In this document: one piece after another, positions 1-64,000 of the stretch
How the letters are laid out: the number at the start of each line of letters is the position of its first letter
How positions within the stretch are numbered: the first letter of the stretch is position 1
Source of the DNA: Mobula hypostoma
Taxonomy: Eukaryota
Reading direction: 5' to 3'
NCBI RefSeq assembly: GCF_963921235.1
Contig: NC_086097.1
Span: 38,008,001 to 38,072,000, forward strand
DNA: 64,000 nt
Position numbers and translations under genes: made by a program
Notes under the pieces: model-generated
Told to the model about the DNA's origin: nothing
Databases searched by the model: none
What the model saw: only the letters and a program-made list of their open reading frames with translations

Positions 1-525
1 TGTACTGATGATTTGTGTGTGTTACAGGCACTAGCTTTGATGGTTAGTCTGTCAGATAAAGATTATTTGACTGGACAACACAAGCAATTTTTCTGATTTC
101 TTTTGACTCAAATTTATTGTCCAAATAACCTGTAGGTGATGTTGATGAAGAATTGTGGAATATATATTGGGCAGTTTGCTGTAGCTATAACTGGAGAAAC
201 ATTAATCACTTTGTATTCTCATTTTCATTGTTCTTTGGAATTAAATGTACGTTTCCCCCCTTGCATCCTATTCTAATGGGATATTATAAAGTGTGTTGAT
301 CCTTGAGTTTGCAATAAACTTTCAATGTGGACATTTTTTATTATCAAAAAGGTCTGATGTAGATCCACCTGGTTTATAATTTGTAATCTTCACTTCAGCT
401 ATGGTGTTAAGTCTCCTACATTAAACCAAATTTTAAACAGGAAAAATCATGGACTAATCAGTATTTCAACACAAAAATAATAAAATGAATATTTTTACCA
501 ACTGTCTTTAACTTTTTTTTTCCAG

Positions 526-564
526 CTGGACATCCTTTCCTGAATCAGAATCTAGCTGACATAG
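526..564 (+). CDS. RTN1: Probable 39-nt coding micro-exon of RTN1 (x-GHPFLNQNLADI-E)
   Basis: Acceptor (T)10 ccag|CTG and donor ATAG|gtaatt. Length is a multiple of 3, it is open in phase 1, and it joins in frame to the 26106 exon (G+AA=Glu). No protein homology recognised. Confidence 0.65.
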
Positions 565-1731
565 GTAATTCTTCCATTTACTCTAAAATATGAATGCTGT
601 TTCATAAATGCTTAATTGAGTGCATTGTTTTTACATTAATGAAAGAAACCAAGAAAATGGTCACATATTTGTACATTTATTTGGTAATGAGCAATCATTT
701 GAAAGTTTGCCCTTGACAATGTGAGCCCATGTTCAGGGGAATATCAATTATGTATGTGTAACTCAGTAATTATTTTTGCAAATATTTGTATTGTGTAACC
801 TGAGTTGCACAGCATCATACTGCCTGTGTGGAACTATTGCTAAAGTAATGATAACATCTAAATTGAGTTAATTCATTTCAGATTCTTTTTAAAACAACGT
901 GTTAATTTACCATTTATTTTCTCTGAAGTAAGTTTTTGTGCATTTGTTTTTCTAAGCCAAAGTAAATTTTGGAATTTAATGAAAAAAAGTTTTGGAAATT
1001 TTGCCTTCAGTCTTGCAATCACTGGAAGAAAACTGCTGATTACAATTGTAGTATACAGATTGTGCAGGACACATTGTTTTCTGGTTGGATGTTTCAGTGG
1101 GGACCAGTTTAAGCTTACCTGTACCAGCTAAAGGGAAGATTTGTTGTTGAAGCAGGTGCTGGTAGATGTACTATAACAAAAGCTAACTTGTGAAATTGTG
1201 AAGCATGCCGCACATCAAGCTGGCTCCATTTTTGGACATGGCACTAAATACCTTGGCAAAGGCAGGAGAGGAGATAGCCTGAATTTGTAGAGACCTGAAG
1301 GCTCTCCAGCCCGATGATCAGAAACCAGTATTGTGTAGTCCTAGAACTCAATGCCAAGAGTCTAGACCTGAGCACCTGAATGCAATGGAATGTGTTGAAT
1401 GCCATGTACTACCAGTGACTTCAATCATGCTGTACTTCCTACATGCACACCAGCCAAATATTTCTGTCAAGACTAGCATGGATAGACCTCATGTCAACAT
1501 CTGAGTTGTCATTCATTGGCAGTTATTTAACTATGATCTGCATAACCTAAAAAGATTGCTTAGACCTAACTGGCATCTTTCTACCTTGTGGAGTCAGGTT
1601 GGATAACTCTGAATACAAAGGTGGTAGCTAGAGAGGATGGGCCTTCTACACCACTAAAATATTTTAAAGGAGACATCAGTGGATTCTTGTGCCGAAGCTG
1701 TGACACTGAAGCGGCTGAGAACATGGTAAAA

Positions 1732-2297
1732 TCATAGACATAGGAGCAGAAATAGGCCAATCTGCCTGTCAGGTCTGCTCTGTCTTTTAATCATGGCTGA
1801 TTTGTTATCCCTCTCAACCCCATTCTCCTGCCTTCTCCCTGTAACCTTCTGATGCCTTTACTAATCAAACATCTATCAGCCTGGGCTTTAAATATACCCA
1901 ATGGTTGGCCTCCACAGCCATTTGTGGCAATGAATTCCACAGATTCACCACCCTCTGGTTTTTTTTTAAAAAAAAAAGATCTTTCCCCTTTCTGGTCTAA
2001 AGGGATATTCTGTATTCCAAGGCTGTGCCCTCTGGTCCTAGACTGTCACACTATTGGAAACATCCTCTTTATGTCCAGTCTATCCAGGTCTTTCAATATT
2101 CGGTAGGTTTCAATGAGATGCCCCTCATTCTTCAAAACTCCAGTGAGTATAGGTCCAGGGTCATCAAATGCTCCTTGTATGATGACACTTTCATTTCTGG
2201 GATCATTCTTGGAAACCTTTGGATCCTCTCCAGTGCCAGGATATGGAGCCCAAAACTTCTCATAATACTCCAAATGTGGGCTGACCAATGCCTTATG
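1732..2297 (-). mobile_element. CR1 LINE 3' fragment
   Basis: Minus-strand decayed ORF2 C-terminus (PHLEYY..FWAPY, LIETYRILKDLDRLD) and CR1-type 3' UTR shared with other copies in the window. Confidence 0.85.
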
Positions 2298-2675
2298 TGG
2301 AAGCTAATTTCCCTGCCCCCCCATGTGTCTGGTATTCCTCATAGCCACAAACTACACTGGAGATAGACTCAGCATGCACCTCTGAAATCTATTCCTTGCA
2401 TCACTAACTTGTATATTTTTTTCCCATTTCAGATGTACAAGAAATGCAGTCTGTTGGTAGGTCAGGAACCGCAGGAATAACGATGCAATTACAGCTTCTC
2501 TCACTATTGAATTTGGAGGCCCCAGCTCAGATACTGGCTTTGCATTTTTAAGAGGATAATGTAGAGGAAGGATCTGAGGCATGGCGCGCAAGTGGCCTAC
2601 AGACAGGGAAGGAGCAAAGGGTAATCCAGATGGAATCTTATTGGAGGTCAAAATCAAACCTGATTTCTGCTGTTG

Positions 2676-3378
2676 TCGTGGTGGCTATCCCTCGAGGTCA
2701 AGAATGATTGTCTTCGTTCTGTTGATCTACTTATGGGCTCCCAAGTGGCTTATGAGTCCAATCTTGGCTTTGAAAGTTCTTCCGCATTCAGGACAGGTAG
2801 TTCCAGATGGCAGATCAGGCTTTGGTTGTTGCTGCCTCTCTTTCTATTTTCTTCTCTTTTCTTCTAATTCTGCACATCTGTTGGCTTGGAAAGTTGCTGT
2901 TCCTTCTCGGTTGATGGCTTGCTGGAGTTTCCTGTCCTTGGCATTGGTTTCCCAATTGTTGATGTCGATGTTACATTTCTTCATGTTGGCTTTTAAGACG
3001 TCTTTGAATCTCTTCTGTTGTCCGCTTCTTTTATGTTTGCCTTCTTTAAGCTGGGTGTAGAAGATTTGTTTTGGCAGACGTTCGTCTTTCATCCGAACAA
3101 GTTGACCGCTCCATCTTAGTTGGTTCTTGATGACGTAGGCTTCAATGCTTGTTGTTTTTGCCTCATTTAGCACACTGACGTTGGTTCTTCTATCTTCCCA
3201 GCTGATATTTAAGATGTTTTGAAGACAGTGTTGATGGAACTTTTCAAGTGCCTTCAGTTGTCGTTGGTATGTTGTCCAGGTTTCTGATGCATACAGGAGC
3301 GTTGGAATTACCACTGCTTTGTACACTAACATTTTGGTGTCTGTTTGGATGTCATGATCATGAAAGACTCTTAGATCT
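2676..3378 (-). mobile_element. RTE-clade LINE 3' fragment
   Basis: ORF 2844-3458: TKMLVYKAVVIPTLLYASETWT, LRWSGQLVRM..RLPKQIFY, RFKDVLK. Followed by a C2H2-like CPECGRTF..GLISH..H segment and a short 3' UTR. Confidence 0.85.
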
Positions 3379-3403
3379 TGAGGGCATGTGAAGTATGACT
3401 GTA

Positions 3404-3742
3404 GCGGTAACACAGCTAGTAAATGTAATGCCTTGCAGTTCCAAAGACCTGGGTTCAACCTGACTTCGGATACTGTCTGTATGGATTTCCCTGTAACTGT
3501 ATGGGTCTAGTTACACTGGTTTCCTCCCACATTCCAAAGACCTGTGGATTGGTAGGTTAACTGACCTCTATAAATTGTCCCTACCTTGTAGGTCAGTGGT
3601 AGAATCAGGGTGGGGGTAGGGGTGGAATTTGATGACAAGGTGGGAAGAAAGACTGGGATTAATGCAGGATTAGTGTGAGTGAATTGGTGGTGTCCAGTTT
3701 GGACACACTGGGCCAAGGGCTTATTTCCATGCTGTATTTCAT
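3404..3742 (+). mobile_element. tRNA-derived V-SINE (HE1-like)
   Basis: B-box-like gacctgggttcaacc, V-domain ggtttcctcccacattccaaagac..taaattgtccct, and CR1-derived tail gggccaagggc..tttccatgctgtat. Confidence 0.75.
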
Positions 3743-4199
3743 CATGATTGTAAAAGTGGCAAAGAAACAGAATGAAATGCTTGGTGTATAAGGAAGTCTG
3801 TCAGGAAGTTGGGGAGCTAGAAGCAACATGACATCAGCTTGGCACAGATCCTTACACAGATCTAATACCACTTCCTTCCTTGTTGCAGCCAGCTCTGCTA
3901 AGGCTCACTTGGACCTCACTCACTTGCAGCCTGTGGCTGATGTAATGATATCAGAGAATAAGCAGAAGCTCTGTACCATCTGGCAAGATACTGGAAACAC
4001 TGACTGTTGCCATCGTTGCTATTGATTACAGTGTGAAAGTGAGCTAATAGGTTATCAGGAGTCCTGTGGCCGTGCCTTGGGGAGAGGTAATGACACAACT
4101 GAGCACACACTGATCATCCTCTTTCAGGAAGGCAGCATTCATTCTTCCAAATTAAAAAAAAATGGAAGTATTCAGTGGGTCAGGTAGCATCTTTGAAAA

Positions 4200-4675
4200 G
4201 TTCAACCAAGTTTATTATCAAAGTATGCATATGTCACCATTTACTAGCTTGAGATTAATTTTCTTGCAGGCAATCACAGTAGTCAGAGATACAACATAAT
4301 CAATGAAAAACTACCTGCAAACAAAGACCAACAAACAGCCAATATGCAAAAGAAGACGAGCTGTACAAACACTAAAAATAATAATAAATAAATAACACAG
4401 ACAACATGAGTTATAGAGTTCTTGAAAGCAAGTCCTTAAGTTGTGGAATCAGTTCAGAGTTGAGGTTATTTGCACTAGTTCAAGACCCTGATGATTGAAG
4501 GGTAATAACTCTTCCTGAACTTGGTGGCATGGGACCTAAGGCTCCTGTACCTCCTTCCTGATGGCAGCAGTGAGGAGAGAGTATGGCCTGGATGGTGGAA
4601 ATCCGTGATGCTTTTTTATGGCAGCACTCCTTGTAGATGTGCTCAGTGGAAGGGAAGGCTTTTCCTGTGATGATC
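4200..4675 (-). mobile_element. Rex1/Babar-like LINE 3' fragment
   Basis: Resembles the 3' ends at 58655-59835 and 61610-62255 (cttcctgaacttggtgg..ctcctgtacctccttcctgatggcag). Confidence 0.6.
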
Positions 4676-6153
4676 TTTGGAGAGAGTTGATGTTTCAGGT
4701 CAATGTCCTTTCATTAGCATAAAACAAACTGCTGAAGAAACTCAGGTGAAGCACTATTTTGTAAGGGGTGATTATTTCAGATGAGACATGACATCAGCAT
4801 ATCCTGATGCAGGATCTCAACCCAATCATTACCCATCCCTTTTGTCTCCACAAATGCTGTTTGAAACACTGAGTTCTAGCAGTAGTATTGTTCCAGATAC
4901 CCACATTTGCAGTCTGTGTCTCTGACATTTCATTTTTGCTTTACTATTAATTGTTACTCCTGACATGGCAGCCAACTCAGATTGGTGTCATCAATGCCTG
5001 GGTGGCGCAGAATGGAGCTTAGCTTTCTATAACCAGGTTCTCAAATAATCTCTCCAGAGATATCTCTAGTTTTTCCAAGATAAACTACTTTCCACATACC
5101 ATTTTACAGCCAATGAGATAGGAAGTCTGTGAAGCATTAGGACAAGAAAATGATGACACATACTAACGAAATGGAGTAACCAACTGACTTTGGTACGAAC
5201 TAGGACGTCATCATTAAATTGGTTTCTATTGTGTTTCATTTTTGTTTTGCAGCCAAGCAACCGGGTATATCTTAGTGATGAAATTGTGTTGTGTTTATCA
5301 ATTCTCCAAACGTTTTGATGCCCACAAAGTAATTATTATTGTATGGCCCCTCCAGTGTCACAGATACAAGTGTCACTTCAATGCACAGTCTTTCCTGCAA
5401 TATTTCATTTGGCAGCGTGACTTTTTTTCTGTCCAGTGCCAACATGTTAACCAGCGTCATCAACCCTGTCATTAATCTCTCGCCTTTGTCACCCAGTAGC
5501 CACTGTTTTGCTTGTCATCCAAATTTAAAAAAACAGCTGATATTGTGGATTGCTACAGAATGGGTACAGTCAGAATACCCAGCCATTCATATACATTATG
5601 CAAAAGGTGGAGCAGGAAAAGGAGTGTATCTGTTTTAACTTGGCATCAGGCTTCTGCTCTTTTACAGAACCTTGCATGTGATAGGGGACAAAGTTTGCTG
5701 TGATACCACCTTACTGCTCAACGATCCAGGACAGCCTCATCGACCAGCTGCTTCTGAATTCAAGCAAATGTCTAACTTTCCAATTTAAACAAGACAGAAA
5801 AGCATTTCTCCATGTCTTGTGCTGTTGTAACCAGTGAGCTGTGGCTCACCTTGGCTTTTATTTTTGACCTGCACTGCACTTTCTCTGTAGCTATTACACA
5901 TTATTCTTTCTGTATGTTGTTATTGTTTTACCTTGTACTGCGTCGGTGTACTGTGTAGTGAATTGATTTGTAATGACAGTATACAAGACAAGTTTTTCAC
6001 TGTACCTTGGTACATGTGACAATAATAGGCCAATTACAATTGAGTTTACTGGCACCAACTGTTACTTACTTGTGACTTTAATGAAATAGTGCAGTTTACA
6101 ACAAAGAAATCCAATATGCCTGTGCTAAGAGAAAAAGTTCTTTAGTAATCCTT

Positions 6154-7035
6154 AGGAATTGGAGATGGGGAGCGGATAGTGCCAGCATATAAATTATTCT
6201 AACATGCGATGGCTAAAAACACTCCAGCTCCAGCTCACGCTCGCTCACCGATGGAAATACACAAAGACAGCATTGGCTTGTATCTTTTCAAGGAGAAAAA
6301 CTTTTTCTAAATGGCTGAGTTAATGGAAGTAAACTTTTTACATTCTTCAAGAGCTCAAAACTATTGATTTTCCATTTACAATCTAGTAGACCCTAGAATG
6401 ACTATTAAATTACGTATTGTTGTTGTCAGACTCCTATCAAAAAGTTATTGCAAATAAAGCTTGAGCTTCTATTGTGTAATAATTCAGAATGATTTAGAAA
6501 TACAATTTGGTATTGTCTGCCTTTGGATTGCAATAACTTCCAAATGTCAAATACCGGTATATGCGCATTATTGGAGGTAGAAGACCATCACTTTAGCTGA
6601 AGGTAGTCGATCATTTTTTTCTTGTTGTGATGTTACTGCAAGTAAAAACATTTTCTTTCTCAAAGTCCTTTACATTCTATGTCTTTTGGTATTCTCTTTC
6701 AGAGGATGGAGTCACAAACTCAATTTTAGGCATCCATTCAATTCTGGTAGATCTTATAAAGTCTTTCTCCAGTATTCTTAAACTTTTGGTAACAGTACTC
6801 TGGGTATTGCATCCAAGTTACCAATTAAAAGGAGAGAAGCAATATATTGTTCTGTTTCTACCTGCAACACAGAGTTTCCACTCTGATTATATACAGTGCT
6901 GGTTGGCTTTTAGCTAATGTTTTGTTTACCTAACATCCTATTTGTGTGATCCCACATTTTCCTGTATGGTTTTCAAAACATTTTGAAAAATTTAACTGCA
7001 TTCCAAGGAAAAAAAGATTTTGACTTAACATTGAA
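6154..7035. repeat. Left arm of long diverged inverted repeat (partner 13488-14395)
   Basis: Colinear reverse-complement similarity throughout, e.g. acaaagacagcattggc / gccaatgctgtctttgt. The ORF track shows matching peptides (LSEDGVTNSIL) on opposite strands. Confidence 0.92.
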
Positions 7036-7199
7036 TGTTGAATAAATATGATTTGGTATTGCCCTAAATCCTGGTAAACATGAAACTGAATGTAATCATC
7101 TATTGAATTGCTTCTATTGTCTGAGGCCATCAATACACTGTGATGCATCATAACTTTTCAGTGTTAAATTGGTTAATACTAGCAAATTGGTGAAATTGA

Positions 7200-8260
7200 A
7201 TTGCATGCAATTCCAGGGCAGCCTCTGTGGAGGCAAAGAGATGATCAGTGTTTTGGGTGGAGATCCTGCATGAGGACTGAGAGTTTAGGGGGGAGGTAGT
7301 CAGAATAAAGAGATGAGAGGGAGGAGTGAGGCAGTGTCTCACATACAGTAAGTAGAGCCAGGTGAGGAAGGAGATTATAGGCAGCTGGAGCTAGGTGGGT
7401 GTGGTGGTGGAGGCAGGCTGGAAGGTCATAAGTAGAAACATTGGGTTGCAGTTGCCAGATTCTTATAAGGAAGGTGATCTGGAGCCCGATAAGTGAGGAA
7501 CATTGAATAGGTAAACTAGCTGAAGAAGCGTATAGGAGAACCAGTAAATCGTGTTTAGATGATAGGCAGAACGTTGGGGAAGGTGTAATGAAACTAGATG
7601 ACATAGTTGGGCAGTGGGGTGGTGGAGGATAATAGGAGAGAAAAGACCACGGGTTACTAGAAAATTGAGAACTTACTGTTCACTTCTTTGTATTTCTAGC
7701 CTACCCAGTCAGTGGTGCTGTTCTTCTAGCTTGCATTCGTGTCCCTGAACTCAATTCCTTCTTAAAGTATTTTGGGAGTACTTTTTCCAGCACACTACCT
7801 CTTCAAAGCCAAAGAGGCATGAGTAAGCAATGCTGTCTGCAACTACACTTGATTCTCATGATGTGGTCTCTTACAAACATGGAAATCGAAGCTCGGATGG
7901 GGAGATCCTGAGTTTTCAGGCGCATGTCACTTAATTCTCCATCCTGCTTCAGCTCTGTCTGTTTTTTTAAGATGGAATTGCAATAAAGCTTAAAGTAAAC
8001 TTCAGTGACTTAGGACTTTACCGTTCTCAACATTGAGTTCAATAGTTTTACATCATCATTCGTTTCTGCCTTGTATCCCATACCTACAGCATTTTTATAT
8101 TAACCTCCTGAGTTATTTCAGATTTTATTTGCCTCTTCCATCCATGCCTATTTATTGATTAGCTTTCAACTCTCATGTACCCATGAAATCCAACTGCTTC
8201 TCTCACCACAGATGGTAGGTGCTGCCTGATTCACTGAGTATTTCCAATATTTTCCTTTTT
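7200..8260. mobile_element. Highly decayed Penelope-like fragments (minus, then plus)
   Basis: Purine-rich pLTR-like tract followed by GIY-YIG-like remnants (tgtcacttaattctccatcc, ctcaacattgagttcaatagttt) and tail gctgcctgattcactgagtatttcca. Confidence 0.5.
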
Positions 8261-10198
8261 TTTAAGTTCACAAACATATTGACCTTAAACAGCTATCATT
8301 AAATGTTTGGTGCAAATTGTTCCTATTACCCATTTACAAGCACCATCTCTATCAATGGGTACATAGCATTTAATTTGTTTTGCGTCGCTCACTTGGTTTA
8401 ATCCTTGCATCCACTACACACGTGGCAGCTCTTCCATTGGCATGGCCACAACAGTCAAGCCTTGCTGGCAGATTGACCTCTTCTGTGCATGACATGATGG
8501 CACATAATGGCAAGTTGGAGGAGATTACATATTTAAACCCTAGGGACAAGTGTTTATGCTTTATTTGGAAAGTGTCCTTGAAGCTATAGCTAGTGGTGGT
8601 GGTAAAGAGATGATGAGATATTTCTATATTCTGTCTTGTTCCTCTATCCCATGCATCACTGAAGCCATGATTCAAAAATCCTACTCACATCAGCACAACC
8701 CAATTCTTTTTCATATTAATATTCAAAAACTGAAAAGACACGATCGCCCACCCTTGCATTCAGTTGCCAGCTCAGAGAAAAAGATATTGAATGTACTTTA
8801 TAGCTTATCTTTAAACTGAGATACAGGAGCAGGGAGATTGAGAGAACCTCAGATCATGAGAGAGTGAGATCATACACTTCTGCTGCCACAGAGAAACATC
8901 CTTCCTGTAACAAGGTGACTGGACTTGAACACAGGGTTATGGGAAGACGACAGAAGAATGATGCTGAGAAAAGAAACATTTATGATTGAATGGCAAAGCA
9001 GACTCAATGGGTCAATTCAATTGCAGGCCGACACTTCTCTCGCTCTCTCTCCCCCCCCCCCCCCATTCAATAACAACTCTGATACAAGAAAGAAAATTAA
9101 TTGGACCTGAAGACAGTAGGGTTTAATCTTTATTTTCAAGTATACTTCCTTATTTATATGTGAAGGAAAGCTGCCATCAAAGACCTATCTTTTATGCTAC
9201 AGTGTGTCATTTTTCGAAGGATTGAGCCAGCATTGCCCCCTAATCATTAACCCTTTAAAGACAGTCTTTCTTTTTAAAAAAAAGGGTCATCATGGACTTC
9301 CTCTGAACTAACAGAAGTTAATCCTACATTTAAAAAGCACTGCCACACATTTTGTGGGAAGGATTTATCATCTAAAAAATGTTAACAGGATTACAGTAAT
9401 GCTAGTACAGTTGCTAGCCCTGTATTTGTTGACATACCAAATCTTTTCAAACTCCTAATGAAGTATAGCCGCTATCTTGCCTTCTTTATAACTGCATTGA
9501 AATGTTGGGACCAGGTTAGGTCTTTGGAGATCTTGACACCCAGGAACTTGAAACTGCTCACTCTCTCCACTTCTGATCCTTCTATGAGGATTGGTATGTG
9601 TTCCTTCATCTTGCCCTTCCTGAAGTCCACAATCAGCTCTTTCGTCTTACTGACTTTGAGTGCCAGGTTGTTGCTGCGACACCACTCCACTAATTGGTAT
9701 ATGTCGCTCCTGTACGTCCTCTCATCTCCATCTGAGATTCTACCAACAATGGCCGTATCATTAGGAAACTTATAGATGGTATTTGAGCAATGCCTAGCCA
9801 CACAGTCATGGGTAGAGAGGGAGTAGAACAGTGGGCTAAGCACACACACTGAGGTGCATCGATTGTCAGCGAGGAGGAGATATTATCACCAATCTGCACA
9901 AATTGTGGTCTTCTGGTTAGGAAGTCAAGGATCCAATTGCAGTGGGAGGTACAGAGGCCCAGGTTCTGTAACTTCTCAATCAGGATTGTGGGAATGATGG
10001 TGTTAAATGCTGAGGGATGGTCAATAAACAGCTTCCTGACGTAGGTGTTTGTATTGTCCAGGTGGTCTTAGACCATATGAAGAGCCATTGAGATTGTGTC
10101 TGCTGTTGACCTTTTGTGGCGATAGGCAAATTGCAGTGGGTCCAGGTCCTTGCTGAGGCAAAAGTTCAGTCTTGTCATGACCAGCCTGTCAAAGTATT

Positions 10199-11556
10199 TA
10201 GTCATAGTCATACTTTATTAATCCTGGGGGAAATTGGTTTTCGTTACAGTTGTTTCATAAATAATAAAAATAGAACCATAAATAGTTAAATAGTAATATG
10301 TAAATTATGAAATAAGTCCAGGACTATTGGCTCAGGATGTCTGACCCTTCAAGGGAGGAGTTGTAAAGTTTGGTGGCCACAGGCAGGAATGACTTCATAT
10401 GACACTCAGTGCTGCATCTCGGTGGAATGAGTCTCTGGCTGAATGTACTCCTGTGCCCACCCAGTACATTATGTAGTGGATGGGAGACATTGACCAAGAT
10501 GGCATGCAACTTAGACAGCATCCTCTTTTCAGACACCACCGTGAGAGAGTCCAGTTCCATCCCCACAACATCACTGGCCTTACGAATGAGTTTGTTGATT
10601 CTGTTGGTGTCTGCCACCCTCAGCCTGCTGTCCCAGCACACAACAGCAAACATGATGGCACTGGCCACCACAGACTCATAGAACATCCTCAGCATCGTTC
10701 GGCAGATGTTAAAGGACCTCAGTCTCCTCAGGAAATAGAGACGGCTCTGACCCTTCTTGTAGACAGCCTCAGTATTCTTTGACCAGTCCAGTTTATTGTC
10801 AATTCATATCCCCAGGTATTGGTAATCCTCCACCATGTCCACACTGATGGAAACAGGGGTCACCGGTACCTTAGCTCTCCTCAGGTCTACCACCAGCTCC
10901 TTAGTCTTTTTCACATTAGGCTGCAGATAATTCTGCTCACACCATGTGACAAAGTTTCCTACCGTAGCCCTGTACTCAGCCTCATCTCCCTTGCTGATGC
11001 ATCCAACTATGGCAGAGTCATCCGAAAACTTCTGAAGATGACAAGACTTTGTGCAGTAGTTGAAGTCCAAGGTGTTAATGGTGAAGAGAAAGGGAGACAA
11101 GACAGTCCCCTGTGGAGCCCCAGTGCTGCTGATCACTCTGTCGGACACACAGTTTTGCAAGCACACGTACTGTGGTCTGCCAGTCAGGTAATCAAGAATC
11201 CATGATACCAGGGAAGCATCCACCTGCATCACTGTCAGCTTCTTCCCCAGCAGAGCAGGGCGGATGGTGTTGAACGCACTGGAGAAGTCAAAAAAACATG
11301 ACCCTCACAGTGCTCGCTGGCTTGTCCAGGTGGGCGTAGACACGGTTCAGCAAGAAGACGATGGCACCCTCAACTCCTAGTCGGGGCTGATAGGCGAACT
11401 GGAGAGGATCTAAGTGTGGCCTGACCGTAGGCCGGAGCAGCTCCAGAACAAGTCTCTCCAGGGTCTTCATGATGTGGGAGGTCAATGCCACCGCTCTGTA
11501 GTCATTGAGGCCGCTGGGGCATGGCGTCTTCCACAATACAGGAGCCCTCCGGATCC
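10199..11556 (-). mobile_element. Rex1 LINE, 5'-truncated young copy 1 (nested)
   Basis: RT motifs LDPLQFAYQP, TGAPQGTVLSPFLF and KFSDDSAIVG. Short tandem tail (agtcatagtcatact on +). Confidence 0.9.
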
Positions 11557-11861
11557 TCACTCACTGTAGATGTGAGTGCTACTGGGCGATAATCATTAAG
11601 GCAACTCACATTATTATTCTTAGGCACTGTATAATTGTTGCCTTTTTGAAGTAAGTTGGAACTTCCATTCATAGCAGTGAGAGGTTGAAAATGTCCTTGA
11701 ATACTCCCACCAGTTGGTTGGCGCAAGTTTTCAGAGCCTTACCAGATGCTCCGTTGGGGCCTACTGCCTTCCGAGGGTTCACCCTCCTGAAAGACTGCTG
11801 ACATCGGCCTCTGAGACAGATCACAGGGTCATCAGGTGCAGCAAGGATCTTTACAGCTGTA

Positions 11862-12240
11862 AACACAACTTACTTCCGGTAATTCCCTCCCCCTCCCTTC
11901 CCCTATTCCTATTTCACTCTGCTCCCTCTCCCAGCTGCCAACTACCTCCCTTGTGGTTCCACCTCCTACTACTACCCATTGTGTTTTCCCCTATTTCTCC
12001 TTCAACTTTCCTGCCTATCACCTCCCTGCTTCCCCTCCCCCACCCTTTATCTTTCCCCTGACTGGTTTTTCACCTGGAACCTACCAGCCTTCTCCTTCCC
12101 ACCCTCCCCCACCTCCTTTATAGGGCCTCTGCCCCTTCCCTCTACAGTCCTGATGAAGGGTTCTGGCCCGAAATGTTGACTGATCGTTTCCACGGATGCT
12201 GCCTGACCTGCTGAGTTCCTCCAGCGTGTTGTGAGTGTTG
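11862..12240 (+). mobile_element. Penelope pseudo-LTR insertion with 13-bp TSD
   Basis: Flanked by ctttacagctgta at 11849-11861 and 12241-12253. Nearly the same sequence as the region following the GIY-YIG ORF at 16312-16690. Confidence 0.85.
12145..12182 (+). ncRNA. Minimal type I hammerhead ribozyme motif
   Basis: cagtc-CTGATGA-a-gggt(tctg)gccc-GAAA-tgtt-gactg: stem I, intact core and stem II, vestigial stem III. Confidence 0.75.
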
Positions 12241-13487
12241 CTTTACAGCTGTAGTTATATTTTCCCTTTCAAAGCGGGCATAGAAGGCATTGAATTCATC
12301 TGGTAGTGAAGCATCGCTGCCATTCATGCTGTTGGGTTTTGCTTTGCAGGAAGTCATGTCTTGTAAACCCTGCCAGAGATGTCGTGCATCCGATGTCGCC
12401 TCCAACCTCGTTTGAAATTGTCTCTTCGCTCTTGAAATGGGTCTCTGCAATTCATACCTGGTTTTCTGGTACAGACCTGGGTCGCCAGACTTGAATGCCA
12501 CAGATCTAGCCTGCAGCAGACAATGTACCTCCTGGTTCATCCACTGCTTTTGATTTGGGAACATACAGCAAGTCTTTGTAGGCCCTTTGAAGTCGGTAAC
12601 AACTGCAGTATACTCACCCAGATTCGAAGATGAATCCCTGAATACGGTCCAGACCCCCGATTCAAAGCAGTTCTGTAAATGCTCCTGTGCCTTCCTTGTC
12701 CATACGTTCTTGGTCCTCACGACTGGTGCTGCAGACTGGTTTTCAGTCTCTGCCTATACTCAGAGAGTAGAAATACAGCTAGGTGATCAGACTTCCTGAA
12801 GTGAGGATGTGGAATAGCACGGTAGGCATTCTTGATGGTGTTATAGCAATGGTCCAGTGTGTTGTTTCTTGTCTGTGTATTGCAAGTGATCTGTTGATGG
12901 TAATGGTTTAGTAATTTTTTTTCAGCCAGGCCTGGTTAAAATCCCCCAAAACGATGGTGAAAGCGATAGGGTGTGCTGTTTCCTGCATGTTGATCCCATT
13001 GCTCAGATCATCTAAAGCCTGATTGACATTGGTCTGAGGTGGAATGTATACACAAAAATCTCCCGTGGTAGGTAAAATGGACAGAACTTAATTGAGAGAA
13101 GATATTCCAGGTCTGGTGAGCAGAATTGGGACAGCACTGTTCTATTTGTGCACCAAGAAGAGCTGATCATGAGGCATACTCCTCCACCTCTGTTTTTGAG
13201 AATCTGTAGATCTATCCTGATGGTGCATAGTAAACCCGTCGATCTGAGTCGCTGCATTGGGTGCGGATTCCGTGAAACATGGTCCTAATGTCCCTCTGAT
13301 TCGGCACTCTAGTTCTGAGATCATCGATTTTATTCACCAGAGACTGCACTTTGCCAACAAGCTGGTCAGTATTAGGAGTCTAAAACCCCATTTCCTTAAA
13401 CGCACTTGGATCACTGACCTACAGCCACGTTTTCTACGTGGAATCCAGCGAGTTGTACATCCACAATTGGCTTTGATTCCATCAGTT

Positions 13488-14395
13488 TTCAATGTTAATT
13501 AATCTTTTCTCCCCCTCGGTATGCAGTTGAATTTTTCAAAATGTTTTGAAAACCATACAGGAAAATGTGGGTCCACAGATAAACAGGATGTCAGGTAAAC
13601 AAAACATCAACTGAAAACCAGCCAACAGTGTATATAATCAGAGTGCAAACTCTGCAGGTAGAAACAGAACAATATGTTCCTTCTCTCCTTTTAATTGGTA
13701 ATTTGGTTGCAACACCCAGAGTACTGTTAACAATCCGAGAATACCAAAAGGTTAAGAATGCTGAAGAAAGATTTTAAAAGATCTACCAGAAGTGAATGGA
13801 TGGCTAAAATTGAGTTTGTGACTCCATCCTCTGAAAGAAGAGAAGATAAAAGACCTGGAATGAAAATGGACTTTGAGAAAGAAGATGTTTTTATTTGCAG
13901 TAAAATCACAAAAAGAAAAAATGATTCACTGTCTTCAGCGAAATTGATGGCCTTCTACATATTGGGCACATATTGGCATTCAGAAGTTATTGCAATCCAA
14001 AGGCAGACAATACCCAATTTTATTTCTAAATCACTCTGAATTATTACACAATAGATGCGCAAGCTTTATTTACAGTAACTCTTTGATAGGAGTCTGACAA
14101 TTAACAACAATTGTTTATTTAGTAGTCATTCTCGGGTCTGCTAGATTTTAAATGGAAAATCCAATGCTTTTGAACACCTGAAGTGGTGACAAGGGTTAAT
14201 GGAAGTAAAATGTTTACTTCCATTAACTCAACTATTTAGAAAAAGTCTTTTTCCTTAAAAAGATGCAGGCCAATGCTGTCTTTGTATATGTCCATCAGTG
14301 AGTGTGAGTTTGAAGGTGGGAGCAGGATTGCTATAGCCACCCCAAGTTAAAATGATTCATGTGCAGGCACTGTCTGCTCTTCATCCCCAATCCCT
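13488..14395. repeat. Right arm of long diverged inverted repeat (partner 6154-7035)
   Basis: Reverse complement of the left arm. The inner end abuts the 5' end of the LINE at 9425-13485. Confidence 0.92.
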
Positions 14396-14834
14396 GTTCT
14401 CATTATAATTATGGACCCTTTTTTTTAAGAGAAAAGGGATGAGACATGTTGGTTATTTACATATATTCATTATTTTACTCTGCATTGAAGTAAAACAGAC
14501 CAACTGAAGTAAATTAAGCATTTTAGAAAAACAGTCACATCTTCAACCATTTGGTCCATGTGCTTTGAACTTCCTTCTTCAAGCTCCTTCTACACCCTCT
14601 TACTGTTAATGTAAGACCATTGTTTTTGATCATTCATCTGCCTTAATACTTCAGTAGTTCCAATGACACCTCAGATAACATTCTTGACTCAAAGAGTCAA
14701 AGAATTTAGTGTTCAAGTTGAACATGAAAGGTCTAGGCACAGATTCTATACCAACATTATGAAGCCACAGCTCTTCCCACACATCAGGCAAGAGACTAAA
14801 AGGAATAGGTAGTGTATTTGGGTAATACATTCAG

Positions 14835-15935
14835 AATGCTAGAGGAACTCAGCAGGTTAGGCAGCATCTATGGAAATGAATGAACGGTTGACGTTTCAAG
14901 CCCTTTTCCAGGACTGGAAAGGAGGGAGAAGATCCCAGAATAAAAGGACAGGGTGGAAGAGAGGAAGGATGATAGCTAGAAGGTGATAGGTGAAGCCAGG
15001 TGGGTAGGAAAGATAAAGCTGGAAAGGAAGGAATCTGGAAGGGTGGGGGGAGGGGGACTATAGTAGAAAGGGAAGGAGGAGGGGGCCCAGTGGGGGGGGG
15101 TAGGTGATAGAAGAGGTAAGAGGCCTACGTGGGGAATAGAAGAGGGGTAGGGGAGGGAAATTGTTTTACTGGAAGGAGAAATCCATATTGATGCCATCAA
15201 GTTGGAGGCTACCCAGATAGAATATAAGGTTGCTCCGCCAACCTGAGGATGGCCTCCTCTCACCATAAGAAGAGGCCATGGACTGACATGTTGGAGCAAG
15301 AATGGAAATCAGAATTACAATGTTTGATGACTGCAAATTTTTGCTTTTGGTGGATGGAGTGGAGGTGCTCGATGAAGTGGTCCCCCAATTTATAATGGGC
15401 CTCACCTCACCATTGTAGAGGAGGCTACATCAGGAGCACTGAACACAATAGACGACCCTAGAAGATTTGCAGGTGAAGTGTTGCCTCACCTGGAAGGACT
15501 GTTTGTGGTCCTGAATGAAAGTGAGGGAGGAGGTGAATGGGCAGATGTTGCCCTTGGGCTGCTTGCAGGAGTAAGTGCCAGGTTGGATGTTGATGGCGAG
15601 GGATGAATGGACAAGGGAATGATCCCTCTGGAAAGCAGAGGGGGGCTGAGGTAAAGATATGTTTGGTAGTAGGAACCGTTTGGAGATGGTGGAAGTTGCA
15701 GAGGATGATGTGTTTAATGTGGAAGCTCATAGGATGGTAGGTGAGAACAAGAAGCACGTTATCACTGTTAAGGCAATGGGAAGAAGGTGAGCGTGGATGT
15801 TTGGGAAATGGAAAGTGAGGGCAGCTTTAATGGTGGAGGAAGGGAAACCCCATTCTTTGGAGGACATTTCTGATACACTGGAATGGAAATTGCATCCTGG
15901 GAACAAATGCGGCCAGAGATGAAAGAACTGAGAGA
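14835..15935 (-). mobile_element. Penelope-like element fragment (RT C-terminus, GIY-YIG, pLTR)
   Basis: Minus ORFs LVLTYHPMSFHIKHIILCNFHHLQ..PTTKHIF and LIFYLGSLQLDGINMDFS. Confidence 0.8.
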
Positions 15936-16029
15936 AGTATTTGGCTACATGAATTGTGAGGGTATAAATCTAGATAGCTGCTTTCTATTCAAGTTCTATG
16001 TAAATAAAGGATTCAAGGGTGATAACAGC

Positions 16030-16715
16030 AATCTCACTATTCTCTGTTGCATCCGGTGCGGCCTCCTCTACATCAGTGAAACCCGACGCAGATTGGGGGG
16101 CCGCTTCGTTGAGCACCTCCGCTCCGTCCACCACAACAGACAAGATCTCCCGGTAGCCACCCACTTCAACTCTTCTTCCCATTCCCATTCAGATATGTCC
16201 ATACATGGCCTCCTCTACTGCCATGTTGAGGCTAAACTCAGGTTGGAGGAACAACACCTCATATACCGTCTAGGTAGTCTCCAGCCCCTTGGTATGAACA
16301 TAGAATTCTCCAACTTCCGATAATTCCCTCCCCCTCCTTTCCTCTATCCCTATTTCACTCTGCCCCCTCCCCCAGCTGCCTATCACCTCCCTCATGGTTC
16401 CGCCTCCTTCTACTACCCATTGTGTTTTCCCCTATTCCTCCTTCACCTTTCCTGCCTATCACCTCCCTGTTTCCCTTCCTCCAACCCTTGGTCTTTCCCC
16501 TTACTGGTTTTTCACCTGGAACCTACCAGCCTTCTCCTTCCCAGCCTCCCCCCACCTTCTTTATAGGGCCTCTGCCCCTTCCCCCTACAGTCCTGATGAA
16601 GGGTTCCAGCCTGAAACATCGACTCATCGTTTCCACCGATGCTGCCCGACCTGCTGAGTTCTTCCAGCTTGTTGTGGGTGTTGTTTTGATCCCAGTATCT
16701 GCAGATTATTTTGTG
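16030..16715 (+). mobile_element. Penelope-like element 3' fragment (GIY-YIG endonuclease plus pLTR)
   Basis: C.RCGLLYISETRRRL..RFVEH..VATHFN..EQHLIYRLGSLQPLGMN, the typical PLE GIY-YIG domain. Confidence 0.9.
16589..16625 (+). ncRNA. Minimal type I hammerhead ribozyme motif
   Basis: agtc-CTGATGA-agggttccagcct-GAAA-catc-gact. Confidence 0.72.
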
Positions 16716-17689
16716 TTAGCAATCTCACTAAAGTTGACCATTCAATAACCATCCTCACTTGATAATATTCTCCTCACTTTCACACCTTGATATTGGATTC
16801 CCAATAAAAGTAATAAGCTTCCCTCAAATTTATCTCTAGATGAAATATTTTATGATATTTCATTTTATTTGAATAAAGAAAATAAAGTTTCTTAAAGAAA
16901 ATAAAGAAAATAAATCTTCCTTTACAAGGATGAACTTAATACTTTTAAATTGTATAACACCACAGCAAACAATCAGGGGGATTAATGATATATTGGCCCA
17001 TATAGCATAGGGGTTGAAGTCCAAAGTTGATTTTGCTGAGATTCTCCTAAGTTGGGTTGCTGAGGAAGTGGCAAGAATAAGAAAAGGGTAAATATAAATG
17101 GCTGCTTAATAATTAGTGGGAACTTGGTGGACCCAAGAGCCTGTTTCTGTGCTGTAGCTCTATGAGTCTGTTTGTACATCTGACGTGCAATTTTGGTCTT
17201 CATATCTCACTTCTTCAGAGTTGTTGCATTGGTATAAGGCTGGTGTTCCATGGAATGATTGTCTATGATCAAGGGAGAATTTTATAAGAAAAATGATCTC
17301 ACTGACAATTCTGGGAGAGATTGACAGAAAAGCTACTGAGAACTTGTTTCTTCTTGACTGTCCAAATAGAACTCAAGGGAGTACCCTTTGAATAAAGAGG
17401 GTATATTTAATACTGAGATAACAAATTTCTTTATGTCAAAGACTGTAAGTGTTCAAATTATTTAGTTTAGAAGGATGTGGATGCTTAGTCACTGCTCATC
17501 CTCAAGACTCCATGAGTTTTGGATAACCCATGAATGAGGGTTTGTGCTGTAGGGGACAAGGCACAGAATTGATCGTGATCTTCTGAACAGGTGGAGGAAG
17601 GAACCATATCATCCTCCGTAACTTCCACCATCTCCAAAGGTGGAGGAAAAAAAACATATGCTGTGAAGTCCCAACACAGACCCCCATGG

Positions 17690-19315
17690 AACACCATTGG
17701 TCACTAGCAGCTAACTAGAACAGTCCCCCTTTATTCCCACTCTTTGCCTCCTGCCAATCAGCTATTGCTTTATCCATGCTAGAATCTTTCCCATAATACT
17801 ATGGACTCATAGTTTGTTAAGCAGCCTCATGTGTGGCCTTTGAAAATCCAAGCACACAACATCAACCGATTCTCCTTTGTCTATCCTGCTTGCTATTTCT
17901 TTAAAGAATTCCAACAGATTTGTCAGACAACAATGAGGAAACAATGCTGACTATGGCCTATCATATCATGCCTCCAAGTACCCTGAGACCTCATCCTTAA
18001 CAGTTGACTCCAACTTCAGCTACTTCTTTCAGAACCCTGGGGTGACTTAACCTTCAGACCTTTCAGTATCCCTAGAACCTTCTCTGTAGTTATGGTAACT
18101 TCACACACTTCATGACCACTGACACTTAGAACTTCCACCATCGCACTAGTGTCTTCCACAGTGAAGACTGGTGCAAAATACTTATTCAGTTTGTCTGCCA
18201 TTTCGTTGTCCCCCCCCCCCACCCACAACTACCTCTCCAGCATTGTTTTCGAGAGGTTCCAATATACACTCTCGCCTCTCTTTTATGCTTTATGTATCTG
18301 AAGAAACTTCTGGTATCCATTTTAATATTATTGGCTAGCTTACTTTCGTATTCCATCTGTGCCTTCTTAATGACTTTATTTAGTAGCCTTTTGTTGGTTT
18401 TTAAAAGCTTCCCAATCACCTAACTTTCCACTGTTTTTACTCTATTATGTGCCCTGTCTTTGGCTATTAAGTTGGCTTTGACTTCTCTTGCTAGTCACGG
18501 TTGTGTCATTCCAACCATTGCTGCTCTGCTGTCATCCCTGCCAGGGTTCTTCTCCAATTAATTCTGGTGAACTCTTCTCTCATGCCTCTGTAATTGTCTT
18601 TACTGCAATATAATACTGATACATTTGGCTTTAGCTTCAGCTTCTCAAATTTCAGGGTGAATTCGATTATATTATGATCACTTGCCCCAAAGGGTTTATT
18701 TACCTCAAGCTCTTGAAACAATTTTGGTTCATTGCACAACACCCAATCCAGAATAGCTGATCCCAGAGTGGGCTCAATCACAAGCTGCTCTAAAAAGCCA
18801 TCTTGTAGGCACTCTGGAAATCCCCCCTCCAGGAATCCAGCACCAACCTGATTTTCCCAATCTCCTTGCATGTTGAAATCCTCCTTGACTATTGGACCAT
18901 TGCCCTTTTGATGTGCATTTTCTATCTCCCATTCCCATTGTAATTTGCAAACCACATCTTTGCTACTGTTTGGGGGGGGGGGTGTCTGTATACTCCTGTC
19001 AAGGTCTTTTTACCTTTGCAGTTCCTTAGCTCTATCCACAATGATTCAACACCTTCCAACTCTATGTCCCCTCTTTATAATGATTTGATTTCAGTTTTTA
19101 CTAACAGAGCAAGGCCACCCCTCTGCCTGTCCCTTTTTATACAACGTATATCCTTGGACATTAAGCTTCCAGCTGTAATCTTTCAGCCATGATTCAGTGA
19201 TGCCTACAACATCTGACCTGTCAATCTGCAACTGTACTGCAAGTTCATCTGCCTTATTCCATATGCTGCGCGCAGTCAAATATAACACCTTCGGTTCTGT
19301 ATTCATCCTTTTCGA
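17690..19315 (-). mobile_element. CR1 LINE internal fragment (endonuclease to RT start)
   Basis: VLYL.ARSIWNK.DEL..DVVGITESWL, PTLGSAILDWVLCN, SDHNIIEF, FFRYIK.KR. Confidence 0.88.
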
Positions 19316-20029
19316 TGATGAACTATCACAGAATGTTGCATAAAATTAGTGGTGAAATAAATAAATATTTGTGCTTAGTTATGTATTTCATTTATTCAGC
19401 AACTAAAATTTATGATCACACCTGAATCAAAATAAGAGAATGCCACTTGGCATGGTATTAATGGGCATTACTTGACACTACTTGTCCACGGTATGGTGAC
19501 ACAGCTTTCAGAAAAAAGCACCGTATGTTTCATGATTGGCAGTGAAAGGCTAAAACTCATAGTATTCACTAGCTTTTCAAAAGTTCATCTTGGTGCCAGT
19601 CTGCATGAGTTGTAGGATGCAATTCATATCGTCTTTATTTGGAGACTGATGAAAATAAATCCTTTTGTCTGGTTGTAAACAGTAATGGGAGCTCACCCAT
19701 GCTGATAGAACAGCAGAGATCCTGGATGCTGCCTGACCCGCTGAGTTCCTCTAGCACTTTTTTTTATATATACGTGACTCTACAGAACAGTAGCTGTTTT
19801 TATTGAAGCCTGCTGTGGAACACGTGGCAATACCACTGATGGCCATTCATGGCCAATGACTTCACTTTTACTCTGGAGACACTGGGATCCTCGTGCCCAA
19901 CGAGCTGTCGTCGTAGCTTCAGCTGGAGCTCATATTAGAGGTTTTGATGATGAATAGCTATGCAAGAGCAGAGTACCAAATGCGTTGTTACACAAACATA
20001 CAAATATGTGCAAAGGGTGGTGGGGAACC

Positions 20030-20495
20030 TCATTGAAACTGAAACTGACTGGATATGAAAGGAACACACACCAAAGTTGCTGGTGAACGCAGCAGGTCAG
20101 GCAGCATCTCTAGGAAGAGGTACAATCGACGTTTCAGGCCGAGACCCTTCGTCAGGATATGAAAGGCATGGATAGAGTCGACACGAGGAGGATATTTTCA
20201 TCAATGGGAGAGTCGGGGATCAGAAGGTACAGCCTCAGAATAAAGGGACATCACTTTAAAACTGATTTCAGAGGGATTTCCACAGGCAGATGGTGGTGAA
20301 CCAGCAGAATTCGCTGAGACAGAGGGCTCTGAAGGCCAAGTCTTTGGCAGAGATGGTTCTTGATTGGTAAAGGGATTAAGGTTTACAGGGAGAAGGCAGG
20401 GAAATGGGGTTGGGGGAAAAAAATGTGTCATAATTGAATGGTGGTGCAGACTCAATAGGGTGAATGGTCTAATTGTGCTCCTCTATCTTGTGGTC
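20030..20495 (+). mobile_element. CR1 LINE 3' fragment interrupted by a 92-bp Penelope-derived insert
   Basis: CR1 3' similarity (cagcctcagaataaaggga, ctaattgtgctcct) on either side of the insert. Confidence 0.75.
20063..20154 (-). mobile_element. 92-bp Penelope-derived insert carrying a hammerhead core
   Basis: TSD ggatatgaaagg at 20051-20062 and 20155-20166. Minus strand reads cCTGACGAagggtctcggcctGAAAcgtcgat. Confidence 0.8.
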
Positions 20496-22249
20496 GCACA
20501 TGGGTGTATGCACCAGATGAGCATCCCTATAGTTTGCCATCTTTCAACTACACATGTGGTGCTCGGTGCTGCCTTTAACAAGGGGCCCACAAAATTAAAA
20601 ATCAAACTAGCAGATGTCTTGGCAGTAAAACAAATGCATCACCATTAATGATAAAACAGACGTTGCCCCAGCTGTGTACCATTGAGCTGGCTAAGGAGCC
20701 ATTCTTCAGGGAATTGATGAAAAAATGGAAGAGGAAAAATTCAACTAATTAAACTTGGATTTTCATGCTGAAACTAAAAAGTCAAAAGCCTAGGAGAAAA
20801 ATAGGTGGGAAGGTAGAATTTGAGTTGCAGACATATTAAATGTTGAGAAATTCAGCTTCTATTTTGAATGCTGGTAAGCCTCAATATAACACCTAAGGTA
20901 TCTGAGCTGGATGGTAACCCACAATTATTTACACAATATGGCATCAATAAAGCTCTAAAAGTAATGCATGACTAGCTTCTGTGATAAGAAAATCTTGCCA
21001 ACCCATGGAGAAATCAATGTGCATCAATAATAGACTGCGAAATGTAAAATATAGACTGCCAAAGCAAATAATTACTGGAGCACATGATCAGCATGATGCA
21101 CAAATTTTTTAAAAGGTGACATTTTAATTACAGGGCCTGTTTGAACCTTTCCAATTGTAGATGGATGATTATGAAAATGAAAAATCAGTTCAAAGTATTA
21201 TTTTCAAAGTACGTATGTTTTATAGAACCTTGAGATTCATCTCCTTCCGGGCAACCACAGAACAAAGAAACCCAATAGAACCCATATATTTTTTAAAAAA
21301 GACTGTCAAACACCCAATATGCAGAGACAAAAAAAACAAATCATGCAAACAATAAAAGTAAGCAAATGGTATTCAGAACTGGCGTTCATGAAAGTGAGTC
21401 CACAGACACGAAGCCAAGCAGCACTGCAGCCAATTTCAGAGCAGAGATGAGTAAACCTTGTGGAGCGTTGAGCTGAACCAGTCTGGCTCGGCCCGGCCTG
21501 TCCCTCGCCTCCGGTCCCGACACCATGACCTTTTACGATCTGGCCTGGCACTTAACCTAGTCCAAACCTAGGGTTCTTTGCTTTTGAACCTGGGCCCTGC
21601 CCTTTTGATATACGCACTCAGGCCTGGGGCCTGCCGCCTCGATTTGGCCCGTGTCCAACCTTTCCAATTTGGCCTGATACTTAAGTCGATTAAGCCCCGG
21701 GTTTTTCCTTGCCCTCAGGCCTGGGCTGCGCTTTGACTCTGTCTCATTTCCGCTTATTATCAATGAGTTTAAATCCTGGAACCCTCTACCTATAGTACTG
21801 ATCATTTTTTTCCGGCTGCAATTGTTTTGATATGATATCTGCAGTGTAGTCTTTTGGAATATTTAGCAAGTTAAAACAACTGTGTCTAGAATGTTATCAA
21901 CATTATGAGAAAGCAAAATTAAGCAGTAGATAAACTTTCTGTTTCTGATCAACAGCATACCATACCATACTGGTGTCTGCATGGTTGAATCCAGACTGTG
22001 CTACTGGGGAAGGCCGTTGACCAACGCCCCCCCCCCTTAATCTGCTCTGTTTAGTCTATGTTTATAATAGTCCTTTTGTATTGGAATGTTTTTTACTAGT
22101 CTGTGTTCACTGTTATCTCCTGGCCTTGCTGCTGCTCATCAGGGCCAGAAATCCAGGGTCCAGTCGAATCGTGACAAGCTGGAGTTCACCAGCCTGAAGC
22201 TGCCAGTTTCTCTCATATTCAACTCGGAGCATCTTTCCACCAGGCATGA

Positions 22250-22445
22250 GAGAATCTGCGGGTGCTGGAAATCAAAGTAATACACACAAAATGCTGGAGG
22301 AACTCAGCAGGCCAGGCAGTATCTGTGGAAAAGAGGATAAAAGGGTCCTGGTGAAGAATCTCGGCCCGAGATGTTGACTGTTTACTCTTTCTGATAGATG
22401 TTGCCTGGCTTGCTGAGTTCCTCCAGCATTTTGTGTGTGTGTTAC
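22250..22445. mobile_element. Fold-back Penelope pLTR element
   Basis: Arms acacacaaaatgctggaggaactcagca.. / ..tgctgagttcctccagcattttgtgtgt enclose a degenerate hammerhead. Confidence 0.8.
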
Positions 22446-22517
22446 CATTCCTTTAGAATACGAGTTAGGCAGACTGCCAGTCAGAATTCCAGTCAGTTGT
22501 GTCTCTGTGACTTTACA

Positions 22518-23322
22518 TAGTAGTCATAGTCATACTTTATTGATCCCAGGGGGGAATTGGTTTTCGTTACAGTTGCACCATAAATAATAAATAGTAATAG
22601 AACCATAAATAGTTAAATAGTAATATGTAAATTATGCCAGGAAATAAGTCCAGGACCAGCCTATTGTCTCAGGGTGTCTGACCCTCCAAGGGAGGAGTTG
22701 TAAAGTTTGATGGCCACAGGCAGGAATGACTTCCTATGACGCTCTGTGTTGCATCTCGGTGGAATGAGTCTCTGGCTGAATGTACTCCTGTGCCCACCCA
22801 GTACATTATGTAGTGGATGGGAGACATTGACCAAGATGGCATGCAACTTAGACAGCATCCTCTTTTCAGACACCATCGTGCGAGAGTCCAGTTCCATCCC
22901 CACAACATCGCTGGCTGTACGAATGAGTTTGTTGATTCTGTTGGTGTCTGCTACCCTCAGCCTGCTGCCCCAGCCACAACAGCAAACATGATCGCACTGG
23001 CCACCACAGACTCGTAGAACATTCTCAGCATCGTCTGGCAGATGTTAAAGGACCTCAGTCTCCTCAGGAAATAGAGACAGCTCTGACACTTCTTGTAGAC
23101 AGCCTCAGTATTCTTAGACCAGTCCAGTTTATTGTCAATTCGTATCCCCAGGTATTTGTAATCCTCCACCATGTCCACACTGACCCCCTGGATGGAAACA
23201 GGGGTCACCGGTACCTTAGCTCTCCTCAGGTCTACCACCAGCTCCTTAGTCTTTTTCACATTAGGCTGCAGATAATTCTGCTCACACCATGTGACAAGAT
23301 TTTCTACCGTACCCCTGTACTC
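22518..23322 (-). mobile_element. Rex1 LINE, 5'-truncated young copy 2
   Basis: Near-identical to the 3' parts of 10199-11556 and 45780-47212, with the same tail. Confidence 0.9.
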
Positions 23323-23349
23323 GGAATCCTGCAACATGTAACTCACCGG

Positions 23350-23905
23350 ACTTCCCAAAACCTCTCCACCATCTGCAAGGCTCGGGTCAGGAGTGTAATG
23401 GATTACTTGCCACTCGCTTGGATGAGTGCAGCTCCATCAATACTCGAAGCTTGACGTCATCCAGTACGAGGCAGCCCTCTTGATTGGTACCCCTTTCACA
23501 AGCATCCAAACCTCCATCATCAACGAACAATTGCAGCAGTGTGTACTGTCTACAAGATGCACTTCAACAACACACCAAAGTTCCTAAGACAGCACCTTCC
23601 AGACCTATGACCACTACCATCTAGAAAGACAAGAAACAGCAGGTACCTGGGAACACCAGTCCATGGAAATCCCCCAACAATTCATTCAAAATCCTGATTT
23701 GGAAACATATTGCTGTTCTTTCTTTGTTGCTGGTTCAAAATCATGGAATTCCCTCCCTAAAAGCACAGTAGGTGTACCCACACCTCAGGGACTGCAGCGA
23801 TTCAAGAAGGCAGCTCATCACCACCTGCTCAAGGGCAACTAGGGATGGGCAATAAACGCTGGCTTAGCTGGGGATGCCCACATCCTGTAAATGAATAAAT
23901 AAAAA
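23350..23905 (+). mobile_element. LINE 3' fragment (CR1/L2 group) with DeuSINE-type tail
   Basis: Decayed RT C-terminus (..KARVRSVMDYLPLAW, SWNSLP) and tail gggcaataaacgctggctt..gatgcccacatcc..atgaat. Confidence 0.6.
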
Positions 23906-26105
23906 AATGGTGTTACTAGCCATGGATGTCGAAAACTGGTCAGTTTGAGGCACAGGAGAATAATCTGTGGTCATATCGTAGTGTGATGATGAAGAGAGTG
24001 AATGTCTCGCCATTGAAGACGAGAGAGGATGGGGTAGGCTGAGTTGCACAGAGCTGAAGCCTTTTGGGCTTATTTGTCCTTTCAAGAGTCAGCATGAACT
24101 CAGACTACTGTTCAGCTTTGATAATACGCTACATGTAACTGGCCTCCATTTCATCAGGGGAACATCATCATTCTTCCTTAATGGCAGAGTTGTGAAAGGT
24201 GCTCGGGACATCTGATCTCAGCAGTTTGGAAACCCCTCCAGACTTGTCCAAGCAGCAAAAGCCTGCTTCCTGCATTAATTACGTCCAGCCAGCTGCTCTG
24301 CCTCATATTGATCCAAATTACAAATGCAGAGGATTCCCTTTCAATATTTAGTTTTGTTATTAAACAATTACAAGTAATCCATATAACTAGGCTTTGGTAC
24401 CTATCCGGTTCGAGAGGCTGCTCTTCCTCCCTTATAATTTCCTGTGAATATTCAAGAAGGAATTTGGCAAGAAATGATTGAGGCATTGAATTAATAATTT
24501 AGCTTTCAGCCTTTAGCTAACCAGTTTAAAAAAAAATTGTATGCTCACGGCCATGTCAAAAGTTTTTTTTTGCCCATGTTTTGATATTATTCTGAGCAAC
24601 TATTTTGTTACAAATGGCTCTTGTATATGGTAAGTGAGATCATAAGTATACAGTATTGATTTAGATGAGTGATCAGATTTTTATCATGCTCAAACAGTGA
24701 TGTTTGCATTTTGGAAGGTACTGTCAGGTTCAACATGTCATTGCTGGACAAGTTTATTTTTGTACCAGTAAGAGTAAGTATGAATGGAAATGTATAATAA
24801 TTAACTATCTCCTATTAATCTCAGTGAAGGAGAGCAATACTCTGAGTTCCCTTTTCACACTAATTATTTATTTATATAGTAAGTTTCATGTCTTGTAGTG
24901 TACTGCTGCCACAAAACACCATGACTGTGCTAATAAATCTGATTCTGATTTTATCCATGTATATGTCGAGAATTAATTGCATGAGTGAGAAAACTAACAA
25001 AGGGTGACCAAAAAACTAGACAATCTTCCCATCCTACTTTAAGAATAGATAGGAAAAGGTAAATGAAGTTTAAAAAAAAGGTAAGTAATAGATCTTAAAT
25101 GAAGAAATGCTAAAAAAAATTTAAAATTGAGGAATATAAACAAGGTAATAGAAAAAGGGGATTAAAATGGGAAGAATATTCATGTATTAGTGTTGTGCTC
25201 AATTATCTGAGAACAGTTTAAGTTGTAGAAATTTCATTGATTAGCTGTTGATAAATCTTAGTCATTCTAAACTCCTTTGCTCTTTATGTACTAAAAATCT
25301 TAGCTAATGTACTCCCTAGTTAGACGTGTAGAGCAGTTTAATGACCATAATGTGAAATTACAAGCTGGTTTGCTGAAATAGGATTATATCTGCTACTTGG
25401 ATGCATTTGTGGTGTTTTGTTTTCTGTATTTTCCTTGCTTATGTGTATAAATGTCAATTATTGTTTTCAGTGAAGCAGAATAGCATTCCCTTAATAACAT
25501 TGCACTAATAATGAAGAGAAATTCCTGTATATTGATATGAGGGAGAGATATTTAAAATCATTGTCTAATGAAACAAATACAAGAGGACATGTTAAAGATG
25601 AGAGAAAAGATATTAAGGAGATTTGAAGGGAAGGTTTGCATACAGAGGGTTGAATTTTTGGAACCTGCTACCAAAGGAGGTGGTGGAATTTGAGACAGTG
25701 TCTGTTTACTGAACATTTAGTCAGGCACTTTAATGGGCAAGGTATAGAAGAATAGAGACCAATGGGTACAAACGGAGTTAATGTAGAAGAGTGGCAAAAA
25801 GGTCAGTGTGGATAGGAAGGCCCCTCTTCTGTGCCTTATTCCTCTGACCTATTTTGAATAAAATAAAGAATGAAGTGTTGCATTAATGGTTTTCTACAGT
25901 CCTGATGTTTCTTTATAGCTTCTACTTCATTAACCTTCTTGTATGAACCTAAGGGTAGAGTCCCTTCAAAAATACTTCAATAGCCGCATCAACTTTTAAA
26001 CACTGCATAAGAAGCTATTTGGATAGAATGTCAATTTTGGATGAAATGCAGATGAAAACAATAATCACATTTGTCACTGTTCCATGTTTTTCATTTTCTT
26101 TATAG

Positions 26106-26783
26106 AAGTTACAGAAGGAACGCATGTTAGATCATCAGGTTTTGAAGAGTATAATCCAGAGGTTTTCGCTGCAAGAGGAATTCCAAGCTTTGAGTCTCAT
26201 TGTATGATCAGCTCAGATTCAGGAATAGAGATGACACCGGGGGATGCTCTTGATTTGGCCAAAACTTTGGTGGACCCAATAGGGTCAGAGAAAGTAGAAG
26301 TCCAAAATTATATTGACTTATGCCATTCTGGAGAATCAAAAGCTCAGGAGTTAGCTGAGACATTCTGGGAAGAGAAGACGATGCCTTTTGTAGATAACGT
26401 ACCAGATGACACAGAAGCCTCCCCCGAAAACATGAAGAAGTCAGTTGAGGAAGCAAAGTTAATAGAAGAAATAAGCCCAAGCCTGAGTCCTGAAGAACCA
26501 ACAACGGCACCATATGTGGAAGAGCCTTCAGATGAAGATATCTCCGAGAAATGGGAAATGGGGGACACGCAGCAGAGTACTCACATAACTCCTACGTGCT
26601 CGGTGCCAGCTGAAGTTCTGCTCACTGAAATAGAAACCATAGTAGATCCCAATAGTGGGTGCAAATCACAGCATGAACAAGAGACTAAACCAAAGCAAGG
26701 ATCCGATGTAGTTCCAACTGTGACTGTATCAGAGCCTGATGACGACAGTCCAATCTCTCAAACACCTACACCCTCAAGTTCAG
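26106..26783 (+). CDS. RTN1: Reticulon-1 (RTN1-A) large N-terminal acidic exon, equivalent to mammalian exon 2
   Basis: RTN1 motifs SDSGIEMTP, TTAPYVEE and SDVVPTVTVSEPDDDSP..TP.SS. Acceptor ttttctttatag|AA, donor CAG|gtaatt, 678 nt, phase 1/1. Confidence 0.93.
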
Positions 26784-29149
26784 GTAATTATTGCATTAGG
26801 TTGCCAATGTTCATATACGTGTGTGTGTGTGTGTATTTATAATTGTCTTTTGCTCATTGCATTACAGTAATTATATTGTCTGTATACTGTATTTGTTGAC
26901 ATTCTGCTTTGTCATTATATTTTTCTTGGCAGTTGGTGTAAAAAGCTTTGAGTTTTTCCCCATCCTGTGGCCTTTCCATATAATTAGTAACAGTGCTTCA
27001 GCTCATTATTTACCTGTCCAATTAATGGAGCTAGGCAGCTTCAGCACCAGGGTGGCAAATAAAATATTTTTAAAAATTGCCACTGACAGCCAAATGCGAA
27101 AGGAAGCATACAAAATGCATTTCCAGAGGGAAGACTACTCTCCTTTGTACTTACTGAAATTAATTTGTAGTGTTTGATGGATGCATTGGCTGGTGTAAGT
27201 CCTGATTTAAAATGCATGTTGTAGATCTCTGGTTGCCCACTCATTCCTGCTTTTCTTTCTCTCTTCCTTCTTGATTATTTTCTTTTACTTATTTCAAGAA
27301 AATAAAATAGAATAATAAAAAATCCCACCTGTCTGCTTTTCTCCTTACCTTCCTCTTCTCTATGTTACTGTCTGTCTTCACAAGTGTCTGAATTATAATT
27401 TAACTGCCATCAAGTCACTGACTATATATTTAGACATTTGAGAATTTTTTCGTTAGCCTCTGACAAAATGTTTAATTCTGCCATATGCCATTGTATTTCC
27501 GCTAGACCTCGAAATTCATTCCCATTTAGCTTTGTTAGAGATCAATTGCAAACATGGCAAAGACAATGGCTTTTAAAACATCTGTGAGAAGGTGTCTACC
27601 TTGAGTCAAATTATTAATGTGAACTGCAGTGCAGAAGTGATTTCATTTTGAACTGGCCAAAATATATCCAGATTTTCCATCTTTGCAGAAATTTATGTTC
27701 TGAACCCATATAGTTACTCCCCAAATTTGCCATTTGGATGTGAGCTATTTTCTCTTCAAAGGTTAGTTCAACATCCACAACATCTGGAAAGTAATTAAAA
27801 TATTTTATTTTATAATACCGCCAATTCATGTATTACTTCAGCCTTTTTATTTCAAGATGTGCACCTGTCTGTTTTTCACTTTAGTTAAAAGAGCAGGATT
27901 GTGGATGGGTTGGGGTAGAAAAAGTAACTATATATTTTAGTTGCGCATGAATTTGATAAATAGCAAAATTCTATTTGGGGGAAAACATTTGCCCCTCTGC
28001 TTCTTACTGATTTGTACTTTTTCAGACTGCACAAACAATTGTTCAAAACAAAAATCAACAAATTCCATTATGTTGATCCCTTCTTTGTGATTTTTGTGTG
28101 AACATTGATGGTTATTGGCAGAATGGTTAAGCAGTAGATCACAATCTTGCTTGCCCATTCTCTGCATACCAGGTCATAGCAAAGTTTAGGTCACACATAT
28201 TCTTACTCATGATATCTAGAAATAATTATTTTGGCAAAAGATTGGATTGGCTCTGACATTTTGCTTTGATAAATAGCATTATTTGCTTCGTGCTAAAACT
28301 AGTATTAATTTTCTTTCTCAAGTCTCATTACAAATGGTTATTCTGTGGTAGTCAGTCATTCGAATTAGTATTCTAACCTACAGTTAGAGAACAATAATTT
28401 ATCAATTTGTATCTCTACTGATGACAAAAGAGTTGCTATTGACATTAATGTGGAACCTGACTATTTACACGTTTAATAAGAGTAAGCAGATTCATACACA
28501 TAATACCTGGCAGGACACTATTAAGAAAAAAATACCGTCCAAGGTTATAGTCATTTAGTCCCCAAGTTTTGCAGGCTGAAGAAGTAAGAATGAATAGTGG
28601 GATTACAGAGATTCTCACATTTAGAATAACCAGTTGGTGAATTCCTCCTTTGTTCCATTATCAAGCAGGGGAGTTTTGCCTGTGTGCTACACAACCTGCT
28701 TCAAATGAATAAGGGAATATTGAAAGACTTGCTTGTCCACAGGAATGGTAATAATTGGAAATCAATTTTTTGCACCTGCTAGTAGTTTGATTTTAAAAGA
28801 AGGGCTAAAGTTTTTAGTTCATGAATGGAAACAATTTTCAACCACAAAATTCTTGTGCCATGTAAGATCTTCAGGACTGTTGAGTAGCCACTTGTATGGA
28901 ATTGTCATCAGGATTTCTGAACTTGGATGCAGAATAGAGCAGATGGAAGCTGAAAGTTTCCTGCATGAGTGTTCCATGAGCTGGCCACTCCAGAGGTAGA
29001 GAAAGTTTAGGCCAGTCAATGAATAGCCCTCCAGAATAATAGGAAAAGGCACAGGGACTTGTTGGTATAGGGTTGGTAATCAGGTCGTGCTACATTTTGC
29101 AACACTTTGAAAGAGTGCATTGACACTAATAGGTAAGGAACTCCATGGG

Positions 29150-32100
29150 TGGAACAACAAAGCTCAATTATTTTAAGAGCTTTTAAAGTTACAGGGACAG
29201 ACAGATGTTTCATTAACTGTTATTGTGGGTTTCACGTGATGAGTTGCCTTCCTGATTCCAGGCTAAAGGATGTTCTAGAGGTACTGGATAGGAGTCGTGT
29301 GGTTGATAACAACATGTACCACAAGGAGAACAAATATTGTGGTCCAGTAATCTAAGGAGTCCTCAATATTTAAGGATTATGGACTCATGTCTAGAAGTTT
29401 GGACTACGGGCAGCAATTCTTAAATCACTGGAGGCATTCTGTGGCAGGAAGCATTTTTTCTAAGATGACATTTTGCACTTCGAGCACTATGATCAATATC
29501 TACGTGGAGAGGCTCACAGGTGTGATTGGAGAAGATTTAAACTAAATCTGGAAGGAGCTGTACACTAGAAATAGAAACATAAAAGAACTGGTGTTAGCAC
29601 AAGAGATGGGTTGTATTGTGTTGTGTACAGTTCCGGTTGCTACATTATAGGAAGAATGTGGTAGCAATAGAGAGTTTTCACAAGAGATTCACCAGGATGT
29701 TGCCTAGAACGGAGAGCTGAATTTACAAGAGGAGATGAAATATGCTGGAGTTTTCTCACGAGAATGCAGGAGGCTGAGAGTGAGCTCATAGAGGCTTATA
29801 ACGTCACGAGGAATGTGAATAGAATAGATAATCTGTCTTTTTCCCAGGACAGGGAAGTCTAGAACCAGAGGATTAAGGAGAGAGGGGGTGAATTTAAAGC
29901 AGATCTGAGGGGCAAGATTTTCAGACACAGGTTGTTGATGAATATCTGGAATGAACTCCCAGAGGAGGTGGTGGGAGCAAAAATAATTTACACCTTTTCA
30001 AGGATATTTGGATAGGATAAGAGAGGTGGAGAGTGATACAAGCCTAATGTGGACAAATGACAGAGTGCAGGTAGGCGATCAAGGTTGGTATGGATGACTT
30101 GGGCTGAAAGGGCCCATTTCTGTGCTGTGTAATTCTATGTCGAAGGACGTAATACCAAGTTAAATAGGGGAAGTCAGCGCAGAGCCATAAGAAACATCAA
30201 GGTAGATATGAAATCCATTAGATAAATAGACAAAATATAATGAATAAAATTGGTGAGTTGCAAGCATAACTGGTCAAATAGAACTTAGATGTAGCAGCAA
30301 AAACATAAATCTGGCTGTCAACTGGTTGGGACTGGGCATTTAATATTCATGGATACATTCTGTTCAGAAAATGAAAGGACGGTGAAAAGGTAGGGTGGTG
30401 ATACTAATTCAGGAATAGATCGTAGTGTTGGAAAGAGACAGTCTCCTAGGGGGCAAGATTAGAAAGGATTTGACTTAAGTTGGGAAATTAAAAGTGTATT
30501 GTCGTTCTAATAGGGGGAAGCCTACAGGGAGAGGGAGACATGATGTACAAATAACTAAATATTTCAATTAGTGGTGACATTGAGGACTGTATCCCAGTCA
30601 TTAGGTAGATAAATAATACTGGGGGAAAGGGAAAGGAGATTGGAGCAATTCCTGAAATGTCAGAGGTCCTTCCTTAAGTAGTACAGTATGTTATTGGCTC
30701 AATTGGGAAGAAAGCATTGCTAGATAGGGAGAATGAGATAGGTCAGGTGTTGGTGGGCAAACATTTTCCTTCATATTATATTATAATTTTAATAATGGAG
30801 TAGAGCATGAAACAATCTAACATGGGTGACAAAGGGAGGGATGATGTAGTTAGTGTAATGTGGACCCAAAGGTTGACCAGAATAAAAATTATAACATCAC
30901 AATGAGATCTTTGTGAAAGAGGTGAAGGAAACCAAAGCTCGTGTTCCCAGATTGATAAGAGAGGTAAATAATATGAGCAAAGAAAATAAGACGTTTGATG
31001 AATATCAGATGAATTCCACAAGCTAGAAGTAAACTAAGTAAAGTTAATTGAGAAAAGAGAAGGCTGGGAATGAGAGATTATGAAATAAAATGCAATTACT
31101 ATAAAAGGGAACCCAAAATTATCTATTAGCTTGTACAGTACTTTGAAAGGATTACAAAAGGTGGGCTGAGGTTTAAGGGAGGCAAAGAAAATAATATGCC
31201 AATGGATAAAGTACATAATGAATCATTTCTATTGCTGTTTTCTGAAGAAGGGGATATTGATAAAATGTCCAAAGAGGCAGAAATGACAGTAGTAATGGAT
31301 GAAATGAAACTTGATAGGGAGGTTTACTGGAAAAGTTGATTGTATCAGTCAGATGCATCCCAGGCTGATAAGGTAAATGGCAGTGGAAAGGTTTTTAATA
31401 GCCTTCTAATTTTCCCTGAATATGGAAATATGTCAGAAGCTTGTAAATGGACTGAGAGAGAATATTTTTTAAACTGCAGACCAGACAATATAACACCATT
31501 GTTTTAGGAGACAATCACGGGAACAAGTAGCAGGTGCTTCGAGAGATTTGACTTAATGAAAGAGAGCCAGCTCAGGATTGTGATGGGTAGATCATTATTA
31601 ACTAATATAATTGTATATTTAAGAATTAACAAGACCTTAGAAATATGGCAGATGTTGAGTAGGTGTTACCATGTTAAAGGTTGATAAATAAAACTGCCAC
31701 TTTCAGCTAAAAAGAAATTGGTAACAAGGATAGAACATTAAGTCAGAATAAATTGTTTTTCAGACCGTAGTGAGTAGTGTTCCCCAATAGTTGTGTAGAA
31801 TCACTGCCTTTATTTTTGATGCAAGTGACTTAGAAGTTGGAATACAGTGTAAAATTTCAAAAATTTGCTGATGCTTGAAGTAGCAAACACTGAGGATAAT
31901 ACCAATCCACTGTGTGGGTAGCAGAAAAGGCAGACAAATACAAATGGAATTTAACTCGTGGAAATGAGATAAATTTTGGCAGATGGGATGGAAAGAGGCG
32001 ATGTTGATTGAATGACATAGAGTCAATACAGTTCAAAAGGCTGTATTATTTGCCTCCAAATATTGATTCAGTTTCCTTCTGCAGTCATGGATTATTGCTC

Positions 32101-32800
32101 CTTCCACCCCTCTCAATCCAAAGGCAGATCTAAAAATCCGCATTGGGCAGGATTTATTAATAAAGTAGTTAGCAAACTATATGGGATCTTTTGCTTCATA
32201 CTGGTATTGAAGAATTAAGGACAGAAGTAAGGTAAATTGTGTTAAAACTCTAGTTAGGCCACAGGTAGAGTATATCATCCAGTTATGATTCTTCAAAGCA
32301 ACACACACAAAGTGCTGGAGGGACTCAGCAGGCCAGGCAGCATCTATGGAAAAGAGTAAACAGTCAACGTTTCAGGCCAAGACCCTTCAGCAGTCCTGAT
32401 GAACGGTCTCGGCCTGAGACAGCGACTGTTTACTCTTTTCCATTTATGCTGCCTGGCCTGCTGAGTTCTGCCAGCATTTTTTGCGTGTTGTTTGAAATTT
32501 CCAGCATCTGCAAATTTCCTTCTGTTCACGATTCTTCTAAGAAAGAGGGGGGTATCCATTAGATTGGTTATCAGGAGGTGGAATTTTAGCAAGAAAATAC
32601 TCTTTGGAGCAGTGTTGTGAAGGATAATACCAGGTTTATTCCGCTCAGAGAGTGGAGGAAAGACATTTTTTGGAGTACATGTGGTAACAATCAAGTACCT
32701 GGAGCTCTCTGCATTTGAGAGGGGTGGAAGTTACAATGGTCAATGACTTAAGAAGGAAATAGAATAGATACTTGAGGTAAATGGACACAGGAATGGGTTG
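29150..32800 (+). mobile_element. Cluster of old decayed CR1 sequence, including a better preserved 3' piece at ~29610-30140
   Basis: Scattered CR1 ORF2 and 3' UTR motifs (gagattcaccaggatgttgcct, gggctgaaagggcc..tctgtgctgt, aaatttgctgatg, gttaggccaca). Confidence 0.6.
32295..32529. mobile_element. Fold-back Penelope pLTR element with two opposed hammerhead motifs
   Basis: Long inverted arms. TSD gattcttc at 32287-32294 and 32530-32537. Confidence 0.8.
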
Positions 32801-33005
32801 CTGTACCGAGCCAACCTCTGAACGGTATCAAATCTACGACTATAGGTGGAAAGAAAAGGGAGATTTACCCTCACCTGATCATAAAGTTCTGTTAACATCC
32901 AGTTGAGTTTTAGAATTGTCAGTTTTGATTGTGTGCTTTTGAAATGACATAAAGAAAGTAACTATGCTCACGGAGCATATTTTCTGTCTGCATTTATTAT
33001 TGCAG

Positions 33006-33818
33006 AAGAATCTGATTCACAGATTGAAGCTGCTTACCATTTCCTGGAGGAGGAACATCCTTCTACCTGCAAGACTTCGGAACAAGCACAGTGCTTTCCT
33101 TTAGATGCCACAACTGAAAAGACACCCACAAGTGATACTTTAACAAAACTAGATGAGCCTGAGCTGAATGCGCCTCAGCTACAGGCAACAACCTTGGACC
33201 TTGATGCCAGCAGTGCTGAATCTGGAGACTCAGAAATTGAGGTAGTGCCAGATGAATCACTTTCTGTGGAAGAAGCTGAAGCTTGCAGCTACATGGCATT
33301 CAGACAAGCTGGTGGAGCTCCACCATCTTCTGTTTCTTCAGTCCAGTACAGCATTCTGAGGGAGGAACGTGAAGCTGAGCTTGACAGCGAGCTTATCATC
33401 GATCCATATGATGCTTCATCGGCATCTGAAGAAAGTGTCCAAAGAGAACAAGATTCCCCTTTGAAAACTGATAGCATGGGGAGAGAATCTGATGAAAAAA
33501 TCTTAACAATGGACAATCAGGAAGAATCAGAATGTCAGCTGAGTCAATCAGCGGAGTATCCTGTATCCTATGCCTTCGAGGGTACAATTGGGAAAGATTT
33601 GGCCACAACTGAAACAGCCAACCCTCAGAATTCTTCAGCACCTTTCGTTACACCTGAGGTAGCAGTTGAAGAGCTATATCCTGAAGAAGCCTCCGAAGAA
33701 ACGGCAAGAAAAGCAAGTGCGAGTAAATCTTCAGATGAAGCCAAGGCAAGAAAGGATTTGGGGAGCAGCCAGTCCATAACTTCTGGACAGTTTCTGCTGG
33801 TACTAAATAAGAAAAGAG
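33006..33818 (+). CDS. RTN1: Reticulon-1 (RTN1-A) second large exon, equivalent to mammalian exon 3
   Basis: Motifs ASSAESGDSEIEVV and SVQYSILREEREAELDSELII..DASSASEES. Ends LLVLNKKR, like RTN1 L.LNKQK just before the RHD. Acceptor ttattgcag|AA, donor GAG|gtaatt, 813 nt, phase 1/1. Confidence 0.95.
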
Positions 33819-36800
33819 GTAATTTAAAATATTATTTTGATACTAATTACATTAAAATATCTTCATTTTCCACTAATTTGAAACTCTATTTACCACTTCC
33901 CTTTTTATTTGGAGATATTAAGAAATATTACAGCTTGTTGTTTGATTCCAAGTGTGTTAATTAATATCTTTTATTTGCCATTATTTTAGTTAAAGTTGAC
34001 AGATTGTTTTCTTGATTCCATGGCCCCCTAGCTCAATGTCTATTTCCCTGACAATTTAATTATGTTCTGCTATGAATGGCTGCTACCCAGTCAAGTGAAA
34101 CAAAAACAGTTCAATATTTTGAGATGATGAACTTCTGAGTATGAACCATCTTAATGAACGAGCGATTTTCATGAGTTTGCCTTCTAGCTGTTTGTTCTTT
34201 GGAAGAGTTTTTATTGTAAATGGCACAGTCTGGGCAGATACTGTTAATATGCAGTGTTATCCTCCTTTGCCAATCTGCATCCTTGTGGCCAAGGTTAGCT
34301 AAAATAACCATTACTCCCTTTGCATTGACACTAATCTCTAGAAATAATGCAGACTAAATGCATACAACTGAACAAGAACCCTTTGAACAACAAAGTGGAT
34401 AAATATTCTTTTAACCTGCAGAATCTGAAATTTAATTAGAGGTTTATTTTGAAGTTTGATTTGGTTTAACAATATCTAGTAAATAAGTCAGCCCATTTTC
34501 CAGGCCTCTCCTTCAATGTTTGCCGTTCATTGAGATCCGGGTTCACCTTTTACCTTGATTTGTCTACGTAGCTCTTTATCAGTCATCACACAAGTAATAT
34601 GTTGTGGTCTGACTGCAAGATTAATGTCCCACCAGCAGTACCAGTTTAACCTTCAGAATCAGAATTAGGTTCAAATCAGATAAGCTAAACCTTCATTTAG
34701 CTCATCAACTCCTTTTCAAAAATCCTTCAAAACCTCAGTACAGCTCACCTGAAATCTTTTGCATTCAAAGAAAAAAAACATCTGGTTTATGTATTCTTTC
34801 CTCATAATTTAACTCTTGTAATCCTGATCACTTTCTCATGAATCTATGCTGAAAGGTTAACATCCCTTTCAATATATAATCCCAGACTGGTACACAGTGC
34901 TGAAGATAGGCCCTAACCAGAACTATATACACTTGTGGCAAATCTATATCCTCTTTGTATTCTATTCTCCTAGTTATAATGATTATAATAGCCACATCCC
35001 ATTAGCTTTTTAAAAAATCTGACAGCAAGATATTTCGGTGATCTGTGGTTGATCTGAAGATGCTCAAACTGAAACCTCCAGGGATTTGCTTATTCACTTA
35101 ATATATTTAATCCTTCGTTATAATTTTGTTTCTGCATAGCGTATTATGCTACTAATCATTATATCATTGGTAAACTCAAATATTTTGCCACTGTTGTGTT
35201 GTTAATTTAAGGTGCGTGAGGCCTCACCACAGATCCTTGTGAGATGCCTTTTTTTACTTTCTTGTAATTCGAGTGTATTATCCACTTCCCCTATTCTGTG
35301 ATCCATACAGCTAACCATTTCTTAAGTGAAACTCTTTTAAATACTGTACCTTCTAGAAGTTCATTTGAATCTTATCTGTCTACATTCCTCTGTAGCTTCC
35401 TTCAGTTATGTTTTTGAGCTACTGCTGTTGTTTCTTCTAAAACTCTAATCTCTGAATTTAAGACCATAAGACATTGGGCCGAATTCCCCAATTCTGCTCA
35501 TTTGGGTCTGCTCTGTGAACTTGAAGTAGTGGCTGGAGAGATTTCCTGTGATAAACCAATTTCTTGAACTTCGAGAAGGCCTCATGCATAGAAAATGTCA
35601 AATAGCACTGCGTTTCATCTCTCTTCCGTCCAGGCATTGTGGAAAAGCAGCGGACGCAGACTTCTCTTTTTCTATCTTTTAATTGAAAAAACATATCTGT
35701 AACTTCACCAGTAAATTGCTTTTAGAATACCCCAGGATATCAAGATCATTTGATCTGAAAGTGATACAAATTCTAAACAATAAGCAGGTGGAATGCATGT
35801 TCTTTGGGAGTACTAGTCACTAAAATAGACCTGGATATTATATGCAGTGTGCAGTCTGTTCTCATTTGAAACAGTATTATTGCGCCTTCATCAAGAATGC
35901 TTTAGTTAGTTAGATAGCATTTAAAAATTACATTGTTGATAACATTTAATTACTAATCCATGACATACTTCGCTACCAATGTTCTTACTTTTGGACTTGA
36001 GCCCCTGACCCACTGACCAGCCGTAAGATATCAGATCCTCATCCTGGTGGCATGGTGAAACTGCGCCCAAGCATCAGCATGGAGGTGTTAACATTCTGTG
36101 TCTGTTTGTTATTAGATACTCTCTTGAAAGATTTTTTTCCTGCACTCTAAATTCTCAATGAGTAAATTGAGGCACTCAGTTAGGAAATGGGTCCCGTTGT
36201 CTGGCATTTACCTGCTGAAGAAGAGAGTCTTTTGGGTAAACTTGAAGCAGTTGGACTGCTAGTCACTGTTTGAGTCTCACTTGAAGTTAATGCTGTACTA
36301 GTTCCCTTTGTAGTTTAAAATGAGAAGTTCTGCATGAATTTTTTACATTGTATTCAAATTACATTCCCGTCAGAATGGGTAATCCCACCTCGACAGTGAT
36401 TTGATTGAAAATGAATTGCTTAATTGAAGCTGATCTCTTTCTCCCTTATGATTCCTTCCAAACAATATTCAATTCTGTGTCACCCTTGCACCTTTAAAGT
36501 CAGGGTATTGTTGGTTCTAGCTGCCTGAATCAAAGAACTAGAGGTAGGTACCACTGCTGAATACTGCACAGGCTCCCTTTGATCAGGCATTAGAGTAAAA
36601 GCACAACAGTGCTCTCATTTGCCTGTCTAGCATCCACTTGTAGCATTGGATGGAAAAAGTGCAAATTCTCTCCTTACTTTAGTCACTGAGCTAAGTTAGA
36701 CCCAAGATTCGTGTTAATTTGGAATTACTCTGCTGATGTTGATATTTACCGGAGTATCAGATCAATACAAGACAGCTGGGAATACCATTTTATGACAGTT

Positions 36801-36886
36801 GCAGCCAAAAATGGCATTTACAATATTTTTTCTGTGTCTACTCCATTATGAGTTCCCTGTCTTTGGCTCAATGTTTTCCAACAACT

Positions 36887-37460
36887 TGAGAGGATTAAAG
36901 TATAAGATAAGGATGTGATGCTGAGACTTTATAAGGCATTGGTCAGACTACAATGTATGTACTGTGAGCAGCTTTATGCCCCATGTCTAAGAAAGGATGT
37001 GCTGGTGTTGGAGAGGCTTTCAGAAGATGTTTACAAGAATAATCTTGGGAATGAAAAGGTAACTATACGGGGAGTGTTTGATGGGCCTGGGTCTGTAGGT
37101 CTGCACATGCTGGAGTTTAGATGATTGGGGGTGGGGGGGAGGTCATCTCATTGAAATCTGCCGAATATTCAAAGGTACATGTGTAGAGGACGTTTCCAAT
37201 AATGGAAGAGTCTAGGACCAGAGAGAACAGCCTCAGAATAGAAGGAGATCCCTTCAGAACAGAGATGGGGAGGAATTTCATTAGCCTTAGGATGGTGAAT
37301 CTGTGGAATTCATTGACACCTTTACTGATCAAGAAATGATTAACCACTGCTTTAAATATTCCCATAGCCTCCAAAACCACCTGTGGCAAAGATTATGGGG
37401 AGAAGGGAGAAGAATAATGGTGTTGAGAGGGAAAATAAATGAGCCATAATCCAAAAGTAA
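36887..37460 (+). mobile_element. CR1 LINE 3' fragment with internal inversion
   Basis: MLRLYKALVR..YC.Q..AP.LRKDVLVLE and 3' UTR similarity. Confidence 0.85.
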
Positions 37461-38819
37461 TGAAATGAGATGTTTCTAAATATCAAAAAAATTGTTCTAA
37501 AGAGCAGTAAACAAGTAAATCAAATCAATATTTGGTGTGACTATCCTTTGCCTTTAAAACTGTATCAATTCTCTTAGGTACACTGTTGTGCGGTTTTATA
37601 AGAAAATCAGCTGTTGTTCCAAGCATCCTGGAGAACTTCCCACAGTTCTTCTGCAGGTTTTGGCTGTCTTGCTTCTGCAGAATGTTGTTGGGACGGATCA
37701 TACCCCTCCCTATAGGTATTGTGCGATGGATGAGAATCTGCACTTCTCAGCATTGAGGATTGCATTAATTCTGACCAGATAACCAACTCCATTTAGAGCA
37801 ATGCAGCGCCAACCCTTCAGGGAATATCTGTCGTGCTTCACTATTGGCTTCAGGCGCTCATCCATGTAGCACTCTCCAGCTCTTCGACAAACTGCCTCCT
37901 GTTTCAAATTTAAAATTTTCAAAAATCTCAAATTTTGGTTCTTCAGTCCAGAGCACTTGCTGCCATTATTCAGCACCCCGGTCCTTGTGTTTTTGTACGA
38001 GAGTGAGTCTCTAGGCTTTGTTTCCACTTTGGGGGAATGGCTTTTTGGTGGCAACTCTTCCATGAAGACCACTTCTGACCAGGTTTCTCCAGACGGTAGA
38101 GGGGTGTACGTGAGCTCCAGTGGTTTCTCTAAGTGTACAGCTGATAACCATGTTGGAATTCTTCCGATTTAGGAGAGACATCAGTTTGATGTATCTTTCA
38201 CCTGCTGCACTCAGTTTCCACGGCCATCCAGAGTTTCTAGTCCTCAATCTTGCCTGTTTCTTTGTGCTTCCTCGAAGGAGCTTGGACAGCACATCTTGAG
38301 ACTCTGCCACGAAATTTCAGTATGGGAGAGACCTTGCTGATGCAGGAATGGCCACCTTGTGTCTTGTTGCTGTGCTCACTCTTGCCATGGTGTAAGAATT
38401 GATGATTTGAAGGTTAAGCTGTCACAACTACCAAACCCTCACCTTTTAGTTTGGTTGTCCTTCACCAAGTTTGATTCTTTCTACACATGTTTTTGTTTCA
38501 GTTAATCGATTTTGTTCCGTCAGCTCATTATGTCATTGATAATTAGCACCTGTTTGTCATCTTTATTTAATTATGTACCGGGCTATATACCTACAAAGTA
38601 ATCAAGGTTTTATTTGAAAAGTGGTCTATTACTTAATATGTTACTTTCTTTAACAAAATTCAAAAATTTCTCTGTAACAATTGATTTTTTTCGGAAAATA
38701 TAAGTTTGGAAATCTATAATTTGCTCTTTTCTACTGACACACTAATGCAGAAGACAAAAAAAATTAAAACAAAATTTATATTAAAAAATTAAGGTGTCAA
38801 AGACTTTTGCACAGTCTTG
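37460..38819 (-). mobile_element. Tc1-family DNA transposon, internally deleted pseudo-transposase
   Basis: HTH region VHPSTVWRNLVRSGLHGRVATKKP, then QVLWT and the C-terminus SVPKRIDTVLKAKDSHTKY. TIR-like end acttttgcacagtcttg followed by TA at 38820. The DNDPKH-to-SPDLNPIE region is missing and the left TIR was not found. Confidence 0.88.
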
Positions 38820-41800
38820 TATGTCTTATGGTCCGATAATAACATACAAATTTAAAGAGTTGTATCCATTGAATTCAATTGATGATTCTGACAAAAAACA
38901 TTACAGCGTATTTATTCAGAGTGAAAAGTTGATGAACAATTTAGTAAATATTTTCTCCTTTTATGAGGATATTTCAACACCACAATTACTCTGCCCCAGT
39001 ACAAGCAACCAGCAAGAAGAAAAGTGAACTGAACACTGGCCTTTGGAATAAAATCATTCTGCCCCAATCCAATGAAATATTTTAATAGGGGTACTGCTCC
39101 ATCAAAATAAATGATTATGGACTCTGCTAGCGTAGCCAACAAAGTAATTTCCTGGTGAAATTGCAAAGTACGTATTTCAAATTAATTTCTTAGGCCAGAT
39201 ATAATGTTGACATGCAAACTTAAAACAAGGCATCCATCAAAATATTTCAAAATATGAAAATGGTGGGTGAAAGAAAGATCAATTTTATTTCTTTTGTCTG
39301 AGAAAATGGATATTGTTCTACCATGCAGTATTGATGTTTTCATTAACCTTTACATATGTATGCTGTGTCAAGCAAACGCACCAAGGACAAGCTAGAGTAA
39401 TTACAATAACATTGGAAGAAATATAGTGGGGATAAATGGTACTCAGATTACAGAAAAAGTAAATAATGGCTATATTAAGAATACTAGAAGGTATTTTTCT
39501 TTTCCATTTAATTGGGCTGAAAAACCTTGAGGAACTAAAGTTCTGTAGAATGTATTTTGACTTTTAGGGTGTAGATTAAATTACTTTCTTTGTGGGTAAG
39601 ACAAGATTCAGTTAAGATCATAAAAAATCTACAGGTGCTGGAATTCTGAAACAAAATTCAAGGGATGGGGATGGATACTCAGTATATCAAGCAGCATATG
39701 TGAGTGAGAAATATTATCAAAATTCATTGTCAATTACTACCTTCTGAAATGGGCAAATTGGAAAAAAGCAAGTCTGTACAAAATGCTAAGAGTAGAGGGC
39801 TGTGAAAATTGGGGCCCTGTGACACAATGCTTTTTGTTCTGTGTAAAAGCAGGAAATGAATGCCAGCTAATTCTTCTGGAGGATTTTAAATCTGGAAAGA
39901 TGAATGAGGGTAGTGGTAGAGAGAAGAAAATAAACATACTAGGATTGTGCTCTGCTGAACACAAAATTTGCTGGAAATCTAAAATAAAAGAGAATATGGG
40001 AAGTACATTGCAGGCAATATCATGAAAGAGTAATAAAGGTGTGGATGTTATAGATGGATGACCTTCCTTAGAATTGCCCAGTTCTGATCCAAACAGCAAA
40101 CTTTATTTCTGTGTTGAATCCTGAGGGCTGCAACACACCTTAGCAGAAAGTGAGGTATTGTTCCTTGGGCTTTTGTTGGAACAACACTGGCCAGTTCCAA
40201 AAAGGTTATAGTGGAGGTGGAATGGAGTGTTAAAGAGAATTGTGTGCGGAAGGAGGTGTTCGTGAGGGGTCATTCATTCTGCATTTGGTTCCTGCAATGT
40301 AGAGTTGGTTACAAAATGAACCTCTAATGCATTACAGGTCAATTTGTGAAGGTGGCATCTTTGGAGGAAAATATTTTCTAAAGCAAAAATTTGTAAATCA
40401 GAAGGTCTTTCCCATTAATTAAAAGATAAAAATTCTGGTTGCACCTCAGAGCTTAAAAAATTTAGATCAAGAATACAAACCTTAATATCCATCCTGTGCC
40501 ATTTTCACCACCTTATCTACCTTCAGAGACTTTTGGACTTGAACACTTTGTCCTTCGATATTCTCTGTGATTCGACCATTTGTGTATATATCCTACCCTT
40601 ATAACCTTTCCATAGTGCATCACCAGACTCTTATCAGGACTAATTTCCTTCTGCCTTTGCTCTTTCCATCTTACCAAATGAAGAATATGGGGAGATGCAG
40701 GATATTGGGGCTAAGAAGAAATTTGGATCAGCCATGTTGAAATGGTGGAGAAGACTCAATGGGCTGAATGGACTAATTCTGCTCCTATATCTTATGCTCT
40801 TGTGGAATGCAGTCCTGTAGTCTAAGACCATCTTGCTTAGAGTCAACACCACCATTTTTTATGTCACCTGCAAACATGCTAATCATACCTCCTGTATTCA
40901 TATCCAAATAATTAAGGTGTAGAACAAGGTAAACATTCTAACACAATCCCTGGAGTGCATCTTGGGTCGCAGGCTTTCAGTAACAAAAACAACTCTTCTC
41001 CATCTCTGATTCCCATTATGGATCCAATTTTGTATTCCACTTAACTTGGATCTCATGGGTTCTAGCTGTTTAGAACACTTTTCTACGTGGGTCCTCATTA
41101 AACATTTTATTACCCCTGAAAAACAATTCAAACAAATTGGTCAGATAAGATCTCCTCCACAAGAAAGTCATGCTATCTTTGATTAATCCCTGCTTTTCCC
41201 AAGTATAGATTATACCAGTCTCTCTCCTTTTTCTAATATCTTCTCTACCACTGCTGTTAGACTCATCCCTGTTGCCTTTCTAAGGAAAAGAGTATACATT
41301 TGATCTTTTCACATTCCACAGATATTGCCTGATCGGCTGGGTATTCCCAGCATTCTGTTCCTTGGATTTCTAGCAACCACATATGACAACGTCCATAATG
41401 TTGCAGCCTATCATAGGCATTCATTTCATTTTCTCCAATCCTCCTCTGTGCAACTTGAAACACAGTTATTTTCTTTCTTTTCCAGTTCTGATGAAGGATT
41501 ATTTCATCATGAGCCGAAGGGTTCAATTGCTGTACTGTTCAATTGTCAGCCTGAAATTTAAGATCTGTTTTTTTCTCTCTCCACAGATACTGCCTGATCT
41601 TTTAAATACGTATTCGTAATAAATTCTGTTCTTTGTTCCATTTAGATTATCGTCGTTTATTGTTGGTTCCATTGATTTACTGCACAAAACTGAGTGGAAG
41701 TTCTATTGAATGACTGATAGAGTCATAGAACACTACAGCACAGAAACAGGCCCTTCCTCCCATCTAGTCCGTACCAAACTTTCATTCTGCCTAGTCCCAT

Positions 41801-41978
41801 GGGCTTTTGTTTAAATTCTTGGCATTTATTCTTGGGGGAATATTGACTGAGGTCTATTGTGAACCTGGTGATGCCTTAATTATTCATTTTAGATCCTATT
41901 TTGTTTAAGTGAATTTGTGAACTTGGATTTTGTTAGTGAATTGACCTTTATTTTGTTATGTTTACAGGATAAATGTGT

Positions 41979-41995
41979 TGGTGCCACCTAGTGGA
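41979..41995 (-). promoter_or_regulatory. Candidate CTCF binding site
   Basis: Minus strand TCCACTAGGTGGCACCA closely matches the CTCF core CCACYAGRKGGCR. Motif match only. Confidence 0.55.
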
Positions 41996-42107
41996 TTTGT
42001 GGAAGTTTCCTTTAATTCAGGATATATAATGTTTGATGTGTCCATTGCAGGTTTAAAAACCTCATGCATACAGACTTGCTGCTGACCTGGGTCATGAGTC
42101 TCTAGAG

Positions 42108-42189
42108 CAGGGGTTCCCAGCCTAGGATCCATGGACCATTCGGTTAGTGGTAGAGGTTCATGGCGTAAAAAAATGATTGGGAACCCCTG
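42108..42189. mobile_element. 82-bp hAT (Charlie/MER5-like) MITE
   Basis: TIRs caggggttccca / tgggaacccctg with 8-bp TSD ctctagag on both sides. Confidence 0.9.
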
Positions 42190-42939
42190 CTCTAGAGCTA
42201 TTGCTCAGTTTTACAGGATCCCATCCTGTAAACACAATAAATATGCTTTTAAATAGTTTATATAATTCATTTATAAAGCACACTATAACAGAAAATAATG
42301 AAAATTATATTAAGGTTTCAGAGCTGCCATTTGATGATTAACAAAGCTTAAATCTATTATTTGATACCTCCATCTCAGCTTGGTCCCAAGGAGTTCAGAT
42401 TTAAGTGTTTTAATATTAAAGAACATTCAGCCAGTAAGTATTACTTATACGGTCTTGGTTAACTACTTTAGGAAATGCTCAGAGTACTGTACAAATCAAT
42501 TTTAATAATTGCAGATCTGAATATAAACGCCCTGTCAGTGCAAGAGCTGTACTTCTTGGGCTGAATTCAGTTCCATTATGATTCATTAGTGCCCACACTT
42601 CTGCTGTTATTGATTCAGGTTTTATTTTTCCATGTGTGAATTAACCTTTCTGCTGTGGCATAAATATATTTCAGTGCAATTTCACTATATTTGTAATGTT
42701 GATAGGGCTTCTGGTCCATTGCTAAAGGAATTAACTTGGGTAGGTTGCCAATTATTTTGAAAATATTGAAAAGATCAGCCTGAGCAAATATGAAAGGAAC
42801 ACCATTACTTGCAAGATCTTTTCCAAGGCTCACAGGTCCCTGATTTGGGAATGTAGTGCAATGCCTTCAGTGTGCTGGTCTAAATGCTAAAATATCCAGC
42901 AACATTCTGGGAATATTTCAACCAGAAGAACTGCAGCAG

Positions 42940-43397
42940 TTTTTCTTTTATATATACAGGGTACAGGAAAAAATATATATGTCAATACATTAAGCTAAAT
43001 CGCATATAAAGACTCCTTACCCTATATTCGTACAAGTCAATTAGTTCGTAACATTGAAAAATAATAATTTTATTATATAAAAAAAATCTAACCCACTACC
43101 AAGACCGAAGCTGATCAGTAGAAAAAAAAAGAAAAAAGATTGTCATCTGTGCTTTAACAGCAAATCAAAGGTTTTTAAAATAATTCAGAAAAGGTCCCCA
43201 CAATGTTTGAAAGTCTTGATTAGATTCAAAGATTGAACATCGAATCTTCTCTAAATTTAAACATGACATGACATCACGTATCCATTGAGCGTGAATAGGA
43301 GGGGCCGCATCTTTCCATTTAAGCAAAAGCGTCGTTCTGGCCATAAGAGACATAAAAGCCAAAATGTGCAAGTCAGATGGCTTCAAAACTGCAGCAG
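42940..43397 (-). mobile_element. L1-clade LINE 3' fragment
   Basis: ILAFMSLMAR..LLLKWKDAAPP..QWIRDVMSCLNLEKIR..F..WGPFLNY, a fish-type L1 ORF2 C-terminus. Confidence 0.8.
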
Positions 43398-43544
43398 TTA
43401 ACGAAATTGTCGCACCTTACCACCTTCACCAGAGCACTCGGAGATAAGCAGTGAATGCAATCTCTGCCGTGACATCCACATCACATCAATGAATGAAAAA
43501 CTTACCTGTATCCTAGTTTCAATTAACGCCTCGTACACTCCTGT

Positions 43545-45262
43545 ATGACAGAGTATGGAGAAGCTTCTTGGGAAACTGGAAGACCTGAAGGTAGATAAGT
43601 GACCTGGACCAGATGGTGTACACCCCAGAGTTCTGAAAGAGGTGGCTGAAGAGACTGTGGACAAATTAGTAATGATCTTACAAGAATCACTAGATCCTGG
43701 AGTGGTTCTGGAAGACTGTAGAATTGCAAATGTCACCCCACTCTTCAAGAAGGGAGAGAGGCAGAAGAAAGTAAATTATAGGCCAGTTAGTCTGACCTCA
43801 GTGGGTGGGAAGACATCGGAGTCAATTATTAAGGATGAGGTCTCAGGATACTTGGAGGCACATGACATGATAGGCCGTGGTCAGCATGGTTTCCTTAAGG
43901 GAAAATCTTGCCTAATGAATCTGTTGGAATTCTTTGAAGAAATAATAAGCAGGATAGACAAAGGGGAATCAGTTGCTGTTGTCTGCTTGGATTTTCAGAA
44001 GACTTTTGACAAGATGCCACACATGAGGTTGCTTAACAAGCTACGAGCCCATGGTATTACAGGAAAGATTCTAACATTGGCAAATCAGTGGCTGATTGGC
44101 AGGAAACAAAGAGTGGGAACAAAAGGACTTTTTCTGGTTAGTTCCCTTTTCTAGTGGTGTTGGGACCAAATTTTTGATGTTTATTTGTCAATGATTTGGA
44201 TGATGGAATTAATGGTTTTGTTGTAAAGTTTGCAGACAATATGAAGATAAGAGGAGGGGCAGGTGTTTTGAGGAAATAGGCTACAGAAGGACTTGGCCAC
44301 ACACACAAAATGCTGGAGGAACTCAGCAGGCTGGGCAACATCTTTGGAAAAGCGTACAGTTGATGTTTCGAGCTGAGAACCTTTGGCAGGACTGGAGAAA
44401 AATAGCAGAGGAGTAGATTTAAAAGGTGGGGGGAAAGAATTTAGACAGATTAGGGGAATGGGCAAAGACGTGGCAGATGGAATATAGTATGAGGAAGTGT
44501 ATGGTTATGCGCTTTGGTAGAAGAAATGAAAGGGTTGACTATTTTCTAAATAGAAAAAAAATATAGAAATCTGAGGTGCAAAGGGATTTGGGAGTCCTTG
44601 TGCAGGATTCCCTAAAGGTTAATTTGCAGGTTGAGTGTGTGGTGAGGAAAGCAAATGCAATGTTAGCATTCATTTCAAGGGGACTAGAATATAAAAGCAA
44701 GTATGTAATATTGAAACTTTATAAAGCACTGATGAGGCCTCACTTGGAGTACTGTGTACAGTTTTGGGCCCTTATTGAGACAGGATGAGCTGAAACTGGA
44801 GAGGGTTCAAAAGAGGTTCACAAAAATGATGCCAGGATTGAATGGCTTGTAATGTGAAGACAGTTTGATGGCTCGGGGCCTGTATTCACTGGAATTCAGA
44901 AGAACGAACCTCACTTAATACTGAAAGGCCTGGATAGAGTAGATGTGAGAGAATGTCTCCTTTGGTGGGAGAATCTTAAGACCAGAGGACACAGCCTTAG
45001 AAGGGAGGGGCATCCTTTTAGAACGAAGATGAGGAATTTCTTTAGCCTGAGAGTGGTGATTCTGTGGAATTTATTGTCACAGGCAGCTGTGGAAGCCAAA
45101 TCTTTACGTATATTTAAGGCAGGGGTTGATAGATTCTTGATTGGTCAAGGCATGAAGGGATATGGGGGGAGGGAATAATAGGTCAGCCATGACAAAATGC
45201 TGGAACAGACTTGATGGGCCAAATGGCCTAATTTGGCTCCTAGAGCTGATGGTCTCATGGTC
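43545..45262 (+). mobile_element. CR1 LINE RT/3' fragment (Penelope fragment nested at ~44298-44432)
   Basis: ANVTPLFKKG..NYRPVSLTS, QHGFLKGKSCL.NLLEFFE, LDFQK.FDK.PH, RPHLEYCVQFW. Confidence 0.9.
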
Positions 45263-45779
45263 ATGTATAGAGAAGAGAGAGATACCATTAATTTGAACTG
45301 TTGCAACAGAACAGAATTGTACATTATCCCTTTGATGGGTACCTTTTGAATCTGTGAGATATGGATTTGACATAGATATTGATAATGATAACATTCCTGA
45401 GACAAGTATAATACAGAGTCACTTAGGCAATTCTTTTACAAAAATCATAAAATTTTACAGCTCGGGGATGTGTTTCAGACCATTATAACCTTGTACGTCG
45501 GGCTAATTCCATTTCCCTACTCTTGATCCAAGGCACTTAAGTTAGAGTACTTGGAAAAACAATTAATTGAGTTGCTGCTGATTTTCATAAATGCAAAAGC
45601 ATATTGTGAGCCTTGTTTAAATGCTTACAAGAGAAAATGCTTAGAAGTTGTACTAATCAATACTGCCATTGGAAGCCATTGCACTTTCATTTGTGTATGG
45701 AGTGTGAGTAATAGTTTAAACTGCCACCCCGTGGTTGTGCACTGTAATTGCACTTAGAATTTATTTGCTTGTGCTGATA

Positions 45780-47212
45780 AGTCATAGTCATACTTTATTG
45801 ATCCCAGGGGAAATTGGTTCGTTACAGTTGCACCATAAATAATAAATAGTAATAGAACCATAAATAGTTAAATAGTAATATGTAAATTATGCCAGTAAAT
45901 TATGAAATAAGTCCAGGACCAGCCTATTGGTTCAGGGTGTCTGACCCAACAAGGGAGGAGTTGTAAAGTTTGATGGCCACAGGCAGGAATGACTTCCTAT
46001 GACGCTCTGTGCTGCATTTCGGTGGAATGAGTCTCTGGCTGAATGTACTCCTGTGCCACCCAGTACATTATGTAGTGGATGGGAGACATTGACCAAGATG
46101 GCATGCAACTTAGTCAGCATCCTCTTTTCAGACACCACCGTAAGAGAGTCCAGTTCTATCCCCACAACATCACTGGCCTTACGCATGAGTTTGTTGATTC
46201 TGTTGGTGTCTGCTACCCTCAGCCTGCTGCCCCAGTACACAACAGCAAACATGATAGCACTGGCCACCATAGACTCGTAGAACATCCTCAGCATCGTCCG
46301 ACAGATGTTAAAGGACCTCAGTCTCCTCAGGAAATAGAGACGGCTCTGACCCTTCTTGTAGACAGCCTCAGTGTTCTTTCACCAGTTCAGTTTATTGTCA
46401 ATTCGTATCCCCAGGTATTTGTAATCCTCCACCATGTCCACACTGACCCCCTGGATGGAAACAGGGGTCACCGGTACCTTAGCTCTCCTCAGGTCTACCA
46501 CCAGCTCCTTAGTCTTTTTCACATAAAGCTGCAGATAATTCTGCTCACACCATGTGACAAAGTTTCCTACCGTAGCCCTGTACTCAGCCTCATCTCCCTT
46601 GCTGATGCATCCAACTATGGCAGAGTCATCCGAAAACTTCTGAAGATGACAAGACTCTGTGCAGTAGTTGAAGTCCGAGGTGTAAATGATGAAGAGAAAG
46701 GGAGACAAGACAGTCCCCTGTGGAGCCCCAGTGCTGCTGATCACTCTGTCGGACACACAGTGTTGCAAGCACACGTACTGTGGTCTGCCAGTCAGGTAAT
46801 CAAGAATCCATGATACCAGGGAAGCATCCACCTGCATCGCTGTCAGCTTCTCCCCCAGCAGAGCAGGGCGGATGGTGTTGAACGCACTGGAGAAGTCAAA
46901 AAACATGACCCTCACAGTGCTCGCTGGCTTGTCCAGGTGGGCATAGACATGGTTCAGCAGGTAGACGATGGCATCCTCAACTCCTAGTCGGGGTTGGTAG
47001 GCGAAATTGAGGGGATGTAAGTGTGGCCTGACCATAGGCCAGAGCAGCTCCATAACAAGTCTTTCCAGGGTCTTCATGGTGTGGGAGGTCAATGCCACCG
47101 CTCTGTAGTCATTGAGGCCGCTGGGGCGTGGCGTCTTCGGCACAGGGACGAGGCAGGACATCTTCCACAGTACAGGAACCCTCCGGAGCCTCAGGCTCAG
47201 GTTGAATACAGG
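45780..47212 (-). mobile_element. Rex1 LINE, 5'-truncated young copy 3
   Basis: 260-aa RT ORF 46379-47161 (FFDFSSAFNTI, GAPQGTVLSP, FSDDS) and the same tail. Confidence 0.92.
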
Positions 47213-48364
47213 TTGATGAAGCTTAAGAAATAGAATATAAGAAATAAGAGCAGAAGTAGGTCATCTGGCCCTATGAGCCTGCTCTGCTATTCATGAATAT
47301 CATGGCTGGCCTTTTATCATAGTGCCATTTTCCAGCATGATCCCCATATCCCTGGATTCTCATAATGCCTAGAAATTTATCAATCCCTGTATTGGATTAA
47401 CTCAACAACAAAGCCTCCATAAGCCTTGAGGTCAGGAAGTATGTAGAGTGCCCTAACACTTCCTCCTCGGATACTTAAATGTGTCACACGCTCTTAGATG
47501 AAGCTTTTAAGTAAATGTTATTTGCATGTGTCCTACATCAGCAGATCTTCAAACTTAGATTTATTTCCTAGGAAAACAATGCTCTCTTCACAAATCTAGG
47601 ATCATGAATGTCATACACATGTGCAGAACAAATACAATGGAAGCCTATTTACCTGAGCTTTGTAGACTTGATACCTAATGCTAAAAACAGCCCTTTAATT
47701 TACATCCACTATTTACAGTTTTAAAAGATATTTTAAATGCCACAGAATTCATGTTTCAGATTTGGTCTACTACGTGCATGGGTGCATTTGGTTCAAAGTC
47801 GTTCATAAAGATCAGATAGAGACACGCCACTTGCAACCTAATAGTCCATGGCTGATCTCCTTAGCTCACATCCTCCTGGCATTGTACTGTGTTCAAGGAC
47901 AAAAAATATGATTATCAGTCATTGGACTCCACCTTGATGCATGTGTAACTAATAAAAGTCTGTCACAACTGCCATGGTAGTGATGTTGAACTTGTTTGAA
48001 CTTAAGAACCACTTGTGAGTGTAACTACCTCAAGGGGAAAACAGACTTTGAAATGTGCAATTGTCTGTAATATCCTGTTATATTTTTGTACTTTCTCTTG
48101 TATTTTTAGCTCAGATTTCTTACTATGATTTATTTCCACCTTTTGTTTGTCCTTTATCTGTTTGTAATTGTACCACATTTCCTGTGCATTCAGTTGCACT
48201 TTTTTTTTTGGTATTCTGTGCTTTAATTTCTCATGGGTGTGTTACTTTGTGTGCTGATATATTTCTCCATTTGGACAAGAATAGATTGCAGGCAGATTTC
48301 TGCTTGGTATTAGAGCAGGAATTTATTACATTATTAATAATAATAAAAAGCAGATTTAATAATC

Positions 48365-51300
48365 AGGGCAGTTTTACTAGAGCTGTTAAGAGTGATTTAA
48401 ACTAATATGGCAGGGGGATGGGAACCAGAATGATGGAGCTGAGGATGGGCCAGCAGGTTTACAAGTAGATGATGTAATATGTAACATGAATGTAAGGAAA
48501 GACAAGCCAATGATTGGGTACAAATGCAGACAGAGCAGAGAGTTAAGTTGTACCACAGAGGCAAAATTCATAAGGGCAAAGAATGCAGGACTGAAGGTGC
48601 TGTATTTAAATGCACGCAGCATTCGGAATAAGGTGGATGAACTCATGGCACAATTAGAGATTGGTCGGTATGATATTGTGGGCATTACTGAACGATGGCT
48701 GAAAGAAGGCTATAGTTGGGAGCCTACCATCAGAGGATGTACTTTGTATTGAAAGGACGGGCAGGAAGGCATAGGCAGTTGTGTGGCTCTGTTGGTAAGA
48801 GATGGAATTACATCTTTAGAAAGAGGTGATATAGGGTCAGAGAATGTTAAATCTTCGTAGGTAGAGTTAAGAAACTGCAAGGGTAAAAAAAAACACATTT
48901 TGGGAGTTGTATATAGCCTCCAAATAGTAGCCAAGATGTGGGGTTGAGATTGCAAAGAGAGCTGGAAAAGGCATGTAATAAGGGTAATGTCACAATTGTA
49001 ATGGGGGGCTCCAATATGCAACAGGATTGGAAAAACCAGGTTGGTTTCAGATCGCAAGAGAGGGAATTTGTTGAGTGCCTATGAGGTGACTTTTAGAGTA
49101 GCTTGTACTTGAGCCTACTCGGGGAGAGACAATCTTAGGGTAGGTGTTGTGTAATAACCCCAATTTTATTAGTCAGCTTAATGTAAAGGAACCCTTAGGA
49201 GGCAGTGATCATGATATGATTGAATTCATAATGCAAGTTGAGAGGGAGAAGCATAAGTTGGATGTGTTAGTATCACAATGAAATAAAGGAAATTGCAGAG
49301 GCATGAGGGAGGAGCTTGCCTGAGTGGATTGGAGGGGGATACTGGTGGAGATATTGGCAGAACAGAGGTGGCTGAAGTTGCTGGGAATAATTCACAAAGT
49401 GCAGGGTAGATATGTCCCATAGAAGAAATGGTTCTCATTGGCAGAGGTAGGCAACTGTGGCTGACAAGGGAAGTAAAGGACTGTATAAAAGCCAAGGAAA
49501 GGGCATATAATGTAGCAAAAGTGAGTGGGACTTGGAATGATTAAGAGGATTTTACAATCCAACAAAAGGCAACAAAAAAGCTTTATGAAGGGAAAAGATG
49601 AAATATGAGAGCAAGCTAGCCGATTATATAAAGAGGATGCTAGAAGTTCTTTCAGTTATATAAAGAGTAAAAGGGAGTTGAGAATTGTGATTGGACCACT
49701 GGAATATGATGCTGGTGAGATAGTAATGGGGGACAAATAAATTGCAGATGAACTTAATAAGTACTTTGCTTCAATCTTTACTGTGGAAGATGCTGTATGC
49801 CAGAAGTCCGTGAGTGTCAGGGAGTGCCTTTGCTATTACAAATGAAAAAGTGCTCAGCAAACTGTAAGTTCTTAAGGTGGATAAGTCACCTGGACCAGAT
49901 GGACTGGAAGGAAAGCACTGCATTAAAGTTCAGACTGCCAATGAGGTAATGATGATATAAAATGCAACCATGATGTTGCATTTTTAAAAAATATTTTCAC
50001 TTTACAGTTTGAAATAGCTTGAAATCAAAAAGGAAAGTGCAAGGATAGGTAAATAAGACAATGAGACAGGAGTCCTGAAAGAGGTTGCTGAAGAGATAGC
50101 GGATCCATTGGTTATGATCTTTCAAGAATCACTGATCCTAGCATGGTCCCGGAGGACTGGAAAATTCCACATGTCACTCCACTCTTCAAGAAGGGAAGAA
50201 GACAAAAGAGAGGAAATTAAAACCAGTTAGCCTAACTTCAGTGGTTTGGAAAGTGTTAAGAGTATGTTATTAAGGACAAGGTTTCAGGGTACTTGGAGAC
50301 CAATGGTAAAATAAGTCAAAGTCAGCATGGTCTCTGTAAAGGGAAATCTTGCCTAACAAATCTGTTAGAATTCTTGGAGGAAGTATCAAGCAGGGTGGAC
50401 AAAGAAGAGGCAGTGGTTGTCATTTACGATTTTCAGAAGGCATTTGATGCGGTTCCTTACTTGAGGCTGCTTATCAAGATAAGTTCTTATGTTGTTACAG
50501 GTCATATGCTGGCATGGATAGAGGAACGGCTGACAGGCAGGAGGCAGTGAGTGGGAATAAAGGGGGCCTTTTCTCATTGGCTGCCAGTGACTAGTGGTGC
50601 TCCTTGGGTCAGTATCAGGACCACTACTTTTCACATTGTGTATCAATGATTTAGATAATGGAATTGGTGGCTTTGTGGCAACATTTGTGGATAATATGAA
50701 GATAGGTGGAGGGGTAGGTAGTGCTGAGAAGCATTGCAATTGTAACAGGACGTAGACAAATTGGAAGAATGGGCAAAAAAGTTGCAGGTGGAATATAGTG
50801 TTGGGAAATGAATGATAATGCATTCTGGTAAGAGGAACAATAGTTCAGACTATTATCTAAATAGGGAGAAGGTTCAAATATCAGAGGTGAAGAGGGACTT
50901 AGGAGTCCTCATGCAAGACTTCCAGGAGGTTAATTTACAGGTTGAGTCTGTGGTAAAGATGGCAAATGCAATGTTGGCATTTATTTCAATAGAATATAAC
51001 AGCATAGAGATAATACTGAACCTTTATAAGACACTTGTCAGGCCGCACTTGGAGTATCCTCAACAGTCTTGGGCCCCTTATCTCAGAAAGGATGTGTTGT
51101 GATTGTAGAGAGCCCAGAGGAGGTTCACGAAGATGATTCCGGGAATGAAGGGGGTTAACGTATGAGGAGTGTTTGGCAGCTTTGGGCCTGCACTCACTGG
51201 AATTTAGAAGAATGTGTGGGGATCTCATTGAACCTACTGAATGTTGAAAGGACTAGATGGGGTGTATATGGAAAGGATGTTTCCTATGGCTGGAGTAGCC

Positions 51301-51617
51301 AGAACTAGACGGCACAGCCTCAGAATTGGGGGGGCGGGGGGAGTGGGGCAACCGTTTAGAACAAAAGTAAGGAAGGTTTTTTTTAGCCAAAGAATGGTGA
51401 ATATGTGGAATGCCCTGTCACAGACTGTGGTGGAGGCCAAGTCTGTGGAAATGTTCAAAGCGGATTTTGATAAATTACTGATTGGTCAGGGCATCAAGCG
51501 ATATAGTGAGAGGCAGATGTATGGGGTTGAATGAGATCTGGGACCAGCCATAATGGAATGGCAGAGTGGGCTCGATGGGCTGAATGGCCTAATTCTGCCC
51601 CATGTCTCATGGTCTTA
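48365..51617 (+). mobile_element. Long CR1 LINE (EN+RT, decayed)
   Basis: LKVLYLNARSIRNKVDEL..IVGITERWL, SQHGLCKGKSCLTNLLEF, LVRPHLEY and a CR1 3' tail. Confidence 0.92.
49898..50068. repeat. Inverted copy of 51603-51772 embedded in the CR1
   Basis: Direct reverse-complement match, e.g. cattaaagttcagactgccaatgaggtaatgatgatataaaatgcaa. Confidence 0.93.
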
Positions 51618-51847
51618 TTTACCTTTCCTTGCACTTTCCTTTTTGATTTCAAGCTATTTCAAACTGTAAAGTGAAAATAATTTTTAAAAATGCAACATTG
51701 TGATTGCATTTTATATCATCATTACCTCATTGGCAGTCTGAACTTTAATGCATGCGTTCCTTCGAATCCATCAACAGTAAAACTAGCCAATCAGCTGGAC
51801 AACTGGAGCAGCAGATCCTGTACTGCCTCAGAGCTCCTGTGACCCAG

Positions 51848-52266
51848 TGCTACCAGGTTCGGATATGGCCCAAGTGCGGAGTGAGAGACAGTTGGATAGT
51901 TCGCAGAATTTAATACGAGTAGCATTAAAGGGAAAATAAAACAATAAACGCTAGGCCAAACAGGGCCGCTAACTAAAACTCTCAAATGGAAAACAAGGCC
52001 TACACTGGGGCTGAAAAGAACATCTAAATATTAAATGAATCCCGCCAGTCTTCAGAGTCAGTTGACTTGAAAGTCCAATATCTCAGGCAAGGCTGAATGC
52101 AAAACAGCAGCGAAGCGTTGCTGTGCTCTGTCCAAGTCTCGACAAGCACTACAATGGCAAGTATGGAGTTAAGTACTATCATGATTAAATAATAATTAGC
52201 TGACACGTGCAAATTCACAAGTGCAATTGCCTCATCTTCTGCGCTGCCAAATCCGTGGTTGTGACA
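51848..52266 (-). repeat. 3' LTR of Gypsy element
   Basis: Direct repeat of 56678-57102. Confidence 0.93.
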
Positions 52267-55200
52267 GGGCCCCCCTGTCTAGGCGCAGCCCCTGAGGTGC
52301 CATAGACCTGTGTCCGCTTAAGTCCCAGAGTGACTTGTCCAAGGTGTCCTTCGCCGGAATCCAAGTATGTTCTTCTGGGCCATACCCTTCCTAGTCCACA
52401 AGGTACTGGACCTTACCACGTACCTGATGAGATGCCAGGAGGTGCCGCACAGTATAGACAAGGGAACCATCTTCCAGGCAGGGAGGAGGGGGAAGTGGTG
52501 TGACTGGGGCCAGGGTAGAGGTAATAACTGGCTTGAGCTGGGAAATATGGAATACTGGGTGGATCTTCAGTGATGCTGGTAGACACAATCTATCGGACAC
52601 CTTGTTGACAGCCTTTTCCACTACAAGCGGTGCCAATTTTCGGTTCTCGACTTTCAGGGGAAGATCGCTTGATGCCAACCAGACCTCCTCTCCTGGCTTG
52701 AATGGCCTTATCTGTAGATGGAGCTAATCAGCCTGCCGGGAATGTTGTTTCTGGGCATGCAGCAGAGAAGCCCTGGCTCGTCTCCAAGTGCGCTTGTAGC
52801 GCTGGATCAGCTTTTCAGCAGCAGGAACTCCTACGTCGATTACCTGATCAGGGAAGAGCAAGGGCAGGAATCCCTTCTGGCATTCAAAGGGAGACATACC
52901 AGTGGACGACAACTGGAGGTTATTGTGGGCAATCTCTGCCCAAACCATTTGGGAGCTCCAGGACGTGGGGTTGGAAGACACAAGACAGCACAGGGTTGTC
53001 TCCAACTCCTGGTTCACTCTCTCAGTCTGGCCATTAGATTGGGGGTGAAAGCCAGATGAGAGGCTGGCCGTGGCTCCTACAAGAAAGCAGAAAGCCTTCC
53101 AAAAGCGAGAAGTGAGCTGTGGTCCACGATCAGACACGATGTCTTGGAGAAAGCCATGGAGACTGAACACATGTTGAACCATGAGTGTGGCAGTGTCACG
53201 AGCCGATGGGAGCTTGGGGAGGGCAATGAAGTGGGTAGCCTTGGAAAATCGATCCACAACGACCAAAATGGTGGTGTTTCCATTAGACGGGGCAGACCAG
53301 TGATGAAATCTGCTAAGAGGTGGGACCAGGGGCAGTAGGGCACAGGCAGTGGACATAACAGACCCGCAGGACGCTGGTGTGATGTCTTGTTCCAAGCGCA
53401 GGTGTGACAGGCAGATACAAAGTCGTGGACATCCTGGGACATAGATGGCCACCAAAATTGTCTCTATATAAACTCCTGAGTCCATTGAATTCCCAGATGT
53501 CCAGCCGGACAGGAGGAGTGACCCCATTCCAACACTTTGGAACGCACGGCAGCAGGGACAAACAGCCAGTTGGGAGGAACCCCATTCAGGCCTGGATTTG
53601 ATTGTTGGGCGGCCCTCACCTCTTCCTCTATTCCTCAGATCACCGGAGCAGTGATACATGAGCGAGGAAGAATGGGCTCTGGATCATCATTGTCCTCAGA
53701 TCCGTTGAACTGCTGGGAGAGAGCGTCGGTCTTTGTATTCTTGCTGCCGGGATGATAAGTGAGGATGAAATTGAACTGTGTGAAGAAGAGAGCCCACTTG
53801 GCTAAATGAGAGTTGAGTCTCTTAGCATCCTGAATATAGGAGAGATTCTTGTGATCTGTCCAGACCAAGAATGGATGGTCTGCCCCCTCCAGCCAGTGTC
53901 GCCATTCCTCCAGGACATCCTTGACAGCCAGAAGCTCCTGGTTCCCAACATCGTAATTCCTCTCAGCTGGAATCAAGCGACGGAAAAGAAAGGCACAAGG
54001 GTGCAGCCGGCTATCCGCAGACGAACGCTGAGAGAGGGCAGCTCCAATGCCTACATCAGATGCATGCACCTCGACAATGAATGGCTAAGATAGATCTGGG
54101 TGTTGCAGCAGGAGAGCAGTGGTGAAATGTCGCTTTAGCTCGGAAAATACTTGGTCGGCATCGTCCGTCCAATGGAATCCTGCTGAGGTCTTCATGGTGA
54201 GTGCATTAATTGAAACCGTGATAGAGCTGAAATTCTGGATGAAGCAGCGATAAAAATTCGCAAACCCCATGAAATACCGTACCTGTTTGACTGTAGATGG
54301 TTTGGGCCTTTCTGCAACTGCCTGTACTTTGCTCGGGTCCATTTGAACACTGGATGGGGTAAGCATATAGCCCAAAAATGACACCAGGTCTTTAAGGAAC
54401 TCACATTTTTCAGGCTTGGTGTTCAGGTTATTTTCAAGAAGGCGTCTGAGTACTCTCCGGACATGCTAGACGTGATCCTGTTGAAAGCAGGAATAGATAA
54501 GGATGTCATCTAAATACACAAACGCAAACTGGTTCAACATGTCCCTGAGCACATCGTTAACCAAGGCCTGGAATACAGAGGGGGCATTGCCCAGACCAAA
54601 AAGCATCACCAGGTATTCATAGTGGCCAATAGAGGTGTTGAAAGCCGTCTTCCACTCATCCCCTTCTCTTATGCGAATCAGATTGTAAGCATTGCGCAGA
54701 TCAGTTTTGGAGAATATGGTTGCTCCCTGGAGATGTTCAAATGCAGACGCCAGCAAGGGAAGAGGGTAGCGGTTCTCCACAGTGATGTTGTTCAGGGCTG
54801 ATAATCGGTGCAGGGATGGAGCTTACCATCTTTCTTGCTCACAAAAAAGAAGCCTGCTGTTGCCGGTGAGACTGACGGACGGATAAACCCCATGCTCAAT
54901 GCCTCCTTGATGTATTCCTCCATGGCCACCATTTCTGGATGAGAGAGGGAAAACAGCTGGCCCCAGGGAGGACTAGTGCCAGGTAGGAGGATTGTGGCAC
55001 AGTCATATGGCCGGTGTGGGGGCAGGGTGGTGGCTTTTCTTTTACTGAAAACCTCAAGGAGATCTGCGTATTCAGCTGGAATCCCAGACAGGTCCACATC
55101 CTTAGCTGACACTGGAGAGGATTCATGGAATGGAGCTTGAGCTGGACCCAGAGAGGTAGACAGGCATGCTGGCCCCCACTTTTGGAGTACCTTCGGAGAC

Positions 55201-56677
55201 CAATCGATCAGTAGGTAGAGTCGGGATAACCAGGGGAGACCAAGTACCAGTGGTAGTTCAGGTGAATTAAACAGATAGAAAGATACTTCTTCATGATGGT
55301 TGCCTTCAAGCACCAGTTGGAGGGGTTGGGTGGAAAGGTGGGTCTGGCCAGTTCCCAGAGGTCAACCATCCAGCGCCTTGACGTTCATCTTTTCTCTTAA
55401 TTCCTGAGTTGGAACTTCATGGGTCTGAGACCTCCACGACAAGGAAGCTGCGAGCATTGCTGGATTAGGAGAAGTTGACTGAAGAGAGAACCGACCCATC
55501 AGGATTCCCCTCCCTGCTGACGGGTATTCTCTTTTACTGGGTGCTTGGAACGTGCCGCCCGGAAGTGTCCTGGATCACCACAATAGAGGCAGGAACCGGT
55601 TCTCCAGCGCCGCTCTCATTCCTCCTGAGACAGGTGCATGCACCCCACTTGCATAGGCTCCTCCATGGGCTGGGTGCTGGGTGGTGAGGGAGGGGGAGAG
55701 GGCGAGGAAAGACGATGATTTGAAACATTCTTTCCCTGCGCCACTCAGTTACCCAGCCATCAACTCAAATAGCCAGATTAATCAGGTCATCTAGACTATC
55801 CTGCTCGTCCCGGACAGTGATCTCATGCTGCACCCCGTGTTTAGTTCACGCTGGAAGGCAGTGATGAGAGATGTCTCATTCCAACCTGTCTCTACTGCAA
55901 GGGTACGGAATTTGACTGCATAGTTCCTCTGCCTTGGTGCAGGTCCAAGTGTCGGTGGGCAGCCTTCTGACCCCGTTCTGGAAGATCAAAAACCCTCCTC
56001 AACTCTGCTATGAAATGTTGGAACGACTGGGCTGCAGGGTATCCTTGCTCCTGTAAAGCGTTGAACAGGCTGAGTGGAGGTCCGTCAAGAAGATTGACCA
56101 TGTATGCCAATTTTCGCACATCATCACCAAAACGACCAGGCTGGGCTTGGCATGTCAACTTGCATTGGGTACTAAAATTACTGCAGCCATCGGGATCACC
56201 AGAATATCTGTGAGATGGTGGAATACTCGGTTCCTGAACCGTCGTGGGAGTCGGATCTGGTCCAGGAGCAGGAGCATTAGAAGCAGAGATTGTTGGGGCA
56301 GCAGTAAAGGAGGACCTGAGAGATGCTGGGAGTGGGACTGAGGCGGACTGAAGCTGCTGAATTGAGCTGGCGAGAACATTAATGGCTGTCAGCTGATGCT
56401 GGTTGTTCACGGTAAGTTCATGGATGGCGGCCATGAGTGCGGAAATCGCAAACACCTGAGTCTGATTGTCTGTGGTGAGCTGTTGTACAGTTGCAGCTAG
56501 CGATGATACCTCTTCCTCCAAGTGAGACGGGGCTTGTCAGCATGAGGTTATCTGCTGCATTGCCTCTGTAACTTCACTGAGAACAGATTCCATTGCCTGT
56601 AGCTTGTCTCCTACCTGACCAGTGAATCTCACTGCTGCTCTGTCTCTGCTGGGTCCACCTTTGTGTTCGAGTCATGC

Positions 56678-57102
56678 GGTTACCAGGTTCGGATATGGCC
56701 CAAGTTTGGAGTGAGAGACACTGAAGCAGGTCGATAGTTCACAGACTTTAATACGAACAGCGTTAAAGGGAAAAATAAAACAAACGCTGGGCCAAACAGG
56801 GCCATTAACTAAAACTGTCAAAAGGAAAACGAAGGCTACACTGCGGCTGAAAAGAACATCTAAACATTAAACAGATACCGCTAGTCTTCAGAGTCAGTTG
56901 ACTTGAAAGTCCAGTATCTCAGGGAAGGCCGAATGCAAAACAGCAGCGAAGCATTGCTGTGCTCTGTCCAAGTCTCTACAAGTACTACGACAACAAGTAT
57001 GGAGTTAAATACTATCACGATTAAATAATAATTAGCGGACATGTGCAAATTCACAAGTGCAACTGTCGGATCTACTGCGCTGCCGAATCCGTGGTTGTGA
57101 CA
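56678..57102 (-). repeat. 5' LTR of Gypsy element
   Basis: Direct repeat of 51848-52266. TATA-like TATTTAA on the minus strand at ~57005-57011. Confidence 0.93.
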
Positions 57103-57310
57103 CCCAGTTTCCACCCTGGCCTCCAATGCTGCCTGTGTGGAATTTTCACGAGTTTCTTCTACGTGCTCCAATTTCCTCCCACATCCCGAAGACCTACTGG
57201 TTAGCAGGTTTAATAGGTTACTGAAAATGAGTTCTGCTGTAGAGCGCCAGGAGAATCAGAGTGAAACATGAGAGTGAATAGTTTACAAGGGGGCTGAATA
57301 CTGTGCTTTT
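57103..57310 (+). mobile_element. 3' part of a V-SINE split by the Gypsy insertion (5' part ~51805-51847)
   Basis: tgcctcagagctcctgtgacccag | tttccaccctggcctccaatgctgcctgtgtgga..gtgctccaatttcctcccacatcccgaagac joins into one V-SINE. Confidence 0.7.
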
Positions 57311-58089
57311 TCATGGAAATATGAAACAAAACACACATTGTTACTAAAGCTCATAATTTCATCCACTTAAAACAGCAGGCAGGTATTGTGAAAGCATTGT
57401 ACAGTTTAAAAGAAAAGCCAGATTTTCCAAAATTCAAACCAGCAAATTGTACCCACTATGAAAATGAATGAATGTGCTATTGATGAATCTCATTAACGGG
57501 AATATTTCCTCGCTCACTCAGCATTCCTTCACCCTTTATAACTGTTGGCTTCAATCAGTAATCACAGTGCCATTGTTTTAAAGTAGTTCATTGTGTTCGT
57601 TTTTGCCCAACAAAAAACAGATTAGAATCAGATTTAATATCACTGGCATATATCGTGTTTGTTAACTTTGCAGCAGCAATACAATGTGATACATAATAAT
57701 GTAGGGGAAAAAACTGAATTAGAGTAAGTATATATTTAACTATTTGATATAAGTAGTCCATTGTCAGAGAGCATGGAGAGCTTCAGCGCCAATTTTGCCC
57801 AAGACTTTGTGCACTGGTAGGACTTACCGACTTGCAGATCTGACCATTCACCATCTTTTGGCTGATGTCTCAAAGATTCAACCTGCAGGTGCTACAGCTA
57901 GAGTCTGAAAGCACCAAAATCTTTTCAATCCAGTAGTCAATAGAATCGGCAAGTAAACATCCCAGTAACTGCTGATACTTTTAAATGATGGTAGGAGCAA
58001 CTTAATGGGGGGGTGGGATGTAAGGTTGTCCTCCTGCTGCCAAGTGCTTGATCCTCTTTGTATGTTGATCTGTTGATGCCCAGAGTGAG

Positions 58090-58376
58090 AACATTATTAT
58101 TAAATCAGCATTGGCTTCTTTTTCTCACTCTGGCCTTTTACGTCTTCTCACCTGTCTATTACTTGCCCCAGGTACCCTCCTTCCTTTTTTCATATGGTCT
58201 CTCTTCTATCAGATTTCTTCCTCTCCAGCTCTTGAACTTTCCTACCCACCTTGCTTCACCTATCACCTTCAAGCTATCCCCTTTCTTTTCCAGTTTTGAA
58301 TAAAGGGTCTTGGCCTGAAATGTCGACTGTTTATTCATTTCCATAGACGCTGCCTAACCTGCTGAGTTCCTCCAGC

Positions 58377-58410
<34 letters not shown>

Positions 58411-58448
58411 GCTTTGGATTTCCAGCATCTGCAGACTTTCTCGTGTTT
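58090..58448 (+). mobile_element. Penelope pLTR fragment with expanded (TG)n at 58379-58409
   Basis: Same tail as other copies. The hammerhead core is degenerate. Confidence 0.75.
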
Positions 58449-58654
58449 ATGCTTGGCTTTGTGCTGTAACAAAAATAAATATGACTGCGCATTTTTCTTT
58501 AATAGGTCTTTCCTTGCCACTATGGCATGACATACTTTGCGCTGCAGCAATGTGAGATGTATATTCAGCTTCTAGTCAGTAGACCCAAACTATGACTGTT
58601 GCATTGCAAATATTAACATGTTAGTGTTGAATTAAGTTTTATTCTTGTGACTAA

Positions 58655-59835
58655 AGCAGATTTGATTCAAAAAAGTTTAATGTCATTTCCTGTACACAAG
58701 TGTAAAGGGGAATGAAATAATCGTTCCTCTGGATCTGATGCAGGGCAAGAAAGAACACAAAGATAAAGAACACAATTATAATAAACAAGAATAAATATAA
58801 ATACATAAGATAGCTTATATACATTGATTGTATGCCCATAAAGTGATGCTAGGCTGGACATATGGTGATTGACAGGACATAATAAAGTAGTGGTGGAGTT
58901 AGTGGGCGGAGGTGTTGATCAGCCTTATTGCTTGGAGATAACTGTTTCTGAGTCCGGTGGTCATGGTGTAGATACCCTCTTCGTTGATGGGAGTGGGACT
59001 AACAGTCCATGAGCAGAGTGGGTGGGGTCCTTCATGATGTTACTGGCTGTTTTCCAGCACCTTTCTGTATTTATGTCCTTGAAGCCGGGCAGGCTGATGC
59101 CAGTGATGTGTTGGGCAGTTTTGACTACCTGTTGTAGAGTCTTCCTGTCTGCCACGGTGCAGTTTCCGTAACAAGCAGTGATGCATCTTGTCAGGATGGG
59201 CATCTGTAAAATGGCAGGAGCATGGATATGCTAAGTCCAGCTCTCTTCAGCCTCTTTAGAAAGTAGAGGGTTTTGGTGAACTTTCTCGACTGCAGGATAT
59301 GTGCTGGGTCCATGAGAGGTTGTGTGAGACGTGCACTCTCAGGAATTTAAACTGCTTGAAGTTTCCACTGCTGTGCTACCGATATAAAGGCGGGGGGGGG
59401 GGTGAGTTCTCCTGAAGTCGATAACTATCTCCTTTGTTTTGTTGGCATTAAGGAACTTGTTTACCTGGCACCAGGCCTCGAGCTCTTCTACCTCCTCTCT
59501 GAAGGCTGTCTAATCATTGTTGGTGCTGAGCCCAGACACTGTTGTGTCGTCAGCGAATTTGATGTGACTGCTCGGGTATTTGGCCATGCAGTCACGAGTG
59601 AGCAGAGTTTACAGGAATGGGCTCAGCACACAGCCCTGGGGGGGTGGGGGGGTGGGGAGTTGAGAATGATGAGGAGGGGGGAGTGATCGTGCATCTTGCC
59701 TGTCTGAGCTCTGTTGGTTAGGAAGTCCAACAGCCAGTTGCACAGTGATGCATTTAGACTGAGAAGAAGTTTGTTCATCAAATCTGTGGGACAATAGTGT
59801 TCAATGATGAACTGAAACCTAGAAACAGCATTCAA
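58655..59835 (-). mobile_element. Rex1/Babar-like LINE 3' fragment
   Basis: LCNWLLDFLTNR, PQGCVLSPFL, ILT.CITACYGNCT.ADRK.LQ.VVKTAQHITG..KDPTH.AH.L..PLPS. Confidence 0.8.
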
Positions 59836-59847
59836 TTAGTTATTAAA

Positions 59848-60554
59848 TGTAGCCCCCCTGGCAAGCCTCAGGGTCACTCAACTTGCTGTCGTTTAGGGAA
59901 ACAGCCTTCGGCCCTGCCAAACTGGGTAATTAAGTTTGTGTGGATGCTGTGTGATGTACTCCACCTGCCAAATAACAGGCAATACACCATATACGATTAA
60001 ATGAGTTACAGTTTATAGATATTACTGGAACTATATAATTAATAGAGATAAAATATAAAGGGAAAATAAAAGGCGCCACACTTATCAAAGTTCAATCTCT
60101 TGGTGCACAACAGTTGGAGTTCTAGTAACGATCCTCTCTTCACCATTCGATCCCCTCTGACAACCTCGACCTGCCGCCTGGGACCAACCATGGTGGTCGA
60201 CCAGACGCTCCACATGAGTCTGTCTCCGTCTCCTCTCCTCGCCGAAAACCCTGGACTTTGGACTCCTGCTCAGGGTCTGACCCCGTTAACCAGCTCACAG
60301 CATCTTGTCCATTCTCTCTCCATCGCTCCTTCTCCCCAAGAACCTGCGCATCACAATAACTTACACACTAGAAAGAATAACATCTATCCCAATTGGTTAG
60401 TTTGCTCTCTTATCAATAATATAACCAAATCAAGTTGCTAGCAGGAGAACTTCCTCGGCAGTTAACATAACAAAGAAACCATTTTAATTATAACCTAACA
60501 AAGAAGCCATTTTAATTCGCCTACACAGTAACATAAAAGAAGAAACCCCTTACA
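59848..60554. mobile_element. Solo LTR
   Basis: TGTA...TACA termini with 4-bp TSD TAAA (59844-59847, 60555-60558). No internal domain. Confidence 0.7.
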
Positions 60555-61609
60555 TAAATAATATAAGTAATTAGCCATTGGGGGAAGAAAAGTATTTTTT
60601 GGAGGGGCGGGGAATTCATAATATAGTGATGTAATATAAATATAATACTAGGCATTTAAGGTATGATATCGGAAAGCACCTTAAGTGCAAACTGGACCAG
60701 CAGGAGGATGGGAAACACACTGAAAGCTGAAGTTTCCAAATTGGTTAGATCTTTTAGGAATAAAGTTGTTAGCTTTTGTTAACAAAGGTTATTTGAGAAA
60801 CCTTGAGGTTAGGACTGAAGATGCAAATTGTCCTACAGTGTAAAACTGTCCACGTATGTAGTTAATAGAATTTTTATTTTCCAAAGTCCTTTAAATTTTA
60901 ATTCCCTTCAAGGTAAATGTCCAAAGCTCAAGTTCAAAGTGCATTTATTATCAAACTACGTATGTAGCTTTGTCTTCTCACAGACAGCCACAAAACAAAG
61001 AAACATCATCAAACCCATTCAAAGAAAACATCAAATGACCAGAGCGTAAAAACGGTACAAATCACAGAAATGGTGAAAAACACAGAACATAAAACACCAA
61101 ACCACTAAGTCATTGAAACAGTCCAGGAATGTTCAGTTTTTTCAAAGTTACTAAAATATTGCTACCTTTCTTTCATTTGGTGTATTCCAAGTCATAACAC
61201 CTCATTGAATAAAATGTGATTTTGTTTCAATCACCTTAAATCTGAATCCTTTGGTAGCTAACTATCTTGGCCACTTTGTTTAGTTATCTGTTATCTTGAA
61301 CAAGTCTGTGAAATGTTAACAACTTTCTCACCTTTACCCCAGCATCTCTTTTACCTCCAGGTAACCCATCACCACAATCTTCTGTTAAATATATAGTTCA
61401 TTCATTTTCTCAAGCTCTGACATTCTTTCAAAATAATATTGCTTAGAATTGAACACATACTTCTCAGTGGTCATAGGTCTGTTTAGTGTTCAGTAAAGGT
61501 TGAGCATAACTTTGCTGAATTTGTACGTTTTTCTTCCCAGTAAAGCAAAACTGTCATTTAAATGTCTCCCAACTTCTTGTCTTCAGTGATTATTTAACAC
61601 TTTCCCACA

Positions 61610-62255
61610 GTCCAGTTTGCGCAAGTTCAACATGTCACCAAAAACTTCGATAAACTTCTATAGGTGCACAGTGCAGGGTATCCTAACTGGTTGCATCAAG
61701 GCCTGGTATGAAAATACAAATGCTCAGGAGCTGAAAATTCTACAGAAGGTGGTGGATACAGCCCAGCTCATCACAGGCAAAGCACTCCCCACCATTGGGC
61801 GCGTTTACATGGAGCGCTGCCACAAGGAAGCAGCATCCATCATCAAGGACACCCACCATCCAGCCCATGCTCTCTGCTTGCCCCTACCATGGGTAGGAGG
61901 TACAGAAGCCTTGGGTACCACACCACCAGGGTCAGGACCAGTTATTATCATACAACTAGTCAGGATACCAGTTGTATAATGTGATTATCATATTATCATA
62001 CAACTCCTGTATTGGCATGAATAACTTCATTCCCCACAACTCTGAACTGATTCTGTAACCCGCAGACTCACTTTCAAGAACTCCACAACTCATGTTCTAA
62101 GTATTAATGTTTTTTTAATTGTTGTCTTTTGCACATTGTTTGCAAGTTGTTTATAGTTTTTTTTGTAAATTATGCTGTATGTATTTTTTGTAAATGTCTA
62201 CAAGAAATGAGTCTCAAGGTAATACATGTAAACTCATATGTACTTTGACAATAAG
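61610..62255 (+). mobile_element. Rex1/Babar-like LINE 3' fragment
   Basis: NFYRCTVQGILTGCIKAWY..LQKVVDTAQLITG..SIIKD.HHPAH. Confidence 0.8.
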
Positions 62256-62344
62256 AAATTACAGCAGCGTCTTCAATTCCTGAGGGTGAGGTGAGCGAGG
62301 CTCCCTCTCCACTCTCAGTATTTACAAGACCACCAAATCATAAA

Positions 62345-63680
62345 CACAAGGGGTTCTGCTGATGTTGGAAATCCAGAGCGACCCACACAAAATGCTGGAG
62401 GAACTCAGCAGGTCAGACAGCAACATGTGGAAATGTATAAGCAGTTAACATTTTGGGCTGAGACGGGACTGGAAAGGAAGGACAAAGATGCCACAAGGTG
62501 GTCGGGGGCGGGGAGGAGGAGGACAAGCTAGGAGGTGATAGGTAATATCAAGTGGAGGTGTTGAAGTAAGAAGCTGAAGGTGGAAAAGTTAAAAGGCTGG
62601 AGAAGAAGGAATCCGATGGGAGGGGAGATTAGACCATGGGCAAAAGGGAAGGAGGAATGGCACCAGGAGGAGCTGATGGGCAGGTGAGGAGAAGAGGAAA
62701 GTGGCCAGAGTGGGGAAATGAAGTGAGAAGGGGAGGAGAAAAAGTTAACGAAAGTTGGAGAAATTGTTTTCCCAATGGGGAAAACGGCGTGGGTTTTTCT
62801 GGGTGCTCTGGTTTCCTCCCGCAGTCCAAAGATGTTACCAGGTAGATTAATTGGTCATTGTAAATTGTCCTGCACTGTTTTACTAATAAATAAATAATAG
62901 ATAGATAGAAGTTCATGCCATCAGGTTGGAGACTACCGAGATGCAATATGAGGTGTTGCTCCTTCGATCTGAGAATGGCCTCATTGTGCCAGAAGACCAA
63001 GGACCGACATGTCAGAATGGGAATGGGGATAGGAGTTAAGTTGCCACAGGGAAGTCCCACTTTTTGTGAATAGAGCAGAGGTGCTTGACAAAGTGGTCCC
63101 CCAGTCTACTTCGGGTCTCACCAACATAGAGGAAGCGATGTCGGGAGCAGCGGATACAATAGATGACCCCACCCCCCCCAACAGATTTTCAGTTGAAGTG
63201 TTACCTCACCCTGGAAGGACTGTTTGGGGCCCTGAATGGAGGTGAGGGAGGAGATGAATGGGCAGGTGTAGCACTTCTGCTGCTTGCAGGGTTAAGTGCC
63301 GGGAGGGAGATTGTTAGAGAGGGACGATGGGCAAAGGAGTCACAGGGAATGGTTCCTGTGGAAAGTGGAGAGCGTGAGGAGGTAAAGATGTGTTTGGTGG
63401 TCGGGTCCAGTTGAAGATGGCGTAAGTTGCAGAGAATGATGCGTTGGGTGCAGAGGCTCATAGGGTGGTAGGTAAGGACAAGAGAAACTCTATCTCTCTA
63501 TCCCTGTTAAAGCGGCGGGAAGATGGGGTGAGTGTGCATGTCTAGGAAATGGAGAAGGTGTGGATAAGGGCAGCATCAATGGTGGAGGAAGGGAAACCCC
63601 ATTCTTTGAGGAAGGACATTTCTGATGTCTTGGAAAGGAAAGCCTTATCCTGAGAACAGATTCAGCAAAGATGAAGGAAC
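62345..63680 (-). mobile_element. Penelope-like element fragment (V-SINE piece nested at ~62787-62880)
   Basis: IILCNLRHLQLDPTTKHIF and EQHLILHLGSLQPDGMN plus the pLTR tail. Confidence 0.82.
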
Positions 63681-63682
63681 AT

Positions 63683-64000
63683 TTTCTTTCTTTCTTTCTT
63701 TTTAAATCTTTTTATTGAATAAGTATACAAAAGGGTAAGCCATATAGGCACTAATATACTGTTAGAATATAATAAAATTACATGAAATATTAATACAGAA
63801 AAAAAAGTGATACAAACAATGTAATTTAAACATAACATACTAAGGTAATATAAAAGTATACTAATTTTATATATATATATCAATAGAGAAAAGAAAAAAC
63901 CCCCCCCAAAAAAAACCCACCGTGCAACTAAACTAAAAGCAAAGCAAAGCAATGGGCTAACTTGGAACCAAATAGAGTTAAAGAACTTAAAATCACGTCC
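63683..64000 (-). mobile_element. Probable L1-type 3' UTR and A-rich tail running off the window edge
   Basis: Minus strand AATAAA followed by an (aaag)n tail. No ORF within the window. Confidence 0.5.

Follow-up and report, generated by a model that had tools for sequence, protein, structure and literature searches.

Two decaying minimal hammerhead motifs of Penelope-like origin in one intron of the ray reticulon-1a gene

Two genuine hammerhead motifs, here called copies A and B, were identified in a single intron of the reticulon-1a gene (RTN1a) of Mobula hypostoma, within the 64,000-nt stretch of contig NC_086097.1 that was analysed (the window). Both are decayed members of the minimal hammerhead ribozyme (min-HHR) family, and each is carried by an independent 5'-truncated insertion of a Penelope-like element (PLE) of the Neptune/Nematis type (the two types are left joint). 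It is highly probable that A and B are separate, decaying leftovers of an abundant retroelement, whose potential to pair as a heterodimer arose by coincidence and leads to no meaningful cutting; CpG decay is the most likely source of that coincidence. It is almost certain that the motif pair does not serve the host gene as a device, because ordinary mutation yields such a four-letter match dozens of times in the genome. The features concerned are as follows.

526–564, plus strand: RTN1a micro-exon of 39 nt, 5' boundary of the host intron
11862–12240, plus strand: insertion A, a 5'-truncated Penelope-like 3' end consisting of the pLTR only
12145–12182, plus strand: copy A, minimal type I hammerhead with tetramer AUGU, site GUU after 12177, and an intact G10.1-C11.1 pair
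14827–14922, minus strand: pLTR copy with a broken core, antisense and located between A and B, with a predicted long duplex with A (or B)
16040–16717, plus strand: insertion B, a 5'-truncated Penelope-like element with a C-terminal GIY-YIG remnant (to 16323) and the pLTR
16588–16625, plus strand: copy B, minimal type I hammerhead with tetramer ACAU (16616–16619) and site AUC after 16620
20058–20157, minus strand: another ACGU copy with an intact core, the third in the host intron and in antisense orientation relative to RTN1a, a further predicted duplex partner for A or B
26106–26783, plus strand: large exon of RTN1a, marking the 3' boundary of the host intron

The hammerhead motifs and the insertions that carry them

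The host intron (565–26105, 25.5 kb) contains both hammerheads, and its downstream exon is 100% identical to the protein named Mobula hypostoma reticulon-1a; both copies are sense to RTN1a, in agreement with the RTN1 pre-mRNA orientation given in a preliminary description of this DNA. In copy A, the 5' strand of stem I (12145–12149) is followed by CUGAUGA (12150–12156), an extra A (12157), a 4-bp stem II (12158–12169), GAA (12170–12172), AUGU (12173–12176), U at position H17 (12177), and the 3' strand of stem I (12178–12182), and copy B shows the same layout from 16588 onwards, with C as H17 at 16620. The catalytic boxes CUGANGA, GAAA, and UH are present in type I order in both copies, as is an unpaired residue separating position 9 from 10.1 (the extra A), and helices I and II comprise 5 and 4 bp in A and 4 and 4 bp in B. 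These layouts bear out the earlier statement that the cores, stems I and II, and NUH sites have been kept, and the measured spacing of 4,443 nt matches the reported separation of 4.4 kb. Overlooked at that stage were the U at position 17 of copy A, the stem I of only 4 bp in copy B, and the replacement of the G10.1-C11.1 pair, kept in A, by G10.1-U11.1 in B. Positions 15.2–16.2, which are palindromic (CG) in 65,062 of the 81,303 strict copies of the family, read UG in A and CA in B. The four Watson-Crick pairs claimed between AUGU and ACAU were confirmed.

A loose hammerhead pattern is by itself not significant in the window (2 matches vs 1.94 expected), and Rfam hammerhead families gave no matches at gathering thresholds over the 64 kb. 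The motifs are genuine because 81,303 genomic copies conserve the strict motif, compared with none for the reversed control. The identification of A and B as minimal, dimer-type hammerheads is likewise supported.

Insertion A is nested in a minus-strand LINE remnant and is flanked by a 13-bp target-site duplication (11849–11861 and 12241–12253); the runs X5 and X10 gave DNA contigs with a joint skipping 11821–12240, which also bears on this insertion. Insertion B is flanked by a 13-bp duplication of its own (16027–16039 and 16718–16730), and the two insertions were therefore independent. They belong to the same subfamily, being 89.6% identical over 375 nt. Insertion B retains only the C-terminal approximately 90 aa of the ORF, which share 81% amino acid identity with the C-terminus of the 1022-aa RT and GIY-YIG ORF of locus L044. 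In a Pfam scan of six ORFs of the window, matches were obtained only for two LINE RT remnants and none for the nuclease remnant of B, which was therefore identified by using homologues and long genomic ORFs. The motif of B lies downstream of this remnant, and homologous motifs lie downstream of long RT and GIY-YIG ORFs at four loci (L040, L042, L044, and L045). The relatives L043 and L044 contain single ORFs (1018 and 1022 aa) with an RT and, C-terminally, a GIY-YIG domain with CCHH, whose motifs are visible and whose RVT_1 and GIY-YIG matches all fall below the Pfam cut-offs. A CX2-5CxxC linker Zn-finger upstream of the nuclease was seen in L044; this region is absent from the truncated A and B. 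At none of the eight long-ORF loci inspected (L035, L040, and L042–L047) did two intact same-strand motifs flank the ORF of a clean element. The pLTR location and the GIY-YIG remnant support the Penelope-like origin proposed earlier. Relative to the Neptune/Nematis-type EN+ elements as defined by Craig et al. 2021 (PMC8557442), the two insertions represent non-autonomous fragments, of a subfamily other than that of L044 (about 77% DNA identity in the nuclease part).

Copy number, CpG decay, and chance pairing

The 81,303 strict copies carry the tetramers ACGT (65,062), ATGT (7,063), ACAT (8,760), and ATAT (418). Uniform placement predicts, genome-wide, the following numbers of same-strand pairs no more than 5 kb apart: about 89 ATGT/ACAT pairs, 3,045 ACGT/ACGT pairs and, for core-intact copies of all kinds, 4,755 pairs, about two thirds of which would form helix III with full complementarity. 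Two other ATGT/ACAT pairs were found among the 79 × 100 copies listed from the initial 31.6 Mb of the contig that contains the window (1.25 expected), and the sequences of both make four helix III pairs. Two strict copies drawn at random have complementary helices III by chance with P = 0.66, and two that have both decayed at the helix III CpG with P = 0.47. The complementarity of A and B does not exceed chance.

The origin of AUGU and ACAU by CpG decay, as put forward in the preliminary description, is supported: CpG transitions account for eight of the nine motif differences in A and B, and four of the five CpGs have decayed in each motif. Among all copies, the catalytically lethal change G8A is present in 5,459 of 74,250 copies with the C7 context (7.4%) and the equally lethal G12A in 8,040 of 32,476 with the C11.1 context (24.8%), the comparison rates at the helix III CpG being 9.2 and 11.3%. 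Because lethal CpG changes are common genome-wide, the bulk of the copies decay unprotected. At the four CpGs containing G8 or G12, all three mutations hit the C, where they are harmless. Non-CpG divergence is lower in the motifs (1/56) than in the flanks (35/650), a difference that is not significant (p = 0.35). The subfamily comparison used 6 of 20 sampled loci, all picked for an intact core; the other 14 were left out at an 80% identity filter, being of another subfamily or too short. G10.1-U11.1 is the state of 56,867 of the 81,303 strict copies, among them copies that follow long ORFs; it was rejected as proof that copy B is dead, since a change carried by the majority of strict copies cannot count as inactivating.

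Insertion B appears to be shared with a related organism, in which a contig of single-copy depth (run X5) spans the pLTR tail into unique flank; the antisense copy at 14827–14922 is also present in X5. This orthologue comparison covered 4 of 24 runs (X5, X9, X10, and X12), whose contigs were swamped by paralogues, with the motif letters unreadable where repeats were collapsed and with single-copy sequence barely covered in X10 and X12, the runs of small share; X9 is tentatively taken to be RNA.

The best explanation is that offered earlier as a caveat, namely that the complementarity is a by-product of CpG decay, with such pairs expected about 89 times. A and B entered the intron as two insertions of one subfamily of a hugely amplified retroelement. 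In the active element, as the literature suggests, the hammerhead of the pLTR presumably processes the element RNA as a dimer via the palindrome ACGU. After insertion, four of five CpGs per motif changed as by deamination, for which methylation is the probable cause, and decay of the helix III CpG on opposite strands would have given AUGU and ACAU, complementary by construction. In the RTN1a pre-mRNA, the most likely partner of copy A is the antisense pLTR lying 2.6 kb downstream, with pairing preceding the synthesis of B, and the core of copy B is predicted to fold onto its own ACAUC; neither copy would cut at a meaningful rate, and the intron would be spliced normally.

Predicted folding and the heterodimer

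The antisense pLTR copy runs on into an older minus-strand PLE ORF remnant (about 15176–15937). Its predicted duplexes reach about −80 kcal/mol with A and −67 with B, compared with only −0.5 for A with B, in MFE models that leave out proteins, kinetics, and hammerhead tertiary energy. In the full context (4.6 kb), the MFE structure pairs A with 14886–14916, and forcing the heterodimer carries a penalty of +31 kcal/mol. A prefix ending at 15000 already traps A, and the antisense copy is thus predicted to capture copy A before B is transcribed. In isolation, the active A–B dimer lies 7.4 kcal/mol above two monomers (6.0–11.0 for three native ACGU homodimers). Short-range folding energy failed as a discriminator, native ACGU dimers being equally unfavourable.

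Because the isolated heterodimer folds as well as native dimers, there is room for activity in the test tube. It is possible, if rather doubtful, that weak cleavage of short A and B constructs at high Mg2+ would be detectable in vitro. Such a dimer would cut mainly the AUC site of B with the catalytic strand of A, a combination whose core is canonical, and would act rarely in the pre-mRNA and have no selected role. The four Watson-Crick pairs, the stems I cross-paired over 4 and 5 bp, and the native-like energy are consistent with this, as are the low activity of dimeric and trimeric min-HHR constructs (PMC4209133) and the place of AUC and GUU among active NUH sites (PMC3138052). Against it stand the free A–B cofold, which favours an inactive fold by 11.8 kcal/mol (unspecific, as native dimers give 10.6–15.6), and the published activities, which are low and mostly non-physiological, cleavage by dimers of minimal PLE hammerheads being only weak at 10 mM Mg2+, even in short designed constructs (PMC4209133). 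This latent activity is compatible with the coincidence of CpG decay preferred here.

Very unlikely is a cut in the cell, in which opposite-strand CpG decay would have re-paired two homodimer-impaired hammerheads and the heterodimer, across 4.4 kb, would cut the nascent RTN1a intron, most plausibly once, after 16620 (strand of A on the AUC site of B), as one of thousands of such chance intronic dimers in the ray genome. The preliminary description had proposed that an intramolecular heterodimer could work to cut the intron or to set free an RNA of about 4.4 kb; the roughly 89 pairs expected by chance, the independent insertions, and the antisense capture of A leave this proposal unsupported. 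That such pairing affects RTN1a output is extremely unlikely. Both copies are sense, with intact cores and complementary helices III; they are the sense members of the 3 core-intact copies among 12 classified pLTR-type copies of the window, insertion B appears common to the related organism, and amniotes have conserved intronic hammerheads (PMC6155905). However, the antisense trap and its 31 kcal/mol penalty oppose the pairing (the trap copy being present in X5 too), the motifs show no significant extra conservation, and release of the 4.4-kb RNA requires both cuts, the second with a G10.1-U11.1 core and a GUU site. A reading of A and B as paired pLTRs of a single full-length Penelope-like element or retrozyme, with the hammerheads acting together to excise its 4.4-kb body, would fit their common orientation and subfamily and a spacing near the PLE unit length, but has a negligible probability. 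It is refuted by the separate duplications and opposed by the content of the interval, where an antisense PLE, a LINE remnant, and single-copy DNA were found but no RT ORF in sense orientation.

Relation to known hammerheads and significance

Min-HHRs have been found in the pLTRs of metazoan PLEs (Cervera and De la Pena 2014, PMC4209133). Compared with these, the ray copies have a stem II of 4 bp rather than the 7–8 bp of the Schistosoma mansoni families, the tetramers of A and B are cross-complementary with the palindrome lost, B carries G10.1-U11.1, and the strict copies of the ray genome (81,303) outnumber those reported for coelacanth (4,000) and Xenopus (9,000). The word shark was not found in the supplementary PDF of that paper, and our literature search found neither a publication on Penelope hammerhead ribozymes in sharks nor a published hammerhead heterodimer in retrotransposon self-cleavage. 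Amphibian non-LTR retrozymes, which are related to PLE pLTRs, are weak as monomers and better as dimers, and their motifs number over 100,000 in axolotl, with about 44% of the Xenopus tropicalis copies being intronic (PMC7229834; bioRxiv 10.64898/2026.07.22.740005). They are, however, tandem head-to-tail units of 170–400 nt expressed as circles, whereas A and B are dispersed, 4.4 kb apart, and separately inserted. The domesticated intronic hammerheads of amniotes (RECK, CTCL/C10orf118, and DTNB) are, according to the review PMC6155905, likewise sense-strand, type I, and of retroelement origin, but their conservation extends across classes and their helices are canonical and make tertiary contacts, whereas A and B are repeat copies of recent date in which no sign of constraint is seen.

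A and B, which add two decayed members to a class of retroelement ribozymes already described, are of little importance as such. The useful by-product is quantitative: with about 81,000 core-intact minimal hammerheads, the ray genome is a good system for asking whether host pre-mRNA is ever cleaved by PLE min-HHRs, a point that PMC4209133 had no in vivo evidence to decide. Undecayed ACGU/ACGU pairs with no intervening antisense copy, such as that at L034 (2.1 kb apart), would be better test cases than A and B. If the A–B heterodimer did cut in vivo, it would mean that a split ribozyme can arise from unrelated insertions through neutral decay.

Sense-strand hammerhead motifs in an RTN1a intron

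The ORF at 26105–26785 matches, with 100% identity, a protein bearing the name Mobula hypostoma reticulon-1a. Searching this protein against the genome placed exon 1 outside the window, approximately 49 kb upstream of it, and other RTN1a exons at approximately 26102–26782 and 33002–33940, all on the plus strand. Because plus-strand exons at 526–564 and approximately 26102–26782 flank the two hammerhead motifs (copy A, 12145–12182; copy B, 16588–16625), both are, as the preliminary description had stated, in sense orientation within one intron, which spans 25.5 kb (565–26105). The relevant features are as follows (pLTR, terminal repeat of a Penelope-like element, PLE).

526–564, +, 39-nt RTN1a micro-exon with AG/GT borders, lying 3' of exon 1 and 5' of the large exon, present in predicted ray proteins P0001–P0003
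11862–12240, +, insertion A, with its own 13-bp duplication
12145–12149, +, copy A stem I 5' strand, then CUGAUGA and an extra A; 4-bp stem II (closing pair G10.1–C11.1), then GAA
12173–12176, +, copy A helix III tetramer AUGU, then U17 at 12177 and stem I 3' strand
14827–14922, −, antisense pLTR between A and B, predicted duplex partner
16040–16717, +, insertion B, with its own 13-bp duplication
from 16588, +, copy B, laid out as A, with G10.1–U11.1 and a 4-bp stem I
16616–16619, +, copy B helix III tetramer ACAU, then C17 at 16620

Sequence inspection and folding bore out the core layout previously described for both motifs, and AUGU and ACAU form four Watson–Crick pairs with one another in a nested double-hammerhead fold. 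Rfam at gathering thresholds gave no matches in the window, and a loose core pattern was not significant within the window alone (2 observed, 1.94 expected). The motif is nevertheless real, because, across the 3.48-Gb genome, an exact pattern satisfied by both A and B (strict copies) occurs 81,303 times (40,446 forward and 40,857 reverse) and its reversed control not once.

Penelope-like origin of the insertions

A and B share 89.6% identity across 375 nt, and they are independent insertions because each has its own flanking 13-bp duplication; these target-site duplications, at the ends of 11849–12253 and 16027–16730, respectively, are perfect. The first few bases of insertion A resemble its own inverted 3' end. 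Insertion A lies in a minus-strand LINE remnant, presumably Rex1-like, and insertion B opens within a GIY-YIG coding remnant showing 81% identity to the C-terminus of a 1022-aa ORF at genomic locus L044. Related motifs are located 3' of RVT_1 plus GIY-YIG ORFs of this kind, which, together with the remnant in B, upholds the PLE origin proposed earlier. L044 and a second locus, L043, match RVT_1 and GIY-YIG with scores below the Pfam cut-offs. The L044 ORF resembles Neptune and Nematis elements in its CX4CxxC linker and the cysteines between GIY and YIG, features ascribed to those elements in PMC8557442.

The pLTR terminus has 14 matches in the window, seven on each strand, and the core is retained in 3 of the 12 classified copies (A and B plus, in antisense, the copy at 20058–20157). 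Four of 24 runs were compared with the window, all as contigs. In one of them, X5, a related organism diverges from the ray by approximately 2% in single-copy DNA. Insertion B and the antisense pLTR at 14827–14922 probably predate this split, because X5 has one contig that spans the pLTR tail of B into unique flank and a second that includes this antisense pLTR. A long inverted repeat (6237–7008/13514–14309; arms 82–93% complementary, 6.5–7.8 kb apart) brackets copy A; since its arms are at single-copy depth in X5, it represents either an inverted duplication of local origin or an element of low copy number. A minus-strand, presumably Ty3/Gypsy-like LTR retrotransposon remnant at 49919–57070 has direct repeats (51935–52234 and 56771–57070, 88% identity) and ORF pieces that, from their motifs, we take to be gag-, RT-, RNase H- and integrase-like.

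In published work, genomes contain minimal hammerheads of PLE pLTRs by the thousand, most of them solitary and variable; their monomers are inactive, dimers and trimers show low activity at 10 mM Mg2+, and the hits of that survey had already been filtered for tandem or nearby (<50 kb) copies (PMC4209133). Cleavage of tandem axolotl retrozymes is dimer-dependent (PMC7229834), retrozymes are linked to pLTRs, approximately 44% of Xenopus tropicalis copies are intronic, a depletion relative to intergenic DNA (both bioRxiv 10.64898/2026.07.22.740005), and amniotes have conserved intronic hammerheads (summarized in PMC6155905). Our literature search found no natural heterodimers between decayed copies, which is weak evidence as subscription papers lay mostly outside it.

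Helix III complementarity and CpG decay

Among the strict copies, the helix III tetramer is ACGT in 65,062 (by subtraction), ACAT in 8,760, ATGT in 7,063 and ATAT in 418. Full complementarity has a probability of 0.66 for random pairs and 0.47 for pairs with both members decayed at the helix III CpG. Uniform placement predicts 4,755 same-strand pairs within 5 kb (3,045 ACGT/ACGT and 89 ATGT/ACAT). In the first 31.6 Mb of one contig, 79 ATGT and 100 ACAT copies among the matches listed include two same-strand ATGT/ACAT pairs within 5 kb (1.25 expected), spaced 3.9 and 3.2 kb, and both give four helix III pairs. The AUGU/ACAU complementarity is real and, as the preliminary description had allowed, most likely a CpG-decay by-product; it is no more than chance: complementary helices III are the expected outcome of symmetric CpG decay and recur at chance frequency. 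Among the first 100 copies listed on this contig (1–3608603), 4 same-strand pairs (3 ACGT/ACGT) and 18 opposite-strand neighbours lie within 5 kb (6.9 each expected). The opposite-strand excess fits inverted PLE insertion structures, and the sample is too small to judge same-strand depletion.

G8 and G12 are essential for hammerhead catalysis. Lethal CpG changes are common across the genome's copies: among the 74,250 that have C7, 5,459 carry G8A (7.4%), and among the 32,476 that have C11.1, 8,040 carry G12A (24.8%), compared with decay of 9.2 and 11.3% at the two positions of the helix III CpG. At the C7–G8 CpG, harmless U7 (12,512) exceeds lethal A8 2.3-fold, unlike the near-symmetric helix III CpG; master lineages with U7, or selection in the course of amplification, may underlie this excess.

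Two observations speak against A and B being inert: all three hits at CpGs containing G8 or G12 changed the C rather than the G, and divergence is nominally lower within the motifs than in their flanks. Compared with six same-subfamily copies (from 20 sampled loci, 14 being dropped at 80% identity), non-CpG differences in A and B were 0/28 and 1/28 in motifs and 16/324 and 19/326 in flanks, which is not significant (Fisher p=0.35); the pair had, however, been selected for its intact cores. Four of five motif CpGs are lost in each of A and B versus 0–3 in the comparators.

Folding of the pair and its antisense partners

An A–B dimer would swap stems I: the catalytic strand of A would act on the AUC site of B with canonical G10.1–C11.1 and a 4-bp stem I, and that of B, with G10.1–U11.1, on the GUU site of A. 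For this reason, a single cut after 16620 would be more plausible than release of a 4.4-kb RNA. A review ranks GUC and GUA as the sites cleaved fastest and includes AUC and GUU among the active ones (PMC3138052). G10.1–U11.1 is no proof of inactivity because 56,867 of the 81,303 strict copies (70%) have it, including copies behind long intact ORFs; this non-canonical closing pair therefore seems to be present in the master of the subfamily that has amplified most. The family's own core can also pair with the cleavage-site strand (GACG with CGUC) in an inactive fold, and the two CpG changes of copy B (U7 and A16.2) preserve that helix as GAUG with CAUC.

In nearest-neighbour predictions, which leave out proteins, kinetics and tertiary energy, the isolated active A–B fold is less stable than the monomers by 7.4 kcal/mol, within the range of three natural ACGU homodimers (6.0–11.0); B–B is much worse, and A–A is possible by way of G–U pairs. 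The isolated dimer could thus form about as well as native dimers, and a short A–B construct might possibly be weakly active in the test tube.

Within the intron, the predicted pairing gain with the antisense pLTR at 14827–14922 is approximately 80 (A) and 67 kcal/mol (B), compared with 0.5 for A with B; antisense copies at approximately 20058 and 22274 give 59–80 kcal/mol. The minimum free energy fold of 12085–16700 pairs the entire A motif with 14886–14916 and GAUG of B with its own CAUC, and in a transcript ending at 15000 A is already predicted to be trapped. Head-to-head inverted pLTR-terminus pairs at 22274–22440 and 32296–32493 form approximately 200-bp palindromes, the latter (98-nt arms, 84% complementary) followed approximately 500 nt downstream by an RTN1a exon; such pairs are likely dsRNA hairpins in RTN1a pre-mRNA.

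A functional heterodimer that cuts the intron or releases a ~4.4-kb RNA, as proposed earlier, is highly improbable given the predicted antisense trap, the 31 kcal/mol penalty for forcing it in the 12085–16700 context, the chance-level recurrence of ATGT/ACAT same-strand pairs and the independent insertions. A and B are genuine members of a known motif class that were inserted independently and have decayed, and the pair is very probably an inert relic.
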